Of a stretch of 64,000 bases of DNA, positions 1-64,000 are shown in pieces. A program made the position numbers and the translations under genes. The number at the start of each line of letters is the position of its first letter. Positions within the stretch are counted from its first letter, which is position 1. The notes under the pieces were generated by a model. The model ran no database searches. It saw only the letters and a program-made list of their open reading frames with translations, and was not told the origin of the DNA. Source of the DNA: Candidatus Nomurabacteria bacterium (lineage in GTDB: Bacteria; Patescibacteriota; Minisyncoccia; Phycocordibacterales; UBA9973); contig JAIOPO010000001.1 of NCBI GenBank assembly GCA_021413905.1, forward strand, positions 9,159 through 73,158. Direction: 5' to 3'.

Positions 1-1
1 T

Positions 2-994
2 ACTAGTGTTTCTGGAATTTATACTTTAACTTATACTGCAACTGACATCGCGTTAAATGAAAGTACTACTACGCGAATAGTTGTAGTAGATACTGGTACA
101 AAATTAAATCAGCCGAAATCTGTTTTTGTTTCCGGAAACTATGCGTATGTTGTTTCAGAGAGTAGTAATTCTCTTGAAATTATTGATATTTCTAGCCCTG
201 AAAATCCAAAACATAGAAGCTCTATTTCGCATGGTGCGAATGGGCTTGCTCTTTCTTCTCCTAAATCTGTTTTTGTGTCTGATGATTACGCCTACGTAGT
301 TTCTTATAGTAATAATTTAAATATTTTTGATGTCAGTGACCCTATTTCACCTACTTTAGTAGGTACCATTAGTAATGGCGATGGAAACGCTGGTCTTGAT
401 AAGCCTATTTATGTTTTGGTTGTAGATGATTATGCTTATGTTGTTTCATTTGGAGGGCATAATGTAGAGATTATTGATGTTAGTAGTCCATCTTCTCCAT
501 CTCACATAAGTTCAGTGCCATTTGGCTTACCTATAACTACAACCGCCTTGGCTGTTGTGGGTGATTATTTATATGCAACTTTTTGGAACATTGGTAATGT
601 TGGAGGTGGTTTGAAAATTTTTAATGTATCAGACCCATTTTCTCCTGTATTTAGCGGGAATTTAGAACATAACACAGATGGATCTTCTATTGATAACCCG
701 CAATCAGTTTTTGTTGATGATGATTATGCATATATAACTTCAAGAGGAGCAAATACTTTTGAAATTGTTGATGTATCAAATGCAGATGCTCCATTTCATG
801 TAGGAAATATTAGTCATGGTTCTGGTGACGCTGCTCTCTTAGCTCCCATAAATGCTTTTGTGGACAATAATTATGCCTACGTGGTCTCATTTGTAGGAGA
901 TACTTTGGAAGTTTTAGACATTTCTGACCCTTCCAGCCCAACACATGTTAGCACTTTAACTGATGGTCAAGATGGTGCAGAACTTTCTAGGTGA
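2..994 (+). CDS. LVIVD-repeat beta-propeller-like surface protein (5' partial; the reading frame is open from the window edge)
   Basis: Frame 2 is open from nt 2. It carries tandem ~40-aa units with the consensus S.G.G.A.L..P..VFV.DDYAYVVS....LEI[IV]D[IV]S.P..P.H, which is typical of LVIVD repeats. Confidence 0.6.
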   Translation, partial: TSVSGIYTLTYTATDIALNESTTTRIVVVDTGTKLNQPKSVFVSGNYAYVVSESSNSLEIIDISSPENPKHRSSISHGANGLALSSPKSVFVSDDYAYVVSYSNNLNIFDVSDPISPTLVGTISNGDGNAGLDKPIYVLVVDDYAYVVSFGGHNVEIIDVSSPSSPSHISSVPFGLPITTTALAVVGDYLYATFWNIGNVGGGLKIFNVSDPFSPVFSGNLEHNTDGSSIDNPQSVFVDDDYAYITSRGANTFEIVDVSNADAPFHVGNISHGSGDAALLAPINAFVDNNYAYVVSFVGDTLEVLDISDPSSPTHVSTLTDGQDGAELSR

Positions 995-1087
995 TGCACT
1001 TGAAATTGTCGATATTTCAAATCCAAACAATCCTACCCATGTGAGTAAAATATTAGACGGAGAGTTTTAAATTATTATTAATGTATA

Positions 1088-1109
1088 TACTAATTCGCCC
1101 GAATAGGTA
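1088..1109. promoter_or_regulatory. Near-palindromic motif tactaATTCGccCGAATaggta, upstream of the ArsR-like gene (putative operator)
   Basis: Inverted repeat TATTCG-cc-CGAATA with extended arms. A second copy lies at 1434-1459. Confidence 0.4.
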
Positions 1110-1150
1110 AATATAGTATTTGTGAATATTAAATTTGATATAATATTTAT

Positions 1151-1417
1151 ATGAATCATAAAGAGTTAGAGAAAGTTTTAAAAGCACTTGCCAATAGACG
1201 GCGTATTGCTATTCTTAAGTGTCTGAAACATTTAAATAAAGCATCCGTTGGGGTTGTTGCGAGTGAAATAAAATTATCTTTTAGAGCAACTTCTAGACAT
1301 CTCTCAGTTCTTTTTAGTGCAGATATTCTTGAAAAAGAACAATCAGGTCTTATGGTTTTATATTTCATATCTAAAGATAAAAATCCAATTGTTTCAAAAT
1401 TGTTATCAATTATTTAA
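1151..1417 (+). CDS. ArsR/SmtB-family HTH transcriptional regulator
   Basis: 88 aa. LKALANRRRIAILKCL matches the ArsR HTH signature. Confidence 0.7.
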   Translation: MNHKELEKVLKALANRRRIAILKCLKHLNKASVGVVASEIKLSFRATSRHLSVLFSADILEKEQSGLMVLYFISKDKNPIVSKLLSII

Positions 1418-1433
1418 TTTTTTATATACATAT

Positions 1434-1459
1434 TCGCCCGAATAGGTATATATATATTG
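1434..1459. promoter_or_regulatory. 26-bp near-perfect palindrome tatacATATTCGccCGAATAggtata (second copy of the putative ArsR operator)
   Basis: 12-bp arms with one mismatch and a 2-bp spacer. Lies ~6 bp upstream of the next gene's start codon. Confidence 0.4.
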
Positions 1460-1464
1460 ATTTA

Positions 1465-1842
1465 ATGAAAAAGACATCAAAAGTTAAAGCTAAAAAAAGA
1501 ACTGGCAAAGGATTGGCTAGGAAAGCTTTTAAATTTAAGAGCAGGGTTTTTGTGTGGAACTCTGGAAATATGGAAAGGACAGATGACAGCAGTTCTTGGA
1601 GGTTCGCTAGAGTGCCGGAGAATATTTCAGCCAAGATTAAGGAAATGCAAAAAGGGCGGTTGAGGAGAGGGTGGGGCGCAGTTTATGCCAAAGTTAAAAT
1701 AGGTAAGAGCGAGTGGACGACTTCGGTTTTTCCAGATAGGCATTCCGCGACATATATTTTACCGCTTAAAAAACAAATTCGTTATGAAGAAAATCTTTAT
1801 GATGGAATAGATATCAGAGTTTCTATTAAAATTTGGTTTTAA
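1465..1842 (+). CDS. DUF1905-family protein
   Basis: WTTSVFPDRHSATYILPLKKQIRYEENLYDGIDIRVSIKI matches the DUF1905 C-terminal pattern (W.TSlFP.....LPvK..vR...gl..GD.V.V.l). Confidence 0.5.
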   Translation: MKKTSKVKAKKRTGKGLARKAFKFKSRVFVWNSGNMERTDDSSSWRFARVPENISAKIKEMQKGRLRRGWGAVYAKVKIGKSEWTTSVFPDRHSATYILPLKKQIRYEENLYDGIDIRVSIKIWF

Positions 1843-1865
1843 AATAAATGTAGTATAATTAATTT

Positions 1866-2198
1866 ATGAATAAAATAGCATTTGTAATAATTTTTGCTTG
1901 TTTTGTTTTGGGAGCTTTTTATTTTTTTGAATTAAAGAAAGATGAAGTATTGAACCCTCCGTCCATGTCTGATGAAAAAATTTTAGTGGCAAAGTATATT
2001 CGTGACAATATAAAAATCATTGTTCCTGAAAAGCCAGTTTTAGGTGGGGCTTGGTATGTGGTTGAGTTAAGCCTTGATTCAACATCTAAGACAGGCAGTA
2101 TGACTTATGAAGATGGACATATTCAAAATAAGGCAACTTTTTCTTATGTATTAAACAACGAGGTGGTTTTAGTTAGAGATTTTAAGAAATTAAGATAA
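1866..2198 (+). CDS. hypothetical membrane-anchored protein
   Basis: ORF with an N-terminal hydrophobic helix. Confidence 0.4.
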   Translation: MNKIAFVIIFACFVLGAFYFFELKKDEVLNPPSMSDEKILVAKYIRDNIKIIVPEKPVLGGAWYVVELSLDSTSKTGSMTYEDGHIQNKATFSYVLNNEVVLVRDFKKLR

Positions 2199-2306
2199 TC
2201 TACTTCTTTTGAAGAAAATGGGGTTGTACCTATAGGGGGCTATTTAATAAAGGAATAGTGTGCTATAATGGTAAGATATTAATAATTAATAGAGAAATAT
2301 AAATAT

Positions 2307-2564
2307 ATGGCAGATAAAAAAGTTTCCGCATTCATGAAACCAATGAATGTAAGCGATGAGTTAGCAGAAGTTGTCGGCAAGGGTCCTATGCCTCGTTCTG
2401 AGGTTGTTAAGGCTTTGTGGGTTTATATTAAGAAGAATAATCTTCAAGACCCAAAGAATAAGCGTAACATTAATGCTGATGCGAAGTTAAAGGCAGTATT
2501 TGGTGGTAAGGGAGTAGTAAATATGTTTGAAATGACTAAGCTTGTTTCAAAACATCTTTCATAA
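2307..2564 (+). CDS. SWIB/MDM2-domain protein
   Basis: LSDELAEVVG...RSEVVKALWVYIKKNNLQDPKNKRNINADAKLKAVFG is the SWIB consensus. Confidence 0.8.
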   Translation: MADKKVSAFMKPMNVSDELAEVVGKGPMPRSEVVKALWVYIKKNNLQDPKNKRNINADAKLKAVFGGKGVVNMFEMTKLVSKHLS

Positions 2565-2580
2565 TTTCATATTGTTTTAA

Positions 2581-3148
2581 ACTTAGGAGAGCTCCAAGGA
2601 ATGTAAAAATTTCTGGAGCTCTTCGCCTTTTATCTCTCTATGTGAGCCAGGAGATAACTTGCCAAGTTCTATATTCATAACTCGGACTCTTTTTAAATCT
2701 TCTACTTCTTGAAAGAGGGCGACACACATCCTGCGGATTTGGTTGGACCTAAAAGCCGTTCTGTTATGCGTCCATCATTTGTGAGAATGATAAGTCCATG
2801 GGAGTCTTTATCAAGTCTGCCGACAGGAAAAATATCTTTTACAGCTACGACTTGTTTAATTTCTTTTTCATTACCTTGAGCGGAATGTGTTACCACACCT
2901 TTGGGTTTGTTATAAGCTATGTATATGTAAGGTTTTTGCTTACCACGGAAGCGCACTTCAACTTGGTCCGTCTCTAAAACTTTATCTCCCAAGACTGCAA
3001 GCCTGCCATTTATGAAAACTTTTTTCTCATTGATTAATTCATCCGCACCTCTTCTGGTGGAGTGCTTTTTAAATGCCAAGTATTTGTTTATACGCATTGG
3101 AAAAGAGAAATCTTTTTGGATGTTTACCATAGATTGGCAGTATAGCAT
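2581..3148 (-). pseudogene. RsuA/RluB-family pseudouridine synthase remnant (internal deletion plus frameshift)
   Basis: The 2702-3148 ORF has the S4 domain and PVGRLDKDSHGLIILTNDG motif and stops after RITERLLGP. The next frame, 2581-2698, encodes RVRVMNIELGKLSPGSHREIKGEELQKFL, which is the RsuA C-terminus. About 90 aa of catalytic core are missing. Confidence 0.55.
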
Positions 3149-3190
3149 TTTTTAAGCTATACGTTGTTATTTAGTAAAAATATTTAGATG

Positions 3191-3535
3191 CTATTTTTGT
3201 TCGGGTTCTTTGCGAGAAGAATCCATTCTTTCTTTTATTTGAGCTAGGACTTTTTGGAATTCTTTTTCTTGAGCGTCTCGCCTTTGTCTTTGGATACTCA
3301 AATCTTCATGAGTAGAAGGTCTTGGTCTCTTTTGGCTTTTTCTCTGTATTGTAGGTTTCTTTGGTCTTTCTTTTTGCTCACTTTCTATAGGAGTTAAATC
3401 TTTTGATTTATCCCAATCCCTTATTCTTTTTTCCAGTAATGGGTCTCTTGCCCTTTCTGCTGCCATTGGAGTTGGCTTTTTGTCTTTGCCAATGAAATCT
3501 AGAAAAGGTTTATTACTTTTAGGAAAGTCTTCCAT
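3191..3535 (-). CDS. hypothetical highly charged (K/E/R-rich) protein
   Basis: ORF only. Confidence 0.35.
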   Translation of the reverse strand: MEDFPKSNKPFLDFIGKDKKPTPMAAERARDPLLEKRIRDWDKSKDLTPIESEQKERPKKPTIQRKSQKRPRPSTHEDLSIQRQRRDAQEKEFQKVLAQIKERMDSSRKEPEQK

Positions 3536-3632
3536 GTCTATTATTATATAAAATGAAATTTATTTATACAATCCTATCAAAACGAGGACATTCTTTCTAT
3601 TTTTAGAAAATTAATGTAAAGTAGAAACTCAT

Positions 3633-5111
3633 ATGGCACACGGGGAAGCAATTATAAGATTTGATAAGGTTTCATTTAATTATGGACACAACAAGCCTAT
3701 TTTAGACGAGGTTAGCTTTTCTGTGCGTCGTGGGATGAAGGCTACTATTGTCGGACAAAATGGTGCTGGTAAAAGCACAATTTTTTCTTTAATTACAGGA
3801 GAAAAAAAGCCAGAAGAAGGACAGATTCATTTAGCGCCTAAAATAGCTATTGCGATTTCTAGGCAAGTTATCCCTAGAAGCGAGCTTGAGTTAACAGTAC
3901 GGGAATTTTTCCAGAAATGTTTCTCTGAAAAAGTTTATGACATTGACCCTAGAATAGATGATGTTTTAGAAGTGGTTAATTTAAAAGGTCATGAAAAAGT
4001 TCACGATAGAGTAATTAAAACATTTTCTGGTGGTCAACAAGCCCGCCTTTTACTTGCGTCTGCTTTAATTCAAGAGCCAGATATTTTGCTTTTAGATGAA
4101 CCGACAAATAATTTAGACAAAGCAGGCATCGCACACCTGACTGACTTTTTAGTGAAATACAAAAAAACGGTTATTGTGATTTCACACGATGCGGAATTTT
4201 TAAATGCTTTTACGGAGAGCGTGTTATACCTTGATGTTTATACAAAAAAAGTAGAATACTATGTTGGAAATTATTTTAATGTGATAAAAGATATTTCTGC
4301 GCGAGTGGAAAAAGAAAATATGAAGAACGCTCAGCTCGCAAAAGAAATTCAAGCCAAGAAAGACCAAGCCAATGTGTTTGCGCATAAAGGTGGAGGCTTG
4401 AGACTTGTGGCTAGAAGAATGCGCGAAAAAGCAGAAGAATTAGAAGAAGAAATGGTGGAGGTTAGAAAAGAAGATAAAACTATCAGACCTTTTATTATTC
4501 CATGCCAAGAAGATATAAATGGTGAGCTGGTTAATATTACATCTTTAAGTATTGTTAATCCGAAGACTCATAAAATAGTAGCGCGCAAGGCCTTGGTATC
4601 TTTGAAAAAGAAAACCCATCTTTTGCTTTCGGGTCCAAACGGTATTGGCAAAAGCACCCTTTTAGAATCATTGGCAAAAGGAGAGGCAAAGGGAGCTAAA
4701 ATAACTCCTGGAATTCGGGTGGGTTATTATCGGCAAGATTTTTCTACATTAAACTTTGAAGATACGGTTCGGGAGTCGCTCACTAAAGTTTTAAAAGAAG
4801 TCACTGGTAAAATTGATGAAGAATATATGCGTAGTGTGGCGGCCAGCTTTTTGATTACCAGTGATGTTATTAATACAAAAATAGGGGATTTATCGGAAGG
4901 GCAGAAAGGTTTAGTGGCTTTTGCGCGACTTGTGCTAGAACGCCCTGGTATCCTTATTTTAGACGAGCCTACAAACCACATCAATTTCCGACATTTACCC
5001 ATCATAGCCAAAGCATTAGACCAATATGAGGGGGCTATGATTTTAGTTAGTCACGTGCCTGATTTTGTGGCTCAAATACGTATTGACGAAACTCTAGATT
5101 TGGAGAAGTAG
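3633..5111 (+). CDS. ABC-F family ATPase (tandem ABC domains, no transmembrane domain)
   Basis: Two Walker A motifs (GQNGAGKST, GPNGIGKST), two ABC signatures (FSGGQQARL, LSEGQKGL) and two Walker B motifs. Confidence 0.9.
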   Translation: MAHGEAIIRFDKVSFNYGHNKPILDEVSFSVRRGMKATIVGQNGAGKSTIFSLITGEKKPEEGQIHLAPKIAIAISRQVIPRSELELTVREFFQKCFSEKVYDIDPRIDDVLEVVNLKGHEKVHDRVIKTFSGGQQARLLLASALIQEPDILLLDEPTNNLDKAGIAHLTDFLVKYKKTVIVISHDAEFLNAFTESVLYLDVYTKKVEYYVGNYFNVIKDISARVEKENMKNAQLAKEIQAKKDQANVFAHKGGGLRLVARRMREKAEELEEEMVEVRKEDKTIRPFIIPCQEDINGELVNITSLSIVNPKTHKIVARKALVSLKKKTHLLLSGPNGIGKSTLLESLAKGEAKGAKITPGIRVGYYRQDFSTLNFEDTVRESLTKVLKEVTGKIDEEYMRSVAASFLITSDVINTKIGDLSEGQKGLVAFARLVLERPGILILDEPTNHINFRHLPIIAKALDQYEGAMILVSHVPDFVAQIRIDETLDLEK

Positions 5112-5175
5112 ATTATTTAATTGAAATATCAAAAATGGTATAATTAACTTAGGTTATTATTAACTTAAAAAAGCC

Positions 5176-5583
5176 ATGGATAAATTATTTAATAGAGTTG
5201 TGCATTTTGAAATACATGCTCTGGACCCAGAGCGAGCAATAAAATTTTATACGGAAGTTTTTGATTGGAGTATAAAAAAATGGGAAGCGACTAGTGTTGA
5301 GTATTGGTTGGTTGCAACTTGTCCCGAAAATACACCAAATAGTATTAATGGCGGGCTTGTGAGAAGAAAAGGCGCCGCGCCAGCTGAAAACGCCCCGATT
5401 AGTGGCTGTGTTTGTGTGCTTAGTGTAAAAAATATTGATGAGACCCTAAAAAAAGTTACGGAAAAAGGTGGACGTGTAGCCATCCCTAAATCTGAAGTTC
5501 CTAATATTGGATTTTTAGCTTATTTTGAAGATACAGAAAGGAATATTTTCGGCATCTGGCAAGATGCTAAAAATACTAGATAA
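5176..5583 (+). CDS. VOC (glyoxalase/bleomycin-resistance) family protein
   Basis: VHFEIHALDPERAIKFYTEVFDW ... IFGIWQ is the VOC fold pattern. Confidence 0.7.
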   Translation: MDKLFNRVVHFEIHALDPERAIKFYTEVFDWSIKKWEATSVEYWLVATCPENTPNSINGGLVRRKGAAPAENAPISGCVCVLSVKNIDETLKKVTEKGGRVAIPKSEVPNIGFLAYFEDTERNIFGIWQDAKNTR

Positions 5584-5610
5584 ATAAAGGTTAAATTGAT
5601 GTTTTAGGTT

Positions 5611-5645
5611 GCTTGACACTGGTTTTGGCTTAGTATATACTCTCC
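5611..5645 (+). promoter_or_regulatory. sigma70-type promoter of the 16S rRNA unit (TTGACA-17-TATACT)
   Basis: ttgacactggttttggcttagtatatact, about 300 nt upstream of the 16S gene. Confidence 0.6.
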
Positions 5646-5931
5646 CTTAGGCGTCGTATCCATTTGGATAGGCGTTTTTGTTTCAATGTATCTTTGACAA
5701 TTGAATATTCCGAGAGCGTTCCGCTCTCGGAAAAGCCTACTTTTACTTAGGAGTAAGAGGTAGGCAAGAACATGTGCAAGTTTGTTTGTTTTTTGAGTAA
5801 AATAATTTTTAGAGCAAAAGATTAAACTCTAACGAGCAACAAAAATGATTTCTAATTATGTTTCCGTGTCATAGACATTGAGGAGCGTAGCGACGAAATG
5901 CTGTTTTTTGTTTTGTTTCGTTCTAATTAAC

Positions 5932-7512
<1,581 letters not shown>

Positions 7513-7710
7513 CCCAACATTAATTTATTAATTGTTGATGATCTCGCCATAAGCGATTTCTAAATCTCGGATGAGATTGGATTAATTGAGTCGGTATTGT
7601 GTAGCTCAATTGACTACACAATGGACAATGATTCTACGTCCTAAAAAGAATATGACAACAAGGGAAAGACCCGAGTTAATAGAACGAAACAAAACAAAGC
7701 ACAGCAAAAA

Positions 7711-7736
7711 CAAAATCGCCCAAAAGGCGATTTTGT
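7711..7736 (+). terminator. rho-independent terminator after the 16S rRNA
   Basis: aaaatcgcc-caaaa-ggcgatttt followed by gtg. Confidence 0.6.
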
Positions 7737-7759
7737 GCTATAAATAAGAAATATAATTT

Positions 7760-10351
7760 ATGCAAAAAAACAAAGCAACAACTGAAGGTAGCATTATCGT
7801 CAAAGGCGCACGAACGCACAATTTGAAAAATGTGACGGTGGAAATGCCTCGCGGGAAAATGATAGTTTTTACCGGTCTTTCAGGTTCCGGAAAAAGTTCA
7901 TTGGCTTTTGATACTATTTTTGCCGAGGGACAAAGACGATATGTGGAATCTCTTTCTTCTTATGCGCGACAATTTTTAAAACAAATGGCAAAGCCGGACG
8001 TGGATGAGATAGAAGGATTAAGTCCTGCGATTTCAATTGATCAAAAATCTAGATCAAACAATCCGCGTTCGACAGTGGCGACTATCACAGAGATTTATGA
8101 TTATCTTCGTGTTCTTTATGCGCGCGTGGGGCGTCCGCATTGTTTGACGTGCGGAGATGAAATAAAAAAACTTTCAAATGAAGAAATTATAAAATTCGTG
8201 ATGGAGAAAATTTCTAAACTTTCCGGTGGAAAAAAGAAAGTGATGGGCGTGGAATTCGACGATACTCCGATACAAATATTTGCTCCAATGGTGCGAGGCA
8301 GAAAAGGCGAATACTATCAATTGCTTTATGATTTGCTTGGCAAAGGATATACCAAGGTCCGCGTGGATGGCACGATGAAGATTTTACGTGAACGTATTGA
8401 TTTATCAAAAACAAAAAAACATGATATTGATGTCTTGGTTGATGAATTTTCTGCGCATGAATTTGCGGTGAAAGATATGAAAGATGTCGAACTGCGTTTA
8501 TCTGAATCAGTCGAGCGAGCATTGTTGGAATCAGACGGATTGATAAAAGTTTTAATAAATAAAGAAGAAACTTTATTATCTGCAAAATTTTCTTGCCCGA
8601 AAGACGGCTTTTCTTTTCCAGAAATAGAACCACGTCTTTTCTCTTTCAATTCTCCACACGGAGCTTGCCCTGAATGTCATGGACTTGGCACAAAACATAT
8701 GTTTGGCGAAGATACTTGTGATGAGTGTAAGGGTGCGAGACTTCGCCCAGAAGCGTTGAAAGTATTTTTATCTGACAAAGAAATCAGTATCGTGGATTTT
8801 ACCGCAATGTCTATCGAAGATGCAGTATTATTTTTTAATAAATTAAAATTAACAGCGCAAGAGCGTGAAATATCTGCAGTATTATTGAGGGAGATTTCTT
8901 CGCGTTTGGAATTTCTTTTAAATGTAGGTTTGGAATATTTATCGCTCGATAGACGAGCAAATACTTTATCCGGCGGAGAAGCTCAGAGAATTCGCTTGGC
9001 TTCACAACTCGGTTCACGCCTTGTCGGAGCATTGTATGTTTTAGATGAGCCAACAATTGGTTTACATCAGAGAGACAATGAAAGACTTATTAAAACGCTT
9101 ACGGATTTGCGTGATTTAGGTAATACTATAATAGTCGTGGAGCATGATGAGGATACCATTTACTCTTCGGATTTTATTGTAGACATTGGTCCAAAAGCCG
9201 GAGTGCACGGCGGGGAAATAATCGTTGCGGATTATTTGGATAAACTTTTAACCGCACCGAAAAATACTTCAAAGTCTAGAACACTCGCATATTTGAGAGA
9301 AGAAGCAAGAATAGAAATTCCGGAAAAAAGACGTGAAGCAGAAAAAGGTAGTATTAAAATAGTCGGTGGTAAAATTTTCAGTATTAAAAATTTAAATGCG
9401 GAAATACCGCTCGGCAGGTTGGTTTCTATCACCGGTGTTTCCGGCTCAGGTAAAAGTTCTTTTATGTATGAGATTTTACATAAGAATTTGCAAGCCAGAT
9501 TTGAAAGAAAATATCGTAGTGCACAGACTTTTAATTGCGCATCTTTTTCTGGAAGCGAATATTTACAACGTGCAGTATTAATAGACCAAAGTCCTATAGG
9601 CAGAACACCGAGATCAAATATTGCGACTTATACTGGAGCATTTACTTTCATTCGTGATTTATTCGCGGAGACAGAAGAAGCGCGTTTCAGAGGCTGGAAG
9701 TCAAATAGATTTTCTTTCAATGTAAAAGGTGGACGATGCGAAGCTTGCGAAGGTAATGGTGAAATAGCTGTGGAGATGCATTTTTTGCCGACAGTTTATG
9801 TGACTTGTGATGTCTGCAATGGAAAAAGATTCGATAAAGAAACTTTGAAAGTAAAATATAAAAAGAAAAATATTTATGAAGTTTTGCAAATGACCGTGGA
9901 GGAGGGCTTGAAATTCTTTGAAGATATTCCTGCTATTTCTGATAGATTGAATAGCTTGGCTGATGTTGGATTAACTTATGTAAAATTAGGACAAAGCGCA
10001 ACGACGCTTTCTGGCGGAGAAGCGCAACGCGTGAAAATCTCCAGCGAGCTTTTCCGTCCGTATTTGGAAAAGACGATTTATCTTTTAGACGAGCCGACTG
10101 TGGGCTTGCATTATGATGATGTTCAGAATTTGATAAATGTTTTGGAAAAATTGGTACACAAGGGGCATAGTGTGGTAGTCATTGAGCACAATATGGATTT
10201 AATAAAATCTTCTGATTATATTTTAGACTTTGGTCCTGAAGGGGGAGATAAAGGTGGTATGTTAATAGCCAAAGGTACACCGGAACAAGTGGCGAATAAT
10301 AATAAAAGTTTCACCGGACAGTATCTTAAAAAAGTTTTAAGGAAGAAATAA
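7760..10351 (+). CDS. uvrA: excinuclease ABC subunit A
   Basis: GLSGSGKSSLAFDTIFAEGQRRYVESLS, zinc-finger cysteines and two ABC modules. Confidence 0.95.
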   Translation: MQKNKATTEGSIIVKGARTHNLKNVTVEMPRGKMIVFTGLSGSGKSSLAFDTIFAEGQRRYVESLSSYARQFLKQMAKPDVDEIEGLSPAISIDQKSRSNNPRSTVATITEIYDYLRVLYARVGRPHCLTCGDEIKKLSNEEIIKFVMEKISKLSGGKKKVMGVEFDDTPIQIFAPMVRGRKGEYYQLLYDLLGKGYTKVRVDGTMKILRERIDLSKTKKHDIDVLVDEFSAHEFAVKDMKDVELRLSESVERALLESDGLIKVLINKEETLLSAKFSCPKDGFSFPEIEPRLFSFNSPHGACPECHGLGTKHMFGEDTCDECKGARLRPEALKVFLSDKEISIVDFTAMSIEDAVLFFNKLKLTAQEREISAVLLREISSRLEFLLNVGLEYLSLDRRANTLSGGEAQRIRLASQLGSRLVGALYVLDEPTIGLHQRDNERLIKTLTDLRDLGNTIIVVEHDEDTIYSSDFIVDIGPKAGVHGGEIIVADYLDKLLTAPKNTSKSRTLAYLREEARIEIPEKRREAEKGSIKIVGGKIFSIKNLNAEIPLGRLVSITGVSGSGKSSFMYEILHKNLQARFERKYRSAQTFNCASFSGSEYLQRAVLIDQSPIGRTPRSNIATYTGAFTFIRDLFAETEEARFRGWKSNRFSFNVKGGRCEACEGNGEIAVEMHFLPTVYVTCDVCNGKRFDKETLKVKYKKKNIYEVLQMTVEEGLKFFEDIPAISDRLNSLADVGLTYVKLGQSATTLSGGEAQRVKISSELFRPYLEKTIYLLDEPTVGLHYDDVQNLINVLEKLVHKGHSVVVIEHNMDLIKSSDYILDFGPEGGDKGGMLIAKGTPEQVANNNKSFTGQYLKKVLRKK

Positions 10352-10421
10352 GGGGAAGCTTGCCCTGTAGTGAGCTTTGCTCTACTGCGGGGTATTTGAA
10401 AAAAGTACTTAGAAAATAAAT

Positions 10422-11744
10422 ATGAAAAATTTAGATTTAAAAAAAAATAAAATTCCAGACAAATCAGGGGTTTATTTTTTTATGGGAGGTAAAAAAATCC
10501 TTTATATTGGCAAAGCCACATCTCTAAAAGACAGAGTAAAAAGCTACTTCCCCTCGACTACGCTCGGGGCAGGTCGGCTTTTGGATTCTCGCGGACCGTT
10601 GATTACAGATATGGTTACAAAAGCTACAAATATTAAATGGCAGGAAACTGACTCGGTTTTAGAAGCACTTATTTTAGAAACGAATTTGATAAAAAAACAT
10701 CAGCCATATTACAATACAAAAGAAAAAGATGATAAAAGTTTTAATTATGTTTGCATAACGAAAGAGGAGTTGCCCAAGGTTTTGATTGTCAGAGGTAGAG
10801 ATTTACAAAAGAAAAAGAAGAATTCTCCCGCCTTCGCCCTCGGAGACATAGGACAGGGAACCCACGGCTCCTTGAATTCTTCTGTTTCTTTTTCCAGTGT
10901 GTTCGGTCCTTTTCCAAACGGCGGGCAATTGAAAGAAGCTTTGAAAATAATTCGTAGAATATTTCCTTTCTTAGACGAAAAAAGTAAAAATCATTATGAA
11001 TTTTACAAGCAAATAAATCTAGTTCCAGAAAAAAAAGATTTGTTATTAAAAAATATTAAAAATATAAAACTCTTTTTCGAGGGTAAGAAAAAATCTATTT
11101 TAAAAAATCTTGAAAAAGAAATGAATGTGTATGCAAAAAATCACGAATTTGAAAAAGCAGGTGAAATAAAAAGACAGATTTTTGCATTGAAGCATATTAA
11201 TGACATATCCCTTATCAAGAACTTACCAGAGAAGAATTTTCCTGCCTTCGCCCTCGGAGACATAGGACAGGGAACCCACGGCTCCTTAAATTCTTCTCTG
11301 TTTAATTCTTTCCGCATAGAAGCATATGATATAGCTCATATGTCTGGCAAAAATATGGTGGGTGTGATGGTGGTATTGGAAAATGGTGAAGTGAATAAAA
11401 ATCAATACAGAAAATTTTTAATAAAAAATTACACAAGTTCAAATGATACTGGTGCATTGAGTGAAGTTTTGTCTCGTCGTTTGAAACATGCAGAATGGCA
11501 GTATCCAGATTTGATTGTGGTGGATGGTGGAACAGCTCAAAGGAATGTCGCACTTAAAATATTGAAAGAATTTAATTTAAAAATACCCGTGTCGGCAGTG
11601 GTAAAAGACGAAAAACATAAAGCGAAAATGATATTGTCCGCCGATTCTAAATTTAAAAAAGCAATTTTATTGGCAAATTCTGAGGCACATAGATTTGCTA
11701 TAAAATATCATAAAATTAAAAGAAATAAAGCTTTTTTGGGTTAA
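10422..11744 (+). CDS. uvrC: excinuclease ABC subunit C (short form; GIY-YIG and endonuclease domains, no C-terminal (HhH)2)
   Basis: GIY-YIG (GVYFF...ILYIGKA) and RIEAYDIAHMSG ... LIVVDGG ... EAHRFAI motifs. Confidence 0.85.
   Translation: MKNLDLKKNKIPDKSGVYFFMGGKKILYIGKATSLKDRVKSYFPSTTLGAGRLLDSRGPLITDMVTKATNIKWQETDSVLEALILETNLIKKHQPYYNTKEKDDKSFNYVCITKEELPKVLIVRGRDLQKKKKNSPAFALGDIGQGTHGSLNSSVSFSSVFGPFPNGGQLKEALKIIRRIFPFLDEKSKNHYEFYKQINLVPEKKDLLLKNIKNIKLFFEGKKKSILKNLEKEMNVYAKNHEFEKAGEIKRQIFALKHINDISLIKNLPEKNFPAFALGDIGQGTHGSLNSSLFNSFRIEAYDIAHMSGKNMVGVMVVLENGEVNKNQYRKFLIKNYTSSNDTGALSEVLSRRLKHAEWQYPDLIVVDGGTAQRNVALKILKEFNLKIPVSAVVKDEKHKAKMILSADSKFKKAILLANSEAHRFAIKYHKIKRNKAFLG
10816..10883. mobile_element. 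68-bp GC-rich MITE-like insertion with 9-bp terminal inverted repeats (agaagaatt / aattcttct), in frame inside uvrC (copy 1)
   Basis: Near-identical to copy 2 (3 mismatches). It encodes PAFALGDIGQGTHGSLNSS. GC content is far above the surrounding sequence. Confidence 0.6.
11231..11298. mobile_element. 68-bp GC-rich MITE-like insertion with 9-bp terminal inverted repeats, in frame inside uvrC (copy 2)
   Basis: Same element 415 bp downstream, same frame, same encoded peptide. Confidence 0.6.
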
Positions 11745-11888
11745 TCTATAAAATCCTTGCTGTATTTATTTGAATAGTGATATAATATAAGAGTCGATTT
11801 TATTAATGTTTTTTAACATAAAAAATATTATGAAACTTGGAGGACATTAATTTTTAAAAACCAAAAGTTCAGACTGATTTAATTCAGA

Positions 11889-13103
11889 ATGTTCTTTTGG
11901 TTTTTTTATTTATATATGATTGAGACAAAAGATAAAAAAATATGTAGTGCTTGTGGTACCGCCCCTGTAAATCATGGTTTTATGTTTTTTTCAAAATTGA
12001 TGGATGAAACTGTCGGTAAAATAATGGATGTTTTCTTTTCTTTTTTTTTAATTAATAAATCTCGTAAATTAACGGATTGGGTTGAAAAACAATTATTTAA
12101 CATCAGTCACTTTTTAGGAATAGTAAAGTACGATGATGATATTGAAAAATCTCCAAACGGAAGATCTAAATTGATTTGGGAAGAAGCACGAAGAAGAGGT
12201 ATTGAAATGAAGCAAATCAAAGTGTTTGGAAAATGTATAGATTATTATAAAGCAAAAATAAACGGTGAAATTTATTTCTTTCAAAGTATTCCTGTACCAC
12301 CTTGGTTACCACAAGAAGGTTATAATTGGGCGGATGATAAGATGATTTTTGCTGAAAAATTGCAAAAAGCTGGCATACCTTCACCTGCGACTAAAACAGT
12401 TTATTCTGTGACCCAGGCATTTTCAGCATTTGATAAATTAAGTAAACCGTTGATTGTAAAACCAAAATCCGGTTCTCGTGGCAGACACACTACTACAAAT
12501 ATAAATACAAAAGATGAAATGAGAAAAGCCTTTAATTTAGCTTATGAGATTTCTCCGTCAATGGTTGTTCAAGAACATTTGTTTGGTTCTGTGTACCGAG
12601 CAACTGTTGTCGGTGGTAAGCTTGTGGGTTTTTTTCGGGCAGATCCTCCACAAGTCACAGGTGATGGTATTAAAAATATTAAAGAATTAATTTTAGAAAA
12701 AAATAAAAATCGTCACGAAAGAGTTTCTGATATTGTTGTTACTGATGAACTTTTAAATTTTTTAAAAAGACAAGGTTATACTTTGGATTCTGTGATACCT
12801 CTTGGTTTGACTATAAATTTGTTGGCAAAGACAGGCAGACTTTATGGATCTTATACAAAAGAAATGTTACCAGAAGTTCATTCTAAAATGCATTCTATTT
12901 TTGAAAAAGTAGGGGAAATAGCTTCTTTGCCTGTTGCTGGTTTTGATTTGATTATTCTTGATCCGACACAAGATCCAGACACACAACGTTGGGGTGTTAT
13001 TGAATGTAATTCTTTGCCATTTATCGATCTGCATTATTTCTCTTTAGAAGGTGAGCCTGTAAATGTAGCTAAAAATGTTTGGGATTTGTGGAATATTAAT
13101 TAG
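11889..13103 (+). CDS. ATP-grasp protein resembling the cyanophycin synthetase (CphA) N-terminal plus ATP-grasp region, with no Mur-ligase domains (start uncertain)
   Basis: VKPKSGSRGRHTTTNI, VVGGKLVGFFRADPPQVTGDGIKNIKELI and ECNSLP match the CphA ATP-grasp pattern. Confidence 0.55.
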   Translation: MFFWFFYLYMIETKDKKICSACGTAPVNHGFMFFSKLMDETVGKIMDVFFSFFLINKSRKLTDWVEKQLFNISHFLGIVKYDDDIEKSPNGRSKLIWEEARRRGIEMKQIKVFGKCIDYYKAKINGEIYFFQSIPVPPWLPQEGYNWADDKMIFAEKLQKAGIPSPATKTVYSVTQAFSAFDKLSKPLIVKPKSGSRGRHTTTNINTKDEMRKAFNLAYEISPSMVVQEHLFGSVYRATVVGGKLVGFFRADPPQVTGDGIKNIKELILEKNKNRHERVSDIVVTDELLNFLKRQGYTLDSVIPLGLTINLLAKTGRLYGSYTKEMLPEVHSKMHSIFEKVGEIASLPVAGFDLIILDPTQDPDTQRWGVIECNSLPFIDLHYFSLEGEPVNVAKNVWDLWNIN

Positions 13104-13135
13104 AATAATTTATATAAAAGTTATATAATTTTCTT

Positions 13136-14065
13136 ATGTCAGAAAAAAATAAAATACGGATTGGTGTATTGCGAGGAGGAATAGGTAATCATTATACTTT
13201 ATCTTTAAAAAAAGGAGGAGATATTATTTCATATATTTTAAATAATTTTCCTGAACAATATAAAGTTCTCGATATTTTGATAGATAAAGATGGTTCCTTT
13301 CATCTAAATGGTTTACCTATTAAAAAAGAAGATTTAAAAAATAAGATTGATGTTGTCTGGAATACATCACATCCAGATTTAAGCAGAATAATTTCAAATT
13401 TATCTATTCCATATGTTGGAGTTAATTCTTTTGCTTCTGTTTTGAAAGATAGTAAAGAAATATTAAAAGAACATATGAAAAAAAATAATGTTAATATTCC
13501 AAAATATATTGTATTACCTCTATATCAAAAAGATTTTGATGGACCAATAGATGATTATGCTGTTAAAAAAGCAAAAAAAGTTTTAGAAAAATTTGGAGCT
13601 CCTTGGATAGTTAAATCTTTATTTGCAAAAAAAAATATAGTCACACATGTAGCTAAAACTTTTCCTGAATTAGTAAATGCAATATCTGATATTGTTAAAC
13701 AAGATGAAAGTGTACTTGTTGAAGAATTAATTAACGGTAAAAAAGCTGTTGTTCATAGTGTAATAGGCTTTCGCAATCAACAAAATTATTATTTTCCTTT
13801 AATATCAACAGAAAAACATTCTTTTTCAAAAGATGAAAAAATAATAATAAAAAATATATCTGAAAATATTTTTAAATATTTAAATAATCCGTTTTATTCT
13901 AAGTATGAATTTATACTTACCTCTAAAGGGGAAATATATGTTGTTAATATTGATTTATATCCTGATTTAGTGAATGACCAATCTCTGATAGATTCTATTA
14001 AAGAAGTGGGAACAAAACATGATCATATTTTTAAACATATGATTGATTCTGTTTTAAAATTGTAA
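13136..14065 (+). CDS. ddl: D-alanine--D-alanine ligase family protein (divergent)
   Basis: RIGVLRGGIGNHYTLSL N-terminus, IPYVGVNSFASVLKDSKEILKEHM, and VKSLFAKKNIVTHVAK...VLVEELINGKKAVV. Confidence 0.6.
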   Translation: MSEKNKIRIGVLRGGIGNHYTLSLKKGGDIISYILNNFPEQYKVLDILIDKDGSFHLNGLPIKKEDLKNKIDVVWNTSHPDLSRIISNLSIPYVGVNSFASVLKDSKEILKEHMKKNNVNIPKYIVLPLYQKDFDGPIDDYAVKKAKKVLEKFGAPWIVKSLFAKKNIVTHVAKTFPELVNAISDIVKQDESVLVEELINGKKAVVHSVIGFRNQQNYYFPLISTEKHSFSKDEKIIIKNISENIFKYLNNPFYSKYEFILTSKGEIYVVNIDLYPDLVNDQSLIDSIKEVGTKHDHIFKHMIDSVLKL

Positions 14066-14189
14066 TATATTTATATATATTGTGATATAATGAATATCGA
14101 ATTGTTTTTATCTGTGGCGGGTTATCGCACTCACATAGGCACATATGTTGGAGGTTAGCCATCACCCGCCTCAAATAAAAATAATTTTT

Positions 14190-14230
14190 AAAAACACTAG
14201 ATTGATTTCTAGTGTTTTTATTTTTTTTGT
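14190..14230 (+). terminator. rho-independent terminator
   Basis: aacactaga-ttgatt-tctagtgtt followed by a T-run. Confidence 0.6.
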
Positions 14231-14526
14231 GTAAATAAAAGTTTTATATAAAAATATTTTACTGTATTTTTTTTATTTTAAATATTTTTTTATTTTTTAT
14301 TTAAATTTTTTTTGAAAAAATAAAAAAGTTATCCACAGTTTTTTAAAAAATATATTGTAATAAATTTTATTATGCGAGATAATTAAATTAGTTCTTCGCA
14401 ATAATTATTTTAAATATTTTTTAAAAAATAAAAAATATTTTTAGGTCGTTTTATTGCAAGTCAATTTTAATAATTAATTTTATGCGGACTTTTTATTAAA
14501 GTAAGAAGCGAGCAATATAAAATATT

Positions 14527-14604
14527 ATGGCAGCAAAAAAGAAAGTAGCAAAGAAGAAAGTAGCAAAGAAGGCAGCAAAAAAGACAACAAAAAAAAGAGC
14601 TTAG
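14527..14604 (+). CDS. 25-aa lysine/alanine-rich mini-ORF (MAAKKKVAKKKVAKKAAKKTTKKRA). Either a small basic protein or a leader peptide.
   Basis: ATG ORF sitting between two intrinsic terminators, immediately upstream of secA. Confidence 0.3.
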   Translation: MAAKKKVAKKKVAKKAAKKTTKKRA

Positions 14605-14611
14605 TCTTTTA

Positions 14612-14656
14612 AAAAAACTCTCTCGATTTAAAAACGAGAGAGTTTTTTTATTTTTA
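14612..14656 (+). terminator. strong rho-independent terminator (bidirectional shape) 40 bp upstream of secA
   Basis: aactctctcg-atttaaaaa-cgagagagtt followed by a T-run. Confidence 0.7.
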
Positions 14657-14697
14657 TACGAATTCATATTCTTGGATTTTTATGGTATCATAGAAGC

Positions 14698-17160
14698 ATG
14701 GGATTTTTTAGTAAAATATTTGGAAATACAAGCTCTGGTTTTGTCAAAAATGCCAAAGAAATAATACTTAAAATAAATTCTTTCGAAGAAAGCTTATTAT
14801 CTTTTCAAAATGAAGATTTTCCAAGAAAAACAATGGAATTTAAGGAAAGACTTGAAAATGGTGAATCCTTAGAAGATATTTTACCCGAAGCCTTTGCTTT
14901 GGTTCGTGAAGCGTCTCGTAGGAATTTAGGTGAAAGACATTACGATGTTCAACTTGTTGGTGGTCTAGCATTACATAAAGGAAAAATAGCTGAAATGAAA
15001 ACAGGTGAAGGAAAGACTTTGGTGGCTACTTTGCCAGCGTATTTAAATGCATTGGCGGGCAAGGGTGTACATATTGTGACTGTAAATGATTATCTAGCTC
15101 GTCGTGATGCTGTGCTTATGGGGCAAGTTTATAATTTTTTAGGTTTAACTGTTGGAATTATTAATTCTCAAAATGTTTCTTATTTATATGATGCGAGTCA
15201 TACAGAATTAGATCAAGACCGTGATGGGATTGGTGAATTTAAAATTGTTTATGAATTTTTAAAACCTTGTTCAAGAAGAGATGCTTATAATGCGGATATT
15301 ACATATGGCACGAATCACGAATATGGTTTTGATTATTTGAGAGATAATTTAGCAACTTCTACGAACGGATTGGTTCAACGTGGACATTTTTTTGCTATTG
15401 TTGATGAAGTAGATTCTATTTTAATAGACGAAGCTCGAACACCGCTTATTATTTCTTCTCCTTCAGAAAATTCTGAAGACTTTTATATTCAATTTTGTGA
15501 AATTGCTAAGAAATTAAAAAAAGAAAAAGATTACAACGTAGATGAAAAACTCAGAGCCATTAGTCTTACTGATGAAGGTATTACAAAAGCTGAAAAATTG
15601 CTCGGTATACAAAATATTTATACTGAAAAGGGTATTAAGTATGTACATCATTTGGAAACTGCTGTAAAAGCGCAAGCTATTTTTGAAAAAGATAAAGATT
15701 ATGTTGTTAAAGATGGTGAAGTTATAATTGTTGATCCATTTACTGGTCGTTTACAGCCAGGTAGGCGTTGGTCTGAAGGTATACATCAAGCGATTGAAGC
15801 AAAAGAAGGTGTAAAAATAGAAAAAGAAACTCGTTCATCTGGCTCTATAACTTTTCAAAATTATTTTAGATTTTATAAAACTCTTTCAGGTATGACAGGT
15901 ACCGCAGAAACTTCCGCTGAAGAATTTTTGAAAGTTTATGGTTTGGATGTGATTGTTATTCCGACAAATAGACCAGTGTCTAGAATAGACAGACCGGACA
16001 TTATCTTTCAAACAGAAAAAGGAAAACTTCAAGCTATTGCTAGAAAAGTAAAAGAATTAAATATAAAAGGTCAGCCTGTGTTGATCGGTACTATATCTAT
16101 AGAGAAAAATGAACTTCTCTCAGTTTATTTAAAACAACAAGGAGTGCCTCATGTTATTTTGAATGCTAAAAATCATGAAAAAGAAGGAGAGATAATAGCG
16201 CAAGCTGGTAAAAGAGGTGCGGTCACAATTGCTACAAATATGGCTGGACGCGGTATAGATATCAAACTTGGTGGTAATCCAATGGTAAAAGAAGAATATG
16301 ATTTTGTGAAAAATGCAGGAGGGCTTTTTGTCTTGGGTACTGAGCGTCATGAGGCGCGCAGAATTGATAATCAATTACGAGGACGTTCTGGGCGTCAGGG
16401 TGACCCGGGCGAGACACAATTTTTCGTATCTCTTGAAGATGATTTGATGCGTATTTTCGGAGCAGATAGAATAAAAAATATGATGGGTAAATTTGGTATT
16501 CCCGAAGATCATCCTATTGAAAGTCGTTTTATTGGTCGCGCTTTGGAAAATGCTCAAGAAAAAATAGAAGGTTTTCATTTTGATTCGAGGAAACATACTT
16601 TGGAATACGACGATGTTATGAATCATCAAAGGCAAGCAGTATATGCTCGTCGTCAAAAAATGATGCAAGCTGACAAGACAGAAATAGAAGGATTGTTGAA
16701 TACTCTGATTACTTTAAAAGAAAATGCAGGAGAAATTATTGAAAATAAGAAAAAGAAATTAGGCGAAGAATCATTCATGGAAACTGTTCGCCGAATATCT
16801 CTGTATATTACTGATGCTCTTTGGATGGAACATTTGGAAGATATGGATTATTTGCGCTCATCTGTAAATTTGCGTGCTTATGGTCAACGTGAGCCAATTG
16901 TGGAATACAAAAAAGAAGGTTTGTTTATGTTTAAACAAATGGAAGAGAATTTCAAAATGCAAACTTTGTCTTTGATTGAAACTATAAATGTTGAAAATAT
17001 TGAGAATAATAAATCAGCAGATATTTCTGCAGATAATCAAATTATTTTAGAAAATAATCATGTTGAATCTGGAGAATTTGAAGAAGTAAAAGATACAGGA
17101 CGCAATGACCTTTGTCCTTGTGGTTCCGGTAAAAAATTCAAAAAATGCCATGGGAAGTAG
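14698..17160 (+). CDS. secA: preprotein translocase ATPase SecA
   Basis: DEAD-like motor motifs and a C-terminal zinc-binding CPCGSGKKFKKCHG. Confidence 0.95.
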   Translation: MGFFSKIFGNTSSGFVKNAKEIILKINSFEESLLSFQNEDFPRKTMEFKERLENGESLEDILPEAFALVREASRRNLGERHYDVQLVGGLALHKGKIAEMKTGEGKTLVATLPAYLNALAGKGVHIVTVNDYLARRDAVLMGQVYNFLGLTVGIINSQNVSYLYDASHTELDQDRDGIGEFKIVYEFLKPCSRRDAYNADITYGTNHEYGFDYLRDNLATSTNGLVQRGHFFAIVDEVDSILIDEARTPLIISSPSENSEDFYIQFCEIAKKLKKEKDYNVDEKLRAISLTDEGITKAEKLLGIQNIYTEKGIKYVHHLETAVKAQAIFEKDKDYVVKDGEVIIVDPFTGRLQPGRRWSEGIHQAIEAKEGVKIEKETRSSGSITFQNYFRFYKTLSGMTGTAETSAEEFLKVYGLDVIVIPTNRPVSRIDRPDIIFQTEKGKLQAIARKVKELNIKGQPVLIGTISIEKNELLSVYLKQQGVPHVILNAKNHEKEGEIIAQAGKRGAVTIATNMAGRGIDIKLGGNPMVKEEYDFVKNAGGLFVLGTERHEARRIDNQLRGRSGRQGDPGETQFFVSLEDDLMRIFGADRIKNMMGKFGIPEDHPIESRFIGRALENAQEKIEGFHFDSRKHTLEYDDVMNHQRQAVYARRQKMMQADKTEIEGLLNTLITLKENAGEIIENKKKKLGEESFMETVRRISLYITDALWMEHLEDMDYLRSSVNLRAYGQREPIVEYKKEGLFMFKQMEENFKMQTLSLIETINVENIENNKSADISADNQIILENNHVESGEFEEVKDTGRNDLCPCGSGKKFKKCHGK

Positions 17161-18400
17161 TATAAAAAAAGTAAATAAAAAAATCAAAACAATCTGGTGG
17201 AGGATAAAGTCATATACGGCTATGTATTATTATGGACAGCCATCAAAAAAGTTAAAGATAATCGGCGTGACGGGTACAAATGGTAAGACAACGACTACCA
17301 CACTTTTATATAAAGTCGCTACCGAGCTCGGCTACAAAGCTGGCCTCATTGGTACAGTAGAAAATATTATAGCAGGAGAGAGAATGCCCACGACTCATAC
17401 GACACCAGACTCCATCACCTTAACAAAGCTTTTGGCGAAGATGGTAGAAAAAGGTTGTGAATATGTGTTCATAGAAGTATCTAGTCATGCATTAGACCAA
17501 GGCAGAGTTCTCGGGCTAAACTTTGTCGGCGGAGTATTTACGAACCTGACGCACGACCATTTAGATTATCATAAGAATTTTGATAATTATTTTACTGCGA
17601 AGAAAAAGTTATTTCAAATGCTCCCTCATCGAGCTTTTGCTTTAACAAATATAGACAATGAATACGGTATAAAAATGCTTGAAGGGATAAAAGCCAATCA
17701 GTTCTCATATGGTTTTGTTGGGGAGCCAGATAAGGTGCATTTCCATGGAGATATAAAGAAGTTAGACTTTCATGGCTTAGCGCTATCTTTTAATGATATA
17801 GAAATAAAATCAAAACTTTTAGGTAGATTTAATGCATACAATTTGTTGGCTGTGTGGAGTGCATGTTCACTCCTCGGCTACGACATGAAAAGGGTGAATA
17901 AAATATTAGAAAATATAGAGCCACCAGCTGGAAGGTTTCAGCATTTTACTGCACACAATGGTGTGCTTGTGATAGTGGACTATGCACATACACCAGATGC
18001 TTTGGAGAAAATTTTGAAAACGATTCATGAAATTAAAAAAGAAAATAGTAAAATTATTTCAGTTTTTGGTTGTGGGGGAGATAGAGATCCTTTGAAACGC
18101 AGAATAATGGGTAAAATAGGAATGACTTTTTCTGATATTGCTATCTTTACATCAGACAACCCTCGCAATGAAGACCCTATGAAAATTATAGAAATGATGC
18201 AAGGTAATTTAAATGAAGAAGAAAAGAAAAAAGTAAAAATTATCCCGGACAGAAGAGAGGCAATAATAGAGTCTCTAAAAATAGCTCAAAGTGGAGACGT
18301 GGTACTCTGTGCTGGTAAGGGACACGAAACATATCAAGAAATAAAAGGAGTCAAATATCATTTTAATGATATGGAAGAATTAAAAAAGTTTCTTGATTAA
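17150..18400 (+). CDS. murE: UDP-N-acetylmuramoyl-tripeptide synthetase MurE-type Mur ligase (N-terminal domain reduced; start uncertain, could be 17105, 17150 or 17222)
   Basis: GVTGTNGKTTTT P-loop, the DNPR motif, and GGDRD. Confidence 0.8.
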   Translation: MGSSIKKVNKKIKTIWWRIKSYTAMYYYGQPSKKLKIIGVTGTNGKTTTTTLLYKVATELGYKAGLIGTVENIIAGERMPTTHTTPDSITLTKLLAKMVEKGCEYVFIEVSSHALDQGRVLGLNFVGGVFTNLTHDHLDYHKNFDNYFTAKKKLFQMLPHRAFALTNIDNEYGIKMLEGIKANQFSYGFVGEPDKVHFHGDIKKLDFHGLALSFNDIEIKSKLLGRFNAYNLLAVWSACSLLGYDMKRVNKILENIEPPAGRFQHFTAHNGVLVIVDYAHTPDALEKILKTIHEIKKENSKIISVFGCGGDRDPLKRRIMGKIGMTFSDIAIFTSDNPRNEDPMKIIEMMQGNLNEEEKKKVKIIPDRREAIIESLKIAQSGDVVLCAGKGHETYQEIKGVKYHFNDMEELKKFLD

Positions 18401-19780
18401 TTTTGGCACTGATTCTGTCAATCCAAAAAGTGAACCGGAAGAAACCAAAACTATAATATTTTCTTTCGTTGTTATCTTTCTTATTAAATTCAGAGCTTCC
18501 TTTTCTGTTTGAGCTTTGTGAACAGAATTATATTTTTTTATTTCATTAAAAATTTCATCATAAGAAAGTTGATTATGAGTATTTGCACCATGTTCAGGTG
18601 GTGGCAATAGTATAACTTCTGAAATACCGTGAAATACATTCTTGTACCATTTTAAAGCATCTCTATTTCTCCAACTAAAAGTATGCGGTTCAAAAATAGT
18701 TATTATTTTTTTATCTGAAAAATGTAATTTCAATGCATCAAATACAGATTTTGCTTTAGAATAAGAAGAACCAAAACCTTCATAAATTGGAATTATTGAA
18801 TTTTTATTTTTTAAATCAAGTCTTCCAGAGATTCCCTTGAAGCTTTTAATTCCTTTTTTTAATTCTTCTTTATTTAATAATTTCTTTTCCAAAATAAATG
18901 CACAAACAGCTGTAATATTTTCTATATTATGTTCGCCTAAAAGTATTGTTTCTAAGGTTATTACTTTTTTTCCACGACAAAACAAATCAAAAGAAGTTTT
19001 CAGACCATATTTTATATTTTCAGGATAATATTCTGCTTTTTTATTTTTACCATAAGTGACGATTCGACACTTTGATTTTTCTGATATTTTCATTACATTT
19101 TTACCTTCTTTGTTTGCAATCAAAAGACCATTTTCCGGTAATAATTTCATCAATTCGATATAAGGTTTTACGTAATCTTTTTCTGTGGGAAATACATTTA
19201 TATGATCATGTTCACCTGAAATTAAAATGCAATTTTTTGGATGCATATGTAGAAATTTCGCCGAACTGTCCCAATTTGAAGAGGGGTATTCATCTCCTTC
19301 AATTATAAAATCTTTACTTTTACCCAAACGTGCATTTGTTTTTAAATTCAATGGAACTGCACCAATAAAAAAAGAAGGATCTTTTTTTGCATGTAATAGG
19401 CACCAAGACAAAAGACTTGTTATTGTTGATTTGCCAAAACTTCCGACGACTACTGTATTTTCTTTTTTTATGGAAATTCTCCCCAGAGCTTCCGGTAAAG
19501 ACATTATATTTTTATGAGTCATAAATGCATGCGCGACTTCTTCGTTTTCTTCTTTTGTAAGTTTTGCATGTTTTCCAATTATTATCTCATCTGCATCTTT
19601 AGGAATATTGCCTTTTTTGTGTCCTGAATAGAATTTTATTTTTGCTTTTTTGAGCATTGAATATATTGGGTCATAAAAACCTTCATCAGAGCCAGTTACT
19701 CTATATCCGGCCTTTTTATATATAAAAGCCAAAGCAGACATGCCTTTTCCACAAATACCGATAAAATGCGCTTTTTTCAT
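18380..19780 (-). CDS. murC: Mur ligase of the MurC/Mpl family
   Basis: MKKAHFIGICGKGMSALA N-terminus, GSFGKSTITS P-loop, and EGDEY. Confidence 0.7.
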   Translation of the reverse strand: MKKAHFIGICGKGMSALAFIYKKAGYRVTGSDEGFYDPIYSMLKKAKIKFYSGHKKGNIPKDADEIIIGKHAKLTKEENEEVAHAFMTHKNIMSLPEALGRISIKKENTVVVGSFGKSTITSLLSWCLLHAKKDPSFFIGAVPLNLKTNARLGKSKDFIIEGDEYPSSNWDSSAKFLHMHPKNCILISGEHDHINVFPTEKDYVKPYIELMKLLPENGLLIANKEGKNVMKISEKSKCRIVTYGKNKKAEYYPENIKYGLKTSFDLFCRGKKVITLETILLGEHNIENITAVCAFILEKKLLNKEELKKGIKSFKGISGRLDLKNKNSIIPIYEGFGSSYSKAKSVFDALKLHFSDKKIITIFEPHTFSWRNRDALKWYKNVFHGISEVILLPPPEHGANTHNQLSYDEIFNEIKKYNSVHKAQTEKEALNLIRKITTKENIIVLVSSGSLFGLTESVPKLIKKLF

Positions 19781-19799
19781 ATTTAATATTCTAACATAT

Positions 19800-21041
19800 T
19801 TATTTTTTAATTAAATTAAGACTATAATTTTGATTTAACAAGACATTTTTTATTGTAATGATTGCCTCACCGAAAAATCTATCTTTTTGTTGATTGAACA
19901 TTTTTTTTGAAATATTTTTATTTTGGACAATATCTAAAATATGCAAATTTGAATTGTCTGGAAAACCTCCTGTCGTTAGGGCTCCAGCGGGGGATTTAAA
20001 TATTTTGTATTTTTTAAGAAAAGATAGTTTGGAAAATTTATCTCTGTATAATGGCAAATATTCAATTTGAGCAAAAGAGCCAAAACATTGGAATTTATTT
20101 AAAAAGGAAAAAATTAAAAAACCAATTACTAATCCGGGACATAAATTGTTTTCTAGTTCTTTTTTTAAATTTTCAGGATTTAATTCTATTTTTCTGTTTT
20201 CACTTTCCAAGTATCCATCTTTTAAATAAAAACTTTCCATTGTTTTGTATTTTCCTTTTTCTACCATTCCGTAAAAAAATACCATTTCTTTGAATTCTTT
20301 TATGGTCTCATTTCTTTCTTTTTTTGAAAATAACAATTTGTGTATAGGGTGATCGTTGTCTTTTATTATTAAGATTAAATAATTAGTTACGACTTCATTA
20401 AAATCAAAAAAAACTGTTTTTCCATTTAAAAATTTACTTTCAAGTTTTTTTGAAGATTCCAACGCCCATTTTGTATATGAATCATTTTCTTTAAATTCCG
20501 GTAATATTTTAGTAAATTCTTTTGGTAGGGAGTTTATAACTTCTTTCATCTTTTTTGGTATTTTGTTTCGATAAACCAATTCGTCTTGCATTAATGATGG
20601 CATAAGATTGATATCTTCATTTTTACTGCAAAGTCTACCTGGTCTAGTTTTATTTGAGAAAGGGACTCCTGAAAACATTGCAACTCCGAAATAGTCTTTA
20701 CTTGTTAAAGATAGGGAAGCTAGCCAATTTATGAAAAAAAATCTTGGTTTACCTGCGGGTGATATATGAGGTCCAGTTTGGATATTCCTGTTTTGTTCAA
20801 AATATCTTATTATTTTAGATATCTCTATTTTTTTATATTCTAAACGTAATAACTCTTGTGTTAATGCTTTTTTAAAAAATTCTTCGAGCGAACCATTGGC
20901 TTTGTATGAATTTAAATATTTTGAATATTCGAGCATAGTTTTGTCCCAATTTTGTTCTATTGCTCTAGCTAGATATAATTTCTCTTCTCTTTTAAGGTTG
21001 AGTATTATCGATTTTACCTCTTTTTTTAAGTCTTTCAGCAT
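19800..21041 (-). CDS. hypothetical protein
   Basis: 413-aa ORF with no recognised motif. Confidence 0.4.
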   Translation of the reverse strand: MLKDLKKEVKSIILNLKREEKLYLARAIEQNWDKTMLEYSKYLNSYKANGSLEEFFKKALTQELLRLEYKKIEISKIIRYFEQNRNIQTGPHISPAGKPRFFFINWLASLSLTSKDYFGVAMFSGVPFSNKTRPGRLCSKNEDINLMPSLMQDELVYRNKIPKKMKEVINSLPKEFTKILPEFKENDSYTKWALESSKKLESKFLNGKTVFFDFNEVVTNYLILIIKDNDHPIHKLLFSKKERNETIKEFKEMVFFYGMVEKGKYKTMESFYLKDGYLESENRKIELNPENLKKELENNLCPGLVIGFLIFSFLNKFQCFGSFAQIEYLPLYRDKFSKLSFLKKYKIFKSPAGALTTGGFPDNSNLHILDIVQNKNISKKMFNQQKDRFFGEAIITIKNVLLNQNYSLNLIKK

Positions 21042-21227
21042 TTATCTATATTACTTTGGTTTGTCTTTGTTTGCAAATGGTAAATTTGTTGTCCACATAG
21101 CTAAAATTATCCATATTTTGGTGTATTTTGTCAAATAGGAACAGGGGAAATATCCTTATTTTACAAGGTTTTTTTGATTTGACATATGAAAAAAATGTTG
21201 TTTAACTATTGACTTTTAATTCAGAGT

Positions 21228-21962
21228 ATGCTAGACTATACATATGTCCTTAGTAATAGGCTATTAGCTTTATTAATAAGGACTTTCCAGTTTAAGCTAA
21301 TTTGGCTTATGAGTTTAGCGGAGCAGAACCGCGTTATTATGAAAAACAAAACATTAATACGATTCCTGGAGTCCTTTGTTTTATTGCCAGTAATCACGAC
21401 ATCAATGCCAGTTGGAAATGTTCCAATGAACAATATGAATGTTGTACCTCCACAAGTCGTATTATTACAACAAAAGAATATAGAGATTGGCGGATTTTTA
21501 GCTTTTAACCAAGTTGTTGATCCAAAAATCGAACAAATCAAAGCTCAAGGTGAAGCAATCGATGCGTATTTTAAAAAATATGATATGCCCTTGGAAGGTC
21601 TCGGTCAAAAAATGGCTGAAGAGGCTGATAAGAATGATATTGACTGGCGTCTTTTGCCTGCTATATCTGCTCGTGAATCTACGGGTGGTAAACAAGCTTG
21701 TAAAAGAGTTGCTCATAATTTCTTTGGCTGGGGTTCTTGTAAAATAGGCTTTAAGTCTGATCAAGAAGCTATTGAGGTTTTGGCTCGTAATTTGGGTGGT
21801 AATAATCCTAATACAGCACATCATTATGATGGTAAGACCAACAGAGAGATTTTACAAAAATACAATCCTCCGTCTATTGTTCCTCGTTATGCGGATCAGG
21901 TTATAAAAATCATGAATGAAATCGGGGATGTTGATTTAGGAGTAGAGACTGTAAATAGTTAA
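21228..21962 (+). CDS. glucosaminidase (GH73 / FlgJ-like) family cell-wall hydrolase with an N-terminal anchor (start may be 21306 or 21339)
   Basis: ISARESTGGKQACKRVAHNFFGWGS matches the LESGWG...NNLFG motif. Confidence 0.55.
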   Translation: MLDYTYVLSNRLLALLIRTFQFKLIWLMSLAEQNRVIMKNKTLIRFLESFVLLPVITTSMPVGNVPMNNMNVVPPQVVLLQQKNIEIGGFLAFNQVVDPKIEQIKAQGEAIDAYFKKYDMPLEGLGQKMAEEADKNDIDWRLLPAISARESTGGKQACKRVAHNFFGWGSCKIGFKSDQEAIEVLARNLGGNNPNTAHHYDGKTNREILQKYNPPSIVPRYADQVIKIMNEIGDVDLGVETVNS

Positions 21963-21978
21963 AAATTGATTAAAATAC

Positions 21979-22023
21979 AAAATGCCCCGCGACCATATGG
22001 TCGCGGGGCATTTTGTATTTTTT
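21979..22023. terminator. bidirectional terminator formed by a 36-bp perfect GC-rich palindrome between convergent genes
   Basis: aaaatgccccgcgaccatatggtcgcggggcatttt followed by a T-run. Confidence 0.7.
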
Positions 22024-22028
22024 CTAAC

Positions 22029-23129
22029 TTATTCCAAATGCAACAATGTCATTTTTTGATCTTTTGGTTCAAAAAGAGTTATTTGAAAATTGTAAGTTTT
22101 TCCAAGTTCCAATTTTTCATGAAGCTTTGCTTCAGAACCGAAAGTAGAATTGTGAACAAGTCCAGCCACGCCTTCTTTGATAGATACCAATGCGCCGTGT
22201 TTATTGTATTTAATCACAACACCTTTGATAATATCTCCTTTTTTCAATTTACCTTCGTATTCTTTCCAAGGGTTTTCCTTTAAAGCTTTGATAGAAAGAG
22301 AAATCTTGCCGTCTTTTATTTCAATAACTTTCGCACGGATAGGGTCGCCAACTTTAAACATTGAACGAGGATCTTCCACTAAGCCCCAATCAAGTTCAGA
22401 AATGTGAACTAATCCTTCTAATTTATCTTCAAGTTTCAAGAATACTCCGAAATCTACGATACCGGCAATTGTACAATCAATTTCATCTCCAATATTGTAT
22501 TTACTTAAAATTTCTTTTTTCTCATCAGGGTTGTTGTCTTTTTCAGAAAAGATAAGTTTGCCTTCTTTTGGTAAAGTCGAAATCATCATTACAGATATTT
22601 TTTGACCTACCAATTTTTTCAATTCTTTCAAGATTTTATCTTTATCAGAATCCAATACACGAGGATAATGATCTGCTTTTAATTGAGAAGCAGGCAAGAA
22701 TCCTTGTATGCCTTGCCATTCTAAAATGAGTCCTCCTTTGTTTGCATCTTTGATCTCCAAATCCATTATAGTCTTTGATTTGATAGCTTTTTCAGCTTCA
22801 GACCAGATAAGAGCTTGTTTTGCTTCTTTCAAGGAAAGCTCCACATATCCGTCTTCATTTTCAACTTCGACTACTTTAGCTTTGATTAAGTCTCCAGCAT
22901 TTATCTTCTTTATGATGTCTTTTGCATTTATGAATTCACGACCATAAATGATACCTGTGCCAAAAGGCGCAAGATCTACATATACAGATGATTTTTTTAT
23001 TAAAATCACTGGTCCTTCTACTAATGCATCGACTTCGAGTTTTACAGCACTACGATCTACTATTGATTTTAAAACTTTGTTTTCGTTTTCATCAATAGTT
23101 ATTACTTCTTCTTTTAATGATTTTTTCAT
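22029..23129 (-). CDS. rpsA: 30S ribosomal protein S1 (four S1 domains)
   Basis: Repeated S1-domain motifs (GD.I...V......G..L.L; GLVHISEL). Confidence 0.85.
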   Translation of the reverse strand: MKKSLKEEVITIDENENKVLKSIVDRSAVKLEVDALVEGPVILIKKSSVYVDLAPFGTGIIYGREFINAKDIIKKINAGDLIKAKVVEVENEDGYVELSLKEAKQALIWSEAEKAIKSKTIMDLEIKDANKGGLILEWQGIQGFLPASQLKADHYPRVLDSDKDKILKELKKLVGQKISVMMISTLPKEGKLIFSEKDNNPDEKKEILSKYNIGDEIDCTIAGIVDFGVFLKLEDKLEGLVHISELDWGLVEDPRSMFKVGDPIRAKVIEIKDGKISLSIKALKENPWKEYEGKLKKGDIIKGVVIKYNKHGALVSIKEGVAGLVHNSTFGSEAKLHEKLELGKTYNFQITLFEPKDQKMTLLHLE

Positions 23130-23211
23130 AATTTAATTAAAAAATCCGCGTGAAAGCGGATTGTAAGGCTTAGGTTTCCTTCGCTTGCGCTCAGGAGGTT
23201 ACCCCAAATCC

Positions 23212-23946
23212 ATGCTTTTAATATATATAGCCCTATTAGGCTTATGTTTTATACATTACTATAAAATAAACAAAAATGCAAACTTTGTATTTAGATTTTT
23301 TTTTGCTATAATTCAAGTTATGATAATAACATATTTCGGAAAACAATTTTTTAAGATAAGCCAAGGGGAGATGGTACTCGCTTTTAATCCTGTTTCAAAG
23401 AATTCAAAATCAGGAATTTCCGCAAAATTTGGTGCAGATATCGCATTGATTACAACCAATCATTCGGATTATAACGGCATTGAACAACTCTCACATGGCG
23501 AGCGTGTTCCTTTTGCAATTACCGGACCTGGAGATTATGAAGTAAAAGAAATTTTTGTGAAAGGACTAATGTCTAATTCTGCCATAGACAATAAGAAATA
23601 CATAAATACTATTTATTCTCTTATTGTTGATAATATTCATATTGTCTTTTTGGGAGCTTTGTCTGATGCTGAAATTTCCAAAGAAGCGCGTGAAGCTATC
23701 GGTGATCCGGATATTCTTTTTGTTCCTGTTGGTGGTAATGGTTTACTTGATGCAAAAGCTTCTGCTAAATTAGCTTCTTCTCTGGAACCAAAAATGATAA
23801 TACCTATGGATTATGATAGTTCTTCTTTAAAGTTATTCTTAAAAGAAATGGGTGATGAAAAACCAGAAACATTAGAAAAGTTGACATTAAAAAGAAAAGA
23901 TTTAGATGGTAAAGAAGGTGAGGTTGTCGTATTGCAATATGAATAA
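23212..23946 (+). CDS. MBL-fold metal-dependent hydrolase (Lactamase_B_3-like). The ATG at 23212 is preferred over the upstream TTG.
   Basis: MVLAFNP...DIALITTNHSDYNG...VFLGALSD...ILFVPVGG. Confidence 0.55.
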   Translation: MLLIYIALLGLCFIHYYKINKNANFVFRFFFAIIQVMIITYFGKQFFKISQGEMVLAFNPVSKNSKSGISAKFGADIALITTNHSDYNGIEQLSHGERVPFAITGPGDYEVKEIFVKGLMSNSAIDNKKYINTIYSLIVDNIHIVFLGALSDAEISKEAREAIGDPDILFVPVGGNGLLDAKASAKLASSLEPKMIIPMDYDSSSLKLFLKEMGDEKPETLEKLTLKRKDLDGKEGEVVVLQYE

Positions 23947-23957
23947 TTTTTTAAAAA

Positions 23958-24185
23958 ATGAAAGATTCTATTAAAAAAGCTGTATATCATTTAAGAAAGC
24001 AACCACTTGAACACAAGAGGCATATTTTAAACATTTTTATTTTTATTGCCATAGTTATAATGGTTTTGCTTTATATTTTAAGTTTAAGTTTTAGATTTAA
24101 CAGTATGGAAACAAAAATAAAAATTAAAAATGACATGAAGCCTTTTTCAACATTAAAAGAAAATATATCTGATACAATAAAATAA
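23958..24185 (+). CDS. hypothetical small membrane protein
   Basis: ORF with one transmembrane helix. Confidence 0.3.
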
Positions 24186-24186
24186 T

Positions 24187-26652
24187 ATGGCTAAAAAAAA
24201 TATACAACCAATTGAAGAAGAAAATCCTCGCACAGATGGTGTGATACCGATAGATGTCGTGACAGAAATGAAAGAATCTTATCTCGCTTATGCGATGTCT
24301 GTTATTACTGCGCGTGCATTGCCGGATGTCAGAGATGGTTTGAAACCAGTGCATCGCAGAATTTTATTTGCAATGAATGAAATGGGGTTGACATCTTCCG
24401 CAAGATTTCGAAAGTCAGCAGCAGTGGTGGGAGATGTGCTTGGAAAATATCATCCTCACGGAGATGTGGCTGTGTATGATTCTATGGTGGGTATGGCGCA
24501 AGAATTTTCTTATCGTTATCCTCTTATTTTAGGACAAGGAAACTTTGGTTCTATTGATGGCGATAATGCCGCAGCGATGCGTTATACGGAAGCAAAAATG
24601 TCCAAGATTTCCAATGAACTTTTGCGTGATTTAGAAAAAGAAACAATTGATTTTAGACCAAACTATGATCAGACACGCAAAGAGCCGATAGTGCTTCCTT
24701 CTGCTGTGCCTGCACTTCTTTTGAATGGTACACTCGGTATTGCTGTTGGTATGGCGACAAATATCCCTTCACACAATTTAGCGGAAGTATTGGACGCAAC
24801 TAATTATTTAATTGAAAATGAAGATGCTACTACTGAAGATTTAATGCAATTTGTAAAAGGTCCTGATTTTCCAACAGGGGGAATTGCTTATGGTAATAAA
24901 GATATGTTGCACGCTTATTCTACTGGACGTGGTGGCGTTGTTTGTCGTGGTGAAGCAGAAATAATCGAACAAAAAGGGGGAGTATATCAAATAATCATAA
25001 CTTCTATTCCTTTTAGAGTTAATAAATCAAATTTGATAATGTCTATCGCTGAACTTGTGCAAGAGAAAAAACTCGAAGGAATAAAAGGATTAAGAGACGA
25101 ATCCACAAAAGATATTCGTATCGTTATAGATTTGAAAGGTGGGGCTTATCCGGAAAAAGTTTTAAATTATATTTATAAAAATACACAATTAGAACAAAAC
25201 TTTAATTTCAATATGGTGGCTTTGGTTGATGGAGTACCACAAACACTTTCTTTGAAATCAATTCTTGTAGAATTTATTGGTCACAGAAAAGAAGTTGTAA
25301 AAAGAAGAAGTTTGTATGATTTACGTAAAGCCGAAGAAAGAGAACATATACTTCTAGGTTTGAAAAAAGCATTGGATTTTATTGATAAGGTTATCAAAAC
25401 TATTCGCGCATCCAAAGATGGCGCAACAGCAAAACTCGCTTTGATGAAAGAATTTAAGTTTTCTGATTTACAAGCGCAGGCTATTCTAGATATGAAATTA
25501 CAGAAATTAGCAGGTCTTGAAAGAAAACTCATTGAAGAAGAATTGAAAGAGAAACAAGCTTTTATTAAAGCAATAAAAGAATTGCTCGCAAGTCCAAAGA
25601 AAATGTTGAAAGTTATTGCTGATGAATTAAAGGAAATTCGTGAAAAATACGCAGATGAAAGAAGAACAAAAATTATCAAAGCGGGTAAAAAAGAAATATC
25701 CGATGAAGATTTGATTCCAGACAAAGAAACTATGCTCGTTTTTACTGCTGGTGGATATGTAAAACGCACAGACCCTGCTGAATATCGTTCTCAGAAACGC
25801 GGTGGTGTAGGTGTTGTTGACCTTGAAACAAAAGAAGAAGATTTTGTAACTATGCTTGTTTCTGGTTCTACACACAATGATTTATTATTCTTTACTAATT
25901 TAGGTAAAGCGTATCAAATAAAAATGTATGATATTCCAGAAGGACGCAGAGCGACAAAAGGTAAATCAATTATGAATTTCTTGTCTCTTTCTGGTGAGGA
26001 AAAAGTTACTTCTATTTTGCCGATGCCGAAAGAATTAAAAAAGAATCCGATTTCGCTTATGCTTGTTACAAAAGACGGCACAACGAAAAAAATGTCTGGT
26101 GAAGCTTTTAAAGATGTTCGTCGTAGTGGACTTATTGCTATTCGTTTAGAAAAAGGTGACGAGCTCGCTTCTGCTTTAATTACTGAAAAAGGTGACGAGG
26201 TTATGCTTGCGACATCTGAAGGTCAGTCTATTCGTTTTAAAGAGTCTGATATACGCGAAATGGGACGCACAGCAGGTGGTGTACGTGGTATGAAGCTCGG
26301 TAAAGGGGATACTATTATAGGTGTAGATGTAATAAAGAAAGAACATAAAGATGGTTCATTTTTGATAATGTCTGCAAACGGCCTAGGTAAAAAGACAGGA
26401 TTGAAAGAATATAAAGTTCAAAATCGTGGTGGTTCTGGTATTAAGACAGCAAAAGTAACTCCAAAGACAGGCAAGCTTATCGTTGCAAAAGTTATCACAG
26501 GTCAAGAAGAAGAATTGATTGCAATGTCTAAAAAAGGTCAAGTCATCCGCACAGCTTTGAAAGATATTCCATCTCTCGGTAGACAAACACAAGGTGTCAC
26601 TATTATGCGTCTTCGCGCAGGTGACGGAATTGCTTCTGTAGTTTGTGTTTAA
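24187..26652 (+). CDS. gyrA: DNA gyrase subunit A
   Basis: [28 protein letters not shown] and [14 protein letters not shown]. Confidence 0.95.
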
Positions 26653-26691
26653 AAATTATTCGCTTTTTTTATTTAATGCTATAATTAAATA

Positions 26692-27216
26692 ATGTTCGCT
26701 AATCCGCTAAAAATTTTAAAACAGTTTGGTGTCGCTGATGACATGATTGTTGTTGATTTGGGTGCTGGATCTGGTTTTTATTCCATACCTTTGGCTCAAA
26801 TGGTTTCAAATGGAAAAGTTTATTCCGTTGAAATTCAAAAAGATTTTTTAAAAACAATAAAAAATAAAGCAGATGAATCAGGTCTCCATAATATAGATTT
26901 TATTTGGGGAGATGTTGAAAAAAAAGAAGGCACAAAATTAAAAAAAGAGATTGTCGATAGAGTGTTGGCTTCAAATATTTTATTTCAAATAAACGATAAA
27001 CATAAATTTGCTGATGAAATAGGTAGAATTTTGAAAAAAGGTGGAAAATTATTGTTGATAGACTGGCTAGAAGATAAAAAAATATTTAATTCAAAAGATA
27101 ATAAACATTTTGAAAAAAGAGAAGCTGTAGCTTTTTTTGGAGAAAAAGGTTTTATCTTAGAAAGAGAAATAGACGTGGGAGGGCATCATTATGGTATTAT
27201 ATTAATAAAGAAATAA
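26692..27216 (+). CDS. class I SAM-dependent methyltransferase
   Basis: VVDLGAGSGFYSIPLA motif I. Confidence 0.7.
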   Translation: MFANPLKILKQFGVADDMIVVDLGAGSGFYSIPLAQMVSNGKVYSVEIQKDFLKTIKNKADESGLHNIDFIWGDVEKKEGTKLKKEIVDRVLASNILFQINDKHKFADEIGRILKKGGKLLLIDWLEDKKIFNSKDNKHFEKREAVAFFGEKGFILEREIDVGGHHYGIILIKK

Positions 27217-27217
27217 T

Positions 27218-28504
27218 ATGAAAGGAAATTTTCAAAATATATTTTTAGCTATATTCATTGCCGGAGGAATTTTAGGTGTTTTAGTTTTTTCAGGAACTAT
27301 ACCTATAGGTAAAAAAAATTCTCTAGGCGGTCAAGGAACTGTTGTATTGTGGGGTACAATTAATCAACAGTTGATTTTACCAGCAGTGGATGATTTTAAT
27401 CGTGTTAATACTGATTTTGTTTTAAAATATGTTCAAAAAGATCCAGTTACTTTTGATCAGGATTTATTAGAAGCATTAGCTTCTGGCAATGGTCCAGATT
27501 TGTTTTTTTTGCCTGATAATTTAATTCATCATTATCAAAATAGAATATTAACGATACCATATACAAGCTTACCTATTGCTACATTTAAAACTTCTTTTGT
27601 TGGTGCTAGTGATGTATTTTTGAGTTCAAAAGGTATAACAGCATTGCCTTTGTATGTAGATCCTATGGTTATGTATTACAATCGTAGTATTTTAGATGCA
27701 AATAATATAGTTAATCCTCCTGCAACATGGGATGAGTTGCAAAATCTTATTCCTGTTTTAACTAAAAAAGATCAAAATAATAAAATAATAAAAAGTGCTG
27801 TGGCCTTGGGTCAATTTTCAAATATTTCACATGCAAAAGATATAATTTCAACTTTATTTATGCAAGCAGGTAATTCAATTGTTGCAGAGCAAAATGGTTT
27901 ATATTATTCAAGTTTAGCCAGTGGCCCAGTTTCTTTAGATTCTTTTTTGAAATTTTATACAGATTTTGCTAATCCTTTGAATACATCTTATTCATGGAAT
28001 AAATCTCTGCCTGTGTCTATTAATTCTTTTAGTTCAGAAGATGTTGCTTTTTATTTTGGTTATTCAAGCGAATTGCCTGTTTTGGTTAATAAAAATCCAA
28101 ATCAAAATTTTCTAGTAGCTCCTATGCCTCAATTTAAAAATTCTAAAACAAAAGTGACTTTTGGTCATGTAACAGGTGTTGCTATATCTTCTGCTTCAAA
28201 AAATTCTACAGCAGCTTTTACTGTAGCTGGTATTTTAACAAATGGCACTTTCTTTAGTAAAATTTTCGGTCAACTTTCTGTAGTACCAGCCAGAAGAGAT
28301 CTTTTGACTGTAAAACCTACCGATGCATATTTTCCGATTTTCTATTCTTCTGCTTTATTCGCTAAAAGCTGGTCAGATCCTTCTACTTTAGATACCGATA
28401 TTATTTTTCAGGGCATGATAGATAATATATTGTCAGGTAATATGGTCATATCAAATGCTTTGAGTGATGCTTCCATGAAATTAAGTCTTTTATTAGCAAA
28501 ATAA
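27218..28504 (+). CDS. extracellular solute-binding protein (ABC-type SBP family 1-like), membrane anchored
   Basis: N-terminal transmembrane helix, then VVLWGT...LFFLPDN...WDEL, as in SBP_bac_1. Confidence 0.5.
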   Translation: MKGNFQNIFLAIFIAGGILGVLVFSGTIPIGKKNSLGGQGTVVLWGTINQQLILPAVDDFNRVNTDFVLKYVQKDPVTFDQDLLEALASGNGPDLFFLPDNLIHHYQNRILTIPYTSLPIATFKTSFVGASDVFLSSKGITALPLYVDPMVMYYNRSILDANNIVNPPATWDELQNLIPVLTKKDQNNKIIKSAVALGQFSNISHAKDIISTLFMQAGNSIVAEQNGLYYSSLASGPVSLDSFLKFYTDFANPLNTSYSWNKSLPVSINSFSSEDVAFYFGYSSELPVLVNKNPNQNFLVAPMPQFKNSKTKVTFGHVTGVAISSASKNSTAAFTVAGILTNGTFFSKIFGQLSVVPARRDLLTVKPTDAYFPIFYSSALFAKSWSDPSTLDTDIIFQGMIDNILSGNMVISNALSDASMKLSLLLAK

Positions 28505-28510
28505 ATTTTA

Positions 28511-30364
28511 ATGAATAAATTTAAATCAATAATAAATATTTCAATACTTTCTGTTTTTGTTTTATTGCCTTTTGTTTCTTTTGCAGCTTTGCCAATAGCT
28601 GTCACAAAACCGCCTTCAGATATTCAAAATGATTCTGCTGTTTTAAACGGCTCCGCACAACCAGCATCAGGAGATATATTAGACAATATTGTTTATCGTT
28701 TTCAATGGGGAGAAAATAATTCTTATGGAAATGTAACTTCTTTAATCAGTCAGCCTTTGTCAGATCATTCAGGAAATGCTTTAAATTTTTCTGAAAAAAT
28801 AAGTAATTTAAAAAATAATACAACTTACCATTATCGTGTTTTGATAAAATATATTCCAACTGGTATGACAGGAGTCGTGTCTTATTCTCAAATGAGTTCT
28901 GTTTTTGGTAATGATCAAACTTTTAAAACAGGGAATAATTCTTCTTCACAGATAAATTTAACAGCAAGTCCGGCTTCCAATATTGTAACTTTGAATGTTT
29001 ACAATTTGTCTTCTGGTAAATCTTATCGTATTGCTATTTCAGACGGTAAAACTACAAGAGATGCTATTGTAAAAGCAAATCAAAATGGTTCTTTTCAGTA
29101 TGTTTTTGATAAGTTGACTCCAAGTCAAAATTATAATGTTTTTCTCAGTGAAACAAATGATAATGGCGGAGATGTTTTAAAAACAATCAATTTCACAACT
29201 TCAACCGATAATTCTTTTTCAGAAGCAGGAACAACTTTAGTGAAAGATATTACCGCTGTATCTGCTAGTGTTTCTTCTGTTGGTCTTACTTCAGATGCTT
29301 CTTATGTTTATTCTTTGCGTTCAGATTTGGGTCGTTATGATGTTACAAAAAATGCAGATAGTGATGGAAATATAAATGCATCTTTTGATAAATTAAGTCC
29401 AAATACAAATTATACTTTATACTTGAGTAAATCTACTGATATTGCTCATTATATAGATAAAAAAGATTTTCGAACATTATCACCAATATTTTCAATAATT
29501 AGTTTTAATTCAAATTCTGTTACTTTTAAAGCTTCTGGTCTGAATGCTGTTTATCAATATATGTTTTCTGTGGTGACAGAAGTTGGTACTTTAAACAAAC
29601 AAGTTTCTCCAGAAAAAACAGGTGATGCGACAGTAACTTTTACTTTGAAACAATGCGACAAAGAACCTTGTTATAAATATAAAGCTTCTGTAAATAGGTA
29701 TATTTCAGGTGATAATACTTCTGAAAGTATAAACTTACCAGATTTATATTTTTCTTTGCCTGTTGGAGGATTCTCTGTATTAAATGTGTCTTCTAATTCA
29801 GCTACTATTGGAGGTTCTGGTCTAACTCCAAATGCAAAATATAAATTTTCATTAGTCGGTGTTCCTGATGTTGAAGCTACTGCTGATGCAAATGGTTTCG
29901 CTCAAGCAGTTTTTTCAAACCTTGCTCCGGATCATCGCTATAATGCTTTTGTTGCTTTGGTCGGCAATAATACAAATTATGTTTTAAATGGTGAAGTTAC
30001 AACTTTAGCAGAAAGTTCATCCGGGGAATCTTCTGTAAAATTTTCAGGATTAGTACCTTGTGGAACTGGTAGAAATGCTGATGGGTCTATACCTACTCCT
30101 TGTGATTTTAATTATTTAATAAAAATGATTAATATCGTTATCAACTTTATTTTAATAGCATTAGCTGTGCCTATTTCAGCTATTATGTTTGCTTATGCTG
30201 GTATTTTGATGATAGGCGCAAATGGGGAAGTTTCAAAAATAACTCAAGCAAAAAATATTTTTACAAATGTTGTGATAGGTCTTGTATTTATAGCTGGATC
30301 TTGGCTTATCATCCATGCGATATTGTCAATCTTGGGCTATGACGGTTCTTGGATTGGTTTTTAA
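28511..30364 (+). CDS. secreted protein with a tandem array of ~85-aa FN3/Ig-like repeats and a C-terminal two-helix pilin-like module
   Basis: Signal peptide. Repeats carry the L.P.T.Y..YL motif. The C-terminus CGTG...PCDFNYLIKMINIVINFILIALAVP...GLVFIAGSWLIIHAILSILG is homologous to the four downstream small proteins. Confidence 0.7.
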   Translation: MNKFKSIINISILSVFVLLPFVSFAALPIAVTKPPSDIQNDSAVLNGSAQPASGDILDNIVYRFQWGENNSYGNVTSLISQPLSDHSGNALNFSEKISNLKNNTTYHYRVLIKYIPTGMTGVVSYSQMSSVFGNDQTFKTGNNSSSQINLTASPASNIVTLNVYNLSSGKSYRIAISDGKTTRDAIVKANQNGSFQYVFDKLTPSQNYNVFLSETNDNGGDVLKTINFTTSTDNSFSEAGTTLVKDITAVSASVSSVGLTSDASYVYSLRSDLGRYDVTKNADSDGNINASFDKLSPNTNYTLYLSKSTDIAHYIDKKDFRTLSPIFSIISFNSNSVTFKASGLNAVYQYMFSVVTEVGTLNKQVSPEKTGDATVTFTLKQCDKEPCYKYKASVNRYISGDNTSESINLPDLYFSLPVGGFSVLNVSSNSATIGGSGLTPNAKYKFSLVGVPDVEATADANGFAQAVFSNLAPDHRYNAFVALVGNNTNYVLNGEVTTLAESSSGESSVKFSGLVPCGTGRNADGSIPTPCDFNYLIKMINIVINFILIALAVPISAIMFAYAGILMIGANGEVSKITQAKNIFTNVVIGLVFIAGSWLIIHAILSILGYDGSWIGF

Positions 30365-30383
30365 AATGTTATATAATATAAAT

Positions 30384-30818
30384 ATGAATTCAAAAATAAA
30401 AAATCTCGTTCAAAATTTAGCAATTGGTTTGTTTATATTTACTGTGCTCCTTTTGCCTGTTTTGTCTTTTGCACAAAATGGTACTAATCCGACAGGTAAT
30501 GGTTCTGACCAAAATGGAACTAATCCAGTAGGTCAAAATGGGACTAATTCTGGAGATGGCAAAATAGTGAATCCTATAAAAACAGATAATATTGCTGATT
30601 TTATAAAAACAATATTAGAAGGAGTTTTAAGAATAGGCATGCCTATAATAGCTTTGGCTATTATTTATTGTGGTTTTCTTTTTGTTCAAGCTCGTGGCAA
30701 TCCAGAGGCCATCACCAAAGCCCGCGAGTCTCTTATTTATACACTTATCGGAGCAGCGATACTGTTAGGGTCGTGGACTATCGCACAACTTATTACTGAA
30801 ACTGTTAAAAGTTTGTAA
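30384..30818 (+). CDS. pilin-like two-helix membrane protein, paralog 1 (signal peptide plus G/N/T-rich linker)
   Basis: Shares a module with the neighbouring genes: hydrophobic helix, polar loop, hydrophobic helix. Confidence 0.6.
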   Translation: MNSKIKNLVQNLAIGLFIFTVLLLPVLSFAQNGTNPTGNGSDQNGTNPVGQNGTNSGDGKIVNPIKTDNIADFIKTILEGVLRIGMPIIALAIIYCGFLFVQARGNPEAITKARESLIYTLIGAAILLGSWTIAQLITETVKSL

Positions 30819-30824
30819 AATATT

Positions 30825-31124
30825 ATGGGAAGTATATGTAGTTTAGTTAATCCAAAAATAGGTGATTTGTTTAATTATGGTACTTGTATTATTACAAAAT
30901 CCGTAGTACCTTTGATTTTTGCTTTAGCCTTTGTTGTGTTTATTTGGGGTGTTGTTCAATTTATTATGAATAGCGACCAAGAAGCTAAAAAAGAACAAGG
31001 TAAACAATTCATGGTTTGGGGTATTATTGCTCTAACTGTTATGTTTTCGGTTTGGGGTTTGGTTAGTATATTGAATAATACTTTCGGTATAAAAACAGTT
31101 ATTCCACAGTTACAGACTCAATAA
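30825..31124 (+). CDS. pilin-like two-helix membrane protein, paralog 2
   Basis: C...C pair, then VPLIFALAFVVFIWGVVQFIMNSDQEAKKEQGKQFMVWGIIALTVMFSVWGLVSILNNTFG. Confidence 0.65.
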   Translation: MGSICSLVNPKIGDLFNYGTCIITKSVVPLIFALAFVVFIWGVVQFIMNSDQEAKKEQGKQFMVWGIIALTVMFSVWGLVSILNNTFGIKTVIPQLQTQ

Positions 31125-31231
31125 TGTTTGTATTTATAGGGTATATGATATAATTAATGTACCTATAATTTAGGATTATTATTAATTGGTCGTTTTGTTT
31201 ATTAATTATTATTAAGTTTTTATAAAAAAAT

Positions 31232-31636
31232 ATGAAGAATAAAATTCTTGGTTTTGCTGGTTTAGGTTTAGTCGTTTCACCAATGTTTGCTTTTGCGCAA
31301 ACTACAAATTGTAATGCAGTTGCTCTTGGTCAATTGGGTACATTAGATGCTCTTTTGTGTAAGATTGGATCATTATTAAATTCAATTGTTCCTGTTCTTA
31401 TTGCATTAGGTGTTGTTTACTTTATCTGGGGAGTTGTATCTTATGTTATATCTGATGACGAAGAAGCTAAAAAAGCAGGTAAAGACAGAATGATCTATGG
31501 TATCATCGGTCTTGCTGTTATCGTCTCTGTTTGGGGATTGGTAAGTATTTTGAAGAATACTTTTGGTTTAGGTGGTTCTAATACAAATACTGTACAAGTT
31601 CCTTGTATTCCTCTTCCAGGAAATACTAGTTGTTAA
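31232..31636 (+). CDS. pilin-like two-helix membrane protein, paralog 3 (cleavable signal peptide)
   Basis: Signal peptide ...AFAQ, a C...C pair, then VPVLIALGVVYFIWGVVSYVISDDEEAKKAGKDRMIYGIIGLAVIVSVWGLVSILKNTFG. Confidence 0.65.
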   Translation: MKNKILGFAGLGLVVSPMFAFAQTTNCNAVALGQLGTLDALLCKIGSLLNSIVPVLIALGVVYFIWGVVSYVISDDEEAKKAGKDRMIYGIIGLAVIVSVWGLVSILKNTFGLGGSNTNTVQVPCIPLPGNTSC

Positions 31637-31639
31637 TTT

Positions 31640-31975
31640 ATGAATTTATTTCTTGTAAATACAGCTTATGCAAGTGATAATTTGGGTAAGTTTATAGGGA
31701 ATGTAAATAAACAGATTATTAATCCTTTGATTGTATTGTTGTTTGCTTTAGCTTTAGTTTATTTTCTTTATGGAGTGTTTGAATTTTTATCAAATGCTGA
31801 AAATGAAGAAAGTAAAACAAAAGGTAAAATGCATATGATATATGGTCTTATTGGTTTTACTATTATGATGGGAGTTTGGTCTATATTGGCAATGCTTCAA
31901 AACACTTTCAATATTCCAAAATCTCAAATAGATCCAGAAAAGGGCACTGTAAATCTGCCAAGTTACAATCCATAA
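31640..31975 (+). CDS. pilin-like two-helix membrane protein, paralog 4
   Basis: NPLIVLLFALALVYFLYGVFEFLSNAENEESKTKGKMHMIYGLIGFTIMMGVWSILAMLQNTF. Confidence 0.6.
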   Translation: MNLFLVNTAYASDNLGKFIGNVNKQIINPLIVLLFALALVYFLYGVFEFLSNAENEESKTKGKMHMIYGLIGFTIMMGVWSILAMLQNTFNIPKSQIDPEKGTVNLPSYNP

Positions 31976-31992
31976 AAATATTTTAAGAAATA

Positions 31993-32030
31993 AAAAAAAG
32001 CGACCTTACGGGGTCGCTTTTGTGTTTTTC
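31993..32030. terminator. bidirectional rho-independent terminator
   Basis: aaaaaaaagcgacc-ttacgg-ggtcgcttttgtgttttt. Confidence 0.65.
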
Positions 32031-32040
32031 TCCAGAACTT

Positions 32041-32529
32041 TCAATCTGGAGGATTTCCTGTGCCCCAGGAAAATATTATTCTTTCCGTATTGTACGGATA
32101 GATTTTGTATTTTCCTGGAGGCATTTGTGACCACTCCATTTGATTTTGGTGTGGTTTGCCATCACAGATGAATTCAATAGATGAATCAGCTTCGTATACA
32201 TATACGGCGCTTAATCCACCTTGGATTCTTGTCCATGATATAGCCGGATCAAGGTACACTTCCAAAGGTTTATCTTTAGTCGCAATACCCTTACCAGATT
32301 TAATTTGAGCTTGTTCAGATTGAGTTTGAGCTTGCTCAACAGCAATTTCTGTATTTTTTGATTCCTCTAATTTTTTTTCCAATTTTGGAATCCATAATTG
32401 TTGAATCAAAAGTATTAAAATAACAGAAATAGCAAAACGAATAAAATCCGTTTTGTTTTTTGAATTCGGCATAAGCCCTTCGAGCTCTTCTGACTTTTTT
32501 GCCGACTCTTTTGGCGCTACATTTTCCAT
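32041..32529 (-). CDS. hypothetical membrane-anchored protein
   Basis: ORF with a transmembrane helix near residue 30. Confidence 0.4.
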   Translation of the reverse strand: MENVAPKESAKKSEELEGLMPNSKNKTDFIRFAISVILILLIQQLWIPKLEKKLEESKNTEIAVEQAQTQSEQAQIKSGKGIATKDKPLEVYLDPAISWTRIQGGLSAVYVYEADSSIEFICDGKPHQNQMEWSQMPPGKYKIYPYNTERIIFSWGTGNPPD

Positions 32530-32532
32530 TTT

Positions 32533-33609
32533 TTAACTGTTGTTGTTTAAAACATTGAAAGCATTTCCTCCAGAAACAATGTTCTTTTTAGCAATTCCCA
32601 ACATCACATCAGCATCATCACTTGCCTTATCCGGAGAAACTCCTTTTGCAATAAGTTCCTCCATGATCTTGATTTTCGCATCTTGTCGTTTTTGTTTGGC
32701 AATGATTTCTTTTTTCATTACCTCTTCTGCTTCAAGTGCTTCAGTCACCTGTGTACTAAAATCAACACTTGTTAATTTGAAAGTGCGAACATCCAAATTA
32801 TAGAGTATTTCAGTCGCAGATCTTTCAAAAAGAAAATCTTCTAACTGCAACATTGTTTCAATCCTGGATTTGTTTTTTAGGTAAAATTCCAGAATGTTTA
32901 AGTTGCTATTATCAGACTTGAGTGGAATCTCCCAGAGATATGCTTCTAAGTGATCAATTTGTTTTACCAATTTTTGATCTGAAATTTTAGCATTTCTTAA
33001 CCTTTCCAGATAATCCAGAAATGATTGAGAGGGATTATTATTGAAATCATTAGGATCATTTTCAATAACATAGTAGTGAGGTGGACGCTCCATTCTAAGA
33101 ACACAATTAATCATTTGACCAATGATTTCTTTGTTTTGTCTGAAATCTTCGCCTTTCTCTTCTGATCCAATAATACCGATACTGTCCTCAATACTGTCCA
33201 GCATACCTTTTTTGATTGTTTCTGGTTCAATCTCCGGTATTTTTCTTAAATTATTAAAATCATACCTGTATTGAATTGAACCTTCCAATGTTATTTGAAG
33301 GTTGTCTATAGAAAAAATCTTTATTGGGTCAGGTTTTTTGAATTGAAGAGTTTTCAATTCTTGCTTGATTAATAAAAATTTTTCTAAGAAGGGCAACTTG
33401 AATTGGTATCCTTCACGAACAGACCTCTCTAGTCTCTTACCAAGACGTATTACGTTTCCGTAATGAGCTACTGGTATCTGCACCAATGAACTGTTCAATA
33501 GTGCAATCAATGCAATTACCAATAAAATCCAGGTTGTTGCATTTAAAATCCAAATTAAGAACTCTATCATTTTTTTTAAATTAATTGTCCATCTAAATCC
33601 CGTATCCAT
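32533..33609 (-). CDS. SPFH/band-7 domain membrane protein
   Basis: N-terminal transmembrane helix, then VAHYGNVIRLGKR...FSIDNLQITLEGSIQYRY, as in the SPFH pattern. Confidence 0.5.
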   Translation of the reverse strand: MDTGFRWTINLKKMIEFLIWILNATTWILLVIALIALLNSSLVQIPVAHYGNVIRLGKRLERSVREGYQFKLPFLEKFLLIKQELKTLQFKKPDPIKIFSIDNLQITLEGSIQYRYDFNNLRKIPEIEPETIKKGMLDSIEDSIGIIGSEEKGEDFRQNKEIIGQMINCVLRMERPPHYYVIENDPNDFNNNPSQSFLDYLERLRNAKISDQKLVKQIDHLEAYLWEIPLKSDNSNLNILEFYLKNKSRIETMLQLEDFLFERSATEILYNLDVRTFKLTSVDFSTQVTEALEAEEVMKKEIIAKQKRQDAKIKIMEELIAKGVSPDKASDDADVMLGIAKKNIVSGGNAFNVLNNNS

Positions 33610-33683
33610 AAATTCATATGCAATAGGGGATTTGTTTTGGACAACTAAATTTTTGTCAAAAAGCGCATATCTGTATAAAGTAT

Positions 33684-33722
33684 ATCATATATAACATAAA
33701 AAGTCAATCCCTTGCGAGACTG
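33684..33722 (-). terminator. rho-independent terminator
   Basis: 9-bp stem aaaaagtca/tgacttttt with a T-run on the minus strand. Confidence 0.5.
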
Positions 33723-33747
33723 ACTTTTTATATTTCTATATTTTTAA

Positions 33748-34551
33748 TTAATGATGTTTTAAAGGAGTATTGTGGAATTTATCTTCGTAAAAGAATTTTC
33801 TGATCAGTATTATTAATACTATTATTAATACAATCAAAAGCAACCATTGCAAGAAACTAGAAGGCAAGAATCCACAAGCAGAACCAGATGTTCCAGTTAG
33901 GGAAGATAGTACGTTTGCAGAAAGAGTATTTCCTAAATCAGAAGCACTTTTTGTTGTTGTAGTGTTTGTCTTTTTTGTTGCAGTTGTTGTCGGATTTTTC
34001 TTTACAGTAGAATTTGAAACGTTAGAATTGTTTGTATTTGTTGTTGTGCCTGTGATTGTCGAAGATTTGACAGTAAAGTAAACACCATTTGAAGTACCTC
34101 CTCCGGGCATCGGACTAAATACAGAAATAACATATTTACCAGGAGTCATAACATCTGCAGAATTTAATATCATTGTAAGTTTTCCAGAATTTACATAACT
34201 TGTAGATCTGTAAGAATTATTAAATTCAGCTATTGAATTTGGTACAAAGTTAGCACCAGTTAAAACAACAGCCATATTTCCTGAAATATCACTAACTTCG
34301 TTTGGACTAACAGAATATAATACAGGAGCTGGGTTTGCTGTTATAACATTGTTATTATTGTAATTGTTATAAGAATTGTTGTTATTATAAGTGTTTGTAT
34401 TAGATGAACTTATTTCACCTGAACAATTTGACTCAAAATTACTACAAGCTTTTACTGTTAATGGATATGAATTTACAGATATAACAAGCATTAAAAGCCC
34501 GAAAACTGTAAAAATATTTTTTATTAAATTTTTATTTATTTTATTTAACAT
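33748..34551 (-). CDS. secreted IPT/TIG-like domain protein with an N/T-rich linker and a C-terminal transmembrane anchor
   Basis: Signal peptide. PVLYSVSPNEVSDISGNMAVVLTGANF...GKYVISVFSP...GVYFTV is the IPT/TIG pattern. C-terminal LLLIVLIIVLIILIRKFF. Confidence 0.5.
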   Translation of the reverse strand: MLNKINKNLIKNIFTVFGLLMLVISVNSYPLTVKACSNFESNCSGEISSSNTNTYNNNNSYNNYNNNNVITANPAPVLYSVSPNEVSDISGNMAVVLTGANFVPNSIAEFNNSYRSTSYVNSGKLTMILNSADVMTPGKYVISVFSPMPGGGTSNGVYFTVKSSTITGTTTNTNNSNVSNSTVKKNPTTTATKKTNTTTTKSASDLGNTLSANVLSSLTGTSGSACGFLPSSFLQWLLLIVLIIVLIILIRKFFYEDKFHNTPLKHH

Positions 34552-34607
34552 ACCTATAGTATATCACCTTTTAATATAAAAGTCAAGCTCTTAAAAGTCT
34601 TTATTTT

Positions 34608-34637
34608 AAAAGCTTTTTCATATGTCTGACATATGGG
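34608..34637. repeat. REP-like double palindrome (aaaagctttt plus catatgtctgacatatg), solo copy immediately 3' of tRNA-Leu(TAG)
   Basis: Same two hairpin modules as those flanking the Y1 transposase at 57370-58144. Confidence 0.7.
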
Positions 34638-34642
34638 TTTTG

Positions 34643-34724
34643 TGCTGGAGGAGGGACTCGAACCCTCAAACCTTGCGGTACTAGTTCCTAAGACTAGCGC
34701 GTATACCAATTCCGCCACTCCAGC
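34643..34724 (-). tRNA. tRNA-Leu (anticodon TAG), long variable arm
   Basis: Manual fold: acceptor GCTGGAG/CTCCAGC, anticodon loop CTTAGGA, T-loop GGTTCGAGTCC. Confidence 0.8.
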
Positions 34725-34742
34725 AATTTTTCAAATATTATT

Positions 34743-34815
34743 TATTTGAATGTGCGCCCAGAAGGGATCGAACCTTCGACCTTATCCTTAAGAGGGATCT
34801 GCTCTACCAGCTGAG
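34743..34815 (-). tRNA. tRNA-Lys (anticodon CTT)
   Basis: Manual fold: GCGCCTA acceptor, anticodon loop CTCTTAA, GGTTCGATCC T-arm. Confidence 0.8.
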
Positions 34816-34934
34816 CTATAGGCGCATGTTTACTTTTTTAATTTAACTTCTAATTATATTTTGCCAATACTGTTATTTACCAAAACAGCTATAGGCGCAT
34901 GCAAAACTAAATTTTCATTTTTAATAAAAATTTG

Positions 34935-35016
34935 TGCCCGGAGTGGGGGTCGAACCCACATCCCTTGCGAGACACGATTTTAAGTCGTGCGCGTATACCA
35001 ATTCCGCCATCCGGGC
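34935..35016 (-). tRNA. tRNA-Leu (anticodon TAA), long variable arm
   Basis: Manual fold: GCCCGGA acceptor, anticodon stem CACGA/TCGTG with loop CTTAAAA. Confidence 0.8.
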
Positions 35017-35064
35017 TTATTACAATAATTTAATTTTATCAAATTACTTCCTTTTTTAAAAGGG

Positions 35065-35136
35065 AGGCCTAGGACGGAATCGAACCGTCGTATAAAGATT
35101 TTGCAGATCTTTGCCTTACCACTTGGCGACTAGGCC
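35065..35136 (-). tRNA. tRNA-Cys (anticodon GCA)
   Basis: Manual fold: GGCCTAG acceptor, anticodon loop CTGCAAA, discriminator U. Confidence 0.8.
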
Positions 35137-35164
35137 GAATATATTTCATGGTGGTTACTACATC

Positions 35165-35488
35165 TTACTTTTCTCGGAGCAATTCGTCAATCTTTTGTCT
35201 ATTTTTTTCTCCACGGTCTATTTGTATGTCGATAAAAGGTATTGTTTTGATTTGCATATTTTTCTTTAGATAATCACGGAGTTCGGCTCTTTTTCTTTTT
35301 GCAAAATCCAAAGCTGTGGCTTCTCTTGATTCAGGGAGAACTGTTATAAATATTGTTGCCTTTTTTAAATCCGGAGAAGTGTCAGAAGATGTGACAGTAA
35401 TAAGTGAAGTTTTGTTGTTTTCACGTCCTAAAAATTCCGCAGATAATTTGCGAATCATTTGAGATATTTTTTCTGTTCTTTCTGTCAT
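35165..35488 (-). CDS. rbfA: ribosome-binding factor A
   Basis: RbfA-like KH fold sequence immediately downstream of infB. Confidence 0.7.
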   Translation of the reverse strand: MTERTEKISQMIRKLSAEFLGRENNKTSLITVTSSDTSPDLKKATIFITVLPESREATALDFAKRKRAELRDYLKKNMQIKTIPFIDIQIDRGEKNRQKIDELLREK

Positions 35489-35489
35489 A

Positions 35490-36995
35490 TTATTTTTGTA
35501 CTATTGAAAATGATTCTAATATATCTCCTGCGACTATTTCTATTTTTGACTCTATCATTGTTCCGAATTCAGTGCCTTCTTCGACTTCACTTGTTTTAGT
35601 TTTACCTTTTTCTAAATTTACGATTTTACCTTTTCCGATTTCAAATTCACGACGAATTATTTTTACTGTTTCTCCTAGTGATATTTTACCTTCTGTGACT
35701 TTACCTCCTACTATTTGTCTTTCTTTTGTTCGGCTAAATGCTTTTAATATTTTTACTTTTCCTTTTGTCTCAGTTGTTTCTACTCTTGGGCGTCTACGTT
35801 CCATTTCTTCTGTGAGCCATTCTGTCATTTTGTAAATAATATCAAAAAAAGAAATTGTAACATTTCTATTCTGTGAAAGCTCAATAGCATTTTTATCAGC
35901 TTTTACGTTGAAACCTATAACTATCGCGTCTTCTGCAGAAGTTATGTTTTTAATATCTGATTCGGAAACAGGACCTGTACCTTTTTGAATTATTTTAAAT
36001 TCAGCACTATCGCTTGTGATTTTACTTATTTCTTTTTCAATAGCTTCTAGAGATCCTGCAACATCTGTTTTTATTATTATTGGTATAATTTTTTTATTTG
36101 TATCTGTTTTGTTGGTATTGTTTTCTTTTTTATCTGTATTTGATTTTTTTTCTTTTATATATTCTTCAGCTTCACTTTTTTTATCAAAAGATTTGAATTC
36201 AGCTCCAATTTGAGGAATTTTATCAAAACCAACTAGACGAATAGGGGAAGAAAATTCAGCTTCATTTATCATTTTACCTAAAAAGTTTTCTATTATACGA
36301 GTAGAACACATTGCGTCTTCTACTACTACTGTCATTCCTTTTTTTAATGAGCCGTTTTTTATTATAAGGGTTGCTTGAATACCACGTTTTGGATCAAGAT
36401 TTGATTCTATTACATAACCGGAAGCATTTGCATCTGTATCACCTTGAAAATCTTCCATCTCTGCTGTAATCAAAATAAGTAAAAGTAAATCATCTATACC
36501 TTTTCCTGTTTTTGCAGAAATTTCAGCAAAAGGGACTTTGCCTCCATAGTTTTCGAGATATATTTCATTTTCAGCAAGATTCATTTTTGTTTTTTCAATA
36601 TCTGCGCCCGGTTTGTCTATTTTATTTATTGCTACTATAAAAGGTATGTTGCTATTTATAATAGTTTTATACGCTTCGATTGTTTGAGGTTTTACTCCGT
36701 CTTCTGCTGAGACTACAAGTATTGCGATATCAGCGAGTTTCGCTCCACGTTCACGCATTTTAGAAAAAGCCTCGTGACCTGGAGTATCTAGAAAAGTTAT
36801 TTTTCTGTCTTTATTGTGTTCATCTTTATGAATAACTTCATAAGCTGAAATGTGTTGAGTGATTCCTCCAGCTTCACGTTCGACAATATTAGACTTTCGA
36901 ATGTAGTCGAGTAGGGTAGATTTGCCATGGTCAATATGCCCCATGACTGCGACTACTGGTGGACGTTCTATTTTTTTGTCTGCATTTTTTTGCAT
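35490..36995 (-). CDS. infB: translation initiation factor IF-2 (short form; G domain plus C-terminal domains only)
   Basis: PPVVAVMGHIDHGKSTLLD and DTPGHEAF. Confidence 0.9.
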   Translation of the reverse strand: MQKNADKKIERPPVVAVMGHIDHGKSTLLDYIRKSNIVEREAGGITQHISAYEVIHKDEHNKDRKITFLDTPGHEAFSKMRERGAKLADIAILVVSAEDGVKPQTIEAYKTIINSNIPFIVAINKIDKPGADIEKTKMNLAENEIYLENYGGKVPFAEISAKTGKGIDDLLLLILITAEMEDFQGDTDANASGYVIESNLDPKRGIQATLIIKNGSLKKGMTVVVEDAMCSTRIIENFLGKMINEAEFSSPIRLVGFDKIPQIGAEFKSFDKKSEAEEYIKEKKSNTDKKENNTNKTDTNKKIIPIIIKTDVAGSLEAIEKEISKITSDSAEFKIIQKGTGPVSESDIKNITSAEDAIVIGFNVKADKNAIELSQNRNVTISFFDIIYKMTEWLTEEMERRRPRVETTETKGKVKILKAFSRTKERQIVGGKVTEGKISLGETVKIIRREFEIGKGKIVNLEKGKTKTSEVEEGTEFGTMIESKIEIVAGDILESFSIVQK

Positions 36996-36996
36996 T

Positions 36997-37452
36997 TTAT
37001 ATTTTAGCTTTATTTAAAACTTCTTTTTCTTCTTCTGTTAATTCGTATTCAGATTTTCCATTTTTTATTGGTTTTGCAAAAACACTCATTCTGTCTCTTG
37101 AATACAAACTAGACATTACAAGCCCGTCACCGTCTTCATTTAAAACTCCAATTGCAAAACTCTGATTACTTCCTTGGTCTGGAAATGGATTAAATCGTAA
37201 TGTTTCAACTCCACGAATGCTTTTGCGAAGTTTAGCATTTACATTGATTAATTCTTTTTCGATTTGTTCTCTTGCATTTTTTAATTTCTCTATGTCATCT
37301 TGAAGTACATTAATAGTATCTTCTAAATCTTTAGCTTTTTTGCCAATGAAAAATCTCTTAAGTCTTTTTTCTGTTTTGACAATCCAAAGAAATAATAGTA
37401 AAATGACTATTCCAATAAAAATAAAAAAACTGATTTGGAGCTTTATATCCAT
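36997..37452 (-). CDS. DUF4446-family protein
   Basis: RFNPFPDQGSNQSFAIGVLNEDGDGLVMSSLYSRD. Confidence 0.5.
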   Translation of the reverse strand: MDIKLQISFFIFIGIVILLLFLWIVKTEKRLKRFFIGKKAKDLEDTINVLQDDIEKLKNAREQIEKELINVNAKLRKSIRGVETLRFNPFPDQGSNQSFAIGVLNEDGDGLVMSSLYSRDRMSVFAKPIKNGKSEYELTEEEKEVLNKAKI

Positions 37453-37476
37453 ATACTTTAAATATATACTATTCTT

Positions 37477-38664
37477 ATGAAGAAATCAAAGAAAAAAATA
37501 AATAACATAAAATTTAAAAAGAAAAACATCTATATAGATTTCTCGGCTTCCTTTTTACCAAATCCGAGTTCTATTCATGATTTAGGTGTTAAGGCTAGAA
37601 AAGATTTGGAAAATGCCAGAAAAGAAATATCTTTGGAATTATTTGCTCGTCCAAATGAAATTATTTTTACTAGTGGGGGAACAGAAAGTAATAATTTAGC
37701 TATATTGGGAGTAGTTACATATGTCAGACATAGGGAAATCCCTATGTCTGACATATGTTCTGTCGTAGTTCCTCACATTGTAACCACAAACATAGAACAT
37801 CCTTCTGTTTTGGAAGTTTATAAATATTTGGAAAAAACAAAACAAGCAGAGGTGACTTATATCAACGTAGAATCAAATGGCATAGTTGACCCAAAGAAAA
37901 TAAAAAAATCAATAAAAGAAAATACTGTTTTGGTTTCTGTTATGTACGCTAATAATGAAATAGGGACTATTCAACCGATCAAAGAGATTGCAAAAGAAAT
38001 TAGACATTTTAGAAAAAATAGTAAAAGTGTTTTTCCGTTTTTCCATACTGATGCAGTGCAAGCGGTAAATTATTTGGATTTAAATGTTGAAAAATTAGGA
38101 GTAGATTTGATGACATTGACGGGTTCAAAAATAGAAAATTCAGGGAAAGTCGGTATTTTGTATAAAAAAAACAATGTCATATTGTCTCCAATAATGCATG
38201 GTGGAGATCAAGAATTCGGACTTCGTCCAGGAACAGAAAATCTTATTGCTATTTTAGATTTTACAAAAGCTTTTAAGAATGTTCGCAAAATAAAAGAAAA
38301 AGAATCTGTCCGACTTTCAAAATTGCGTGATTATTTTTTTGACAAAATTAAAAAAATGGACGAAAAAATAATCTTAAATGGAGATTTAAAAAACAGATTG
38401 CCGAATAATGTAAATATAACAATACCAAAAGTGCCGAGCGATTTGCTTGTGCTTGAATTATCTGCTCGTGGAATATATATATCTGAAAAAAGTGCTTGTA
38501 AGTCTGGTGACATAAAGTCTTCTCATGTAATACGCGCAATTTGTAAAAAAGATTCGCAATCTTTGCGTTTCTCTATGGGTAGAATAACAAATAAAAATGA
38601 TATTGATTATACTCTGAAATCTTTATCTCAAATTTTGACCAAATTAAAAAAGTGGTATAATTAA
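37477..38664 (+). CDS. cysteine desulfurase / class V aminotransferase (IscS/NifS-like) carrying an in-frame 42-bp palindromic insert
   Basis: IIFTSGGTESNNLAILG...NIEHPSVL...VSVMYANNEIGTIQPI...HTDAVQA. Confidence 0.8.
   Translation: MKKSKKKINNIKFKKKNIYIDFSASFLPNPSSIHDLGVKARKDLENARKEISLELFARPNEIIFTSGGTESNNLAILGVVTYVRHREIPMSDICSVVVPHIVTTNIEHPSVLEVYKYLEKTKQAEVTYINVESNGIVDPKKIKKSIKENTVLVSVMYANNEIGTIQPIKEIAKEIRHFRKNSKSVFPFFHTDAVQAVNYLDLNVEKLGVDLMTLTGSKIENSGKVGILYKKNNVILSPIMHGGDQEFGLRPGTENLIAILDFTKAFKNVRKIKEKESVRLSKLRDYFFDKIKKMDEKIILNGDLKNRLPNNVNITIPKVPSDLLVLELSARGIYISEKSACKSGDIKSSHVIRAICKKDSQSLRFSMGRITNKNDIDYTLKSLSQILTKLKKWYN
37716..37757. repeat. 42-bp perfect palindrome (REP-like doublet), in frame inside the IscS-like CDS
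   Basis: acatatgtcagacataggga-aa-tccctatgtctgacatatgt. The arms contain the same catatgtc.gacata core as the REP elements. Confidence 0.75.
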
Positions 38665-38667
38665 ATT

Positions 38668-39192
38668 ATGGACATAAAAGATTTAAATAAAACACAGCTT
38701 ATATTATTAGCTTTACTTTTGAGTTTTGTGACATCTATTGCAACTGGTATTTCTACTGTTACATTGTTACAACAAGCTCCTGCTTCTGTGACTGTGCCGA
38801 TAAATAGAGTAGTCAGACAAACAGTTGAAAAAATAGTACCAGCTGATATGATAGCAAATCAAGCATTATCTGAAGATCAAAAAAAATTATTGGAAGATTT
38901 AAAAGCCATTAAACCTCTGACAGTTACATTGTATTTAAAAGGTGAAAAAGAAGATAAGGTTTTGGGTACAGGTTTATTTTTAGGAAATGATAAAGTTGTA
39001 ATTGCATCTATCATATCTGCTCCAAAAGAGGGAGAAAAGTATGTTGTAAAAAGTGTCTTAGGTGAACAAAAAGTTTCAAATGTCACACAAGAAAAAGATT
39101 TTACAATTATTGAGTTGGCAAAGACTGACTCAGTAACAGATACTAAAACAGATACTCCAGCTACTGTCGATAATACGACAAAAACTCAATAA
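38668..39192 (+). CDS. hypothetical membrane-anchored secreted protein
   Basis: ORF with an N-terminal transmembrane helix. Confidence 0.4.
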   Translation: MDIKDLNKTQLILLALLLSFVTSIATGISTVTLLQQAPASVTVPINRVVRQTVEKIVPADMIANQALSEDQKKLLEDLKAIKPLTVTLYLKGEKEDKVLGTGLFLGNDKVVIASIISAPKEGEKYVVKSVLGEQKVSNVTQEKDFTIIELAKTDSVTDTKTDTPATVDNTTKTQ

Positions 39193-39228
39193 TTGACTTT
39201 TATTAGATTTATTTTATAATATATAGAT

Positions 39229-41901
39229 ATGCCACCATTAAATAAGTTTACAACTAAAGCTAAGGATGCGATAAAAAAAGCTCATGAACTTGCTATTGAA
39301 CGCGGACAAAATCATGTTTCCGCTTTGCATTTATTGGCTTCTTTATTATTACAAGAAGAAAGTATGGTGAATTCTATTTTAGATAAAATGGAAATAGATA
39401 CTATGCTTTTAACTGATTCTGTTTTAGAAGCAATAGAAATGCCTGAATCACATACTACTGTTTCTCCTGCATATCAAATTTATTTAAATCCTGATTTAGC
39501 GCAAGTTATAGAACAATCTGTAAAATTTGCTGATTCATTAAAAGATGAATTTGTATCTACTGAACATTTATTTATTTCTATTTTAGAAGTGATGAGTGAA
39601 GCTCGCGAAATACTTTCTCGTTTTAGAATTCATCGTGATCCTGTTTTGAAAGTTTTAGAAACTTTACGCAGTCAAAATATTACAGATGTTACAGAAAATA
39701 AAAAATTTCGTTTAATACCGAAATACACTCGCAATCTTACCAAGCTTGCAAAAGAAGACAAACTCGATCCTGTCATCGGACGCGACAATGAAATAATGCG
39801 TATAATGCAAATTCTTTCTCGCAGAACAAAAAATAATCCGATATTGATAGGAGAAGCAGGCACAGGAAAAACTGCTGTGGTGGAAGGCTTGGCTCAACGT
39901 ATTGCTAAAAATGATGTTTCAGAATCTTTGAAAGATAAAGAAGTTGTATCTTTGGATTTAGGTTCTTTGATTGCTGGAACAAAATATCGCGGAGAATTTG
40001 AAGAAAGATTGAAAGGCATAATGAAAGAAATAGAAAGAGCAGATGACAAGATAATTCTCTTTATTGATGAAATACATACTATTGTCGGTGCTGGAGGTGC
40101 AGAAGGCACGATGGACGCTTCTAATATGTTGAAACCTGCTCTTGCGCGCGGAGAATTGCGTGCAATAGGAGCGACAACTTTGCGTGAATATCAAAAACAT
40201 ATTGAAAAAGATCCTGCTCTTGCTCGTCGTTTTCAACCAGTTTACATTGATGAGCCGAGCATTGAAGACGCGGTAGCAATATTGAGGGGATTAAAAGAAA
40301 AATATGAATTATTTCATGGTATTCGTATTACAGATGATGCTATTTTGTCTGCGGTGAATTTATCTACTAGATATATTACAAATAGATTTTTACCGGATAA
40401 AGCAGTGGATTTGATAGATGAAGCATCTTCTTCTTTGAAAATTTCTCTTGAAAATAAACCTCCTGTGCTCGAAGAAGCGCACAGAAAGATAATGCGTCTA
40501 GAGATTGAAAAAGAAGCTTTGAAAAAAGAAATTGAAAACAAAGAAGCTAAAAGTCGTGTAAAAGATATTGATAAAGAAATCGGTAATTTAAAAGAAAAAA
40601 CCAAAGAACTCGAATTGAAATGGCAAAATGAAAAAAATATTGTCATTGAAATTCGCACAATTAAAAAAGAATTGGAAACTTTGCGTTTGTCTGCTGAAGA
40701 TGCAGAAATGAAAGCTGATTTGTCTCGTGCTGCGGAAATTCGTTATGGTAAAATTCCAGAACTTAAAAAAGAACTTGAAAATAAATTGATTCGTTTAAAG
40801 AAATTGCAAAAATCTCGTAGAATTTTGAAAGAAGAAATTACAGCAGAAGATATTGCGGAGATTGTATCTCGTTGGACAGGAATACCACTTACAAAAATGC
40901 TCGAAGAAGAACGCGAGAAATTGGAAAAAATGGAAGAAGAATTAAATAAACGCGTGGTAGGACAAAATGATGCAGTAAAACGCGTAGCAGACGTCATACG
41001 CCGTTCACGAGCCGGTATTTCAGATCCGAACAGGCCAATAGGTTCTTTTATATTTTTGGGCCCAACAGGCGTAGGAAAAACAGAACTTACAAAGGCACTT
41101 TCACAATTTATGTTCAATGATGAGCGCGCTTTGATACGCGTAGATATGTCTGAATATATGGAGCGTCATTCTACTTCGAAACTCATAGGTTCGCCACCGG
41201 GTTATGTGGGGCATGATGAGGCTGGACAGTTGACCGAAGCTGTACGTCATCGACCATACTCTGTAGTTCTTTTTGATGAGATTGAAAAAGCGCATCCGGA
41301 AGTTTTCAATATGCTTTTGCAAGTCCTCGATGATGGTAGATTGACAGATGCCAAAGGCAGAGTGGTAAATTTCAAAAATACTATCATTATAATGACTTCA
41401 AATATCGGTTCACAATTTGTGGAGAAAATGGAATCCATCGGTTTTTCAAATAATACAGATAAAGAAAATTATAGTAATATGAAAGAAAAAGTAAACGGAG
41501 CATTGAAAGAACATTTTCGTCCGGAGTTTTTGAATCGCTTGGATGAGATAATCATTTTTGATATTCTTTCCGAAGAATCAATCAAAGACATTGTAAACTT
41601 GAGAATAAAAGTGGTGGAAGATCGTCTTGCCACAAAAGTAATAGCTTTAGAAATTTCAAATGAAGCTTTATCGTATTTGGCAAAAGAAGGTTACAATCCG
41701 CACTACGGCGCGCGACCTTTGAATCGTCTTATTCAAAATAAAATCCTAAACCCTGTGGCTTCATATATTATTTCAAAAGATGTGAAAAAGGGAGACAAAA
41801 TCCTCGTGACTGTAAAAGCAGGCGAGTTATTAATAGAAGCTAAGAAGGGTAAAATAAAAAGTTCAATGAAAGTTAAAACCCAATCACCGTATGTGAATTA
41901 A
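39229..41901 (+). CDS. clpB: ATP-dependent chaperone ClpB
   Basis: Two AAA+ modules ([18 protein letters not shown]; [15 protein letters not shown]) and a coiled-coil middle domain. Confidence 0.95.
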
Positions 41902-41937
41902 AAAAATCCCCTCAATTTTGAGGGGATTTTTTGTGAA
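41901..41937 (+). terminator. rho-independent terminator after clpB
   Basis: aaatcccctca-attt-tgaggggattttttg. Confidence 0.7.
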
Positions 41938-41959
41938 AATAAATTTAAGAAATTATTTA

Positions 41960-42325
41960 TCAGATACATAATTCCTGATAAAATTCCAACTCTACTTTTT
42001 CTGTTGCAACTGTAACTCTATTTAAGATTACAGTGTATTTATCTATGTACAGAAGCAATTTATTAAATGCTTCTTTTTGTTTTTGTTTATTTTTAATATC
42101 ACTTTCAAAACAAACATGATGCAATCTGGGTGAGAGTATCTTTCTGGATTCATACATGTGGTACGAACAAAACATTGGGTGTATAAATATACGTTCTGGT
42201 GTTTCAGAATCCTTAAAAAAGCATTCCTCGTAATTATTACCAATACCTGTATATTCAAATCCATACTTTGTGGTCAACACATAAATCACGTGTTCATGGT
42301 TTTTGTAAAAATGTTTCTTCTCCAT
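41960..42325 (-). CDS. hypothetical protein
   Basis: ORF only. Confidence 0.35.
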   Translation of the reverse strand: MEKKHFYKNHEHVIYVLTTKYGFEYTGIGNNYEECFFKDSETPERIFIHPMFCSYHMYESRKILSPRLHHVCFESDIKNKQKQKEAFNKLLLYIDKYTVILNRVTVATEKVELEFYQELCI

Positions 42326-42477
42326 TTTTTCTTTTTTTAAATTGTGAATTGTTGAATTATTTTAAACCCCAATTAGGATCTAAAATAATTCAACAATTCA
42401 TTAAAAAATATAATATCAAAAAACATATCTATATAGATACTATTATAAATTTATGATTTAATCAACAAGTTCTATTC

Positions 42478-42563
42478 TGGTGCGTCGGGAAGGATTTGAA
42501 CCTTCGTAGCCCGGAGGCGACAGATTTACAGTCTGTTGTAATTGACCACTCTACCACCGACGC
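42478..42563 (-). tRNA. tRNA-Tyr (anticodon GTA), long variable arm, CCA encoded
   Basis: Manual fold: GCGTCGG acceptor, anticodon loop CTGTAAA, GGTTCAAATCC T-arm, then A-CCA. Confidence 0.8.
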
Positions 42564-42630
42564 ATATTACCCTCAAAAAGAGGTGTAAATATAAAATAAC
42601 ATAAAATTATTTTTTTCGCATCTTTTTAGA

Positions 42631-43041
42631 TTACTGAATTTGAGTTTTATTTTCTAAATTATCCACAGAGAATTTACCCGCTCCATATAGAGCTAGACCG
42701 AGTGTTGCCACTGATAAGCCGAAATCACGCACACCGAGCGGTCCAAAGCCTATACTCATAGCTATGCCAAATAAATGTATTGCGAGCAATAATGCAACAA
42801 TACGAGTGTATACGCCTATGAGTATCATAACACCACCGATAATTTCAAACCAACCATTCAACAATACAAATGTGATTTGAGAAAAGGGTAGTGATTGCGT
42901 AAAATTTGGTAAGAATGAAATCCATTTTTCCGGACCTGTGAGTTGCATATATCCAAAATAAAAGAAAACTAATGCCATACCTATACGCAAGACAACTGGT
43001 GCTAAACTTTTTAATTTTTCGTCGTTAAATAAATTATTCAT
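42631..43041 (-). CDS. DoxX-family membrane protein
   Basis: LRIGMALVFFYFGYMQL and a multi-transmembrane profile. Confidence 0.65.
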   Translation of the reverse strand: MNNLFNDEKLKSLAPVVLRIGMALVFFYFGYMQLTGPEKWISFLPNFTQSLPFSQITFVLLNGWFEIIGGVMILIGVYTRIVALLLAIHLFGIAMSIGFGPLGVRDFGLSVATLGLALYGAGKFSVDNLENKTQIQ

Positions 43042-43051
43042 ATATTTTTTA

Positions 43052-43447
43052 TTATTTTAAAACTCCAATTTTAAAACTTGCTAATTCTTGTTCAGGGCGT
43101 CTTTGTCCACCGTGTTGGTCATTGAAAGCACTTGAGCCATCTTTTCCACATAGACTCAATATTGCTCCTGCGCCTCCTGGATGTTGGCTAATCCAACTTG
43201 TCACATCATACACTGCACCATTTATCGCTGTCCAACAGCTCGATTGAGAATTGTGTTTTTGAACGTCTACCATAGTATAAATTTTCTCAGTATTTGTTTT
43301 TGTCGTTGAAGTATTTGTATTATTTACAGGTGTATTTTGGATAGGGTTGTTTTCTATTGGTGTATAAGTTTTTTTGTTTATAATAACAACTGCTCCAATA
43401 ATAAATATAACAACTGCCGACAAACCAATAAATATTTTTATTTTCAT
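43052..43447 (-). CDS. cytochrome b5-like heme-binding domain protein, membrane anchored
   Basis: AINGAVYDVTSWISQHPGG...FNDQHGG. Confidence 0.65.
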   Translation of the reverse strand: MKIKIFIGLSAVVIFIIGAVVIINKKTYTPIENNPIQNTPVNNTNTSTTKTNTEKIYTMVDVQKHNSQSSCWTAINGAVYDVTSWISQHPGGAGAILSLCGKDGSSAFNDQHGGQRRPEQELASFKIGVLK

Positions 43448-43517
43448 AATTGTTTAATTATAACAAATTAATGTAAGTTACCAAAAGGGGGATAAATATT
43501 TTAGACTAGAATAGTAT

Positions 43518-43545
43518 TTGCATTTTAAATAAAATGAGATAGAAT
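43518..43545 (+). promoter_or_regulatory. candidate sigma70 promoter for the tRNA-Ala/Asn cluster (TTGCAT-16-TAGAAT)
   Basis: ttgcattttaaataaaatgagatagaat. Confidence 0.4.
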
Positions 43546-43564
43546 ATATATTGTTAGTAATTAT

Positions 43565-43625
43565 GGGCCATTAGCTTATCTGTAGCGCTTCGTGAGAGCA
43601 ACTACAAGAAAGTTGAATTTGGCTG
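43565..43625 (+). pseudogene. pseudo-tRNA fragment resembling the 5' half of tRNA-Ala
   Basis: GGGCCATTAGCTTATCTGTAGCGC matches GGGCCGTTAGCTCATCTGGTAGAGC of the adjacent tRNA-Ala. No T-arm follows. Confidence 0.5.
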
Positions 43626-43636
43626 AAATATAATAT

Positions 43637-43709
43637 GGGCCGTTAGCTCATCTGGTAGAGCACCTCATTTGCAATGAGGGGGTGGCAGGTTCGAGTCCTG
43701 TACGGTCCA
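43637..43709 (+). tRNA. tRNA-Ala (anticodon TGC)
   Basis: G3:U70 pair, anticodon loop TTTGCAA, GGTTCGAGTCC T-arm. Confidence 0.85.
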
Positions 43710-43757
43710 CATTGGCAGAATTTCTTTAAGTTTTGTCATATTTTTATAAAAAAATAT

Positions 43758-43829
43758 TCGGGAGTAGCTCAGCGGTAGAGCGATCGCCTGTTAAGCGATT
43801 GGTCGTAGGTTCGATCCCTACCTCCCGAG
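43758..43829 (+). tRNA. tRNA-Asn (anticodon GTT)
   Basis: U1:A72 pair, anticodon loop CTGTTAA, GGTTCGATCCC T-arm, discriminator G. Confidence 0.8.
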
Positions 43830-45383
43830 CAATGACTTGTACTTAGGTGAGTTTTCAGTATTAAACACTTGTCCAGCAAGTGTTTTTTGCTGTTCGTAGG
43901 AGTCATTTAGCTTTGGAATCCATTCAAGCAGATATTTGCACGCTAAATTATAATTCGGCTTTATTTCATAAGCATTTTGTGTGAAGTTCGTAAATAATTG
44001 AGAGAACAATAATCTTTTTTCGTCCACTTCTGCTTTGTTGTAAATTTGGCTTGCTTTAAAAGCGAGGTCGTGAATTATTACACGAAGTTCTTGATAGTCG
44101 TCGCTTTTATTTACAACTTTATCGAGAGTAGACTCTAAGGCAGATTCTTCAATTTTACATTCAGCTATTTTTCTTTCACAAAACTCGCGTGGCACTTCTT
44201 TGTTTATTGTCGCTTCAAAGTATTTATCTTTTTCTTTTCTGATTTTTAATAATAGCCCATTTAGTCTTTGAATTTCTGTCTCCCTTTCTTTTATCTGCTC
44301 GGCATTTTCTTCTAAAATAATACTTTCAATCCATTTAAGCACAGCTTCGTTCTTAGGGGCTATATTTAGAAAAACGGGCATTATTTGTTCTTCGACTTTA
44401 TCTTGCCTAACATAGGTCTTTTTAGGGCAATGGCGTGATTTTAAATGGTTATTACAGTGCCCATACCATTTTTCTTTTTGTAATTCCCAACTCAAAACAC
44501 CCCCGCAACCATCGCAGAAAATTTTGCTTTTAAATAGGGAATTGTGTTTAGTTGATAAGTGAGTTTTACCTCTTCTTTTTAAGATGGATTGTGCTTTTTC
44601 AAATAGGTCCTTGCTAATCAATGGTTCGTGTATGGCAGGATATATTTGGCCTTTCCATCTCATTTTTCCATAGTAGAATGGGTCCTGAAGTAATTCGTAA
44701 ATTCTGCTTTGCAAAATCTTTTTTCCATTTCTTGACCTAAGTCCAATTTTATACATTTCATCTTCTAGTCCAGTGAGTGAATAATTTCCCGTAGCGTATA
44801 GTTCAAACATTTTTTTAATATGGGGAGCTGTTTCTTCTTCAATGATATGTATTTTATGTCCTTTGTCCCCGATAGTTTTATATCCAGTGGGTGGTTTTTG
44901 TGGAAGTCCGCCTTGAGCTAATTTTTCTTTTTGTCCTTTACGAACTTCTTCGGAAAGGTTGTTTGTATAGAATCTAGCAATTGCAACTTTCATATCCCAC
45001 ACAAGATTTTCGTGGGCTCTGGTATTTTGACTAACGATAAAATTTTCTTTAACGAAATGGACCTCGTTATTTTTTTCTTCATAAACCCAATCGTTAATTA
45101 TGGATGCATCTTTTAAGTTGCGGGTTAATCGGTCAATTTTTTCTGCCAGTATTAGATTTACTTTGTTTTTCTTAATGAATTGAAGAATCTCATTAAATTT
45201 TTTCCTTGCTTGTTTTCCACTTGCCGATTCTGAAATTTTATAAACTTTTACAACATTAAAGTTATTTTTTACCGCATACTCCGTGAGAAGTTTTTCTTGA
45301 GCATCCAGCGAATACCCTGTGTCTTCTTGTTCTTTACTGGAAACTCTACAAATAATGACTGCTTTTATTGTGTTATTTTTCAT
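43818..45383 (-). CDS. large serine recombinase (phage-type serine integrase); last 4 codons overlap the tRNA-Asn 3' end
   Basis: AVIICRVSSKEQ...SLDAQ catalytic resolvase domain, a recombinase domain, and a C...C zinc-ribbon region. Confidence 0.85.
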   Translation of the reverse strand: MKNNTIKAVIICRVSSKEQEDTGYSLDAQEKLLTEYAVKNNFNVVKVYKISESASGKQARKKFNEILQFIKKNKVNLILAEKIDRLTRNLKDASIINDWVYEEKNNEVHFVKENFIVSQNTRAHENLVWDMKVAIARFYTNNLSEEVRKGQKEKLAQGGLPQKPPTGYKTIGDKGHKIHIIEEETAPHIKKMFELYATGNYSLTGLEDEMYKIGLRSRNGKKILQSRIYELLQDPFYYGKMRWKGQIYPAIHEPLISKDLFEKAQSILKRRGKTHLSTKHNSLFKSKIFCDGCGGVLSWELQKEKWYGHCNNHLKSRHCPKKTYVRQDKVEEQIMPVFLNIAPKNEAVLKWIESIILEENAEQIKERETEIQRLNGLLLKIRKEKDKYFEATINKEVPREFCERKIAECKIEESALESTLDKVVNKSDDYQELRVIIHDLAFKASQIYNKAEVDEKRLLFSQLFTNFTQNAYEIKPNYNLACKYLLEWIPKLNDSYEQQKTLAGQVFNTENSPKYKSLLGR

Positions 45384-45448
45384 ATATTTTTATTTTATTT
45401 TAATTTAATTTCTAATAATTATAACATATACCAATTCAGTTATTTTTT

Positions 45449-45652
45449 TTACCCATCGGGGACATTAGAAGATTCAATTTCTTTTTTGTTTACACGTTGG
45501 TGAATTTTAAATAACGTTAAATAATAATTAGCGACCCCGTTGGCGATTTCTCTAACTTGTTCTTCCGTGAAATTCTCAAAACCAGCACAACCTTTGTGTA
45601 GCTCAACAAATTTATTTATTTGTTCTGGTTTGAGTTCCATTAGTTTAACCAC
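45449..45652 (-). CDS. hypothetical small protein within the element
   Basis: ORF only. Confidence 0.35.
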   Translation of the reverse strand: MVKLMELKPEQINKFVELHKGCAGFENFTEEQVREIANGVANYYLTLFKIHQRVNKKEIESSNVPDG

Positions 45653-46191
45653 GAAGGTTTGTTAGCTCGCATTGCTTGCACGAAAGGCGAGTCCTCTTCT
45701 TTTAAAGAAGAATTTTCTCTTTCTTTATTTGATTTAGTTAGTTGAATTCCCGTATCCTTTTCGGTACTATCTCCCTTACTGTTTAGATACTGTTCATTTT
45801 CCTTTTGGTCATAAGAGTATTCTTTTTTGACCGTATACATTTGGATACTGTCCTTTTTAGTATTTAAAGGGTCCATTAAGAAATATATATTTGGTTGTCT
45901 TTTTTTATTACGAAGAACTAATATCAATCCAAGTTCTTCAATTATTTTTATATATTTACTAACTGTATTTCTTTTTCCAATTCCAGAGAATTTCATTATT
46001 GTTGGGTATGAAGGAAAGCAGGATTGTGTTTTACTATTAGCGTGCCTAGCTAAAGTGCAATAGATGGCTATTCCTGAAGATTTTAACTTCGGTCCGTATT
46101 TTTCTATTATTTCGTTATCAACCCAAAATCGAGTCTTCTTTAAAGAAGGTCTTATGTGTTTTGGTATGACTAAATTATTTGGCAGTTTCAT
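45640..46191 (-). CDS. replication-associated winged-HTH protein (HTH_36 / DnaD-N-like)
   Basis: GIAIYCTLARHANSKTQSCFPSYPTIMKFSGIGKRNTVSKYIKIIEELGLI. Confidence 0.5.
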   Translation of the reverse strand: MKLPNNLVIPKHIRPSLKKTRFWVDNEIIEKYGPKLKSSGIAIYCTLARHANSKTQSCFPSYPTIMKFSGIGKRNTVSKYIKIIEELGLILVLRNKKRQPNIYFLMDPLNTKKDSIQMYTVKKEYSYDQKENEQYLNSKGDSTEKDTGIQLTKSNKERENSSLKEEDSPFVQAMRANKPSWLN

Positions 46192-46226
46192 AATTTTTAT
46201 TCATATAATTTAATATAGGCGAGTCG

Positions 46227-46490
46227 TTAGTTTTTTAATCTGCTTTTAATTTCTCTGATAGCGTTCCAATAATTTTTTGGTTCAACTTGAAGTAAGCCAG
46301 CCCAAAAGTTAGTTATTGTTTTTTCCAGTTCTTTTGTTTTATTAAAAACCATTTTGACTTTCGGGTACTCTTTTGGGTCCCTGTCAAAGGCAATGATGGG
46401 GAAATTTAGAGAAACTAGACAGCTAACTAAGCACATATCACTAAGAGATACTTTTTCTTCTACATTTAGATATTTAAAATCACTATTCAT
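46227..46490 (-). CDS. hypothetical protein within the element
   Basis: ORF only. Confidence 0.35.
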   Translation of the reverse strand: MNSDFKYLNVEEKVSLSDMCLVSCLVSLNFPIIAFDRDPKEYPKVKMVFNKTKELEKTITNFWAGLLQVEPKNYWNAIREIKSRLKN

Positions 46491-46628
46491 TTAATTTAAT
46501 AAAATTATTTTTAATAAATGCCTTCCTTAGACAAAAGGAGGACTCTATATAAAGGCATATGTGGTCATACGACAAAAAATAAAAAAAGCCCTTTGAAAAT
46601 AGGCTTTTTAATAGAAAGAATTTACTTT

Positions 46629-47675
46629 CTATTGGTTTTTTAATTTCGATATTTTATTTTTACTTTGCTCCTCCTTTATTTTACGTATTTGATTAAAATC
46701 TTTAACATTAAAGAGCCACCTTCCTTTTGGCTGAACCCTTGTAAGCTTTATTTTACTTGACCAATACGCAGGTATAAGTCCTTTCTCTCTATACCGTCTT
46801 AATGTTTTATCGCTTATACCAGTGGCATCTGCTGTCTGTTGAGTAAGAAAATATTTTTCCCCGTTTACGTCTTCGATTAAATCGAGAGAATCAGTTTCAT
46901 TTGCCTTGTGTGATGTGGTCGGATAGTTATTATTCTCATTGTTTTCATAATCAAGTATAGCTAAATCATCATCATTATATCCAGAAAATACTTTTTTATT
47001 GTAGCGTATTTTTATATTTATTTCTCTCATTACCTTTTCACGTATATAATAAAAAAGTTTTTGTCCCGAATTTGATTTTTTTGCTAAATTATTAATAGTG
47101 TCCAGTAGGTCTTTTTTTGCATCTGCCGTTGTTTTTATTTTTCTATTTTTTTGTTTCCTCCCTGAATCTCTATAGCCAAGATTCCTTTGTATAAACCAAT
47201 CATTTAAACATAACTGTATTTCTGTTTTTACCAGCAATTTTAAATACTTATCAGAATATTTGGTAAATTTATTATTATCTAGATTTTCTTTTAAAGAAAG
47301 ATATTTTTTTAGTTTTTTTGTTGATGGTGAGACGCTTCCTATCCAAATTTCTGCCAAAAAGTCTAAAAGTAAATCATTGTCTTTTTTAGAAAGATTATAT
47401 TTTTTATATATTGATTTTACTATTTCGCTTGGCTGAGGTTTTTTGTTGTCCCAATTTACAGATGGGAACAATAAATTTGTTGCTATTATTCCATATTTGG
47501 AAACTTTAATTAAAATTTTTTTATTCAGCTTTTTTGCTTTTCTTTTTTCTTTAATCAAGCTCTTTAGACTCTTGATTTTTTTTAGAATAGGTCTAAGAGT
47601 TTTTTTATCAATTAAAGGCAGTCCTAAGTAAAATATTGAATCATCAAAAATAGGAAATTTTTGTTTTTTATTCAT
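46629..47675 (-). CDS. lysine-rich protein with a C-terminal excisionase-family HTH (HTH_17)
   Basis: LTQQTADATGISDKTLRRYREKGLIPAYW...GRWLFNVKDF. Confidence 0.5.
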   Translation of the reverse strand: MNKKQKFPIFDDSIFYLGLPLIDKKTLRPILKKIKSLKSLIKEKRKAKKLNKKILIKVSKYGIIATNLLFPSVNWDNKKPQPSEIVKSIYKKYNLSKKDNDLLLDFLAEIWIGSVSPSTKKLKKYLSLKENLDNNKFTKYSDKYLKLLVKTEIQLCLNDWFIQRNLGYRDSGRKQKNRKIKTTADAKKDLLDTINNLAKKSNSGQKLFYYIREKVMREINIKIRYNKKVFSGYNDDDLAILDYENNENNNYPTTSHKANETDSLDLIEDVNGEKYFLTQQTADATGISDKTLRRYREKGLIPAYWSSKIKLTRVQPKGRWLFNVKDFNQIRKIKEEQSKNKISKLKNQ

Positions 47676-47975
47676 ATAATATAATCTGGGTAACTTACAT
47701 TAGATGTGCATCTAATTGAAACACTAACGATGTATATGTGAACATTGCACTGGCACATTTTACCATTTTATTGTAGACTTAAAAAGTCAATTAAATATGG
47801 ACCTAACCCTTGAATTAACATTTAAGGCACGGTCAACAGTAATCCGCTCAGGAGCATAAAACCCATCATTGGGGTACCTGAGCGGTCGTATTGGGAAACT
47901 GATACGGATGGCGAAAGCTATCACCTAGTGGTGGGCTTTTTGCTACCAATTTTATTAGATTAAGATAAAAAATTT

Positions 47976-48650
47976 ATGGAAGAAAATAAAACATCAGGTT
48001 CAAATCCTGAACAAAAAAATTGGATTAGTCGTCATCCTATGATTACAACAATTATTGTTTTAGGGATGTCTTTAATGATAGGTGGATTAAGTAATCAAGG
48101 AAATAGTATTCAGTCTGATGAAACAAATAATACTTCAATATCTACAACACCTAATATTCAGCCTGACATAAATCTTCCAGAAAAAACCATCACATCTAAA
48201 GTTAAAAATGAATCCGTTTCTACGCAACAATCAATTACTGAAACAAATAATACAATTTATGCTAAAAAATTTTATAACGTTATTTTATTAATTGAGTCTG
48301 GAAATTCAGATGCTCAATCTGGAATATCTGCATTTAGCACTAGCACCCCAGACGCTCTATTTGACTTACGACAAGCTCAAGCAGAGTTTTCTAAAGCACA
48401 GTTAGAAATGCAATCATTGCAAGTTAATGTGCCTGAAAAGTTTATAGATATAAATAGATTAATGAATGAGGCTATAAATAATTACACTTCTGGTATGAAT
48501 ATATTAATTCCAGCCTTGGAAGATGAGAATAATCCTGATTCACTTAATCAAGCTAAAAGTGCTTATACTTATTTTAATAAGGCAGTTATGCTTTTTAGTC
48601 AGGCAGAACTTGCCATAAAGCAATTAAACGCTAAAGAGGGTATTTATTAG
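47976..48650 (+). CDS. hypothetical membrane-anchored protein
   Basis: ORF with a transmembrane helix at residues ~22-40. Confidence 0.4.
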   Translation: MEENKTSGSNPEQKNWISRHPMITTIIVLGMSLMIGGLSNQGNSIQSDETNNTSISTTPNIQPDINLPEKTITSKVKNESVSTQQSITETNNTIYAKKFYNVILLIESGNSDAQSGISAFSTSTPDALFDLRQAQAEFSKAQLEMQSLQVNVPEKFIDINRLMNEAINNYTSGMNILIPALEDENNPDSLNQAKSAYTYFNKAVMLFSQAELAIKQLNAKEGIY

Positions 48651-48669
48651 TAAAAAGTAAATAAGAAAT

Positions 48670-49155
48670 TTATCTTCCAATTCTATTTTTACATCCAAGG
48701 CAATAGTTTCCATACTCTTGAGGAAATTTTCTTTCAAGGTATTTCCAAGCCAAATTAGGGTCCGTCTGAATAGCTCTAGCAACAGTAAGCCTAGCGAGCA
48801 TCCCAAGGTTCAGTTTCCACCCCTGTTTCTGCTCTAAAAACTCAGGATTATTGTGCTGATAGTTATATAGCGTTTGAAGTGAAATACCAGCGAAAACACA
48901 GGCTTCTCGGTCGCTAGCATCTACTAGGTAAGCCATCCTTAGTTTTTGGAGTGTGTCATTTTTCATAACTGTGGGTCTGCCACCCTTTTGACCCTTAGTT
49001 TTCTCTATTACGTTGGCTGGGCGAGGGTTGTGTCTAGGTAAGGTTTTCAAAGCAAGACAACCGTCAAAAGGAAGAGGTAGTTCTTCCATCTCTAGCTCAA
49101 TGGTTTCTTGTGGAAATGCCTCTATTGGGATTGTGTCGAATTCTAATTCTTCCAT
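48670..49155 (-). CDS. phage terminase small-subunit-like HTH protein
   Basis: GGRPT...LQKLRMAYLVDASDREACVFAGISLQTLYNY...AWKYLERKFPQEYG resembles the terminase small-subunit HTH family. Confidence 0.45.
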   Translation of the reverse strand: MEELEFDTIPIEAFPQETIELEMEELPLPFDGCLALKTLPRHNPRPANVIEKTKGQKGGRPTVMKNDTLQKLRMAYLVDASDREACVFAGISLQTLYNYQHNNPEFLEQKQGWKLNLGMLARLTVARAIQTDPNLAWKYLERKFPQEYGNYCLGCKNRIGR

Positions 49156-49193
49156 AGTTATATTATAGTTGTTTTTTAGTTTTTTTATCTTTT

Positions 49194-50129
49194 ATGATTT
49201 ACATTTTTGTAAATTTTAGTAGAATGAAGAACATGGCTTTAATACCCCCACATTATTTAAATTCAGTAGTATCAATTGAGGTAGAAAGGAAAAATGACAA
49301 GGACGAAATACAAAAAGTTTCTATTGCTACTGGTTTTCTTGTAGGTAAACTTACTGGAAAAAGTAATGAAAAAGGACCTTTATATAATCTTTTTCTTGTA
49401 ACGAATAGACATGTTTTTCAAAATGAAAAAACAAATCAACTTTTAAAAGAAGCATTTTTTCGTTTTAATACAACTGACAATAAAGGGCATTACTTTAAGG
49501 TAAATCTTTTAAGAACAGACAACACTCACATATGGTCAATGCACAGTGATGAAAAAGTTGACTTAGCGGTACTGCCAATAAATGCTAAAGCAATTAATGA
49601 TGCAAAAATTAACTATCATTTTTTTTCTGATACTGACTTGTTTTATGCAAGAGATTTTAAGTCAAAAAATATACATACAGGAGACAGCCTGTTTGTTTTA
49701 GGTTTTCCTATGAGTATAAATGGTAAGGCAAAAAATTTTGTTATTGTAAGACAAGGAATAATTGCTCGTGTTGATGAAGAAGTTTTAAATGAACGTTTTT
49801 ACTATATTGATGCTTCAGCATATCCTGGAAACAGTGGAGGACCTGTTATTGTTAAACCAGAAATAGTTTCAATCCAAGGTACAACAAGTAATAATTCAGC
49901 TGGTCTTATTGGGGTTATAAGTTCTGGAGAAACTTATTCTGATGTTGCAGTAAGTAGTCAAACTGGTGAAGCACGAGTAATTTTTACTGAACAGACTGGA
50001 CTTGTTAGGATTGTACCTATTGAACTAATATATGAAATTATTGATACAATTACAAAACCCACAACGTTATTGCAAGAGGCTAAGGTTGAAGATGTTAGTT
50101 CTTCAGCAAAGGAAGAAATAAAAAATTAG
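49194..50129 (+). CDS. trypsin-like (S1) serine peptidase, apparently cytoplasmic (start may be 49224)
   Basis: LVTNRHV (His), a downstream Asp, and PGNSGGPVIV (Ser). No signal peptide. Confidence 0.65.
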   Translation: MIYIFVNFSRMKNMALIPPHYLNSVVSIEVERKNDKDEIQKVSIATGFLVGKLTGKSNEKGPLYNLFLVTNRHVFQNEKTNQLLKEAFFRFNTTDNKGHYFKVNLLRTDNTHIWSMHSDEKVDLAVLPINAKAINDAKINYHFFSDTDLFYARDFKSKNIHTGDSLFVLGFPMSINGKAKNFVIVRQGIIARVDEEVLNERFYYIDASAYPGNSGGPVIVKPEIVSIQGTTSNNSAGLIGVISSGETYSDVAVSSQTGEARVIFTEQTGLVRIVPIELIYEIIDTITKPTTLLQEAKVEDVSSSAKEEIKN

Positions 50130-50172
50130 TATATATATTTATATAGTTTACCATTTATGTTATAATTGCTCC

Positions 50173-50361
50173 ATGAGTGATAGACAACAAACTAGTAATG
50201 GTCAATTTAAAAAGAGACGAGGCGATACTCGTATTGGGACCATTGAAAAAGAATATGGTGTTGACTTTGGGGTGCGTTCTGACACAAAGCTAGCTACTTA
50301 TCTTGAGGAAAATGGGGTCCCTTCTCTTTCTAAGGCATTAAAGAAGTTAAACGACAAATAA
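50173..50361 (+). CDS. hypothetical small protein (translationally coupled to the next gene)
   Basis: 62-aa ORF. Its stop abuts the next start. Confidence 0.35.
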   Translation: MSDRQQTSNGQFKKRRGDTRIGTIEKEYGVDFGVRSDTKLATYLEENGVPSLSKALKKLNDK

Positions 50362-50362
50362 T

Positions 50363-50896
50363 ATGTCTTCGCATAGTCCAGATGTATTACACGCAAACAT
50401 TGAATGGCATATTGAATTGATTGCTATTCAGATTAGTCACGCAAAAAAAGTAAAGGGAAGAGCTAGAAGTGGTTATTACAAAATGGCTACCATTCTTGGA
50501 GCTACTATTGTTGAAGGTCTAGTGCACGCAATTTTACAAAACAAATTAGGAATAGATGGAGTTATATTTACAGGTAAAAAGATATCTTATGATTGTTGTG
50601 AATTACCAAAGAGATTTTCAGAAAAAGAGCAACTTGCTATATGTAAAAGAAAAGATGAAAAAATAGAACTTAAAAAGAATCCAGATTTTGCAGTTCTAAA
50701 TAACACTTGTTTAAAAGAAAGATTATTCTCAAAAGAAGTTTTTAATAGAGTTGAAGATGTGCGTAAAACAAGAAACAAAATTCATATTCAAGGTTTAGAC
50801 CACATTGACCGTAGTTATACAAATAATAATGTTGAAAAAATTGCAAAAACTGTTAATAGACTGGTAGATTTATATAATAGGTCTCATAATAATTAA
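50363..50896 (+). CDS. hypothetical protein with a HEPN-like R-x(4-6)-H motif
   Basis: VEDVRKTRNKIHIQG near the C-terminus. Confidence 0.35.
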   Translation: MSSHSPDVLHANIEWHIELIAIQISHAKKVKGRARSGYYKMATILGATIVEGLVHAILQNKLGIDGVIFTGKKISYDCCELPKRFSEKEQLAICKRKDEKIELKKNPDFAVLNNTCLKERLFSKEVFNRVEDVRKTRNKIHIQGLDHIDRSYTNNNVEKIAKTVNRLVDLYNRSHNN

Positions 50897-50899
50897 TTT

Positions 50900-51643
50900 A
50901 TGCCAAATAAAATTATACAAACTGAAATTGATAAAATTCTCGGTGAATTGGCTTTTTACAATGAACCTGAACTTCTAAAAGAAGAGTATAGGAAGTTTTT
51001 GAAGGTTGGTAAAAATTTTAATAAAGAAAAAAGTAAAAAATATTCTCAGTCATTAGCTAGTATAAATTGGTTTATAAAAAAAGTAGCTAAATATAAAATA
51101 TACTTTTCAGAGTTTTATCCATGTTCAACTGATAATATTCAAAAACATGAGGCTCTAGAACACCATATTCATGCGTATCTGGAAGATATAATTACTGTTA
51201 AAACTAAAACAACTAATTATATTGGTGAACTAAAAAATGACCTCAAGCAAGTTGTTGAAAATAAAAAAGAAATTAGTAACTCCCTTGATTGGCTTAAAGA
51301 ACAAATATATAAAACTTTTGAAGGTATATCAACGCAAAGAGACCAACATAGACATAGAGGTTTTAAGTTTGTAGATGGAGATATAACTAATGCGGAAATG
51401 GCTCACATAATGTTAGGGAAGGATTCTCTTTTCAAGGGTCATTTTACTGATTATGCTATTGAAAAATTTAAGGCACAAAAAGAGGAATCGTTTGAAAAAG
51501 CAAAAAAAAGTTGGTTGGAAAATACTTTAAAAAATTATGACCAAATTGAAGGACTAGCAAATGAAATGGTTAAAAGAACGAAACCATTTTTGTATCAATA
51601 TTTAGACATAGAACCATTAGATACACTATATCAAAGCCATTAA
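50900..51643 (+). CDS. hypothetical protein (last gene of the cargo operon)
   Basis: 247-aa ORF, 4 bp after the previous stop. Followed by a hairpin and T-run at ~51715-51745. Confidence 0.4.
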   Translation: MPNKIIQTEIDKILGELAFYNEPELLKEEYRKFLKVGKNFNKEKSKKYSQSLASINWFIKKVAKYKIYFSEFYPCSTDNIQKHEALEHHIHAYLEDIITVKTKTTNYIGELKNDLKQVVENKKEISNSLDWLKEQIYKTFEGISTQRDQHRHRGFKFVDGDITNAEMAHIMLGKDSLFKGHFTDYAIEKFKAQKEESFEKAKKSWLENTLKNYDQIEGLANEMVKRTKPFLYQYLDIEPLDTLYQSH

Positions 51644-51942
51644 TTGCTTCATTTGTTGCAAAGAAACAGACGGATAAGGAAAAATCTCTTCCCATTTGGT
51701 TGTTCGTAGAGTATACTTCCATTCGAGCCAAGTAGTACAAACGTCGCCGAAAGCGGCGTTTTGTGTTTGTATTGCTGTTTTTGTGAAAGTTAATACCTAT
51801 AATGAGTAAAATATGATAAATAATATAGAAATTACTTATTAGAGTCTAAAGAGGATCTTGCAAAATTTAAAGAATTTGTTTTTTTAAAGATATAAAGCTA
51901 TAATACATATGTATCAATATTATCAAATAATTTTAAAATAAA

Positions 51943-52068
51943 ATGGCAAAAAGAGGAACAACACTAAGTATTAGACCAAAATCAAGACGTTCTCATAAAA
52001 CAAAAAAGAGACTTGCTACCAAGAAAACAATGCTCGCTAGCAAATCTACTGGAAAGAAAAGAGGTTAA
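51943..52068 (+). CDS. rpmH: 50S ribosomal protein bL34
   Basis: MAKRGTTLSIRPKSRRSHKTKKRLATKKTMLASKSTGKKRG aligns to the bL34 consensus (KR.RSHGFR.RMATK.GR.VL..RR.KGRKRL). Confidence 0.6.
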   Translation: MAKRGTTLSIRPKSRRSHKTKKRLATKKTMLASKSTGKKRG

Positions 52069-52087
52069 TATTTAAATATATTTTGTC

Positions 52088-52116
52088 AAAAAAACCCATT
52101 AGTTGGGTTTTTTTGA
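52088..52116 (+). terminator. rho-independent terminator after rpmH
   Basis: aaaaaccca-ttagt-tgggttttttt. Confidence 0.6.
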
Positions 52117-52148
52117 TTTGACTTTACTTTTTACATTTTTAGTGTAAA

Positions 52149-52847
52149 GTGAAATTAGACAAAGCACAAAACATGGAAAATTTTAACAAAAATAATTCCA
52201 GTAATATTAATGAGTTTAATAGACGTGATTTGGAAAAAGATGTCTATGAAATTTTTAATATTTTGGAATTTGAGAAAGTCATCATTTCTTTTGATAAACT
52301 AAATGTATCAAGAGCTGATAATGCTTTGGTTTTTAGAACATTTCCAATAGATACAAAAAAAAGATTTTTGGATTTTGTTTTTAATCAAAGAAAGAATTTG
52401 TCATCACCTTATGATATTTATGTTTACGAAAGTGGCATAGATGTCAAATTGTTAATTAGTCCTAGTTACCAATATAATAAATTGGAGGATGAAATTAAAA
52501 AAGAATTAGCAATCAGAATAAAAGGGTTGCGTCTCGAGTGGATTTTTTTTGAAATTGTTAAAAAGCAAATATCTGAAAATAAAGAATTTTCTGATATTAT
52601 CAATGATATTTGTTTTTCCGAAGTTACTGATAATTTCCAACGCGCAATTAATTTTTTTCTAATTGGTTTAAATAAAAAAACACCACTACAATTAGTGGGT
52701 GGAAAATTTGACCAAAGGGCACATAAAAAATTGATGAAAAATATTCCTTCTTTGAGGTTTTCTGAACAAGAAGATTATCAGAATACCTTTAAAAAGGTAT
52801 TGGAAATACATCAGAATTATCCTTTGAAATCACTTCATTTGTTTTGA
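52149..52847 (+). CDS. hypothetical protein (not RnpA-like)
   Basis: 232-aa ORF. Confidence 0.4.
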   Translation: MKLDKAQNMENFNKNNSSNINEFNRRDLEKDVYEIFNILEFEKVIISFDKLNVSRADNALVFRTFPIDTKKRFLDFVFNQRKNLSSPYDIYVYESGIDVKLLISPSYQYNKLEDEIKKELAIRIKGLRLEWIFFEIVKKQISENKEFSDIINDICFSEVTDNFQRAINFFLIGLNKKTPLQLVGGKFDQRAHKKLMKNIPSLRFSEQEDYQNTFKKVLEIHQNYPLKSLHLF

Positions 52848-52897
52848 TTTTGGGATGTAAAAATTAAAAGCTCTGGCGTGTTTACGTCAGAGCTTTT

Positions 52898-53398
52898 TTA
52901 TTTAACAATGATTAAAATAGTTTTAATGATTGTTACCCAGATTATGTTCGACAAAAAAGAACTTATTAAGACAAGAAACAACGTAAAGATATTAGGAATG
53001 CCATCATGAGTATTGATACCTTTTCTGTAATAAAGTATTACAACTCTGGGACCTAATAAAAATATTTTGATTTGCCTTAATGCTGTTTTTACAAAAACAG
53101 TAAATTTTCTCGTCTCTTTGTTGTCACTGTGTAGTTTTTTTGCTCTTTTAATAATCTCTTTATCTTTTTCGATTCCAAGCCAATCAGCTTTTTTGTAATC
53201 GTAAATCAATAAGAAAAATAAAGTCAAAAAGAAAGAAAAAACAGACATAAGTGACACAATCAACCAAAAATTATTTTTGTGCAATACCATGAATGTGGTA
53301 ATGACGGTGTTTATCGTTCGTAATATTACACCAATCATTATTTCAATACTCAGATAATTGCGTATTTTTTTTAAAAAATACAAAATTCTACTTTTCAA
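52898..53398 (-). CDS. hypothetical integral membrane protein
   Basis: ORF with multiple transmembrane helices. Confidence 0.4.
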   Translation of the reverse strand: MKSRILYFLKKIRNYLSIEIMIGVILRTINTVITTFMVLHKNNFWLIVSLMSVFSFFLTLFFLLIYDYKKADWLGIEKDKEIIKRAKKLHSDNKETRKFTVFVKTALRQIKIFLLGPRVVILYYRKGINTHDGIPNIFTLFLVLISSFLSNIIWVTIIKTILIIVK

Positions 53399-53438
53399 AA
53401 TACCTCCTTTAAAATTCTTTGTACAGTATGTATTATTT

Positions 53439-54299
53439 TTAATATTTTAACAAGTTTGTTTTTTTGTAAATACTATAATCTATTTCTTTTTTACCTTCTG
53501 GTAAAATACTTTTTATAACAAAATTATTATCTATTAAACTCGCATCGGTTATGATCATTCTTTTGTTTTCTTTGAAAAAGAAAATTCTTGGCCAACCATA
53601 ATATGCTCGAAATTTATTATATAAAATATTTGAAGATTCAGATTCTAAATCAACCAGACCGTCTTCTTTTTTTATTTTTTTACAATGTGTGACAAGATTT
53701 TCGTCTTGTTTTTCTGATTTTATTTTTTCATCTATGAAATCAGGTAATATTTTTACCAATAATTTACTACCGATTTCAATCAATCTTTTTCGGAGCTTGG
53801 GAGCATTTTCATCCGGATATATTTCAGTTTTTTCTTGTGCCAATATATCTCCGGCGTCCATCTTGTAAACCATTTTTTGTATACTTACACCTGTCTCATT
53901 TTCTTCATTTAAAATCGCGGATTCGACGGGGGATGCTCCTCTGTATTTAGGTAGTAATGAGTAATGTATATTAATTGAACCTAATTTTGGCATATTTATT
54001 ATTTCCTCCGGTAAAATTTTTCCATAAGCTACAACCAAGAAAAATTGAATATTTTGTTCATTTATATTAATTTCTTCTTTGGTTATTTTATCTGGTTGAA
54101 TATATGGAATATTGTTTTCTATTGCCCAAGTTTTTACCGGTGGAGGAGTGACAATCATTTTTCTTCCTTGTGGTTTATCAGGAGATGTGATTATCAGAGA
54201 AGGCAAATAGCCATTTTGTTTTAAAATTTCAAGTGTCTCAGATGCTACATCTGGTGTACCAAAAAATACGAAATTTAATTTATTATTTTCTTTTTGCAT
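53439..54299 (-). CDS. fmt: methionyl-tRNA formyltransferase
   Basis: FFGTPDVASETLEIL ... SLLPKYRGASP. Confidence 0.85.
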   Translation of the reverse strand: MQKENNKLNFVFFGTPDVASETLEILKQNGYLPSLIITSPDKPQGRKMIVTPPPVKTWAIENNIPYIQPDKITKEEININEQNIQFFLVVAYGKILPEEIINMPKLGSINIHYSLLPKYRGASPVESAILNEENETGVSIQKMVYKMDAGDILAQEKTEIYPDENAPKLRKRLIEIGSKLLVKILPDFIDEKIKSEKQDENLVTHCKKIKKEDGLVDLESESSNILYNKFRAYYGWPRIFFFKENKRMIITDASLIDNNFVIKSILPEGKKEIDYSIYKKTNLLKY

Positions 54300-54320
54300 A
54301 ATTGTTTTGCTACTGAAAGT

Positions 54321-54863
54321 TTACTGAAGGTGGGGATGTTCTTCTTTTAAATTTTTTGCATGATCAACGAAAAGAATACCATTTAGGTGATCTGTCTCGT
54401 GTTGGAAAATTTGTGCCAAAAGACCGCTACCTCCACGAGTAAATTTCTTACCATTTTCATCATAAGCTGTAACTGTAGCCTTTTTAGATCTGTGAGTTTC
54501 TCCATAAAGCCAACGCACAGACAAGCAACCTTCTGGGACCCATTTTTTTTCTTTTGATAATTTTGATATTTTAGGATTTATGAATACCAAATGAGAGAGA
54601 TCATCTTTTTTGTTTTGTGGGATGTCTAATGAAGGTGTGTTTTCTAGAAAATTTTTATCAAATACTTTTCCTGCCACTACGAAAATACGTAATGATACGC
54701 CAATCTGCGGAGCAGCAATAGCTACTCCGTCACCTTGACTATCTAGAGCATCTTTCATGTCCTTAAGAATTTTTTTAAGCTTTGGTTTACCAATATCTGC
54801 AATCGGTACCTCTTTTGCTACCGTACTTAGAACATTGTTTCCTTTTTGAACAATCTCAATCAT
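54321..54863 (-). CDS. def: peptide deformylase
   Basis: GVAIAAPQIGVSLRIFVV, EGCLS and HETDHLNGILF. Confidence 0.9.
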   Translation of the reverse strand: MIEIVQKGNNVLSTVAKEVPIADIGKPKLKKILKDMKDALDSQGDGVAIAAPQIGVSLRIFVVAGKVFDKNFLENTPSLDIPQNKKDDLSHLVFINPKISKLSKEKKWVPEGCLSVRWLYGETHRSKKATVTAYDENGKKFTRGGSGLLAQIFQHETDHLNGILFVDHAKNLKEEHPHLQ

Positions 54864-54868
54864 TGTTT

Positions 54869-56173
54869 TTATTTAATTTCTTTTAAATATTCCAAAAGTT
54901 TTGTTAATTTGACTGTATCTTGAGATCTGTTGGACATATTGCGTACAATAACAGAATTTTCTAATGCTTCTTTTTGTCCAAAGATAAGTGCGTATGGAAC
55001 TTGTAATTTTTCGGCAATAGCAAGTTGAGAACCTAGATTGTCTTTAGATAAAGATTGAGCCATAGGTATATGAGCTTTTCTTAAAATTTCTATAACATTT
55101 AGACTTTTCAATTTGGCTTCACCGCCAAGTTGAATAAAATATATTTTTGGTTTTTTGATTATACGTGGGGCAAGTTTTTTATACCAAGGAGCAGATACTA
55201 TACGATCTACACCAATAGAAAAACCAACAGCAGGGACATCTTTTTTACTGCCAAGTTGTTTACCTAAATAATCATAACGACCTCCTCCGGCGATAGTCAA
55301 AGGAGTGCCATCTTCTGAACCGTTTTGCTCGATAACTTCAAAAACTGTTCGAGTGTAATAAGACAAACCACGTACCAGATTTTTATTTATGTTGTATTGT
55401 ATGCCCATTTCTTCAAGATATTCCAAAACTTCTTTGAAATGTTTTTTACAAGAAGGACAAAGGAAAGACACAGCATCAGGAGCATGTTCGTTTATTTCTT
55501 TTGTTTTTTCTTCTTTTGAGTCAAGTATACGCAAAGGATTTGTTTTTAATCTTTCACGATCTATTGCCGGTAATTGATTTAAATGTTTTTTGTAGTAATT
55601 GGTTAATTCTTTGATATACCCATTTCGGCATTCTTTATCTCCAATTGAATTTATATCAATAGAAAGATTTTCTGCACCGGCTTCTTCTAAGATACTCATG
55701 CCTGCTTTTATTACAAGAGCGTCCATGATACTTTTTTCACTGCCTAAAATATCTAAGTCAAATTGATAGAATTGTCGATATCGACCGCGTTGAGGTTTAT
55801 CATGTCTAAATGAAGAACCATATTGATAAAACATCACAGGTTGAGGCATGTTTTGCATTCCATGTTCTATATATGCACGCATAAGTGGAGCAGTGTGTTC
55901 AGGACGTAATGCAAGATGATCACCACCTTTTGTTTTAAGTGTATAAATTTCTTTATCTATTATGTCTGTGCCTTCTCCTATGCCAGTAGTAAAGATTTCT
56001 TCATTTTCTAAAACTGGTGTTTCTATTGGTTTGAAACCATAGTATATGCAGACTTCTTGAGCTTTCTCAAAAAAACCTTGAAAATTGTAATATTCTTCGT
56101 TCATGATATCACGCATTCCTTTTGGTGAAGTCATATCTTTTATTGCTGTTTTTGTTTTTTTTGTATTATTCAT
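54869..56173 (-). CDS. hisS: histidine--tRNA ligase
   Basis: KGMRDI, ALRPEHTAPLMRAY, FRHDKPQRGRYRQFYQFDLDILG and GGGRYDYL. Confidence 0.9.
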   Translation of the reverse strand: MNNTKKTKTAIKDMTSPKGMRDIMNEEYYNFQGFFEKAQEVCIYYGFKPIETPVLENEEIFTTGIGEGTDIIDKEIYTLKTKGGDHLALRPEHTAPLMRAYIEHGMQNMPQPVMFYQYGSSFRHDKPQRGRYRQFYQFDLDILGSEKSIMDALVIKAGMSILEEAGAENLSIDINSIGDKECRNGYIKELTNYYKKHLNQLPAIDRERLKTNPLRILDSKEEKTKEINEHAPDAVSFLCPSCKKHFKEVLEYLEEMGIQYNINKNLVRGLSYYTRTVFEVIEQNGSEDGTPLTIAGGGRYDYLGKQLGSKKDVPAVGFSIGVDRIVSAPWYKKLAPRIIKKPKIYFIQLGGEAKLKSLNVIEILRKAHIPMAQSLSKDNLGSQLAIAEKLQVPYALIFGQKEALENSVIVRNMSNRSQDTVKLTKLLEYLKEIK

Positions 56174-56744
56174 TTTGATTATATTTACCTGGTAATATGT
56201 TTATTTTATTTATTGGAAGAAGTCTTAAAAATGCTCTACCTATCATTAGATGTCTTGGTACAGGACCCCAAGCACGTGAATCATAACTTCCTGTCCTGTT
56301 GTCTCCCATTACAAAATATTCATCGTTTCCTAATTCTGCATGTATGTCATCATTACTTTTATTTTCTACAAAAGGTTGATCCAATTTGAATCCTTCAGGG
56401 TGTTCTTTGTTTATGATCGTTACTTCGTTACCAGAAATATTTACAGTTTCATTTGGTAGACCTATAACTCTTTTTATAAAGAATTTTTTTGTGTCATTTG
56501 GATATCTAAAAATTACAACATCATCTCTTTTTGGATTATTTAAATAAAAAGAAATCTCATCTACAATTAAATATTGTCCGTCATGAAAAGTGGGGAACAT
56601 AGAAGAGCCGGATACTACAAATGGTTGAGCTATAAATATTCTTATGGGTATAACTATCGCTATTGCTATTAGTGCAAAGCGTAATAATTCCCAAAAGTTT
56701 TGCCAACCAGTTTGTTTTTTATTTTCTTCTTGTTTATTTTCCAT
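56166..56744 (-). CDS. lepB: signal peptidase I
   Basis: VVSGSSMFPTF (Ser box), RVIGLPNETV, and GDNRTGSYDSRAWGPV. Confidence 0.85.
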   Translation of the reverse strand: MENKQEENKKQTGWQNFWELLRFALIAIAIVIPIRIFIAQPFVVSGSSMFPTFHDGQYLIVDEISFYLNNPKRDDVVIFRYPNDTKKFFIKRVIGLPNETVNISGNEVTIINKEHPEGFKLDQPFVENKSNDDIHAELGNDEYFVMGDNRTGSYDSRAWGPVPRHLMIGRAFLRLLPINKINILPGKYNQNE

Positions 56745-56840
56745 TTACACATTCTATCACAAAACAAGCTTGACATAAAATACAAATATGTTTTCTGGTA
56801 ATAATTGCTTTATAAAGATATTTGATGTTATAATTTATTT

Positions 56841-57368
56841 ATGAAAATAGTTGTTGGTTTGGGAAATCCTGGAAAAGAATATGAAAATACAAGACACAAT
56901 GCAGGTCGTATTGTGGTTGAAATTATTGAAAAAAAGTTATCTGATATAAAGATAAAATTTATCACACCAGATAATTTTATGAATAATTCCGGTAAGGCAG
57001 TCGCGCCTTTCATAAAAACAAAAAAAGATTTGGAAAATCTCGTAGTTATTTATGATGACATTGATTTGCCAATCGGAAAAATTAAAATTTCTTTCAATAG
57101 GTCCTCTGGTGGACATAATGGTGTGGGTTCAATTATTAAATCATTAAAATCTCAAGAATTTTTACGTATACGTGTGGGTATTTGTCCTGCGACACCGACA
57201 GGCAAATTAAAAAAACCAAAAGGAGAAGACGCAGTGTTAAAATTTTTGCTTGGAGAATTCAAAAAACCAGAACTCGACGAAATAAAAAAACTTTCAAAGA
57301 AAATAGCCGAAGCAGTGGAGACAATTTTCACCGAAGGCAAAGACAAGGCAATGAGCTTGTACAATTAA
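56841..57368 (+). CDS. pth: peptidyl-tRNA hydrolase
   Basis: MKIVVGLGNPGKEYENTRHNAGRIVVE. Confidence 0.9.
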   Translation: MKIVVGLGNPGKEYENTRHNAGRIVVEIIEKKLSDIKIKFITPDNFMNNSGKAVAPFIKTKKDLENLVVIYDDIDLPIGKIKISFNRSSGGHNGVGSIIKSLKSQEFLRIRVGICPATPTGKLKKPKGEDAVLKFLLGEFKKPELDEIKKLSKKIAEAVETIFTEGKDKAMSLYN

Positions 57369-57369
57369 T

Positions 57370-57406
57370 CCCATATGTCTGACATATGGAAAAACTTTTG
57401 TTTGTA
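57370..57406. repeat. left REP-like double hairpin (catatgtctgacatatg plus aaaaacttttg) flanking the Y1 transposase
   Basis: 37-nt direct repeat of the 58108-58144 copy with 1 mismatch. Confidence 0.75.
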
Positions 57407-57421
57407 TGATATAATACATTT

Positions 57422-58120
57422 ATGTCATATAGAAAAGAGGCGCTTGTGGACGGTGAATATTATCACGTCTACAATCGGGGTAACAGTAAACAAAATATAT
57501 TTTTAGACAAAGCTGATTACGAGCATTTTGTGAAATGTCTTTTTGTGTGTAATACTCATCGTAATTTTAATTTTCGAGATAATATTGTTTCTCCAAATAT
57601 TGATTCTTTTGATTTTGATCGGGGAGAGACTTTGGTATCTATTGGTGCTTGGGTTTTAATGCCAAATCATTTTCATATTTATTTAACAATCAATCCAAAT
57701 CGTTCTCATAAATCTGACAATTGGAAAAAGAATAATATTTCAGAATTCATGCGCAAACTTTCCACCGCATATTCAAAATATTTTAATGCAAAATACAATA
57801 GAACTGGCGGACTTTTTGAAGGTACTTTTAAATCTGTGATGATGTCGCAAGATACTCAGTCAAAATATATTTTTGCTTACATACATTTGAATCCGGTAAA
57901 AATTATTGATCATAATTGGCGGACAAAAGGTATTGATAAAAAGAAAGCTGTGGATTTTTTGAATACTTATAAATGGGGTAGTTATTTGGATTATGCCTCA
58001 GAAGAAGAACGTAAAGAAAGTACTATATTGCAAAAGTCTGATTTTCCAAAGTATTTTCTTGATATTAAAGATTTTAATGATGAAATTTTTGACTGGCTCA
58101 GTTTTCCCCCATATGTCTGA
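57422..58120 (+). CDS. tnpA: IS200/IS605-family Y1 (HUH) transposase, RAYT-like
   Basis: HVYNRG...MPNHFHIYL (HUH motif) and the catalytic-Tyr region YIHLNPVK. The C-terminal codons and stop lie inside the right hairpin. Confidence 0.75.
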   Translation: MSYRKEALVDGEYYHVYNRGNSKQNIFLDKADYEHFVKCLFVCNTHRNFNFRDNIVSPNIDSFDFDRGETLVSIGAWVLMPNHFHIYLTINPNRSHKSDNWKKNNISEFMRKLSTAYSKYFNAKYNRTGGLFEGTFKSVMMSQDTQSKYIFAYIHLNPVKIIDHNWRTKGIDKKKAVDFLNTYKWGSYLDYASEEERKESTILQKSDFPKYFLDIKDFNDEIFDWLSFPPYV

Positions 58121-58144
58121 CATATGGAAAAGCTTTTGTTTGTA
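58108..58144. repeat. right REP-like double hairpin flanking the Y1 transposase
   Basis: cccatatgtctgacatatggaaaagcttttgtttgta. Confidence 0.75.
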
Positions 58145-58347
58145 AGGTTTTTTAGCATTTGATTTATCTTTATATTTTTAATATATTATATTAAGTTGAT
58201 AGTTCTTTAAAAAAGGTTTTTCTCTCTGTTTAAGAATCAATGAAATTAATCGTTGTTTCAAATAACAGAGGGAGAAGCCGAATACCCTTACTTTTAGAGT
58301 AAAAAAATAGTAGGTTTGAAAAATTTTAAACTTAAAAATTCAGTATC

Positions 58348-58989
58348 ATGAAGACAAAAATTAATTTCTCGAACTTTTTTAAAAGTTCTTTTGTCGTATT
58401 GTTTTCTTTGATTTTGTTTAACAAAATTCAAGGAGAAATCGGTATTACCTTGGTGCAATTAAGTGTAAATTTAATTAGCACGTTTTTAGGTTTTTGGTCC
58501 TTGCTTGTGCTAATTGGCAGAATTGAACCTCCTGTTTTTTTTAAAAATACTTTAAAAAATAGTACAATAGCTATTCCTTTTATAATGTTGTGTACAGTTT
58601 GGCTTTTTTTGTGCATTCATGTGGGTTGGTTTTATGTATTCAGTAATTCGCGTGATGAGTTTTTAAATAATTGGGATTATCTAACAAAAATCTCAATTGT
58701 TTTAATTGCATTTATTATGTGGAGCTTTTTAATTTTTAACAATTGGTCATTAAGAAGTGAGTTGTTTAAAATTAAGTTTTTTAAAGCAATGTTCGCTGTA
58801 ATACCTTTTATTACTTTTTCTTCTTTAAAAGCACAAGAGGCTTATGTTGAAAAAGGTACAATAAAAGATGTGGGGAATATTTCGATCATTACTCTTCTTT
58901 TTGGTTCTCTTCTTATTTTTTGTTTTGGTATGATGCTTTTTCAAATTTTAAAAAAGGAAGACAATCAAAAAGTTTTTACAAGAAAATAA
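58348..58989 (+). CDS. hypothetical integral membrane protein
   Basis: ORF with ~5 transmembrane helices. Confidence 0.4.
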   Translation: MKTKINFSNFFKSSFVVLFSLILFNKIQGEIGITLVQLSVNLISTFLGFWSLLVLIGRIEPPVFFKNTLKNSTIAIPFIMLCTVWLFLCIHVGWFYVFSNSRDEFLNNWDYLTKISIVLIAFIMWSFLIFNNWSLRSELFKIKFFKAMFAVIPFITFSSLKAQEAYVEKGTIKDVGNISIITLLFGSLLIFCFGMMLFQILKKEDNQKVFTRK

Positions 58990-59044
58990 AGGGGATAATA
59001 ATTTCATTTTTGCCATGGCTCAATAGAGTCATGGCAATTTTATT

Positions 59045-62000
59045 TTATATTTCTTTCATATTATCAATAGCGATACTTTTTTCATCATTTCGTATTGTTA
59101 TTTTGCCGGTTAGAGCTATGCATTTTTCTACTTGTACTAATTCAGATATTTCTTTAAAAAGTTTAGGAAAAATAACAGCTTCTATTGATCCAGAAAAATC
59201 CGCAATACGGATAAATGCCATTTGTTGGTTTTTCTTTGTTGTAACATTACGTACTGTTTCAATAATGCCAGCTATTGTGACAGGGTAGCCATTGGTAAGT
59301 TGTTCTTTTATTTTTTTTATATTTATTTCTCTTTTTTCTAGTTTTTCACGAATTCTGTCGAGAGGATGTCCGGAAATATAAAGTCCTAATAATTCTTTTT
59401 CCCAAATTAGTTTTGTTTCTTTTGCAACATCTGGAGCGGGTTGTAATTTGAATATCGGCATACTGTCACCTGAAAGTCCTCCAAAAAGTGAAACCTGATT
59501 TGCGGATTGTCTTCCACTTTCTTTGTTGTATTCAAGCATATTTTCTAAATTTGCCATAAGTGTTCCACGTTCACCAAATTCGTCCAAGCTTCCTGATTTT
59601 ATCAGAGCTTCCATTGATTTTTTGTTAACATTTTTATGTTTTACCCTGTCCAAGAAATCAGAAATATTTTTAAATTTACCTTTTTTTCTTTCTTCGATAA
59701 TTGCATCACCTATATCAGAACCGAAATTTTTTATTGTATAAAGTCCAAAGCGTATAGTATTGTCATCAATACAAGTAAAGCCTTTAAAGCTTTCATTTAT
59801 ATGCGGAGGTAGAACTTTTATTTTCATATTTTCACATTCGTGTACTATCTCGGCGATTTTTTCCACATCTCCAGATTCTGCAGTTAAAATTGCAGACATG
59901 TATTCTACAGGGAAATTGGCTTTCATGTAAGCTGTTTGATATGCTACTCTACCATAACTCGCTGAATGAGCTTTGTTGAAACCATAAGCCGCAAAGGGTT
60001 CTATCTGACTCCAGAGTTCTTGAGCTTTTTTTAGTGGCCATTTACTATGTTCTACACAACCAGTGATAAATCTTTCTTTTTGTTTTTCCATTTCTTCTGG
60101 AATTTTTTTACCGACAGCTTTACGAAATTTATCGGCTTCTCCCCAAGAATATCCTGCGATATTTATGGAAATTAAAAGTAAATCGTCTTGGTAAACGAGC
60201 ACGCCGTGTGTTTGTTTTAATATTGGTTCAAGTGCTGGATCTAAATATTTTACTAAACGCGGATTATGTTTTCTTTCTATGTAGAGAGGAATGAATTGTA
60301 TTGGTCCAGGACGATAAAGGGCAACCATTGCGTTTATGTCGTGTATCGTTGTCGGTTTAAGTTGTTTTAAATAAGCTGTCATTCCTCCACCATTTAATTG
60401 AAAAAGTCCCATTGTTTCTCCTCTTGCTAGTAGTTCAAAAGTTTTTTTATCTGCAATATTTATATTTTCTATGTCGATGTCAATGTTTCTAATTTTTTTT
60501 ACAAGGTCGACAGCATCAGCTAATATGGATAAATTTCTAATTCCTAAAAAGTCGAATTTAGGCAATCCAACATCTTCAATTTGATACATGTCATATTGAG
60601 TAATAACGTCTCCTCCTTTTGGATCGTATTGTATTGGAGTAAATTCATATAAAGGTTTTGGTGCGATAACTATACCAGCTGCATGCACAGATACATGACG
60701 TACACAACCTTCCATTTTTTTTGCAAGATCTATTATCTCTTTGGTGATAGGTTCTGTTTTGTATGCTTTTGCTAGTTCTGGGACTATTTCCATTGCATGA
60801 TCTATGGTCATTGGAAAACCTTGTGAGCCCATCGGTATCATGCTGGAGATTCTGTCACCTATGGCATATTCATGGCCGAGTGCTCGAGCTACATCACGCA
60901 CAGAACCTTTTGCCATCATTGTTCCAAATGTTCCTATTTGAGCCACTCTGTCTTCTCCATATTTCTTTTTAGTATAAGCTATCATTTCATCACGTCTGTT
61001 ATCAGCGAAATCCATATCGATATCAGGCAATGATGGACGTTCTGGATTTAGAAATCTTTCGAATGGCAATTTGTAAACCAACGGATCTACATTCGTAATT
61101 CCTAAAAGATATGTGGTCAAAGATCCTGCTACCGATCCTCGAATATTTGTTAAAATTTTATTTTCACGTGCAAAACGCAACAAATCTCCAACTACAAGAA
61201 AATATGTAGCATAACCTTTTTGTTTTATAATATCTAATTCATATTCTAGTCTATCCAGATAGTCTTTGTTTTGTGGTAATTTTCTAAATTCAAAACCTGC
61301 ATAAGCAAGTTCTTTTAAAACTTCGTTTGGGTTGCGGTCATTTTCAATTTTAAATTCCGGGAAATACGCCACACCGAGTTCTATTTCATAATCTTCACAC
61401 ATATCTGCGACTATCATTGTATTGTCGACTGATTCTACTGAATCTTTGAAATATTCTTTTGCTGTTTTTTCATCTATTAAAGAAAAATCATCATCGGAAA
61501 ATTCAAATTTACTGGAATCTTTTCCATCTGTACCGGTATTTACTTGCAGTAGTGTATGGTGCGCTTTATGATCATCTTTGCAAGGATAGTGCGAGTCTTG
61601 AGTGGCAACTGTAGGTATGTTGAATTTTTTTCCTAATTCAATAATTTTACCACGTAATTCCGCATCTCTTTCGATATGTGGATGAGATTGAATTTCTAAA
61701 AAATAATTTTCCTTGCCAAAAATATCTTGATGCTCTTTTATTATGGCTTCAGCTTTTTCCATATTGCCAGCGAGTATCGCACGGGATAATTTTCCACCCA
61801 TACAACCAGACAAAGCGATTATTCCTTCACTGTATTTTTTTAATAATTCTTCATCTACGCGAGGTTTGTAATAATATCCTTCAAGATTTGCTATAGAAAC
61901 AATACGCATTAAATTTTTATAACCTTTTAGGTTTTTTGCAAGTAGTATCAAGTGGTAACGTTTGTTGTCTATGCCTGGTTCTTTGTCTGTTAGTTTTCTT

Positions 62001-62218
62001 TCAGCTACATAAACTTCACAACCGATTATTGGTTTTATTCTGGCCTTTTTGCATTCTTTGTAAAATTCTATCGTACCGTACATATTGCCATGATCAGTTA
62101 TGGCCATTGCTGGCATATTGTGTTCTTTTGCAATACGGACCATATCTTCTACTTTTGAAAGTCCGTCAAGTAGGGAATAGTGTGAATGCGTATGTAAATG
62201 TATGAAACCTTTTTTCAT
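59045..62218 (-). CDS. dnaE: DNA polymerase III alpha subunit
   Basis: PHP domain FIHLHTHSHYSLLDG, and polymerase core motifs. Confidence 0.95.
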   Translation of the reverse strand: MKKGFIHLHTHSHYSLLDGLSKVEDMVRIAKEHNMPAMAITDHGNMYGTIEFYKECKKARIKPIIGCEVYVAERKLTDKEPGIDNKRYHLILLAKNLKGYKNLMRIVSIANLEGYYYKPRVDEELLKKYSEGIIALSGCMGGKLSRAILAGNMEKAEAIIKEHQDIFGKENYFLEIQSHPHIERDAELRGKIIELGKKFNIPTVATQDSHYPCKDDHKAHHTLLQVNTGTDGKDSSKFEFSDDDFSLIDEKTAKEYFKDSVESVDNTMIVADMCEDYEIELGVAYFPEFKIENDRNPNEVLKELAYAGFEFRKLPQNKDYLDRLEYELDIIKQKGYATYFLVVGDLLRFARENKILTNIRGSVAGSLTTYLLGITNVDPLVYKLPFERFLNPERPSLPDIDMDFADNRRDEMIAYTKKKYGEDRVAQIGTFGTMMAKGSVRDVARALGHEYAIGDRISSMIPMGSQGFPMTIDHAMEIVPELAKAYKTEPITKEIIDLAKKMEGCVRHVSVHAAGIVIAPKPLYEFTPIQYDPKGGDVITQYDMYQIEDVGLPKFDFLGIRNLSILADAVDLVKKIRNIDIDIENINIADKKTFELLARGETMGLFQLNGGGMTAYLKQLKPTTIHDINAMVALYRPGPIQFIPLYIERKHNPRLVKYLDPALEPILKQTHGVLVYQDDLLLISINIAGYSWGEADKFRKAVGKKIPEEMEKQKERFITGCVEHSKWPLKKAQELWSQIEPFAAYGFNKAHSASYGRVAYQTAYMKANFPVEYMSAILTAESGDVEKIAEIVHECENMKIKVLPPHINESFKGFTCIDDNTIRFGLYTIKNFGSDIGDAIIEERKKGKFKNISDFLDRVKHKNVNKKSMEALIKSGSLDEFGERGTLMANLENMLEYNKESGRQSANQVSLFGGLSGDSMPIFKLQPAPDVAKETKLIWEKELLGLYISGHPLDRIREKLEKREINIKKIKEQLTNGYPVTIAGIIETVRNVTTKKNQQMAFIRIADFSGSIEAVIFPKLFKEISELVQVEKCIALTGKITIRNDEKSIAIDNMKEI

Positions 62219-62284
62219 TAAAGATATAATAGCATATTTTATTTAATCTTTGAAAAATAATGTTTTTCTGTTAATATAACAATA

Positions 62285-64000
62285 ATGGATTTAAAATATA
62301 TTAGAAACTTCAGTATTATCGCTCATATTGACCATGGTAAAAGCACCTTGGCTGATAGAATGCTTGAAATTACACATACTATTGAGACGCGTAAAATGAA
62401 AGATCAGGTGCTCGATAATATGGAACTTGAACGTGAGCGTGGAATAACAATTAAAATGCAACCCGTGAGAATGGAATATAAATTAGAAAATATTCCTTAT
62501 GTTTTGAATTTGATAGATACTCCTGGACACATAGATTTTTCTTATGAGGTGTCACGTGCTTTAAAAGCGGTAGAAGGATCTATCTTGCTTGTGGATTCAA
62601 CTCAAGGCGTGCAAGCACAAACATTAACTACTTTAAATATGGCTCGTGAAAGTGGTCTTAAGATAATTCCTGTTCTGTCAAAAATAGATTCACCTTTAGC
62701 TCGTGTTGAAGATGTAAAAGAAGAAGTCATGACTTTATTGGATTGTGATCCAGATGAAATACTTTTGGTTTCTGGGCGTACAGGAGAAGGCGTGGATGAA
62801 TTATTGAAGGCGGTTATAAAACGCGTCCCACCTCCTAAAGAGACTTATAAAAATCAAACAGATTTACGAGCACTTGTTTTTGATTTTAAATATTCCAATC
62901 ATCGTGGTGTGACAGTTTATGTTCGTTTACTAGACGGTGTAGTTTCTAAAGGTGAAAGTTTGATTTTCTCCGCTTCACAAGAAAAATTTATTCCTCTTGA
63001 AGTTGGTATTTTTTCTCCAGAAGAAAAAGCGTGCAGTTCTTTGTCTGTGGGAGAAATTGGATATATTGTGACTGGTATTAAACAACCTGGTATAGCAAGT
63101 GTCGGAGATACTATTACATTTTTGAAAAATCCACTAATAGCGCTTGATGGTTATGAACGTCCGCGTCCTGTGGTTTGGGCTTCTATTTTTCCAGAAGATG
63201 CAGATGATTTTGCGGATTTAAAAGCAGCTCTGGGTAAACTTCGTTTATCTGATTCTGCTTTTTCTTACGAAGAAGAGTCTTCGGGTTCTTTGGGTAGAGG
63301 TTTTCGTTGTGGATTTTTAGGTATGCTTCATTTGGAAATAATTACAGAAAGATTGAAAAGAGAATTTGATTTGGAATTAGTAATCACAACTCCATCTATT
63401 ACTTATGAAGTTTTAATGAAAAACTCTTCGGCAGACTCAGGGCAAGCTGGCAAAAGAGTAAAGGTTTATTCCCCATATTTTTTTCCAGACGACGGCAATA
63501 TTCAAACAGTATTTGAACCTTGGGTTTCTGTAAAAATAATAACACCTTCTACTTATATAGGTAATATTATGCAACTTCTTTTTGACCATGAAGCAGAAAT
63601 AGGTGAGACAGAAAATTTCGGAGATAATCGTTCTTCTTTGTCACTTAAAATGCCACTTCGTGAACTTATGCGTAATTTTTTTGATGAATTAAAAAGTGCG
63701 TCTTCGGGTTATGCTTCTATTTCTTATGAGATAGGTGAGATGCGTGAAGCAAATGTTACACGTATGGATATATTGATTGCTGATGAAGTTGTACCAGCTT
63801 TTTCAAGAGTTATTTCTAAAAGAAGAGTAGAGGAAGAAGCTGAAAATGCGGTTGAAAAATTGCACAGTGTTTTACCAAAACAAATGTTTACTACAAAAAT
63901 ACAAGGTAAAGCTCTTGGTAGAATTATTTCTTCTAGGACATTGCAGGCTTTTAAAAAAGATGTGACTCAACATATGTATGGTGGAGATATTACTCGAAAA
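62285..64000 (+). CDS. lepA: elongation factor 4 (LepA), 3' partial at the window edge
   Basis: IRNFSIIAHIDHGKSTLADRMLE, DTPGHIDF, and the LepA-specific C-terminal region. Confidence 0.9.
   Translation, partial: MDLKYIRNFSIIAHIDHGKSTLADRMLEITHTIETRKMKDQVLDNMELERERGITIKMQPVRMEYKLENIPYVLNLIDTPGHIDFSYEVSRALKAVEGSILLVDSTQGVQAQTLTTLNMARESGLKIIPVLSKIDSPLARVEDVKEEVMTLLDCDPDEILLVSGRTGEGVDELLKAVIKRVPPPKETYKNQTDLRALVFDFKYSNHRGVTVYVRLLDGVVSKGESLIFSASQEKFIPLEVGIFSPEEKACSSLSVGEIGYIVTGIKQPGIASVGDTITFLKNPLIALDGYERPRPVVWASIFPEDADDFADLKAALGKLRLSDSAFSYEEESSGSLGRGFRCGFLGMLHLEIITERLKREFDLELVITTPSITYEVLMKNSSADSGQAGKRVKVYSPYFFPDDGNIQTVFEPWVSVKIITPSTYIGNIMQLLFDHEAEIGETENFGDNRSSLSLKMPLRELMRNFFDELKSASSGYASISYEIGEMREANVTRMDILIADEVVPAFSRVISKRRVEEEAENAVEKLHSVLPKQMFTTKIQGKALGRIISSRTLQAFKKDVTQHMYGGDITRK

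Follow-up and report, generated by a model that had tools for sequence, protein, structure and literature searches.

The window, a 64-kb stretch of Candidatus Nomurabacteria DNA, carries at 10422–11744 (+) a 440-aa open reading frame that encodes a short, CPR-type UvrC, identified from the ORF list, Pfam and PDB alignments. An NCBI Candidatus Nomurabacteria protein carrying the Pfam domains GIY-YIG, UVR and UvrC_RNaseH has the identical sequence, and PDB UvrC domains align to residues 7–107 and 296–437, which confirms the gene as uvrC. Two copies of a 68-nt repeat lie within it, both outside the aligned domains and both in the same reading frame, encoding PAFALGDIGQGTHGSLNSS, as had been read from the sequence alone. 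Copy 1 (10816–10883, +), comprising a terminal inverted repeat (TIR) of ~10 nt, a 48-nt GC-rich centre and a second TIR, encodes KNSPAFALGDIGQGTHGSLNSS and is located between the GIY-YIG domain and the GPFP segment. Copy 2 (11230–11297, +) encodes KNFPAFALGDIGQGTHGSLNSS and directly precedes FRIEAYDIAH; the original prediction had copy 1 at its exact position but placed copy 2 one nucleotide too far downstream, at 11231–11298.

The two copies differ, as predicted, at three positions, 10825/11239 (C/T), 10829/11243 (C/T) and 10874/11288 (G/A), the first and third of which are compensatory within the stem. Between these positions they share an identical 44-nt core (10830–10873 and 11244–11287), which occurs only twice in the window, where no match was expected from shuffled sequences (n = 100, ≤3 mismatches). 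The loops are GC-rich in AT-rich surroundings, with 62–65% GC compared to 32.7% for the window. The 9-nt inverted repeats AGAAGAATT/AATTCTTCT described at the ends of the element were found in both copies, and complementarity runs beyond 9 nt in each. The full hairpin around copy 1 (10807–10892, +) has arms at 10807–10825 and 10874–10892 (19 bp, one mismatch), its left distal arm overlapping Lys codons which are also present in insert-free orthologs. The hairpin around copy 2 (11217–11310, +) has 23-nt arms at 11217–11239 and 11288–11310 that are 87% complementary, the inner 13–15 bp perfectly so. Each hairpin contains the conserved core of a larger family, at 10835–10865 (+) in copy 1, where it reads CGCCCTCGGAG-ACATAGGA-CAGGGAACCCAC and belongs to a subtype with an 8-nt spacer, and at 11249–11279 (+) in copy 2. 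Against the family profile, copies 1 and 2 scored E = 4e-17 and E = 7e-18, respectively (nhmmer).

The window holds just these two copies, which lie 414 nt (138 codons) apart in a single gene, an arrangement that could reflect an ancestral UvrC segment, a local internal duplication or an assembly artefact. However, the duplication is limited to the 68-nt unit and does not include the intervening sequence, and the solved UvrC domains exclude the inserts. The same core also turned up at more than 170 loci, spread over ~45 independent assemblies and many metagenomes from independent projects, within at least 12 genes and in intergenic spacers, as expected of the dispersed, multi-copy element originally proposed. 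Together with the patchy occupancy of UvrC orthologs described below, this leaves an origin by ancestry, local duplication or artefact with next to no probability.

UvrC orthologs and the inserted segments

Occupancy of the two sites among UvrC orthologs was patchy, site 1 being empty in 12 of 30 and others being empty at site 2, which marks the insert as lineage-specific. Variants of the same peptide were present at site 1 in three orthologs (P0018, P0019 and P0037) and at site 2 in one (P0003). The closest filled/empty pair at site 2, P0003 and P0028, shares 83% identity in a protein comparison, and no UvrC pair closer than ~83% was found among 120 homologs. Relative to empty orthologs the net insert is 69–75 nt, corresponding to the TIR-core-TIR unit, and consists of whole codons, whereas hairpin lengths are not so constrained.

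In the AlphaFold model, UvrC residues 134–153 and 263–295 have pLDDT values below 50 and no secondary structure. Both inserts are therefore predicted to lie in disordered linkers between domains, outside the catalytic ones, in line with the suggestion that they are tolerated as surface loops. The insert is thus compatible with the modelled fold in UvrC, the single protein modelled.

Structure and folding of the element

Across the family, the unit comprises a GC-rich centre of ~48 nt with an apparently invariant core, CGCCCTCGGAG-N8/9-CAGGGNACCCAC, which a 5-bp inner helix closes with covarying pairs (GAAAC/GTTTC, GCATC/GATGC, GCGTC/GACGC and others). The centre is flanked by TIRs of ~10 nt with the consensus AAGAATTTY/RAAATTCTT, conservation reaching ~12–16 nt within subfamilies. 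Part of the conservation of the core stems from ascertainment, as copies were retrieved by an exact-pattern search. RNAalifold on the inner element was uninformative, since copies collected in this way show no variation in the core and the type B sequences were displaced in the MAFFT alignment. The unit measures ~68 nt and forms the tip of a longer stem, the whole hairpin measuring ~90–100 nt, and each hairpin is closed by a further 8–15 bp of copy-specific complementarity beyond the TIR. Arms had a median length of 22 bp with 1.5 mismatches, compared to 8 bp when partners were shuffled. Beyond ~10 nt the arm sequence carries ~0.05 bit of information, and pairing stays at 0.5–0.76 per position to ~25 nt before dropping to background. 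In the two best-resolved cases, the arms look like an inverted duplication of the upstream flank. Core-less palindromes were observed at several orthologous sites that are not filled, and the same hot sites can hold different GC-rich cores. CCTT|CGCC is a breakpoint that recurs.

Folding is strand-asymmetric. The complement strand folds better in 112 of 117 copies, with C·A versus G·T mismatches at 74:5 and 62:16. This better-folding strand is antisense to the genes, hence the transcribed strand is the worse folder. No Rfam family matched at the gathering threshold and only chance-level hits appeared at E ≤ 10. Self-cleaving ribozymes (hammerhead, twister and similar) were dropped as candidates, having no Rfam hit even at this relaxed threshold.

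Distribution and inheritance

Searches of genome contigs returned at least 120 exact-core matches in ~45 Paceibacterota/Nomurabacteria assemblies, nearly all of them in Nomurabacteria/Paceibacterota MAGs; the pattern used specified a 9-nt spacer, recovering the main family and leaving out the 8-nt subtype to which the uvrC copies belong. Several genomes carry at least 6–11 copies. The 8-nt-spacer subtype was represented by 54 copies in metagenomes. Several hits came from groundwater series such as Rifle or Hainich. Conservation of the core at the nucleotide level extends to intergenic copies. We found no description of the element in the searchable literature.

Many coding copies have orthologs in other species and retain site-specific inner-helix types, and these orthologous copies have largely been inherited vertically. 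The number of true independent insertions is lower than copy counts suggest. Concerted evolution of cores within genomes was unsupported for coding copies, as the site-specific inner-helix types persist across species. Orthologous copies at two loci (L055 and L103) show compensatory arm changes within a vertical lineage, and at some sites a core of one family or another was invariably present, namely the gatC–gatA spacer (7/7) and a LeuRS loop (9/9). The conserved core, compensatory arms and always-occupied sites suggest constraint beyond pure selfishness.

Coding copies are in frame and free of stop codons

The intragenic share of copies ranged from 30 to 78%, and the palindromic repeat was found in frame in at least 12 unrelated protein-coding genes. 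Host genes of the 8-nt subtype include MnmA, RsmH, LigA, Pol I, PheRS-beta and a class II aaRS, those of the 9-nt family include LeuRS and the CCA-adding enzyme, and further hosts were a SAM methyltransferase and an FAD oxidase. As in uvrC, a single gene can hold two in-frame copies (mnmA at L169). In the 8-nt subtype, 42 of the 54 copies lie in ORFs, all 42 in sense orientation and in the single frame encoding FALGDIGQGTH. The 9-nt family is likewise biased towards sense orientation (36 sense versus 6 antisense), but its copies use all three frames and so encode unrelated peptides. Stop codons were ruled out as the cause of the sense bias, as antisense frames are equally open.

Coding copies have on average more open sense frames than non-coding copies (1.47 versus 0.67), and the TAA-bearing spacer TCATAAGGA is replaced in them by ACAAAAGGA or ACAAGAGGA. 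As the stop codons of the intergenic consensus have been lost from coding copies, these copies would be read through, and from their sequences we infer that the inserts are translated with the host protein. This agrees with the original prediction that in-frame insertion is tolerated or selected for. Consistent use of the FALGDIGQGTH frame, rich in Gly, Ser, Thr and Asp, points to filtering at the peptide level in the 8-nt subtype.

Such uniformity could alternatively mean that the peptide is a protein-level module, for example a binding or regulatory loop, recruited by several enzymes. None of the 42 coding copies of the 8-nt subtype departs from this frame, despite a second, equally stop-free one in the core, and the peptide is conserved in at least eight host genes. 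A recruited module is difficult to reconcile, however, with the unrelated peptides of the 9-nt family, with nucleotide-level conservation that includes intergenic copies, and with the predicted disorder of the inserts. The host enzymes are also functionally unrelated and many orthologs do without the insert, and we regard recruitment of a protein module as improbable.

Intergenic copies often follow stop codons

Of the intergenic copies, 55 of 68 point the same way as the upstream gene and 35 of 65 start within 15 nt of its stop codon. The element occurs as a hairpin behind stop codons in intergenic DNA as much as it does as a coding insert. Intergenic copies separate genuinely distinct genes, such as gatC|gatA, and a split gene or intron was ruled out for these copies, since the flanking ORFs are distinct. 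A role mainly as an intrinsic terminator was also rejected as unlikely, as the hairpin is followed by no U-tract or T-tract and copies occur inside the normally co-transcribed gatCA.

The distinct neighbours of intergenic copies bear on whether expression removes or skips the segments, be it as a mini-intron, through RNase processing of the hairpin followed by religation, or by byp-type translational bypassing. Intervening sequences are a known feature of CPR rRNA genes, and the long closing stem would bring the ends of an insert together. Yet removal would make in-frame, stop-free coding copies unnecessary, and it is the net inserts, not the hairpins, that come in whole codons. With the intergenic copies not representing split genes either, removal or skipping appears very improbable, if less so than an artefact or local duplication.

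A more serious competitor is that the element is primarily a functional structured nucleic-acid motif under selection, with coding copies secondary, for instance an mRNA hairpin acting in 3′-end formation, processing or stability, or a single-stranded-DNA site for replication or recombination. A mobile origin would still be possible under this explanation. The orientation of intergenic copies and their proximity to stop codons would fit such a role, as would the always-occupied gatC–gatA and LeuRS sites, the covarying inner helix, the compensatory arm changes between orthologs and the strand asymmetry of folding. Against this, the better-folding strand is antisense to genes, terminator activity is unlikely for the reasons given above, and no Rfam family matched. 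Copies also occur mid-ORF in at least 12 essential genes and in three frames, their distribution is patchy with empty orthologous sites, and unrelated cores substitute for one another at the same sites. We therefore consider a primarily functional motif rather unlikely, though clearly the strongest of the alternatives.

Mobility and the most probable explanation

The original prediction described the element as MITE-like, and its short length, multiple copies and TIRs agree with this, but it is not a typical MITE, as the direct target-site duplication (TSD) of such elements does not appear. Direct repeats of 2–5 nt at hairpin boundaries were no more common than in partner-shuffled controls (n = 165), and the flanks outside the TIR are inverted rather than direct. 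Neither a transposase or autonomous parent nor solo halves flanking an ORF were detected in 1.38 Mb of related DNA sampled around complete copies. Active transposition is therefore inferred here, not observed. Movement would involve a strand-specific, hairpin-dependent mechanism linked to palindromes.

Overall, the uvrC segments probably represent copies of a dispersed, non-autonomous hairpin-forming repeat specific to Nomurabacteria/Paceibacterota (CPR), a selfish element inserted in frame in the manner of the Rickettsia palindromic elements (RPE). Such an element would spread, or have spread, at the DNA level and persist where it does little harm, as in short spacers just after stop codons. 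Inside a gene it could last only where it kept the frame, contained no stop codon and fell in a loop or linker that tolerates it, and there it would be transcribed and translated together with its host gene. The 8-nt-spacer subtype would then be an overwhelmingly coding lineage, always in the same frame. In uvrC, the outcome would be two additional disordered loops of ~23 aa, one after the GIY-YIG domain and one in the linker that leads into the RNase H-like endonuclease domain. This UvrC keeps an uninterrupted reading frame and presumably remains functional.

More tentatively, the repeat may belong to a "hairpin-tip" class of GC-rich cores in CPR bacteria which move in a strand-specific, hairpin-dependent way without direct target duplication. 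In one version, such cores would insert into the middle of palindromes particular to each site; in the other, the cores themselves would give rise to the palindromes, insertion creating an inverted copy of the upstream flank and excision leaving a palindrome without a core. At a given site, the core of one family could take the place of another's, and one lineage would have adapted to translation in a single benign frame inside essential enzymes. We offer this broader class as a possibility well short of probable.

Comparison with known systems

The closest parallel named in the original prediction, the RPE, holds at the functional level. As far as the account in PMC10969869 goes, RPE (Ogata et al. 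2000, 2002) are short palindromic repeats found many times, and always in frame, in unrelated housekeeping ORFs and also between genes. Like the CPR element, they add a peptide that the host fold seems to accommodate, and they live in the small, AT-rich genome of a host-dependent organism. They occur in Alphaproteobacteria rather than CPR/Patescibacteria and, in the same account, measure ~100–150 bp compared to ~68 nt for the CPR unit. Unlike RPE, the CPR element combines a GC-rich core with an AT-rich stem and a copy-specific outer stem, has a strong sense-orientation bias and includes one subtype confined to a single frame. The likeness would thus be one of function; with phylum, length and composition all different, sequence homology is not expected.

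Bacterial MITEs such as Correia, ERIC, RUP and BOX (PMC10969869) are also small, ORF-less, multi-copy elements with TIRs, and can form stable hairpins, occur within genes and produce in-frame fusions (PMC10969869). The CPR element differs from them in having no direct target-site duplication and a conserved TIR of only ~10 nt with copy-specific pairing beyond it. REP/REPIN sequences, moved by RAYT (IS200/IS605-type Y1 HUH transposases), resemble it in other respects, namely a hairpin without TSD, a strand-asymmetric structure in which G·T is tolerated on one strand, an orientation that follows gene or replication direction, and frequent location just downstream of stop codons. However, REPs are extragenic, 20–40 nt in length and have a conserved 5′ tetranucleotide and stem, whereas the CPR element has a variable stem, a conserved tip and frequent coding insertions, and thus departs from the REP definition.

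Fungal mitochondrial GC clusters and double-hairpin elements, such as yeast GC42 (PMC4478555), are a further case of GC-rich hairpin mobile DNA in a very AT-rich genome. GC42 likewise has a constrained structure, copies that merge or nest and an uncertain mechanism (PMC4478555). It has a target-site duplication, AG, and lies mostly between genes (PMC4478555), and unlike the CPR element it has no copy-specific outer stem and occurs in different organisms.

An independent and apparently abundant case in CPR bacteria suggests that in-frame palindromic repeats are a recurrent outcome in small, AT-rich, repair-poor genomes. Its hosts include UvrC, LigA, Pol I, several aminoacyl-tRNA synthetases and RNA-modification enzymes, and the inserts make CPR proteins longer and more varied in length. 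Alignments, HMM domain calls and housekeeping-gene phylogenies can be disturbed by such inserts, which could also serve as lineage markers. The element fits textbook MITE, REP and IS models poorly, given its copy-specific outer stems, lack of direct duplications, strand-asymmetric folding, shared hot sites and core-less palindromes, and these departures make the question of how bacterial palindromic repeats move testable on population metagenomes.

Two copies of a palindromic element in uvrC

The uvrC ORF of the window (10422-11744, + strand; 440 aa; Pfam GIY-YIG, UVR and UvrC RNase H-like domains) encodes the UvrC of Candidatus Nomurabacteria bacterium (Patescibacteria/CPR), and an identical protein is present in NCBI. 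Pairwise comparison confirmed that it contains two near-identical 68-nt repeat units with three differences, copy 1 at 10816-10883 (+) and copy 2 at 11230-11297 (+); the original prediction had the first interval right and the second (11231-11298) one base off. The 44-nt centre is identical in both copies and absent elsewhere in the window, where no chance match to it is expected even with three mismatches, and a hairpin scan and nhmmer profile found no further family copies in the window. GC content is 62–65% in the 48-nt centre of each copy vs 32.7% for the window. Both copies share one uvrC frame and encode the same peptide, PAFALGDIGQGTHGSLNSS, as had been claimed. The inverted repeat of 9 nt noticed at the copy ends is real but was underestimated in extent, as complementarity runs on to 19 bp with one mismatch in copy 1, and to 13–15 perfect bp, or 23 nt at 87%, in copy 2. 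Among the three differences, one (C..G vs T..A) is compensatory. A terminator-like hairpin lies between uvrA and uvrC (10352-10395).

UvrC orthologs and predicted effect on the protein

UvrC orthologs with 62–75% identity are 389 to 503 aa long and carry variable inserts at approximately six hot sites in the alignment. Peptides resembling PAFALGDIGQGTHGSLNSS occur at site 1, after the GIY-YIG domain (P0018, P0019, P0030, P0031, P0037, P0038), and at site 2, before the RNase H-like endonuclease domain (P0003, P0114). Site 1 is empty in 12 of 30 aligned orthologs and site 2 in several, which bears out the expectation that these segments are lineage-specific. The net insert at site 1 is ~23 aa relative to empty orthologs, and in the DNA of two orthologous copies at this site (L001, L002) the same core lies between perfect arms of 19 and 21 bp whose sequences differ.

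In an AlphaFold2 model based on the ortholog alignment, residues 134-153 and 263-295 have pLDDT <50 and lack secondary structure; these are exactly the two inserts, which lie between folded domains. Alignments to solved UvrC domains cover residues 7-107 (GIY-YIG) and 296-437 (endonuclease domain), the second beginning directly after insert 2. Together these point to additions in linkers or loops of UvrC, and the model agrees with the original prediction that the inserts sit in tolerated loops. From frame and stop-codon statistics, we infer that they are translated.

A third GC-rich island in uvrC (10549-10600) encodes PSTTLGAGRLLDS in place of the GKDLINT of most orthologs, with similar segments in P0002 and P0097, and is probably another small insert family. 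At least five more hot sites with unrelated short inserts were seen across P0002-P0101 (alignment A1), including after GVYFF, after CITK (a 12-aa PARxxxxGG family), after KFKIR and near the C-terminus.

Family size and genic context

The element proved to be a dispersed repeat. At least 120 stretches match the exact core pattern, nearly all from Nomurabacteria, Paceibacterota or ‘Parcubacteria’ MAGs of many projects, and no Rfam family matches the element. The genome scan used the exact pattern with a 9-nt spacer and one genome per species, and hence covered the main family, not the window’s own 8-nt subtype; the matches listed span ~45 assemblies, three of which hold at least 11, 9 and 9 copies. 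A metagenome scan recovered 54 copies of the 8-nt subtype in 53 stretches. Two element-bearing contigs are labelled Burkholderiales (L053) and Woesearchaeota (L120), probably through mis-binning of Paceibacterota contigs.

Copies of the 9-nt family inside ORFs are predominantly sense (36, vs 6 antisense) and are read in any of the three sense frames, as FALGDKRTGDPR, LSLRPRSHKDREPT or LETAPSETKGQGTH. Of the 54 copies of the 8-nt subtype, 42 are inside ORFs, at no fewer than 12 sites in at least eight genes; all 42 are sense and in the FALGDIGQGTH frame, and the second core frame is stop-free yet never used. Stop codons were ruled out as the cause of the bias towards sense copies, since the antisense frames are equally open. 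Coding copies have more open sense frames than non-coding copies (1.47 vs 0.67) and carry replacements for the TAA-containing spacer seen in the intergenic consensus. Hosts identified by Pfam include MnmA, RsmH, NAD-dependent DNA ligase, DNA polymerase I, PheRS beta, class II aaRS, LeuRS, CCA-adding enzyme, SAM methyltransferase and FAD-linked oxidase. A direct parallel to the window’s uvrC is the mnmA of L169, which has two in-frame copies. One LeuRS homolog (L108 4922-7855, -) carries a NUDIX domain (PF00293, aa 420-519) between its editing and catalytic parts.

Intergenic copies mostly share the orientation of the upstream gene (55 of 68), approximately half beginning no more than 15 nt from its stop codon, and occupy the entire spacer between truly distinct genes, such as gatC and gatA, or a gene and obg. 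No T-tract follows the hairpin in intergenic copies.

Hairpin anatomy

The median closing arm, over 123 copies, is 22 bp long with 1.5 mismatches, against a median of 8 bp when a left flank is paired with the right flank of another copy. Sequence conservation extends over only ~10 nt of the arm (0.7–1.5 bit, ~0.05 bit further out), whereas complementarity per position stays at 0.5–0.76 out to ~25 nt before reaching a background of ~0.3. As the conserved part reaches 12–16 nt inside subfamilies, the truly copy-specific part is ~8–15 bp. The 5-bp inner helix adjoining the core covaries (GAAAC/GTTTC, GCATC/GATGC, GCGTC/GACGC, GAGTC/GACTC, AAAAC/GTTTT). Non-Watson-Crick pairs are strongly asymmetric, with C.A outnumbering G.T by 74:5 in the inner helix and by 62:16 in the arms, and the complement of the given strand folds better in 112 of 117 copies (-37.4 vs -31.2 kcal/mol). 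In 1.38 Mb of sequence, no ORF was seen to be flanked by solo halves of the element.

Inheritance and site dynamics

Many coding copies are orthologous between species and keep site-specific inner-helix types, so that much of the element’s inheritance is vertical; the CTCCCGCC..GGCTCC type, for example, is shared by the window’s uvrC and gene E of three species. Compensatory substitutions alter the arms between orthologs (L055 vs L103), orthologous sites can be empty (L022, L073, L165, L100/L017), and in L088 (methyltransferase) and L029 (RsmH) the core occupies the same site in inverted orientation. The LeuRS loop, the gatC-gatA spacer and the MnmA loop that host the element hold unrelated GC-rich cores between long arms in other species. 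Such core families, set between long arms rich in A/T, were observed at the hot sites of the studied element in L089 and L072 (gatC-gatA spacer), L083, L069, L124, L035, L103, L084, L154 and L163, sometimes in tandem with it and in either orientation (e.g. AAGGGGTTTGGCGAGCGRCGGCGAGC...CCGTACCGGC).

A 20-nt GC palindrome, CCTGCCTACCGRCAGGCAGG, is nested in the element exactly at the CCTT–CGCC junction in the gatC-gatA spacer (L031, ~5980-6000; L089), and a truncated copy in this spacer (L009) stops at the same point, which may be one of cleavage or recombination.

Insert size and possible mechanisms

In filled/empty comparisons, where the closest pairs have ~83–86% flank identity, net inserts cluster at 69–75 nt for UvrC site 1, MnmA, class II aaRS and LigA, the size of the TIR-core-TIR (terminal inverted repeat) unit; the remaining sites have bigger inserts of 88–96 nt. 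In the two best-resolved cases, UvrC site 1 (KKKK) and MnmA site 1 (QNEN vs QIKN), the upstream distal arm aligns with host codons that empty orthologs also have, and nothing in these orthologs corresponds to the downstream distal arm. This suggests that the downstream arm is an inverted copy of the upstream flank. Of 16 orthologous sites that are not filled, seven have significant core-less palindromes with arms of 7–11 bp; these lie in LigA, Pol I, PheRS beta and the methyltransferase.

Perfect palindromes (arms ≥11 bp, loop ≤10 nt) show a roughly tenfold excess in the window taken together with ~1 Mb of Paceibacterota loci, with 108 vs 11 in a Markov-1 resample; 24 of the 108 are inside long ORFs, including ones of 34 and 44 nt (L075 6509-6542, L034 3150-3193). 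The window itself has a perfect palindrome in a long ORF (37717-37758; 20-bp arms, 2-nt loop), two related CCCATATGTCTGACATATGG palindromes (57370-57406, 58108-58144) and a terminator-like palindrome with A-tract, GC stem, T-tract and 17-bp arms (21972-22021).

Three models would fit the site dynamics, insert sizes, arms and core-less palindromes alike: the element could insert at palindrome centres, fold-back (template-switch) could extend the hairpin after insertion, or excision could leave palindromic footprints.

Other features in the window

A LOOT RNA (Rfam RF03000) was detected at 47800-47922 (+) with 79 bits, above the gathering score. Four copies of a ~147-nt periodic repeat with 60–74% identity at the window start (113-755) probably represent a repeat protein.

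Comparison with known systems

The observation behind the original prediction stands, and its interpretation is supported in part. The classical MITE label does not hold: direct target-site duplication (TSD), a defining MITE feature, is absent at the hairpin boundaries of 165 non-redundant copies, and no cognate transposase is known. A full-text search, within incomplete literature coverage, found no published description of the element in CPR bacteria. Lack of TSD and strand asymmetry are shared with REP/IS200-type elements, from which the CPR element differs in that its stem varies, its tip is conserved and coding insertions are frequent. In composition, the GC clusters of fungal mitochondria are an analogue, but they carry an AG duplication (PMC4478555), whereas the CPR element has no direct TSD. 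The Rickettsia palindromic elements (RPEs), in-frame palindromic repeats in housekeeping genes (PMC10969869), offer a functional likeness, and by this analogy of function, not sequence homology, we consider the RPE phenomenon to have arisen independently in CPR bacteria.

Follow-up and report, generated by a model that had tools for sequence, protein, structure and literature searches.

To our knowledge, a VirB2-type pilus has so far been seen on no cell of the Patescibacteria. Arrays of 2-11 VirB2-like pilin genes are widespread in this phylum, with 441 arrays described in a recent survey, which cites the trwL copies of Bartonella and the virB2 copies of Anaplasma as an analogy (Quinonero-Coronel et al., 2025; PMC12102498). 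According to this survey no adhesins were detected, and a term search of its text returned no mention of fused pilins. In Southlakia, a series of VirB2-like pilins encoded by an array inside a T4SS cluster is essential (Wang et al., 2023; PMC10633639), and in co-cultures of Paceibacterales, T4SS pilin genes belong to those with high expression (PMC10936435). The only solved filaments of CPR bacteria are the Pam pili, which are unrelated to VirB2-type pili and occur mainly in Saccharimonadia and Microgenomatia (bioRxiv 10.64898/2026.03.03.709456).

Gene layout of the locus

The 64-kb stretch of DNA analyzed here (the window) harbors five consecutive + strand genes (28511-31975) with a common two-helix hydrophobic hairpin module, and the open reading frames are as an earlier note on this DNA had described them (Table 1). 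Directly upstream lies the gene of a membrane-anchored solute-binding protein (SBP), an assignment of the same note that was borne out by the Pfam matches and by an N-terminal transmembrane (TM) segment (aa 4-31, hydropathy). The SBP gene and the five pilin genes share the + strand; neighboring genes are 3-19 nt apart, with the 107 nt before 31232 as the one exception. The terminator-like hairpin behind the last gene is shared with the convergent gene 32041-32529; in the region, 11 terminator-like sites were observed versus 2.4 expected from shuffles. The tight gaps, this terminator and the conserved order of SBP and array indicate a conserved operon. The gene order of the neighborhood (murC, S1, gyrA, methyltransferase, SBP, array, Band_7) is syntenic in the lineage.

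Table 1. Features of the SBP and pilin gene block; nucleotide positions refer to the window.
Feature	Position (nt)	Residues (aa)	Strand	Evidence
SBP, membrane-anchored, SBP_bac_1/SBP_bac_8, MalE-like	27218..28504		+	Pfam PF01547 1.1e-18, PF13416 4e-17
Position-1 'long' modular pilin (big617), 617 aa	28511..30364		+	fn3 7e-9; PF18895 20.3 bits, under 26.6 cutoff
big617 signal peptide		1-27	+	hydropathy
big617 FN3-like domain	28592-28948	28-146	+	only sub-threshold PhoD_N / Pur_ac_phosph_N matches
big617 four related repeats, beta-sandwich	28949-30043	147-511	+	repeat-repeat z 9-13.6
big617 Cys-pair loop and two-helix VirB2-like module	30044-30364	512-617	+	PF18895 20.3 bits, hhalign 98.4%
Position-2 pilin (p144), 144 aa	30384..30818, alternative start 30315		+	PF18895 42.3 bits; PF04956 28.8 bits
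Position-3 pilin (p99), 99 aa	30825..31124		+	PF18895 38 bits
Intergenic spacer, 107 nt	31125..31231		+	sequence reading
Position-4 pilin (p134), 134 aa	31232..31636		+	PF18895 48.1 bits; NF045849 35.8 bits, under cutoff 40
Position-5 pilin (p111), 111 aa	31640..31975		+	PF18895 31.5 bits
Bidirectional intrinsic-terminator-like hairpin, closes pilin block	31996..32021			11-bp stem, 5 GC pairs, T-runs on both strands

The spacer between p99 and p134 contains an extended -10-like sequence (TGATATAAT, 31146-31154) and no -35 match. Across 74 arrays of related genomes, the spacer before the penultimate pilin gene has a median length of 119 nt, whereas the other junctions measure 12-17 nt. TATAAT is present in 52 and TGnTAwAAT in 40 of these 74 spacers; these are raw counts, and the genome is AT-rich. 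The spacer might thus harbor a weakly indicated internal promoter from which p134 and p111 could be transcribed.

The shared module and its family

All four small proteins exceeded the curated cutoff of PF18895 (T4SS_pilin; 31.5-48.1 bits, cutoff 26.6), and p144 also that of PF04956 (TrbC/VirB2; cutoff 27.9 bits). In addition, all four gave coherent sub-threshold matches to NF045849 (pilin-like conjugal transfer protein), and their weak matches agree with each other, as NF045849, TraQ and pLS20_p028 are conjugation-related small 2-TM proteins. Profile searches against solved structures found no pilin. At NCBI, big617, p144 and p134 already carry the name 'pilin'. Neither a class III signal peptide motif nor LPxTG was found in the array proteins. 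Together with the passed PF18895 and PF04956 thresholds, this supports the assignment of the module to the conjugative (VirB2/TrbC) pilin type and not to the type IV PilA type, as had been proposed before.

Hydropathy analysis predicted two TM helices in each of the five modules and, in big617, p144 and p134, a segment at the N-terminus that resembles a signal peptide. Cys pairs were located just before helix 1 in big617 (C517/C531), p99 (C5/C21) and p134 (C27/C43); both distributions are those given in the earlier note. The loops of the modules contain 2-4 Lys/Arg each. To relate the modules to each other, local-alignment scores were compared with 500 shuffles. The resulting z was ~29-35 among p99, p134 and p111, 15.3 for p144-p111, 8.7 for p144-p134 and 11.5 for p144 with the C-terminal module of big617, while the latter reached only 2.5-3.6 with p99, p134 and p111. 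Therefore, big617 is tied to these three transitively, bridged by p144, the most TrbC/VirB2-like paralogue. A profile comparison by hhalign joined the big617 subfamily to the small-pilin subfamily (probability 98.4%, E 8.9e-15). The module consensus put forward earlier fits the three closely related small proteins, whereas the modules of big617 and p144 diverge from it.

The structure check proposed for the lone module gave a divided result. An AF2 model of the big617 module yielded a confident helical hairpin (pLDDT 81; helices aa 533-569 and 574-607), but the fold search with this simple hairpin was non-discriminating: ATP synthase c ranked first with an E-value of 1.2, and T-pilus VirB2 (8exh) and the Aeropyrum conjugation pilus (8dfu) took ranks 5 and 11.

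The small proteins differ in their build. In p144, a signal peptide and an Asn/Gly/Thr-rich linker precede the module, and its orthologues at position 2 have precomputed TrbC matches. p99 is devoid of a signal peptide, and in many relatives its slot is occupied by a tandem double-module (4-TM) protein. In p134, two further Cys are located in a short tail behind the module; this protein matches the family model best and is a candidate for the major subunit. p111 lacks Cys and a clear signal peptide, and a long C-terminal extension is found at position 5 in a few relatives (L077, L081, L063).

Conservation of the array and the position-1 protein

Conservation of the block, for which a survey of related genomes had been suggested, was analyzed in 80 related species-level genomes. 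In 79 of them the block opens with an SBP orthologue (38-69% identity), directly followed by an array of five to seven pilin genes. Positional orthology was tested on 74 arrays: the best match was found at the same position for big617 (position 1) in 74/74, p144 (position 2) in 69, p99 (third from the end) in 65, p134 (second from the end) in 67 and p111 (last) in 68. The order of the array is thus fixed. Pilins at matching positions are 49-58% identical across species, compared to 23-54% between paralogues within the window. That positional orthologues are closer than paralogues argues for old subfunctionalisation and not for a recent amplification of interchangeable copies.

In line with the signal peptide, repeat array and C-terminal module of the earlier note, big617 consists of a signal peptide, a separate FN3-like domain, four repeats of ~85-94 aa and the C-terminal module. 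The z values of 9-13.6 were obtained for the repeat pairs R1-R2, R1-R4, R2-R4 and R3-R4. The full-length model was poor (pLDDT 43) with one repeat confident, so that the beta-sandwich nature of the other three rests on their relatedness to this repeat and on the fn3 match. Relatives of the big617 module are 45-62% identical and share a conserved extreme C-terminus (consensus GYDGSWIGF), while everything outside the module varies. Of the 149 best relatives, 96 combine a length of 200-743 aa with a module at the extreme C-terminus; among the long relatives, 96/97 match PF18895 and 21 match TrbC. Their N-terminal domains include fn3, Pur_ac_phosph_N, DUF5018, Big_7, TIG and Flg_new_2. Fusions of Ig/FN3-type domains to the module are common in sequence databases, and tandem VirB2-like arrays have been published (PMC12102498, PMC10633639); how unusual the locus is had therefore been overstated.

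Across genomes, the position-1 protein is short (119-168 aa) in 56 and long (201-737 aa) in 23, the long versions carrying an unrelated Ig/FN3-type insert of 70-600 aa; at syntenic loci, lengths of 136, 319, 321, 602 and 743 aa were found. Similarity to the big617 ectodomain was detectable in only 4 of the 23 long versions. This lineage-variable FN3/Ig-like outer domain is a reasonable candidate for host attachment.

In agreement with the earlier note, no VirB4/VirD4-type ATPase was present among the Pfam-scanned ORFs of the window. These ORFs included no other gene of a T4SS machinery either, and in the relatives examined the ~10 kb to each side of the array were likewise free of T4SS genes. 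In the syntenic relative GCA_000989515.1, VirB4, TrsD and PrgI/VirB3 are encoded ~290 genes away or on another contig, in a cluster that holds its own adjacent pilin gene. Judged from this one relative checked, the array hence does not have to work for that T4SS; in the published table, the virB4-adjacent pilin is the only one given for this genome. Of the array-bearing genomes in that table, 16/17 are VirB4-positive, which is indistinguishable from the phylum background of roughly 80%.

Possible functions and known systems

The explanation that we favor, with about even odds when taken as a whole, is that the pilin genes and the preceding gene of a sugar-type SBP are a chromosomal operon of an ultrasmall Candidatus Nomurabacteria genome (Paceibacteria, Patescibacteria; CPR), that its five pilin genes are anciently diverged, position-specific VirB2/TrbC-type 'T4SS pilin' (PF18895) paralogues, and that their products form a T4SS-assembled fibre or stub with a host-binding outer domain at position 1. 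The proteins are predicted to enter the membrane by the Sec route, through a signal peptide or N-tail insertion, and to adopt helical hairpins whose termini both face outward, the short Lys/Glu-rich loop being cytoplasmic. A T4SS encoded elsewhere (VirB4/TrsD/PrgI-VirB3 type, as in relatives) would extract them from the membrane and assemble a thin fibre of the conjugative type, or a short stub at the surface, in which the five paralogues would have fixed, non-redundant roles. The position-1 protein would be a modular pilin: its conserved hairpin would hold its place in the assembly or membrane, and the region between signal peptide and hairpin would be a swappable outer domain. In big617, the FN3-like domain and the four repeats would point outward and bind something on the host cell. 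Both fibre formation and adhesion are thus what we infer for the array proteins; for steric reasons, a tightly packed helical fibre may accept a subunit with an N-terminal load of ~480 aa only at a tip or at low stoichiometry.

It is unlikely, though with appreciable weight, that no fibre is formed and that the hairpin is a C-terminal two-helix anchor showing variable Ig/FN3 domains on a wall-poor monoderm, the four small paralogues and big617 being a fixed hetero-oligomeric membrane complex independent of a T4SS. The remoteness of the array from T4SS genes in the loci examined and the separate pilin of the relative's T4SS cluster are in line with this, strict positional orthology of five paralogues is what a complex of fixed stoichiometry predicts, the module including its GYDGSWIGF C-terminus is kept while the rest varies, and PamR, an FN3 protein tethered by a C-terminal TM helix, is a precedent in CPR bacteria (bioRxiv 10.64898/2026.03.03.709456). 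However, the homologues at the family level are conjugation-system pilins, Saccharibacteria encode essential members of this family within a T4SS cluster (PMC10633639), and a plain anchor needs neither five conserved paralogues nor a conserved Cys-pair loop. Moreover, conjugative pilins also wait as a membrane pool until they are assembled, so that residence in the membrane is compatible with a fibre. We would give next to no probability to an unrelated small-membrane-protein family (holins, phage membrane proteins) whose similarity to pilins is compositional, which the earlier note had named as its refutation. Short TM hairpins do draw many weak matches to unrelated membrane families, and ATP synthase subunit c was the top fold match, but the curated thresholds of two independent pilin models were passed. 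No holin or lysis family was found for the array proteins in Pfam or PHROGs, where the only PHROG matches (E 0.002, 0.009) were to a membrane protein of the moron/auxiliary-gene category and to a family of unknown function; the array lies in a housekeeping context with no phage genes nearby. A holin-like identity is thereby effectively refuted.

The SBP invites the idea of an uptake device, in which it would act with five 2-TM proteins (10 helices) in unconventional import or contact-dependent nutrient capture while the position-1 ectodomain docks to the host. This is improbable, even if only a few nucleotides separate SBP and array in the window and, by the called genes, at nine related loci, the pair is conserved in 79/80 genomes, no ABC permease or ATPase adjoining the SBP was seen in the window or in the related loci examined, and CPR bacteria rely on host-derived metabolites (PMC12102498). 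Since the whole neighborhood is syntenic, the adjacency may reflect shared descent and not function, and in other CPR classes the family occurs next to virB4 and without an SBP. Furthermore, we know of no transporter made of VirB2-like hairpins. The copies of such arrays have been suggested to be variants of the major pilin that can replace each other and serve host range or evasion (PMC12102498), as proposed for the trwL copies of Bartonella and the virB2 copies of Anaplasma. This fits the identity within the array (23-54%, published average 25%, maximum 54%), yet it is improbable here. It is disfavoured by one-to-one orthologues that keep their position in 65-74 of 74 genomes, with identity above the paralogue level, and variation sits in the position-1 ectodomain and not across the copies.

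Compared to VirB2 (T-pilus), TrbC (RP4) and TraA (F), the pilins of the window resemble them in Sec signal peptide, two-helix hairpin, short charged loop, termini that are both predicted outside and the TrbC/VirB2 Pfam threshold passed by p144, a comparison made at the level of sequence. They differ in the lack of adjacent T4SS genes, the monoderm host and the conserved Cys pair before helix 1, and big617 in its ~480 aa of extra domains between signal peptide and hairpin. We know of no such domains in VirB2, TrbC or TraA. In modular type IV pilins (Streptococcus sanguinis PilB/PilC), a bulky adhesive module is grafted C-terminally onto a pilin module and proposed to be displayed on the fibre as a minor subunit. 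The concept of a polymerisation or anchor module with a bulky module is alike, but the pilin superfamily is unrelated and the extra module of big617 is N-terminal; moreover, the window pilins lack the class III signal peptide and the single N-terminal helix that characterize type IV pilins.

The Bartonella Trw system (virB2/trwL) and the Anaplasma T4SS likewise have several diverged, tandem VirB2 copies, also in host-associated bacteria; these are viewed as variants in one role, whereas each window copy has its own orthogroup and position and one is fused to an outer domain. Pam pili are also a CPR surface system with Ig-like and FN3-like domains, including PamR with its C-terminal membrane anchor, but Pam pilins use donor-strand exchange with PapD-like chaperones (bioRxiv 10.64898/2026.03.03.709456), while the window locus has no chaperone-like gene and a helical hairpin as common module. 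The array is of the kind already described for Patescibacteria (PMC12102498; PMC10633639), and the homology call of the earlier note was right: phylum, PF18895, PF04956 for one member and five tandem same-strand genes within the published range of 2-11 all agree. In contrast to the essential array inside a T4SS cluster (PMC10633639), the window array is located away from virB4, and it differs from the published arrays in the leading SBP gene, positional orthology over about 74 genomes and the large FN3/Ig-type ectodomain of its first member. To this known kind, the locus adds a conserved SBP-led operon with fixed order, a variable position-1 insert and remote T4SS genes.

Organization of the operon and its surroundings

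Six same-strand open reading frames (ORFs) were found between positions 27218 and 31975, beginning with a membrane-anchored solute-binding protein (SBP) that is followed by five genes for proteins with a common C-terminal module. The products of these five genes are referred to as the 617-aa protein, p144, p99, p134 and p111 and occupy positions 1 to 5 of the array. The array genes are co-directional and tightly packed, with intergenic gaps of 1-19 nt in the block except for 107 nt in front of the p134 gene, and the last of them is succeeded by a strong hairpin resembling a bidirectional terminator. Directly upstream of the block lie gyrA and a small methyltransferase gene. The GC content around the locus is ~31%, the window as a whole being AT-rich, and at NCBI the locus tags K8Q94_00195 and K8Q94_00205 are found here on the 274,049-bp source contig.

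Coordinates of the array, its expression signals and other features of the window
Feature	Position	Strand	Remarks
16S rRNA gene, complete	5933-7502	+	Rfam RF00177, 1344.8 bits
uvrA	7760		next after 16S
gyrA	24187-26652	same strand	upstream of block
SBP, 428 aa	27218-28504	same strand as array	ORF
617-aa protein	28511-30364	+	ORF; position 1
p144, 144 aa	30384-30818	+	ORF; position 2
p99, 99 aa	30825-31124	+	ORF; position 3
Extended -10-like element TGATATAAT	31146-31154		sequence read; within spacer 31125-31231
p134, 134 aa	31232-31636	+	ORF; position 4
p111, 111 aa	31640-31975	+	ORF; position 5
Terminator-like hairpin	31996-32021	bidirectional	after last array gene
162-aa protein and Band_7/SPFH protein	32041-33609	-	convergent pair 3' of array
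267-aa protein	33748-34551	-	1.8 kb from array
tRNA-Asn	43758-43830
Large serine recombinase	43818-45383	-	abuts tRNA-Asn
LOOT RNA	47800-47922

Several other features of the window were recorded. The 162-aa protein of the convergent pair has no family match, and many syntenic relatives likewise have a pair of this size on the same strand behind the array, some of them with a Band_7 match. In the neighboring 267-aa protein, a signal peptide and an Asn-rich linker precede a beta-rich domain, which is followed by a Thr-rich stalk and a C-terminal transmembrane (TM) helix; the protein matched no Pfam or PHROG family and is probably another surface protein. Since uvrA and not a 23S rRNA gene comes next after the 16S rRNA gene, the rRNA genes appear to be unlinked. 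Beyond the recombinase, two HTH proteins, the LOOT RNA, a trypsin-like protease and several ORFs without a family extend to position 52850, and the region 43758-52850 looks like a mobile element integrated at a tRNA.

The shared C-terminal module

The earlier note had described five consecutive genes ending in one and the same module, and this description was borne out. By hydropathy, each of the five array proteins has two C-proximal hydrophobic helices, and signal-peptide-like N-termini were present on the 617-aa protein and, as claimed for two of the small proteins, on p144 and p134. The cysteine pairs that had been noticed right before helix 1 were located to C517/C531 of the 617-aa protein, C5/C21 of p99 and C27/C43 of p134, and the pair is nearly invariant within the position-1 subfamily. 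Similarity between the modules was assessed by Smith-Waterman scores relative to 500 composition-preserving shuffles. Close paralogy was evident among p99, p134 and p111 (z 29-35), and p144 showed similarity to both p111 (z 15.3) and p134 (z 8.7). In the case of the 617-aa protein, the C-terminus matched p144 (z 11.5) and was marginal against the other three small proteins (z 2.5-3.6), so that the large protein is tied to these three transitively. Identities between paralogues within the window range from 23 to 54%.

All four small proteins exceeded the curated gathering threshold (26.6 bits) of the T4SS_pilin family PF18895, with 48.1 bits for p134, 42.3 for p144, 38.0 for p99 and 31.5 for p111, while the 617-aa protein on its own stayed under it (20.3 bits, E 5.8e-4). 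The TrbC/VIRB2 pilin family PF04956 was matched by p144 (28.8 bits, cutoff 27.9 bits), the other four remaining below, and precomputed TrbC matches are present on position-2 orthologues. In NCBIfam, coherent sub-threshold matches to NF045849, a mycoplasma ICE pilin-like conjugal transfer protein, were obtained for all four small proteins; matches to IncI1 TraQ and to a membrane protein of pLS20 conjugation were weaker.

For the large protein a word-indexed homologue search with the full 617-aa sequence gave 4 matches, and therefore an exhaustive search with its last 140 aa was needed, in which 5,772 representative clusters reached E<=1e-3. Within the module, identity to the best relatives is 45-62%, and their common consensus reads GLVPCG...PCDF...PIAAIMFAYAGF...GYDGSWIGF. 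Among the long relatives of the 617-aa protein, 96 of 97 matched PF18895 at E<=1e-3 and 21 of 97 matched TrbC. A profile of the large-protein subfamily aligned with the small-pilin profile, starting at the signal peptide and reaching the C-terminus (98.4% probability, E 8.9e-15). Membership of the large protein in PF18895 is thus indirect, by way of its long relatives and of this profile alignment.

In an AlphaFold2 (AF2) prediction with alignment, a check that had been proposed for the module, the monomer formed a helical hairpin (pLDDT 81) with helices spanning residues 34-70 and 75-108 (query length 118 aa). Profile searches of PDB sequences with both subfamily alignments detected no pilin and gave only chance matches to GPCRs and photosystems. 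With Foldseek, no PDB match was obtained at E<=0.001; the non-significant hairpins included ATP synthase c, the T-pilus VirB2 (8exh; ranked 5th, E 3.2, TM 0.60 on target) and an archaeal conjugation pilus (8dfu; ranked 11th). The fold of a helical hairpin is so simple that it does not discriminate among structures. The full-length prediction of the 617-aa protein without alignment was left out of the fold search because of its pLDDT of 43; usable in it were only the hairpin and repeat R1 (aa 147-229; pLDDT 76-81 over aa 161-200). Curated sequence families thus support a conjugative-pilin type for the module, whereas the structure searches yielded no independent confirmation.

Two other kinds of pilin were considered and rejected. 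As the earlier note had said, the arrangement is not that of type IV PilA: none of the five N-termini contains a class III signal peptide motif, each protein has two C-proximal TM helices, and the Pfam scan gave no type IV pilin matches. A sortase-assembled Gram-positive pilin was rejected since LPxTG is absent from all five proteins.

Conservation of the array and variability of position 1

Conservation of the block was surveyed by an SBP-anchored search, in which 80 loci were obtained from species-level representative genomes (SBP identity 38-69%; source genome not among them). In 79 of the 80, the SBP gene was followed by same-strand pilin-module genes. In the window and in nine related loci that had precomputed annotation, the neighborhood was of a housekeeping kind throughout (mur ligases, S1, gyrA, methyltransferase, SBP, array, Band_7, IF-2). 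Arrays of five genes were found in 53 loci, of six in 19 and of seven in 2; shorter ones with 1-4 genes mostly stop at a contig end (L036, L045, L053, L068, L074). Across the 74 complete arrays, the best match of the 617-aa C-terminus was always position 1, that of p144 was position 2 in 69, that of p99 the third from the end in 65, that of p134 the second from the end in 67 and that of p111 the last in 68. Median identities across species (49-58%) contrast with those between the window paralogues, and together with the positional best matches this indicates five old, position-specific orthogroups rather than recent interchangeable copies. The fixed order of five members suggests distinct structural roles.

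The spacer in front of the penultimate pilin gene was long in the 74 arrays (median 119 nt) compared with the other junctions (12-17 nt). It contained TATAAT in 52 arrays and an extended -10 motif (TGnTAwAAT) in 40, and in the window an extended -10-like element was read in the same spacer. A promoter scan of the block gave 34 sites versus 28.9 expected by chance, which is no excess. In an AT-rich genome these motifs hint only weakly at a possible internal promoter, from which the last two pilin genes might be expressed separately and perhaps more strongly.

Variation was also seen at other places of the related loci. Position 3 in many relatives (10869-11444 in L002/L003; L006, L012, L017 and others) is a double-module pilin-pilin fusion of 190-275 aa with four TM helices, in contrast to the single-module 99-aa protein of the window. 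The last pilin is extended, instead of or besides the first, in L077 (12287-14557), L081 (12204-13262), L063 (12656-13351) and L069 (4758-6176). In the first three, the module is N-terminal and the extension C-terminal, with up to 756 aa in total; in L069 a last pilin of 472 aa carries the module at its C-terminus. These extensions are consistent with both termini pointing outward. In L002/L003 (7302-7928) and L004 (7463-8089), a Y1_Tnp (IS200-like) transposase gene separates gyrA from the gene upstream of the SBP; the window has no such gene at this gyrA-side position. Some syntenic Nomurabacteria-type contigs are filed as Burkholderiales bacterium, Simkania sp. or Saccharibacteria (L010, L064/L065 and several 'uncultured Candidatus Saccharibacteria'), and these unrelated names suggest binning or labelling errors in public MAG records.

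The architecture read earlier for the 617-aa protein was confirmed and refined: the signal peptide is followed by an FN3-like domain (aa 28-146, with sub-threshold PhoD_N and Pur_ac_phosph_N matches), four repeats of 85-94 aa that are related to one another (aa 147-511; z 9-13.6 in four of the six pairwise comparisons) and the C-terminal module. The Pfam fn3 match falls inside the first repeat. Position-1 lengths are bimodal: 56 genomes have a protein of 119-168 aa and 23 have one of 201-737 aa. In individual relatives the same slot holds proteins of 136, 319, 321, 602 (Big_7 and Ig-like) or 743 aa within otherwise identical neighborhoods. Of the 23 long versions, only 4 have an ectodomain detectably related to that of the window, the best being that of the relative L062 (33% identity over 385 aa).

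Databases commonly contain fusions of large ectodomains to the module: among the 149 best module relatives, 96 are 200-743 aa long and carry it at their very C-terminal end, and the N-terminal parts of long relatives match fn3, Pur_ac_phosph_N, DUF5018, Big_7, TIG, Flg_new_2 and others. We found no paper discussing ectodomain-pilin fusions, and the text of a recent survey (PMC12102498), searched for fused or additional domains, contained nothing of this kind on pilins. The concentration of sequence variability in the position-1 ectodomain suggests that this part may meet a variable partner. A conserved hairpin whose outward part varies in size, from absent up to ~600 aa of unrelated Ig/FN3-type domains, is the pattern expected of a host-specificity determinant. 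Knowledge of how ultrasmall CPR bacteria recognize and attach to hosts comes largely from a few cultivated Saccharibacteria, and we know of no adhesin yet tied to a CPR T4SS. The locus and its ~80 relatives provide a concrete candidate and a short list of proteins for a future tractable Paceibacteria co-culture.

Relation to type IV secretion, possible function and known systems

No T4SS component was detected among the Pfam-scanned ORFs of the 64-kb window, in agreement with the earlier statement that no T4SS ATPase lies nearby, and in the nine annotated related loci mentioned above, no T4SS gene occurs within ~10 kb of the array. VirB2/TrbC/TraA pilins depend on a T4SS (VirB4, VirB6, VirB3 and others) and are encoded with it, a gene arrangement that is not seen at this locus. 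For the genome of the related locus L015 (GCA_000989515.1), Table S3 of PMC12102498 lists VirB4 (#354), TrsD (#355), PrgI/VirB3 (#356) and an adjacent PF18895 pilin (#352), so that this syntenic relative has a T4SS core away from its array. Table S3 omits the syntenic five-gene SBP-linked array of this genome, and in the portion considered every PF18895 row is flagged as near virB4. Distal pilin arrays may therefore be under-counted in published virB4-centred catalogues, and as a caution from this one genome, catalogues built on virB4 neighborhoods can miss arrays elsewhere. Of 17 array-bearing genomes found in Table S1 of the same study, 16 were VirB4-positive, a fraction not different from the ~80% background, which is compatible with a link between array and T4SS without distinguishing it. 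A T4SS very probably exists elsewhere in genomes of this lineage.

From their sequences, the array proteins are predicted to be targeted by Sec and to form hairpins whose two termini are outside and whose short loop, with 2-4 Lys/Arg, is inside; the disulfide-capable cysteine pair would lie on the outer side, before helix 1. Conjugative pilins are kept in a membrane pool and subsequently extracted and polymerised by the T4SS; the termini then lie at the surface of the fibre, and the loop lines its lumen. In the same manner the small paralogues would build a thin fibre or stub, and the position-1 subunit, at low stoichiometry or at one end, would hold its N-terminal FN3/Ig array outside as the host-binding element. 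We put the chances of this arrangement at about even.

A non-filament membrane complex or anchor would fit the distance of the array from T4SS genes, the presence of a separate pilin in the T4SS of a relative and the strict positional orthology of the paralogues, and we consider it unlikely but a serious competitor. A rather more doubtful proposal is that the SBP-linked operon encodes a distinct surface apparatus and not an accessory of the VirB4 cluster, namely a short heteromeric fibre or membrane pore made of VirB2-type hairpins, in which the cassette-like, rapidly exchanged ectodomain of subunit 1 would set host specificity and the SBP would capture host-derived material. The invariant adjacency of SBP and array could likewise point to functional coupling in uptake; this adjacency is confounded by lineage-wide synteny, and the idea seems improbable to us. 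Even less credit is given to a set of interchangeable antigenic variants, which is disfavoured by the positional orthology across the 74 arrays. A holin-like protein, which the earlier note had named as a possible refutation, or a compositional artefact is effectively excluded by the curated Pfam matches and by PHROGs, where two marginal matches were obtained (E 0.002 and 0.009), one to a moron/auxiliary-gene membrane protein and one to a family of unknown function. Instead of a phage context, the neighbors are gyrA, the methyltransferase, the SBP and Band_7.

The preferred fibre or stub with a host-binding subunit has to be placed among described pili. In 3,035 Patescibacteria genomes searched with PF18895 and PF04956, VirB2-like pilins were reported in 1,948 VirB4-containing assemblies and near virB4 in 1,135, and 441 arrays, each made up of 2-11 pilin genes in tandem or with one gene in between, had an average identity of 25% and a maximum of 54%; according to the authors, no adhesins were detected (Quinonero-Coronel et al., 2025, PMC12102498). 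VirB2-like pilins were flagged as essential in cultivated Saccharibacteria (Wang et al., PMC10633639), and a 2025 review calls them the sole exception to the absence of VirB2 from monoderm T4SSs. The five tandem genes with 23-54% identity correspond to the Patescibacteria array type of at least two tandem PF18895/PF04956 genes of low identity, and the locus is consequently an instance of the class described in PMC12102498. NCBI already names the 617-, 144- and 134-aa proteins 'pilin'. The novelty that had been seen in the fivefold family and the fusion is thus weakened by the Pfam and NCBI annotation, by two recent papers and by the frequency of such fusions in databases. Pam (donor-strand-exchange) CPR pili were considered owing to the Ig/FN3 content of the locus. 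As described, they consist of Ig-like pilins with PapD/FimC-like membrane-anchored chaperones, and the array is set apart from them by operon content and module type, having no chaperone-like gene in or beside the block and a helical hairpin as module. Taken together, family, array type and 'pilin' annotation are already known, and the locus refines the existing picture without adding a new system. What it adds is a conserved, ordered, SBP-led operon remote from virB4 with a cassette-like position-1 ectodomain, which can be tested as a candidate for the recognition of hosts by Paceibacteria.

Follow-up and report, generated by a model that had tools for sequence, protein, structure and literature searches.

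A perfect palindrome in a cysteine desulfurase gene from a Candidatus Nomurabacteria bacterium: a probable RAYT-associated, in-frame REP doublet

The window examined here, i.e. the whole stretch of 64,000 nucleotides analysed from a Candidatus Nomurabacteria bacterium (Patescibacteria), carries an IscS/NifS-like cysteine desulfurase gene that is interrupted, without loss of frame, by a 42-bp perfect palindrome. Five hairpin units of one family occur at four places of the 64 kb: three extragenic singlets and one intragenic doublet, the latter being the palindrome itself (Table 1). Two of the singlets bracket the gene of a RAYT-like Y1 (HUH) transposase, about 20 kb away from the doublet.

The arms of the palindrome, 37717-37736 (ACATATGTCAGACATAGGGA) and 37739-37758 (TCCCTATGTCTGACATATGT), form a 20+2+20 arrangement with 100% complementarity, read in the gene as acatatgtcagacataggga-aa-tccctatgtctgacatatgt, and each arm is a copy of the sequence CATATGTCWGACATA, which is itself a hairpin. 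An earlier sequence-only reading had recognized this structure, which is real, and had placed it at 37716-37757, one base off from the correct 37717-37758. The first base of the palindrome opens a codon, and its translation gives residues 81-94 (TYVRHREIPMSDIC); that the insert is 14 codons long, in frame, and leaves the gene open was rightly stated in the same reading, the ORF being open for its full 395 aa. The region is predicted to fold strongly both as RNA (-37.7 kcal/mol, z = -7.3 against shuffles) and as single-stranded DNA (-19.8 kcal/mol, z = -8.1 against shuffles). A 6-nt direct repeat, GTAGTT, brackets the palindrome at 37711-37716 and 37765-37770, and a GTAG found 2 nt 5′ of the doublet belongs to the G-V-V codons. 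No intrinsic terminator was called at 37717-37758, where there is no T run and the sequence downstream is TCTGTCGTAG, and the Rfam covariance models gave no match at the palindrome, their only matches in the window being rRNA, tRNAs and LOOT RNA. Thus, a terminator or a known RNA family was rejected as its identity.

Table 1. Features of the window, with the hairpins found beside RAYT-like genes and in the IscS loop at orthologous loci
Feature	Position	Strand	Sequence or arrangement	Remarks
REP-like singlet with tail	34608..34637	-	CCCATATGTCAGACATATG + AAAAAGCTTTT	extragenic, 4 nt from tRNA-Leu(tag)
IscS/NifS-like cysteine desulfurase gene, intact	37477..38664	+	395 aa	Pfam PF00266, orthologs, AF2 and Foldseek
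42-bp perfect palindrome	37717..37758	.	…GACATAGGGA-AA-TCCCTATGTC…	two inverted REP-like hairpin copies, head to head
REP-like singlet with tail	57370..57406	+	CCCATATGTCTGACATATGG AAAAACTTTTGTTTGTA	between pth stop codon and start of RAYT-like gene
RAYT-like Y1 (HUH) transposase gene	57422..58120	+	232 aa	NF047646 and Y1_Tnp matches below cut-offs; HUH and Tyr motifs
Degenerate third REP-like copy, inside RAYT-like ORF	57705..57730	+	CTCATAAATCTGACAATTGGAAAAAG	over invariant residues S98-D99
REP-like singlet with tail	58107..58144	+	CCCATATGTCTGACATATGG AAAAGCTTTTGTTTGTA	direct repeat of upstream copy; overlaps end of RAYT-like ORF
RAYT-flanking hairpin, L090			GCACAAGTCCGACTTGTGC	
RAYT-flanking hairpin, L091			GCCCTAAGTCCGACTTAGGGC	
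RAYT-flanking hairpin, L092			CCACATGTCAGACATGTGG	
Loop palindrome, L009			21+2+21, TTTTTGGGAGCCGAGCTCCCA	
Loop palindrome, L015 and L025			17+4+17, TTGGGAGCTCGGCTCCC	
Loop palindrome, L017			22+1+22, CGTCGGGTGTTGGACACCCGAA	family CGTC-tagged
Loop palindrome, L008			14+9+14, GGGTGTTGGACACC	
Loop palindrome, L016			11+1+11, CCTCCCCCTAC	
Loop palindrome, L050			19+1+19, GTCGGACGTGCGACGTCCG	
Loop palindrome, L053			21+5+21, TGTAGGAGTTTGACTCCTACA	
Loop hairpin, L033			single, 10-bp stem, TGTCCATGTCgGACATGGACA	
Loop repeat, L007			two direct copies of GAGTGTCCAACAC	
Loop palindrome, L094			perfect 21+0+21, ATACATAGGAGTTTCCTATGT	
Loop inverted ends, L096			20-nt, 46-nt spacer	

The host ORF, taken for an aminotransferase class V of the IscS/NifS type in the sequence-only reading, was confirmed as such: it matched PF00266 with an E value of 4.9e-47, the nearest NCBIfam models were NifS and IscS, and the best solved homologs were cysteine desulfurases. 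The identical protein in the database is assigned to a Candidatus Nomurabacteria bacterium. When the window protein is aligned with 25 orthologs (26 sequences), all invariant columns are retained, including the PLP lysine K218, the catalytic C341, H108 and D192, which, together with the full-length ORF, speaks against the gene disruption that had been raised as a possibility. The insert is located between the conserved TESNNLA..G and PHI.TTNIEH blocks, where the sequence-only reading had put E. coli IscS at about 10 aa shorter, and solved IscS homologs indeed show an 11-residue gap exactly there. The AF2 model (mean pLDDT 70.9) matched the IscS/NFS1 fold in Foldseek with a TM of about 0.7, and places the insert between helix 68-85 and strand 100-104, so that its first five residues prolong the helix, while residues 86-99, which include the second half of the insert, are coil with a pLDDT of 66-68 against 88 and 77 in the neighbouring blocks. 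On this model, the insert may lie in a surface loop, the position for which the sequence-only reading had proposed a structural check. It is most likely that the enzyme is functional despite the insert, which would be translated as 14 extra residues and would be neutral for the enzyme. The predicted peptide marking read-through of the insert is YVRHREIPMSDICS.

The closest ortholog (P0002) shares 72-75% amino acid identity and the same IF-2 / DUF4446 / IscS / ClpB neighbourhood. Its loop is G-VFKNLKN-PHI, with 7 residues, against G-VVTYVRHREIPMSDICSVVV-PHI for the window gene, and the 21 kb around the iscS gene of P0002 contain no hairpin copy. Thus, the insert is missing from the closest ortholog, as proposed, but the loop is shorter by 13 aa (39 nt) and not by 14 aa (42 nt), and a clean insertion event is therefore not reconstructible from this pair.

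Searching the window with the core CATATGTCWGACATA, at up to 2 mismatches, gave 11 matches where 0.16 were expected from shuffles; the core lies at 34619-34635, in both arms of the doublet, at 57372-57388 and at 58110-58126. This agrees with the proposal that the arms share a core with the hairpins flanking the Y1 gene and with the one next to tRNA-Leu. Between the units of the doublet (CCCTATGTC) and the singlets beside the RAYT-like gene (CCATATGTC), one base is different in each half. The hairpin feet are CCC/GGG with a AAAAGCTTTT tail, and the window family has neither a GTAG nor a CGTC tag at the hairpin foot. At 57-58 kb, two direct repeats of 37 nt, each composed of CCCATATGTCTGACATATGG and then AAAARCTTTTGTTTGTA, bracket the transposase ORF in a hairpin-gene-hairpin unit of 775 bp overall, with the TGA stop codon of the ORF in the loop of the downstream hairpin. 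The unit is present as a single copy in the 64 kb, and no tnpB is present.

The protein encoded in this unit matched the REP-associated tyrosine transposase model of NCBIfam (NF047646, REP_Tyr_transpos; E 1.5e-12, 47.6 bits, cut-off 80) and also matched Pfam Y1_Tnp with 22 bits, just under the cut-off of 23. Both its HUH motif (PNHFHIY) and its Tyr motif (YIHLNP) are invariant among homologs, of which more than 5,500 were found at E ≤ 1e-5. The best of them are 60-84% identical, the named top matches are from Patescibacteria, some were named RayT by JGI, and the closest is P0122. In all three homologous genes that were compared (L090, L091 and L092), a genome-specific hairpin is found upstream and again at the stop codon, and these hairpins have the apex GTC-N-GAC in common with those in the window. 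In L090, pth directly precedes the gene, as it does in the window. Furthermore, the genes of L090 and L092 contain an in-frame perfect hairpin at the orthologous codon position (S98-D99), identical to their own flanking hairpins. On these sequences, the gene behaves as a resident RAYT with cognate REPs, vertically inherited and syntenic, unlike a multi-copy insertion sequence, and the hairpin copies inside ORFs at fixed sites follow the repeat family of their own genome.

To map the family, as the sequence-only reading had suggested, we scanned the GTDB representative genomes, a set that the source genome is outside of, with CATATGTCWGACATATGG. The family was recovered elsewhere, at 4 loci only. 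Candidatus Nomurabacteria GW2011_GWB1_43_19 (L004) carries a single singlet, which is extragenic, and a single doublet, CCCCTATGTCAGACATAGGGG-AACTT-CCCCTATGTCTGACATAGGGG, with the unit CCCCTATGTCWGACATAGGGG twice. The latter is in frame in a Mur ligase (murD) ORF, where it encodes PYVRHRGSSPMSDIG and corresponds to a 13-residue insertion relative to the solved MurD 3lk7. Doublets of the window family are thus found in the same reading frame in two different essential genes, iscS and murD, of two genomes, which shows the element to be mobile. A census of the family by its encoded peptides, joined into one query, gave no candidates, and in viral contigs scanned for the unit of the doublet there were only two lone hairpins, which is uninformative.

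We then considered 85 loci with IscS orthologs, in which the loops were scored for palindromes against 200 shuffles. In 85/85 the conserved blocks before and after the loop share one reading frame, and the length between them, 9-120 nt, is always a multiple of 3, with no stops. Loops of at least 36 nt were found in 39 of the 85, and 10 of these 39 contain strong palindromes with a score reached by none of the 200 shuffles; the scores are bimodal, the palindrome being either perfect or none. With three further orthologous loci (85+3), the same IscS loop is the site of at least 10 families of hairpins or palindromes that are unrelated to one another (Table 1). Their arms are unrelated between families, and each arm is usually a small hairpin, as in the window. 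In about 15% of the orthologs this single loop holds a perfect palindrome. For the 120 best-matching proteins, the loop has a mode of 10 residues and a range of 7-36, with 16 residues or more in about 50, and the loop peptides group into families that recur and whose back-translation gives palindromes; the largest loops among the orthologs reach 36-45 residues. The contig of one ortholog locus (L010) ends inside such a palindrome.

The insertion points within the loop differ between orthologs, from 2 to 19 nt from the upstream anchor, decayed versions exist at both the peptide and the DNA level, and many orthologs, P0002 among them, have no insert. In a neighbour-joining tree of 119 orthologs the families are scattered, in a star-like topology (all about 60-65% identical) too poorly resolved to count gains. 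L015 and L025, whose genes are 78% identical, have identical 17+17-nt arms, and the adjoining bases have diverged and include a 3-nt indel. Since the identity ends at the palindrome borders, it is not a recombination tract, and horizontal spread of a loop cassette was rejected. The palindrome of L009 is like that of L015/L025 in its right-hand boundary and stems, with both hairpin loops flipped (CGA to TCG).

The IscS loop is not the only such site. One position in the IF-2 linker holds four unrelated families (L001, L008, L015 and L094) among 34 loci, whereas ClpB, scanned in 31 loci (83 kb), has none. A second IscS loop (L023 and L025) and a third IscS site (L033 and L037) also carry in-frame hairpins or doublets, as do TopA (L037), BipA (L009) and MurD (L004). 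Outside IscS, only about 5 doublets were found in roughly 0.95 Mb. All 14 doublets in the first 1.07 Mb are intragenic (14/14); the idea that doublets occur only inside genes was nevertheless dropped, because 0.88^14 is about 0.17 at an estimated, not measured, coding density of about 88-90%, and because in L094 one doublet immediately follows a stop codon and is thus extragenic. In the same L094, IF-2 is split around its doublet; this was likewise rejected as a disruptive insertion, since this assembly has frame breaks in several genes beside homopolymer runs.

It is probable, and we hold it with good if not full confidence, that the palindrome is a RAYT-associated REP doublet (REPIN/BIME-like) that keeps the reading frame and is tolerated in a loop of a cysteine desulfurase, the enzyme staying functional. 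For this reading speak the match of the arms to the core of the RAYT-flanking hairpins, far above shuffle expectation, the position of a Y1 ORF with HUH and Tyr motifs between 37-nt direct hairpin repeats, the genome-specific hairpins on both sides of its homologs in three other genomes, the doublet of this family that a second genome carries in frame in its murD gene, the 7-residue loop of the closest ortholog with no hairpin in 21 kb, and the failure to find a T-run terminator or an Rfam family at the site. In-frame intragenic REP dimers are also documented (PMC3733652), as are the comparable Rickettsia elements (PMC10969869). The frame kept in 85/85 loci and the AF2 coil of lower pLDDT within an overall IscS/NFS1 fold speak for it as well. 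Against it we count the difference of 39 nt, instead of 42 nt, to the nearest ortholog, the one-base-per-half difference from the RAYT-flanking singlets and the below-cut-off scores of the transposase, and against simple tolerated junk the unrelated perfect palindromes in the same loop and the identical arms beside diverged bases in L015 and L025.

The hairpin family would be the cognate repeat of the single-copy RAYT-like Y1 transposase. E. coli TnpA-REP and IS200/IS605 TnpA cut and move hairpins as single-stranded DNA, and by analogy with these the RAYT-like enzyme may do the same; the step from a hairpin associated with this gene to one moved by its product is one that we infer from that analogy. 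Putative single-stranded substrates are the CATATGTCWGACATATG hairpin, CCATATGTCTGACATATGG and the 42-mer. Once inserted, the doublet would be translated as 14 extra residues of the desulfurase loop and would persist as tolerated selfish DNA.

The closest known counterparts are the REP/BIME/REPIN and RAYT (TnpA-REP) "REPtrons" of Proteobacteria, which likewise combine a repeated short hairpin with a single-copy Y1 HUH gene flanked by copies of it, in which inverted dimers form a long hairpin, as with the 20+2+20 doublet, and in which the transposase gene is vertically inherited and syntenic, as with the pth-RAYT pair common to the window and L090. REP-RAYT systems have tens to hundreds of REP copies per genome, mostly extragenic. 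The window differs in its host, a member of Patescibacteria, in the lack of a GTAG/CGTC tag at the hairpin foot, in RAYT-flanking copies that are direct, not inverted, and have a 17-nt tail, in a protein that scores 47.6 bits against the NCBIfam RAYT cut-off of 80, in the further copy in frame inside the RAYT ORF, and in a doublet that is intragenic. GTAG and CGTC foot tags define two REP superfamilies (PMC3733652). The IS200/IS605 elements and their transposase-less PATEs are also alike, with a Y1 gene between two same-orientation subterminal hairpins (775 bp here) and hairpin-only derivatives elsewhere, but in the window the gene is a single copy at a conserved pth-adjacent position (also in L090) and there is no tnpB.

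As for the position of the doublet, Di Nocera et al. (2013) described intragenic REPs in several species, over half being dimers or grouped repeats that encode 20-30 residues, and in one case different REPs at about the same recB site in two Xanthomonas species (PMC3733652). The Rickettsia palindromic elements (RPEs; Ogata et al. 2000, reviewed in PMC10969869) are also in-frame palindromic inserts. Both kinds are found in frame in housekeeping genes, their extra peptides are presumed to occupy loops or linkers, and dimers are common among them. The window insert resembles them in these respects; it is stop-free, missing from the closest ortholog, and of a family found in the unrelated genes iscS and murD, with other families in IF-2, TopA and BipA. 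RPE-1 measures about 100-150 bp compared to 42 bp here, and there is no sequence similarity to RPEs, nor is any expected. What sets the present case apart is that at least 10 unrelated families occur in the loop of one gene, with IF-2 as a second gene behaving likewise. A full-text literature search on REPs and the Candidate Phyla Radiation (CPR) gave no paper linking the two beyond a passing mention. Taken alone, the window palindrome is another tolerated in-frame REP dimer, of a known class, and its phylum is new. Also new are the hairpin, which lacks a tag, has a GTC-N-GAC apex and flanks the RAYT-like gene as direct copies, and, most of all, the unrelated hairpin families that recurrently occupy the same coding sites.

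Judging from the loci compared, unrelated hairpin pairs occupy the same IscS loop far more often than chance insertion predicts, and this recurrence could mean that the loop is permissive, that new copies home to a hairpin already there, or that the hairpin is under selection. Unlike a passively tolerated REP doublet, the hairpin could mark a maintained locus, an alternative that we consider unlikely, though it is the likeliest of the rivals. In one version, new doublets would preferentially be re-inserted or copied where a hairpin already sits, by homing or concerted evolution with the current repeat family of the genome; in the other, the in-ORF hairpin itself would be selected, e.g. as a protein binding site or as a brake on iscS translation or mRNA stability. 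The 10 or more unrelated families in one loop, with 10 strong palindromes that none of the 200 shuffles reached, the expanded loop in about 50 of 120 orthologs and the bimodal scores all agree with maintenance, and so do the four families at one IF-2 linker against none in ClpB, the identical arms of L015 and L025 in genes of 78% identity with diverged adjoining bases, and the internal hairpin of the RAYT gene that matches the flanking hairpins of each genome. On the other hand, insertion points that vary by 2-19 nt fit a permissive region better than a precise target, the decayed versions and the many orthologs with no insert, the closest one included, argue against upkeep, family identity between lineages could equally mean independent insertions from a conserved master copy, and the star-like tree does not allow gains to be counted.

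That the insert has turned the iscS-like gene into a pseudogene is very improbable. For it speaks that the 14 residues are inserted only 14 residues upstream of the PLP-stacking His108, but the ORF is full-length, K218, C341, H108, D192 and all other columns invariant in the 26 orthologs are kept, and the frame is maintained in 85/85 loci with loops of 9-120 nt, up to 36-45 residues being tolerated. We give equally little credit to the idea that the insert is left untranslated, with the ribosome hopping from the GTA GTT before the very stable hairpin to the GTA GTT after it. T4 gene 60 and the byp elements of Magnusiomyces mitochondria are hairpin-forming inserts that the ribosome skips and that need no frame, and the inserts described here resemble them as short, mobile, hairpin-forming sequences in coding genes, but are always in frame and stop-free. 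With bypass, neither property would be needed, yet both are kept in 85/85 loci; the hop would also reduce the loop to G-V-V-P-H, below the length found in almost every ortholog, and a GTAGTT-type repeat is absent at the other inserts. Least credible of all is a fold-back chimera from assembly or amplification, as the sequence-only reading had allowed for, because, although palindromes can break or confuse assemblies (the contig end in L010 is such a case), the same 42-mer occurs letter for letter at L093 1241-1282, on a Logan contig assembled independently from run SRR15633504, which makes an assembler artefact very unlikely, the same in-frame architecture recurs in assemblies that are unrelated, number in the dozens and come from NCBI, JGI and ENA, and the murD doublet of the family belongs to a genome from 2015.

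With the palindrome taken as a RAYT-associated REP doublet, perhaps a wider pattern exists, which we put forward tentatively and regard as somewhat doubtful: in Patescibacteria, a few orthologous in-frame sites would serve as heritable landing pads, at which the hairpin is kept perfect, even as the bases beside it diverge, and its family is swapped between lineages. The proposed sites are two or three IscS loops, one IF-2 linker and one codon position inside the RAYT gene. The in-ORF copies could result from repeated insertion from conserved master copies, from homing or conversion at existing hairpins, or from selection of the hairpin. Chance insertion plus tolerance alone would put doublets in other tolerant places too; instead, they are found in the same IscS loop and the same IF-2 linker.

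The window would extend REP-RAYT systems to the Candidate Phyla Radiation, whose palindromes also have practical consequences, as they break assemblies and inflate the apparent variability of protein loops in CPR genomes. The comparative pattern makes a long-standing question testable with public genomes, namely whether REPs are junk, parasites or serve the host, and how a Y1 transposase chooses its target. In genomes as gene-dense as these, an insert that affects fitness should show it. If the landing pads are true, they would imply either hairpin-directed homing or gene conversion by a Y1 transposase in coding DNA, or selection for a strong in-ORF hairpin, which might for example be kept harmless by translating ribosomes and used as a recognition site for a protein or a nuclease.

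Besides the loop that holds the insert in the window, IscS orthologs from other genomes had a second and a third recurrent in-frame hairpin site, at about residues 170-185 and 320-340 (see the table), and the single IscS gene of locus L025 carried two different doublet families. In IF-2, one and the same position in the interdomain linker (about residue 290) was occupied by four unrelated perfect hairpin doublets in different genomes. The IF-2 gene of the window (35490-36995) was without any hairpin doublet.

A 6-nt direct repeat, GTAGTT, was found on both sides of the insert region in the window (37711-37716 and 37765-37770). It includes GTAG, the tetranucleotide that tags many proteobacterial REPs. 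The repeat did not turn up at other inserts, and it probably represents merely G-V-V / V-V codons.

Doublets are not restricted to coding DNA, since in L094 a second doublet of the family found in its IscS loop (21156-21194) lies immediately 3′ of a stop codon. Very long perfect hairpins with 27-31-bp arms, such as CCGGCGCACAAATA...GGAAGTC-N-GACTTCC...TGTGCGCCGG, were mainly extragenic; apart from the tabulated examples, they were present in L030, L031, L034, L041 and L055, and some of them share the GTC-N-GAC apex of the RAYT hairpins. Within the window, two convergent ORFs, 21228..21962 (+) and 22029..23129 (-), have between them a perfect 25+0+25 palindrome (21972-22021; AAAATACAAAATGCCCCGCGACCAT|ATGGTCGCGGGGCATTTTGTATTTT) that resembles a common bidirectional terminator. 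The window also had an Rfam match to LOOT RNA (RF03000) at 47800-47922, with 79 bits and an E value of 3.3e-13.

The end of the ortholog contig L010 falls exactly in a 22+0+22 palindrome (positions 1-44; GATCTAGGTGTCCGGCACCTTTAAAGGTGCCGGACACCTAGATC), and hairpin or palindrome elements probably break metagenome assemblies. In L007 and L094, both from ENA ERZ250395xx assemblies, gene calling broke IF-2 and ClpB up into several genes, and the reading frame is interrupted close to homopolymer runs. Assembly indel errors are the probable cause, and gene disruptions in both loci are therefore untrustworthy.

Coordinates of hairpins, doublets and the peptidyl-tRNA hydrolase and RAYT-like genes
Feature	Locus	Position	Remark
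Second- or third-site IscS hairpin	L025	3421-3457	
Second- or third-site IscS hairpin	L023	867-907	
Second- or third-site IscS hairpin	L033	2220-2240	
Second- or third-site IscS hairpin	L037	11019-11041	
IF-2 doublet	L001	8574-8617	
IF-2 doublet	L008	8611-8654	
IF-2 doublet	L015	8614-8653	
IF-2 doublet	L094	8589-8632	
Very long perfect hairpin	L029	6367-6425	
Very long perfect hairpin	L033	7033-7093	
Very long perfect hairpin	L037	16967-17029	
In-ORF RAYT hairpin	Window	57705-57730	degenerate copy
In-ORF RAYT hairpin	L090	10276-10294	perfect copy
In-ORF RAYT hairpin	L092	10273-10297	perfect copy
Peptidyl-tRNA hydrolase gene / RAYT-like gene	Window	56841-57368 / 57422-58120	
Peptidyl-tRNA hydrolase gene / RAYT-like gene	L090	9390-9947 / 10001-10693	

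The transposase gene occupies a conserved position: in both the window and L090, the RAYT-like gene comes after a peptidyl-tRNA hydrolase gene. The RAYT-like ORFs of the window, L090 and L092 contain a third, in-frame copy of their own flanking hairpin, spanning the invariant residues S98-D99, which could serve for autoregulation or as a cis site for the enzyme.
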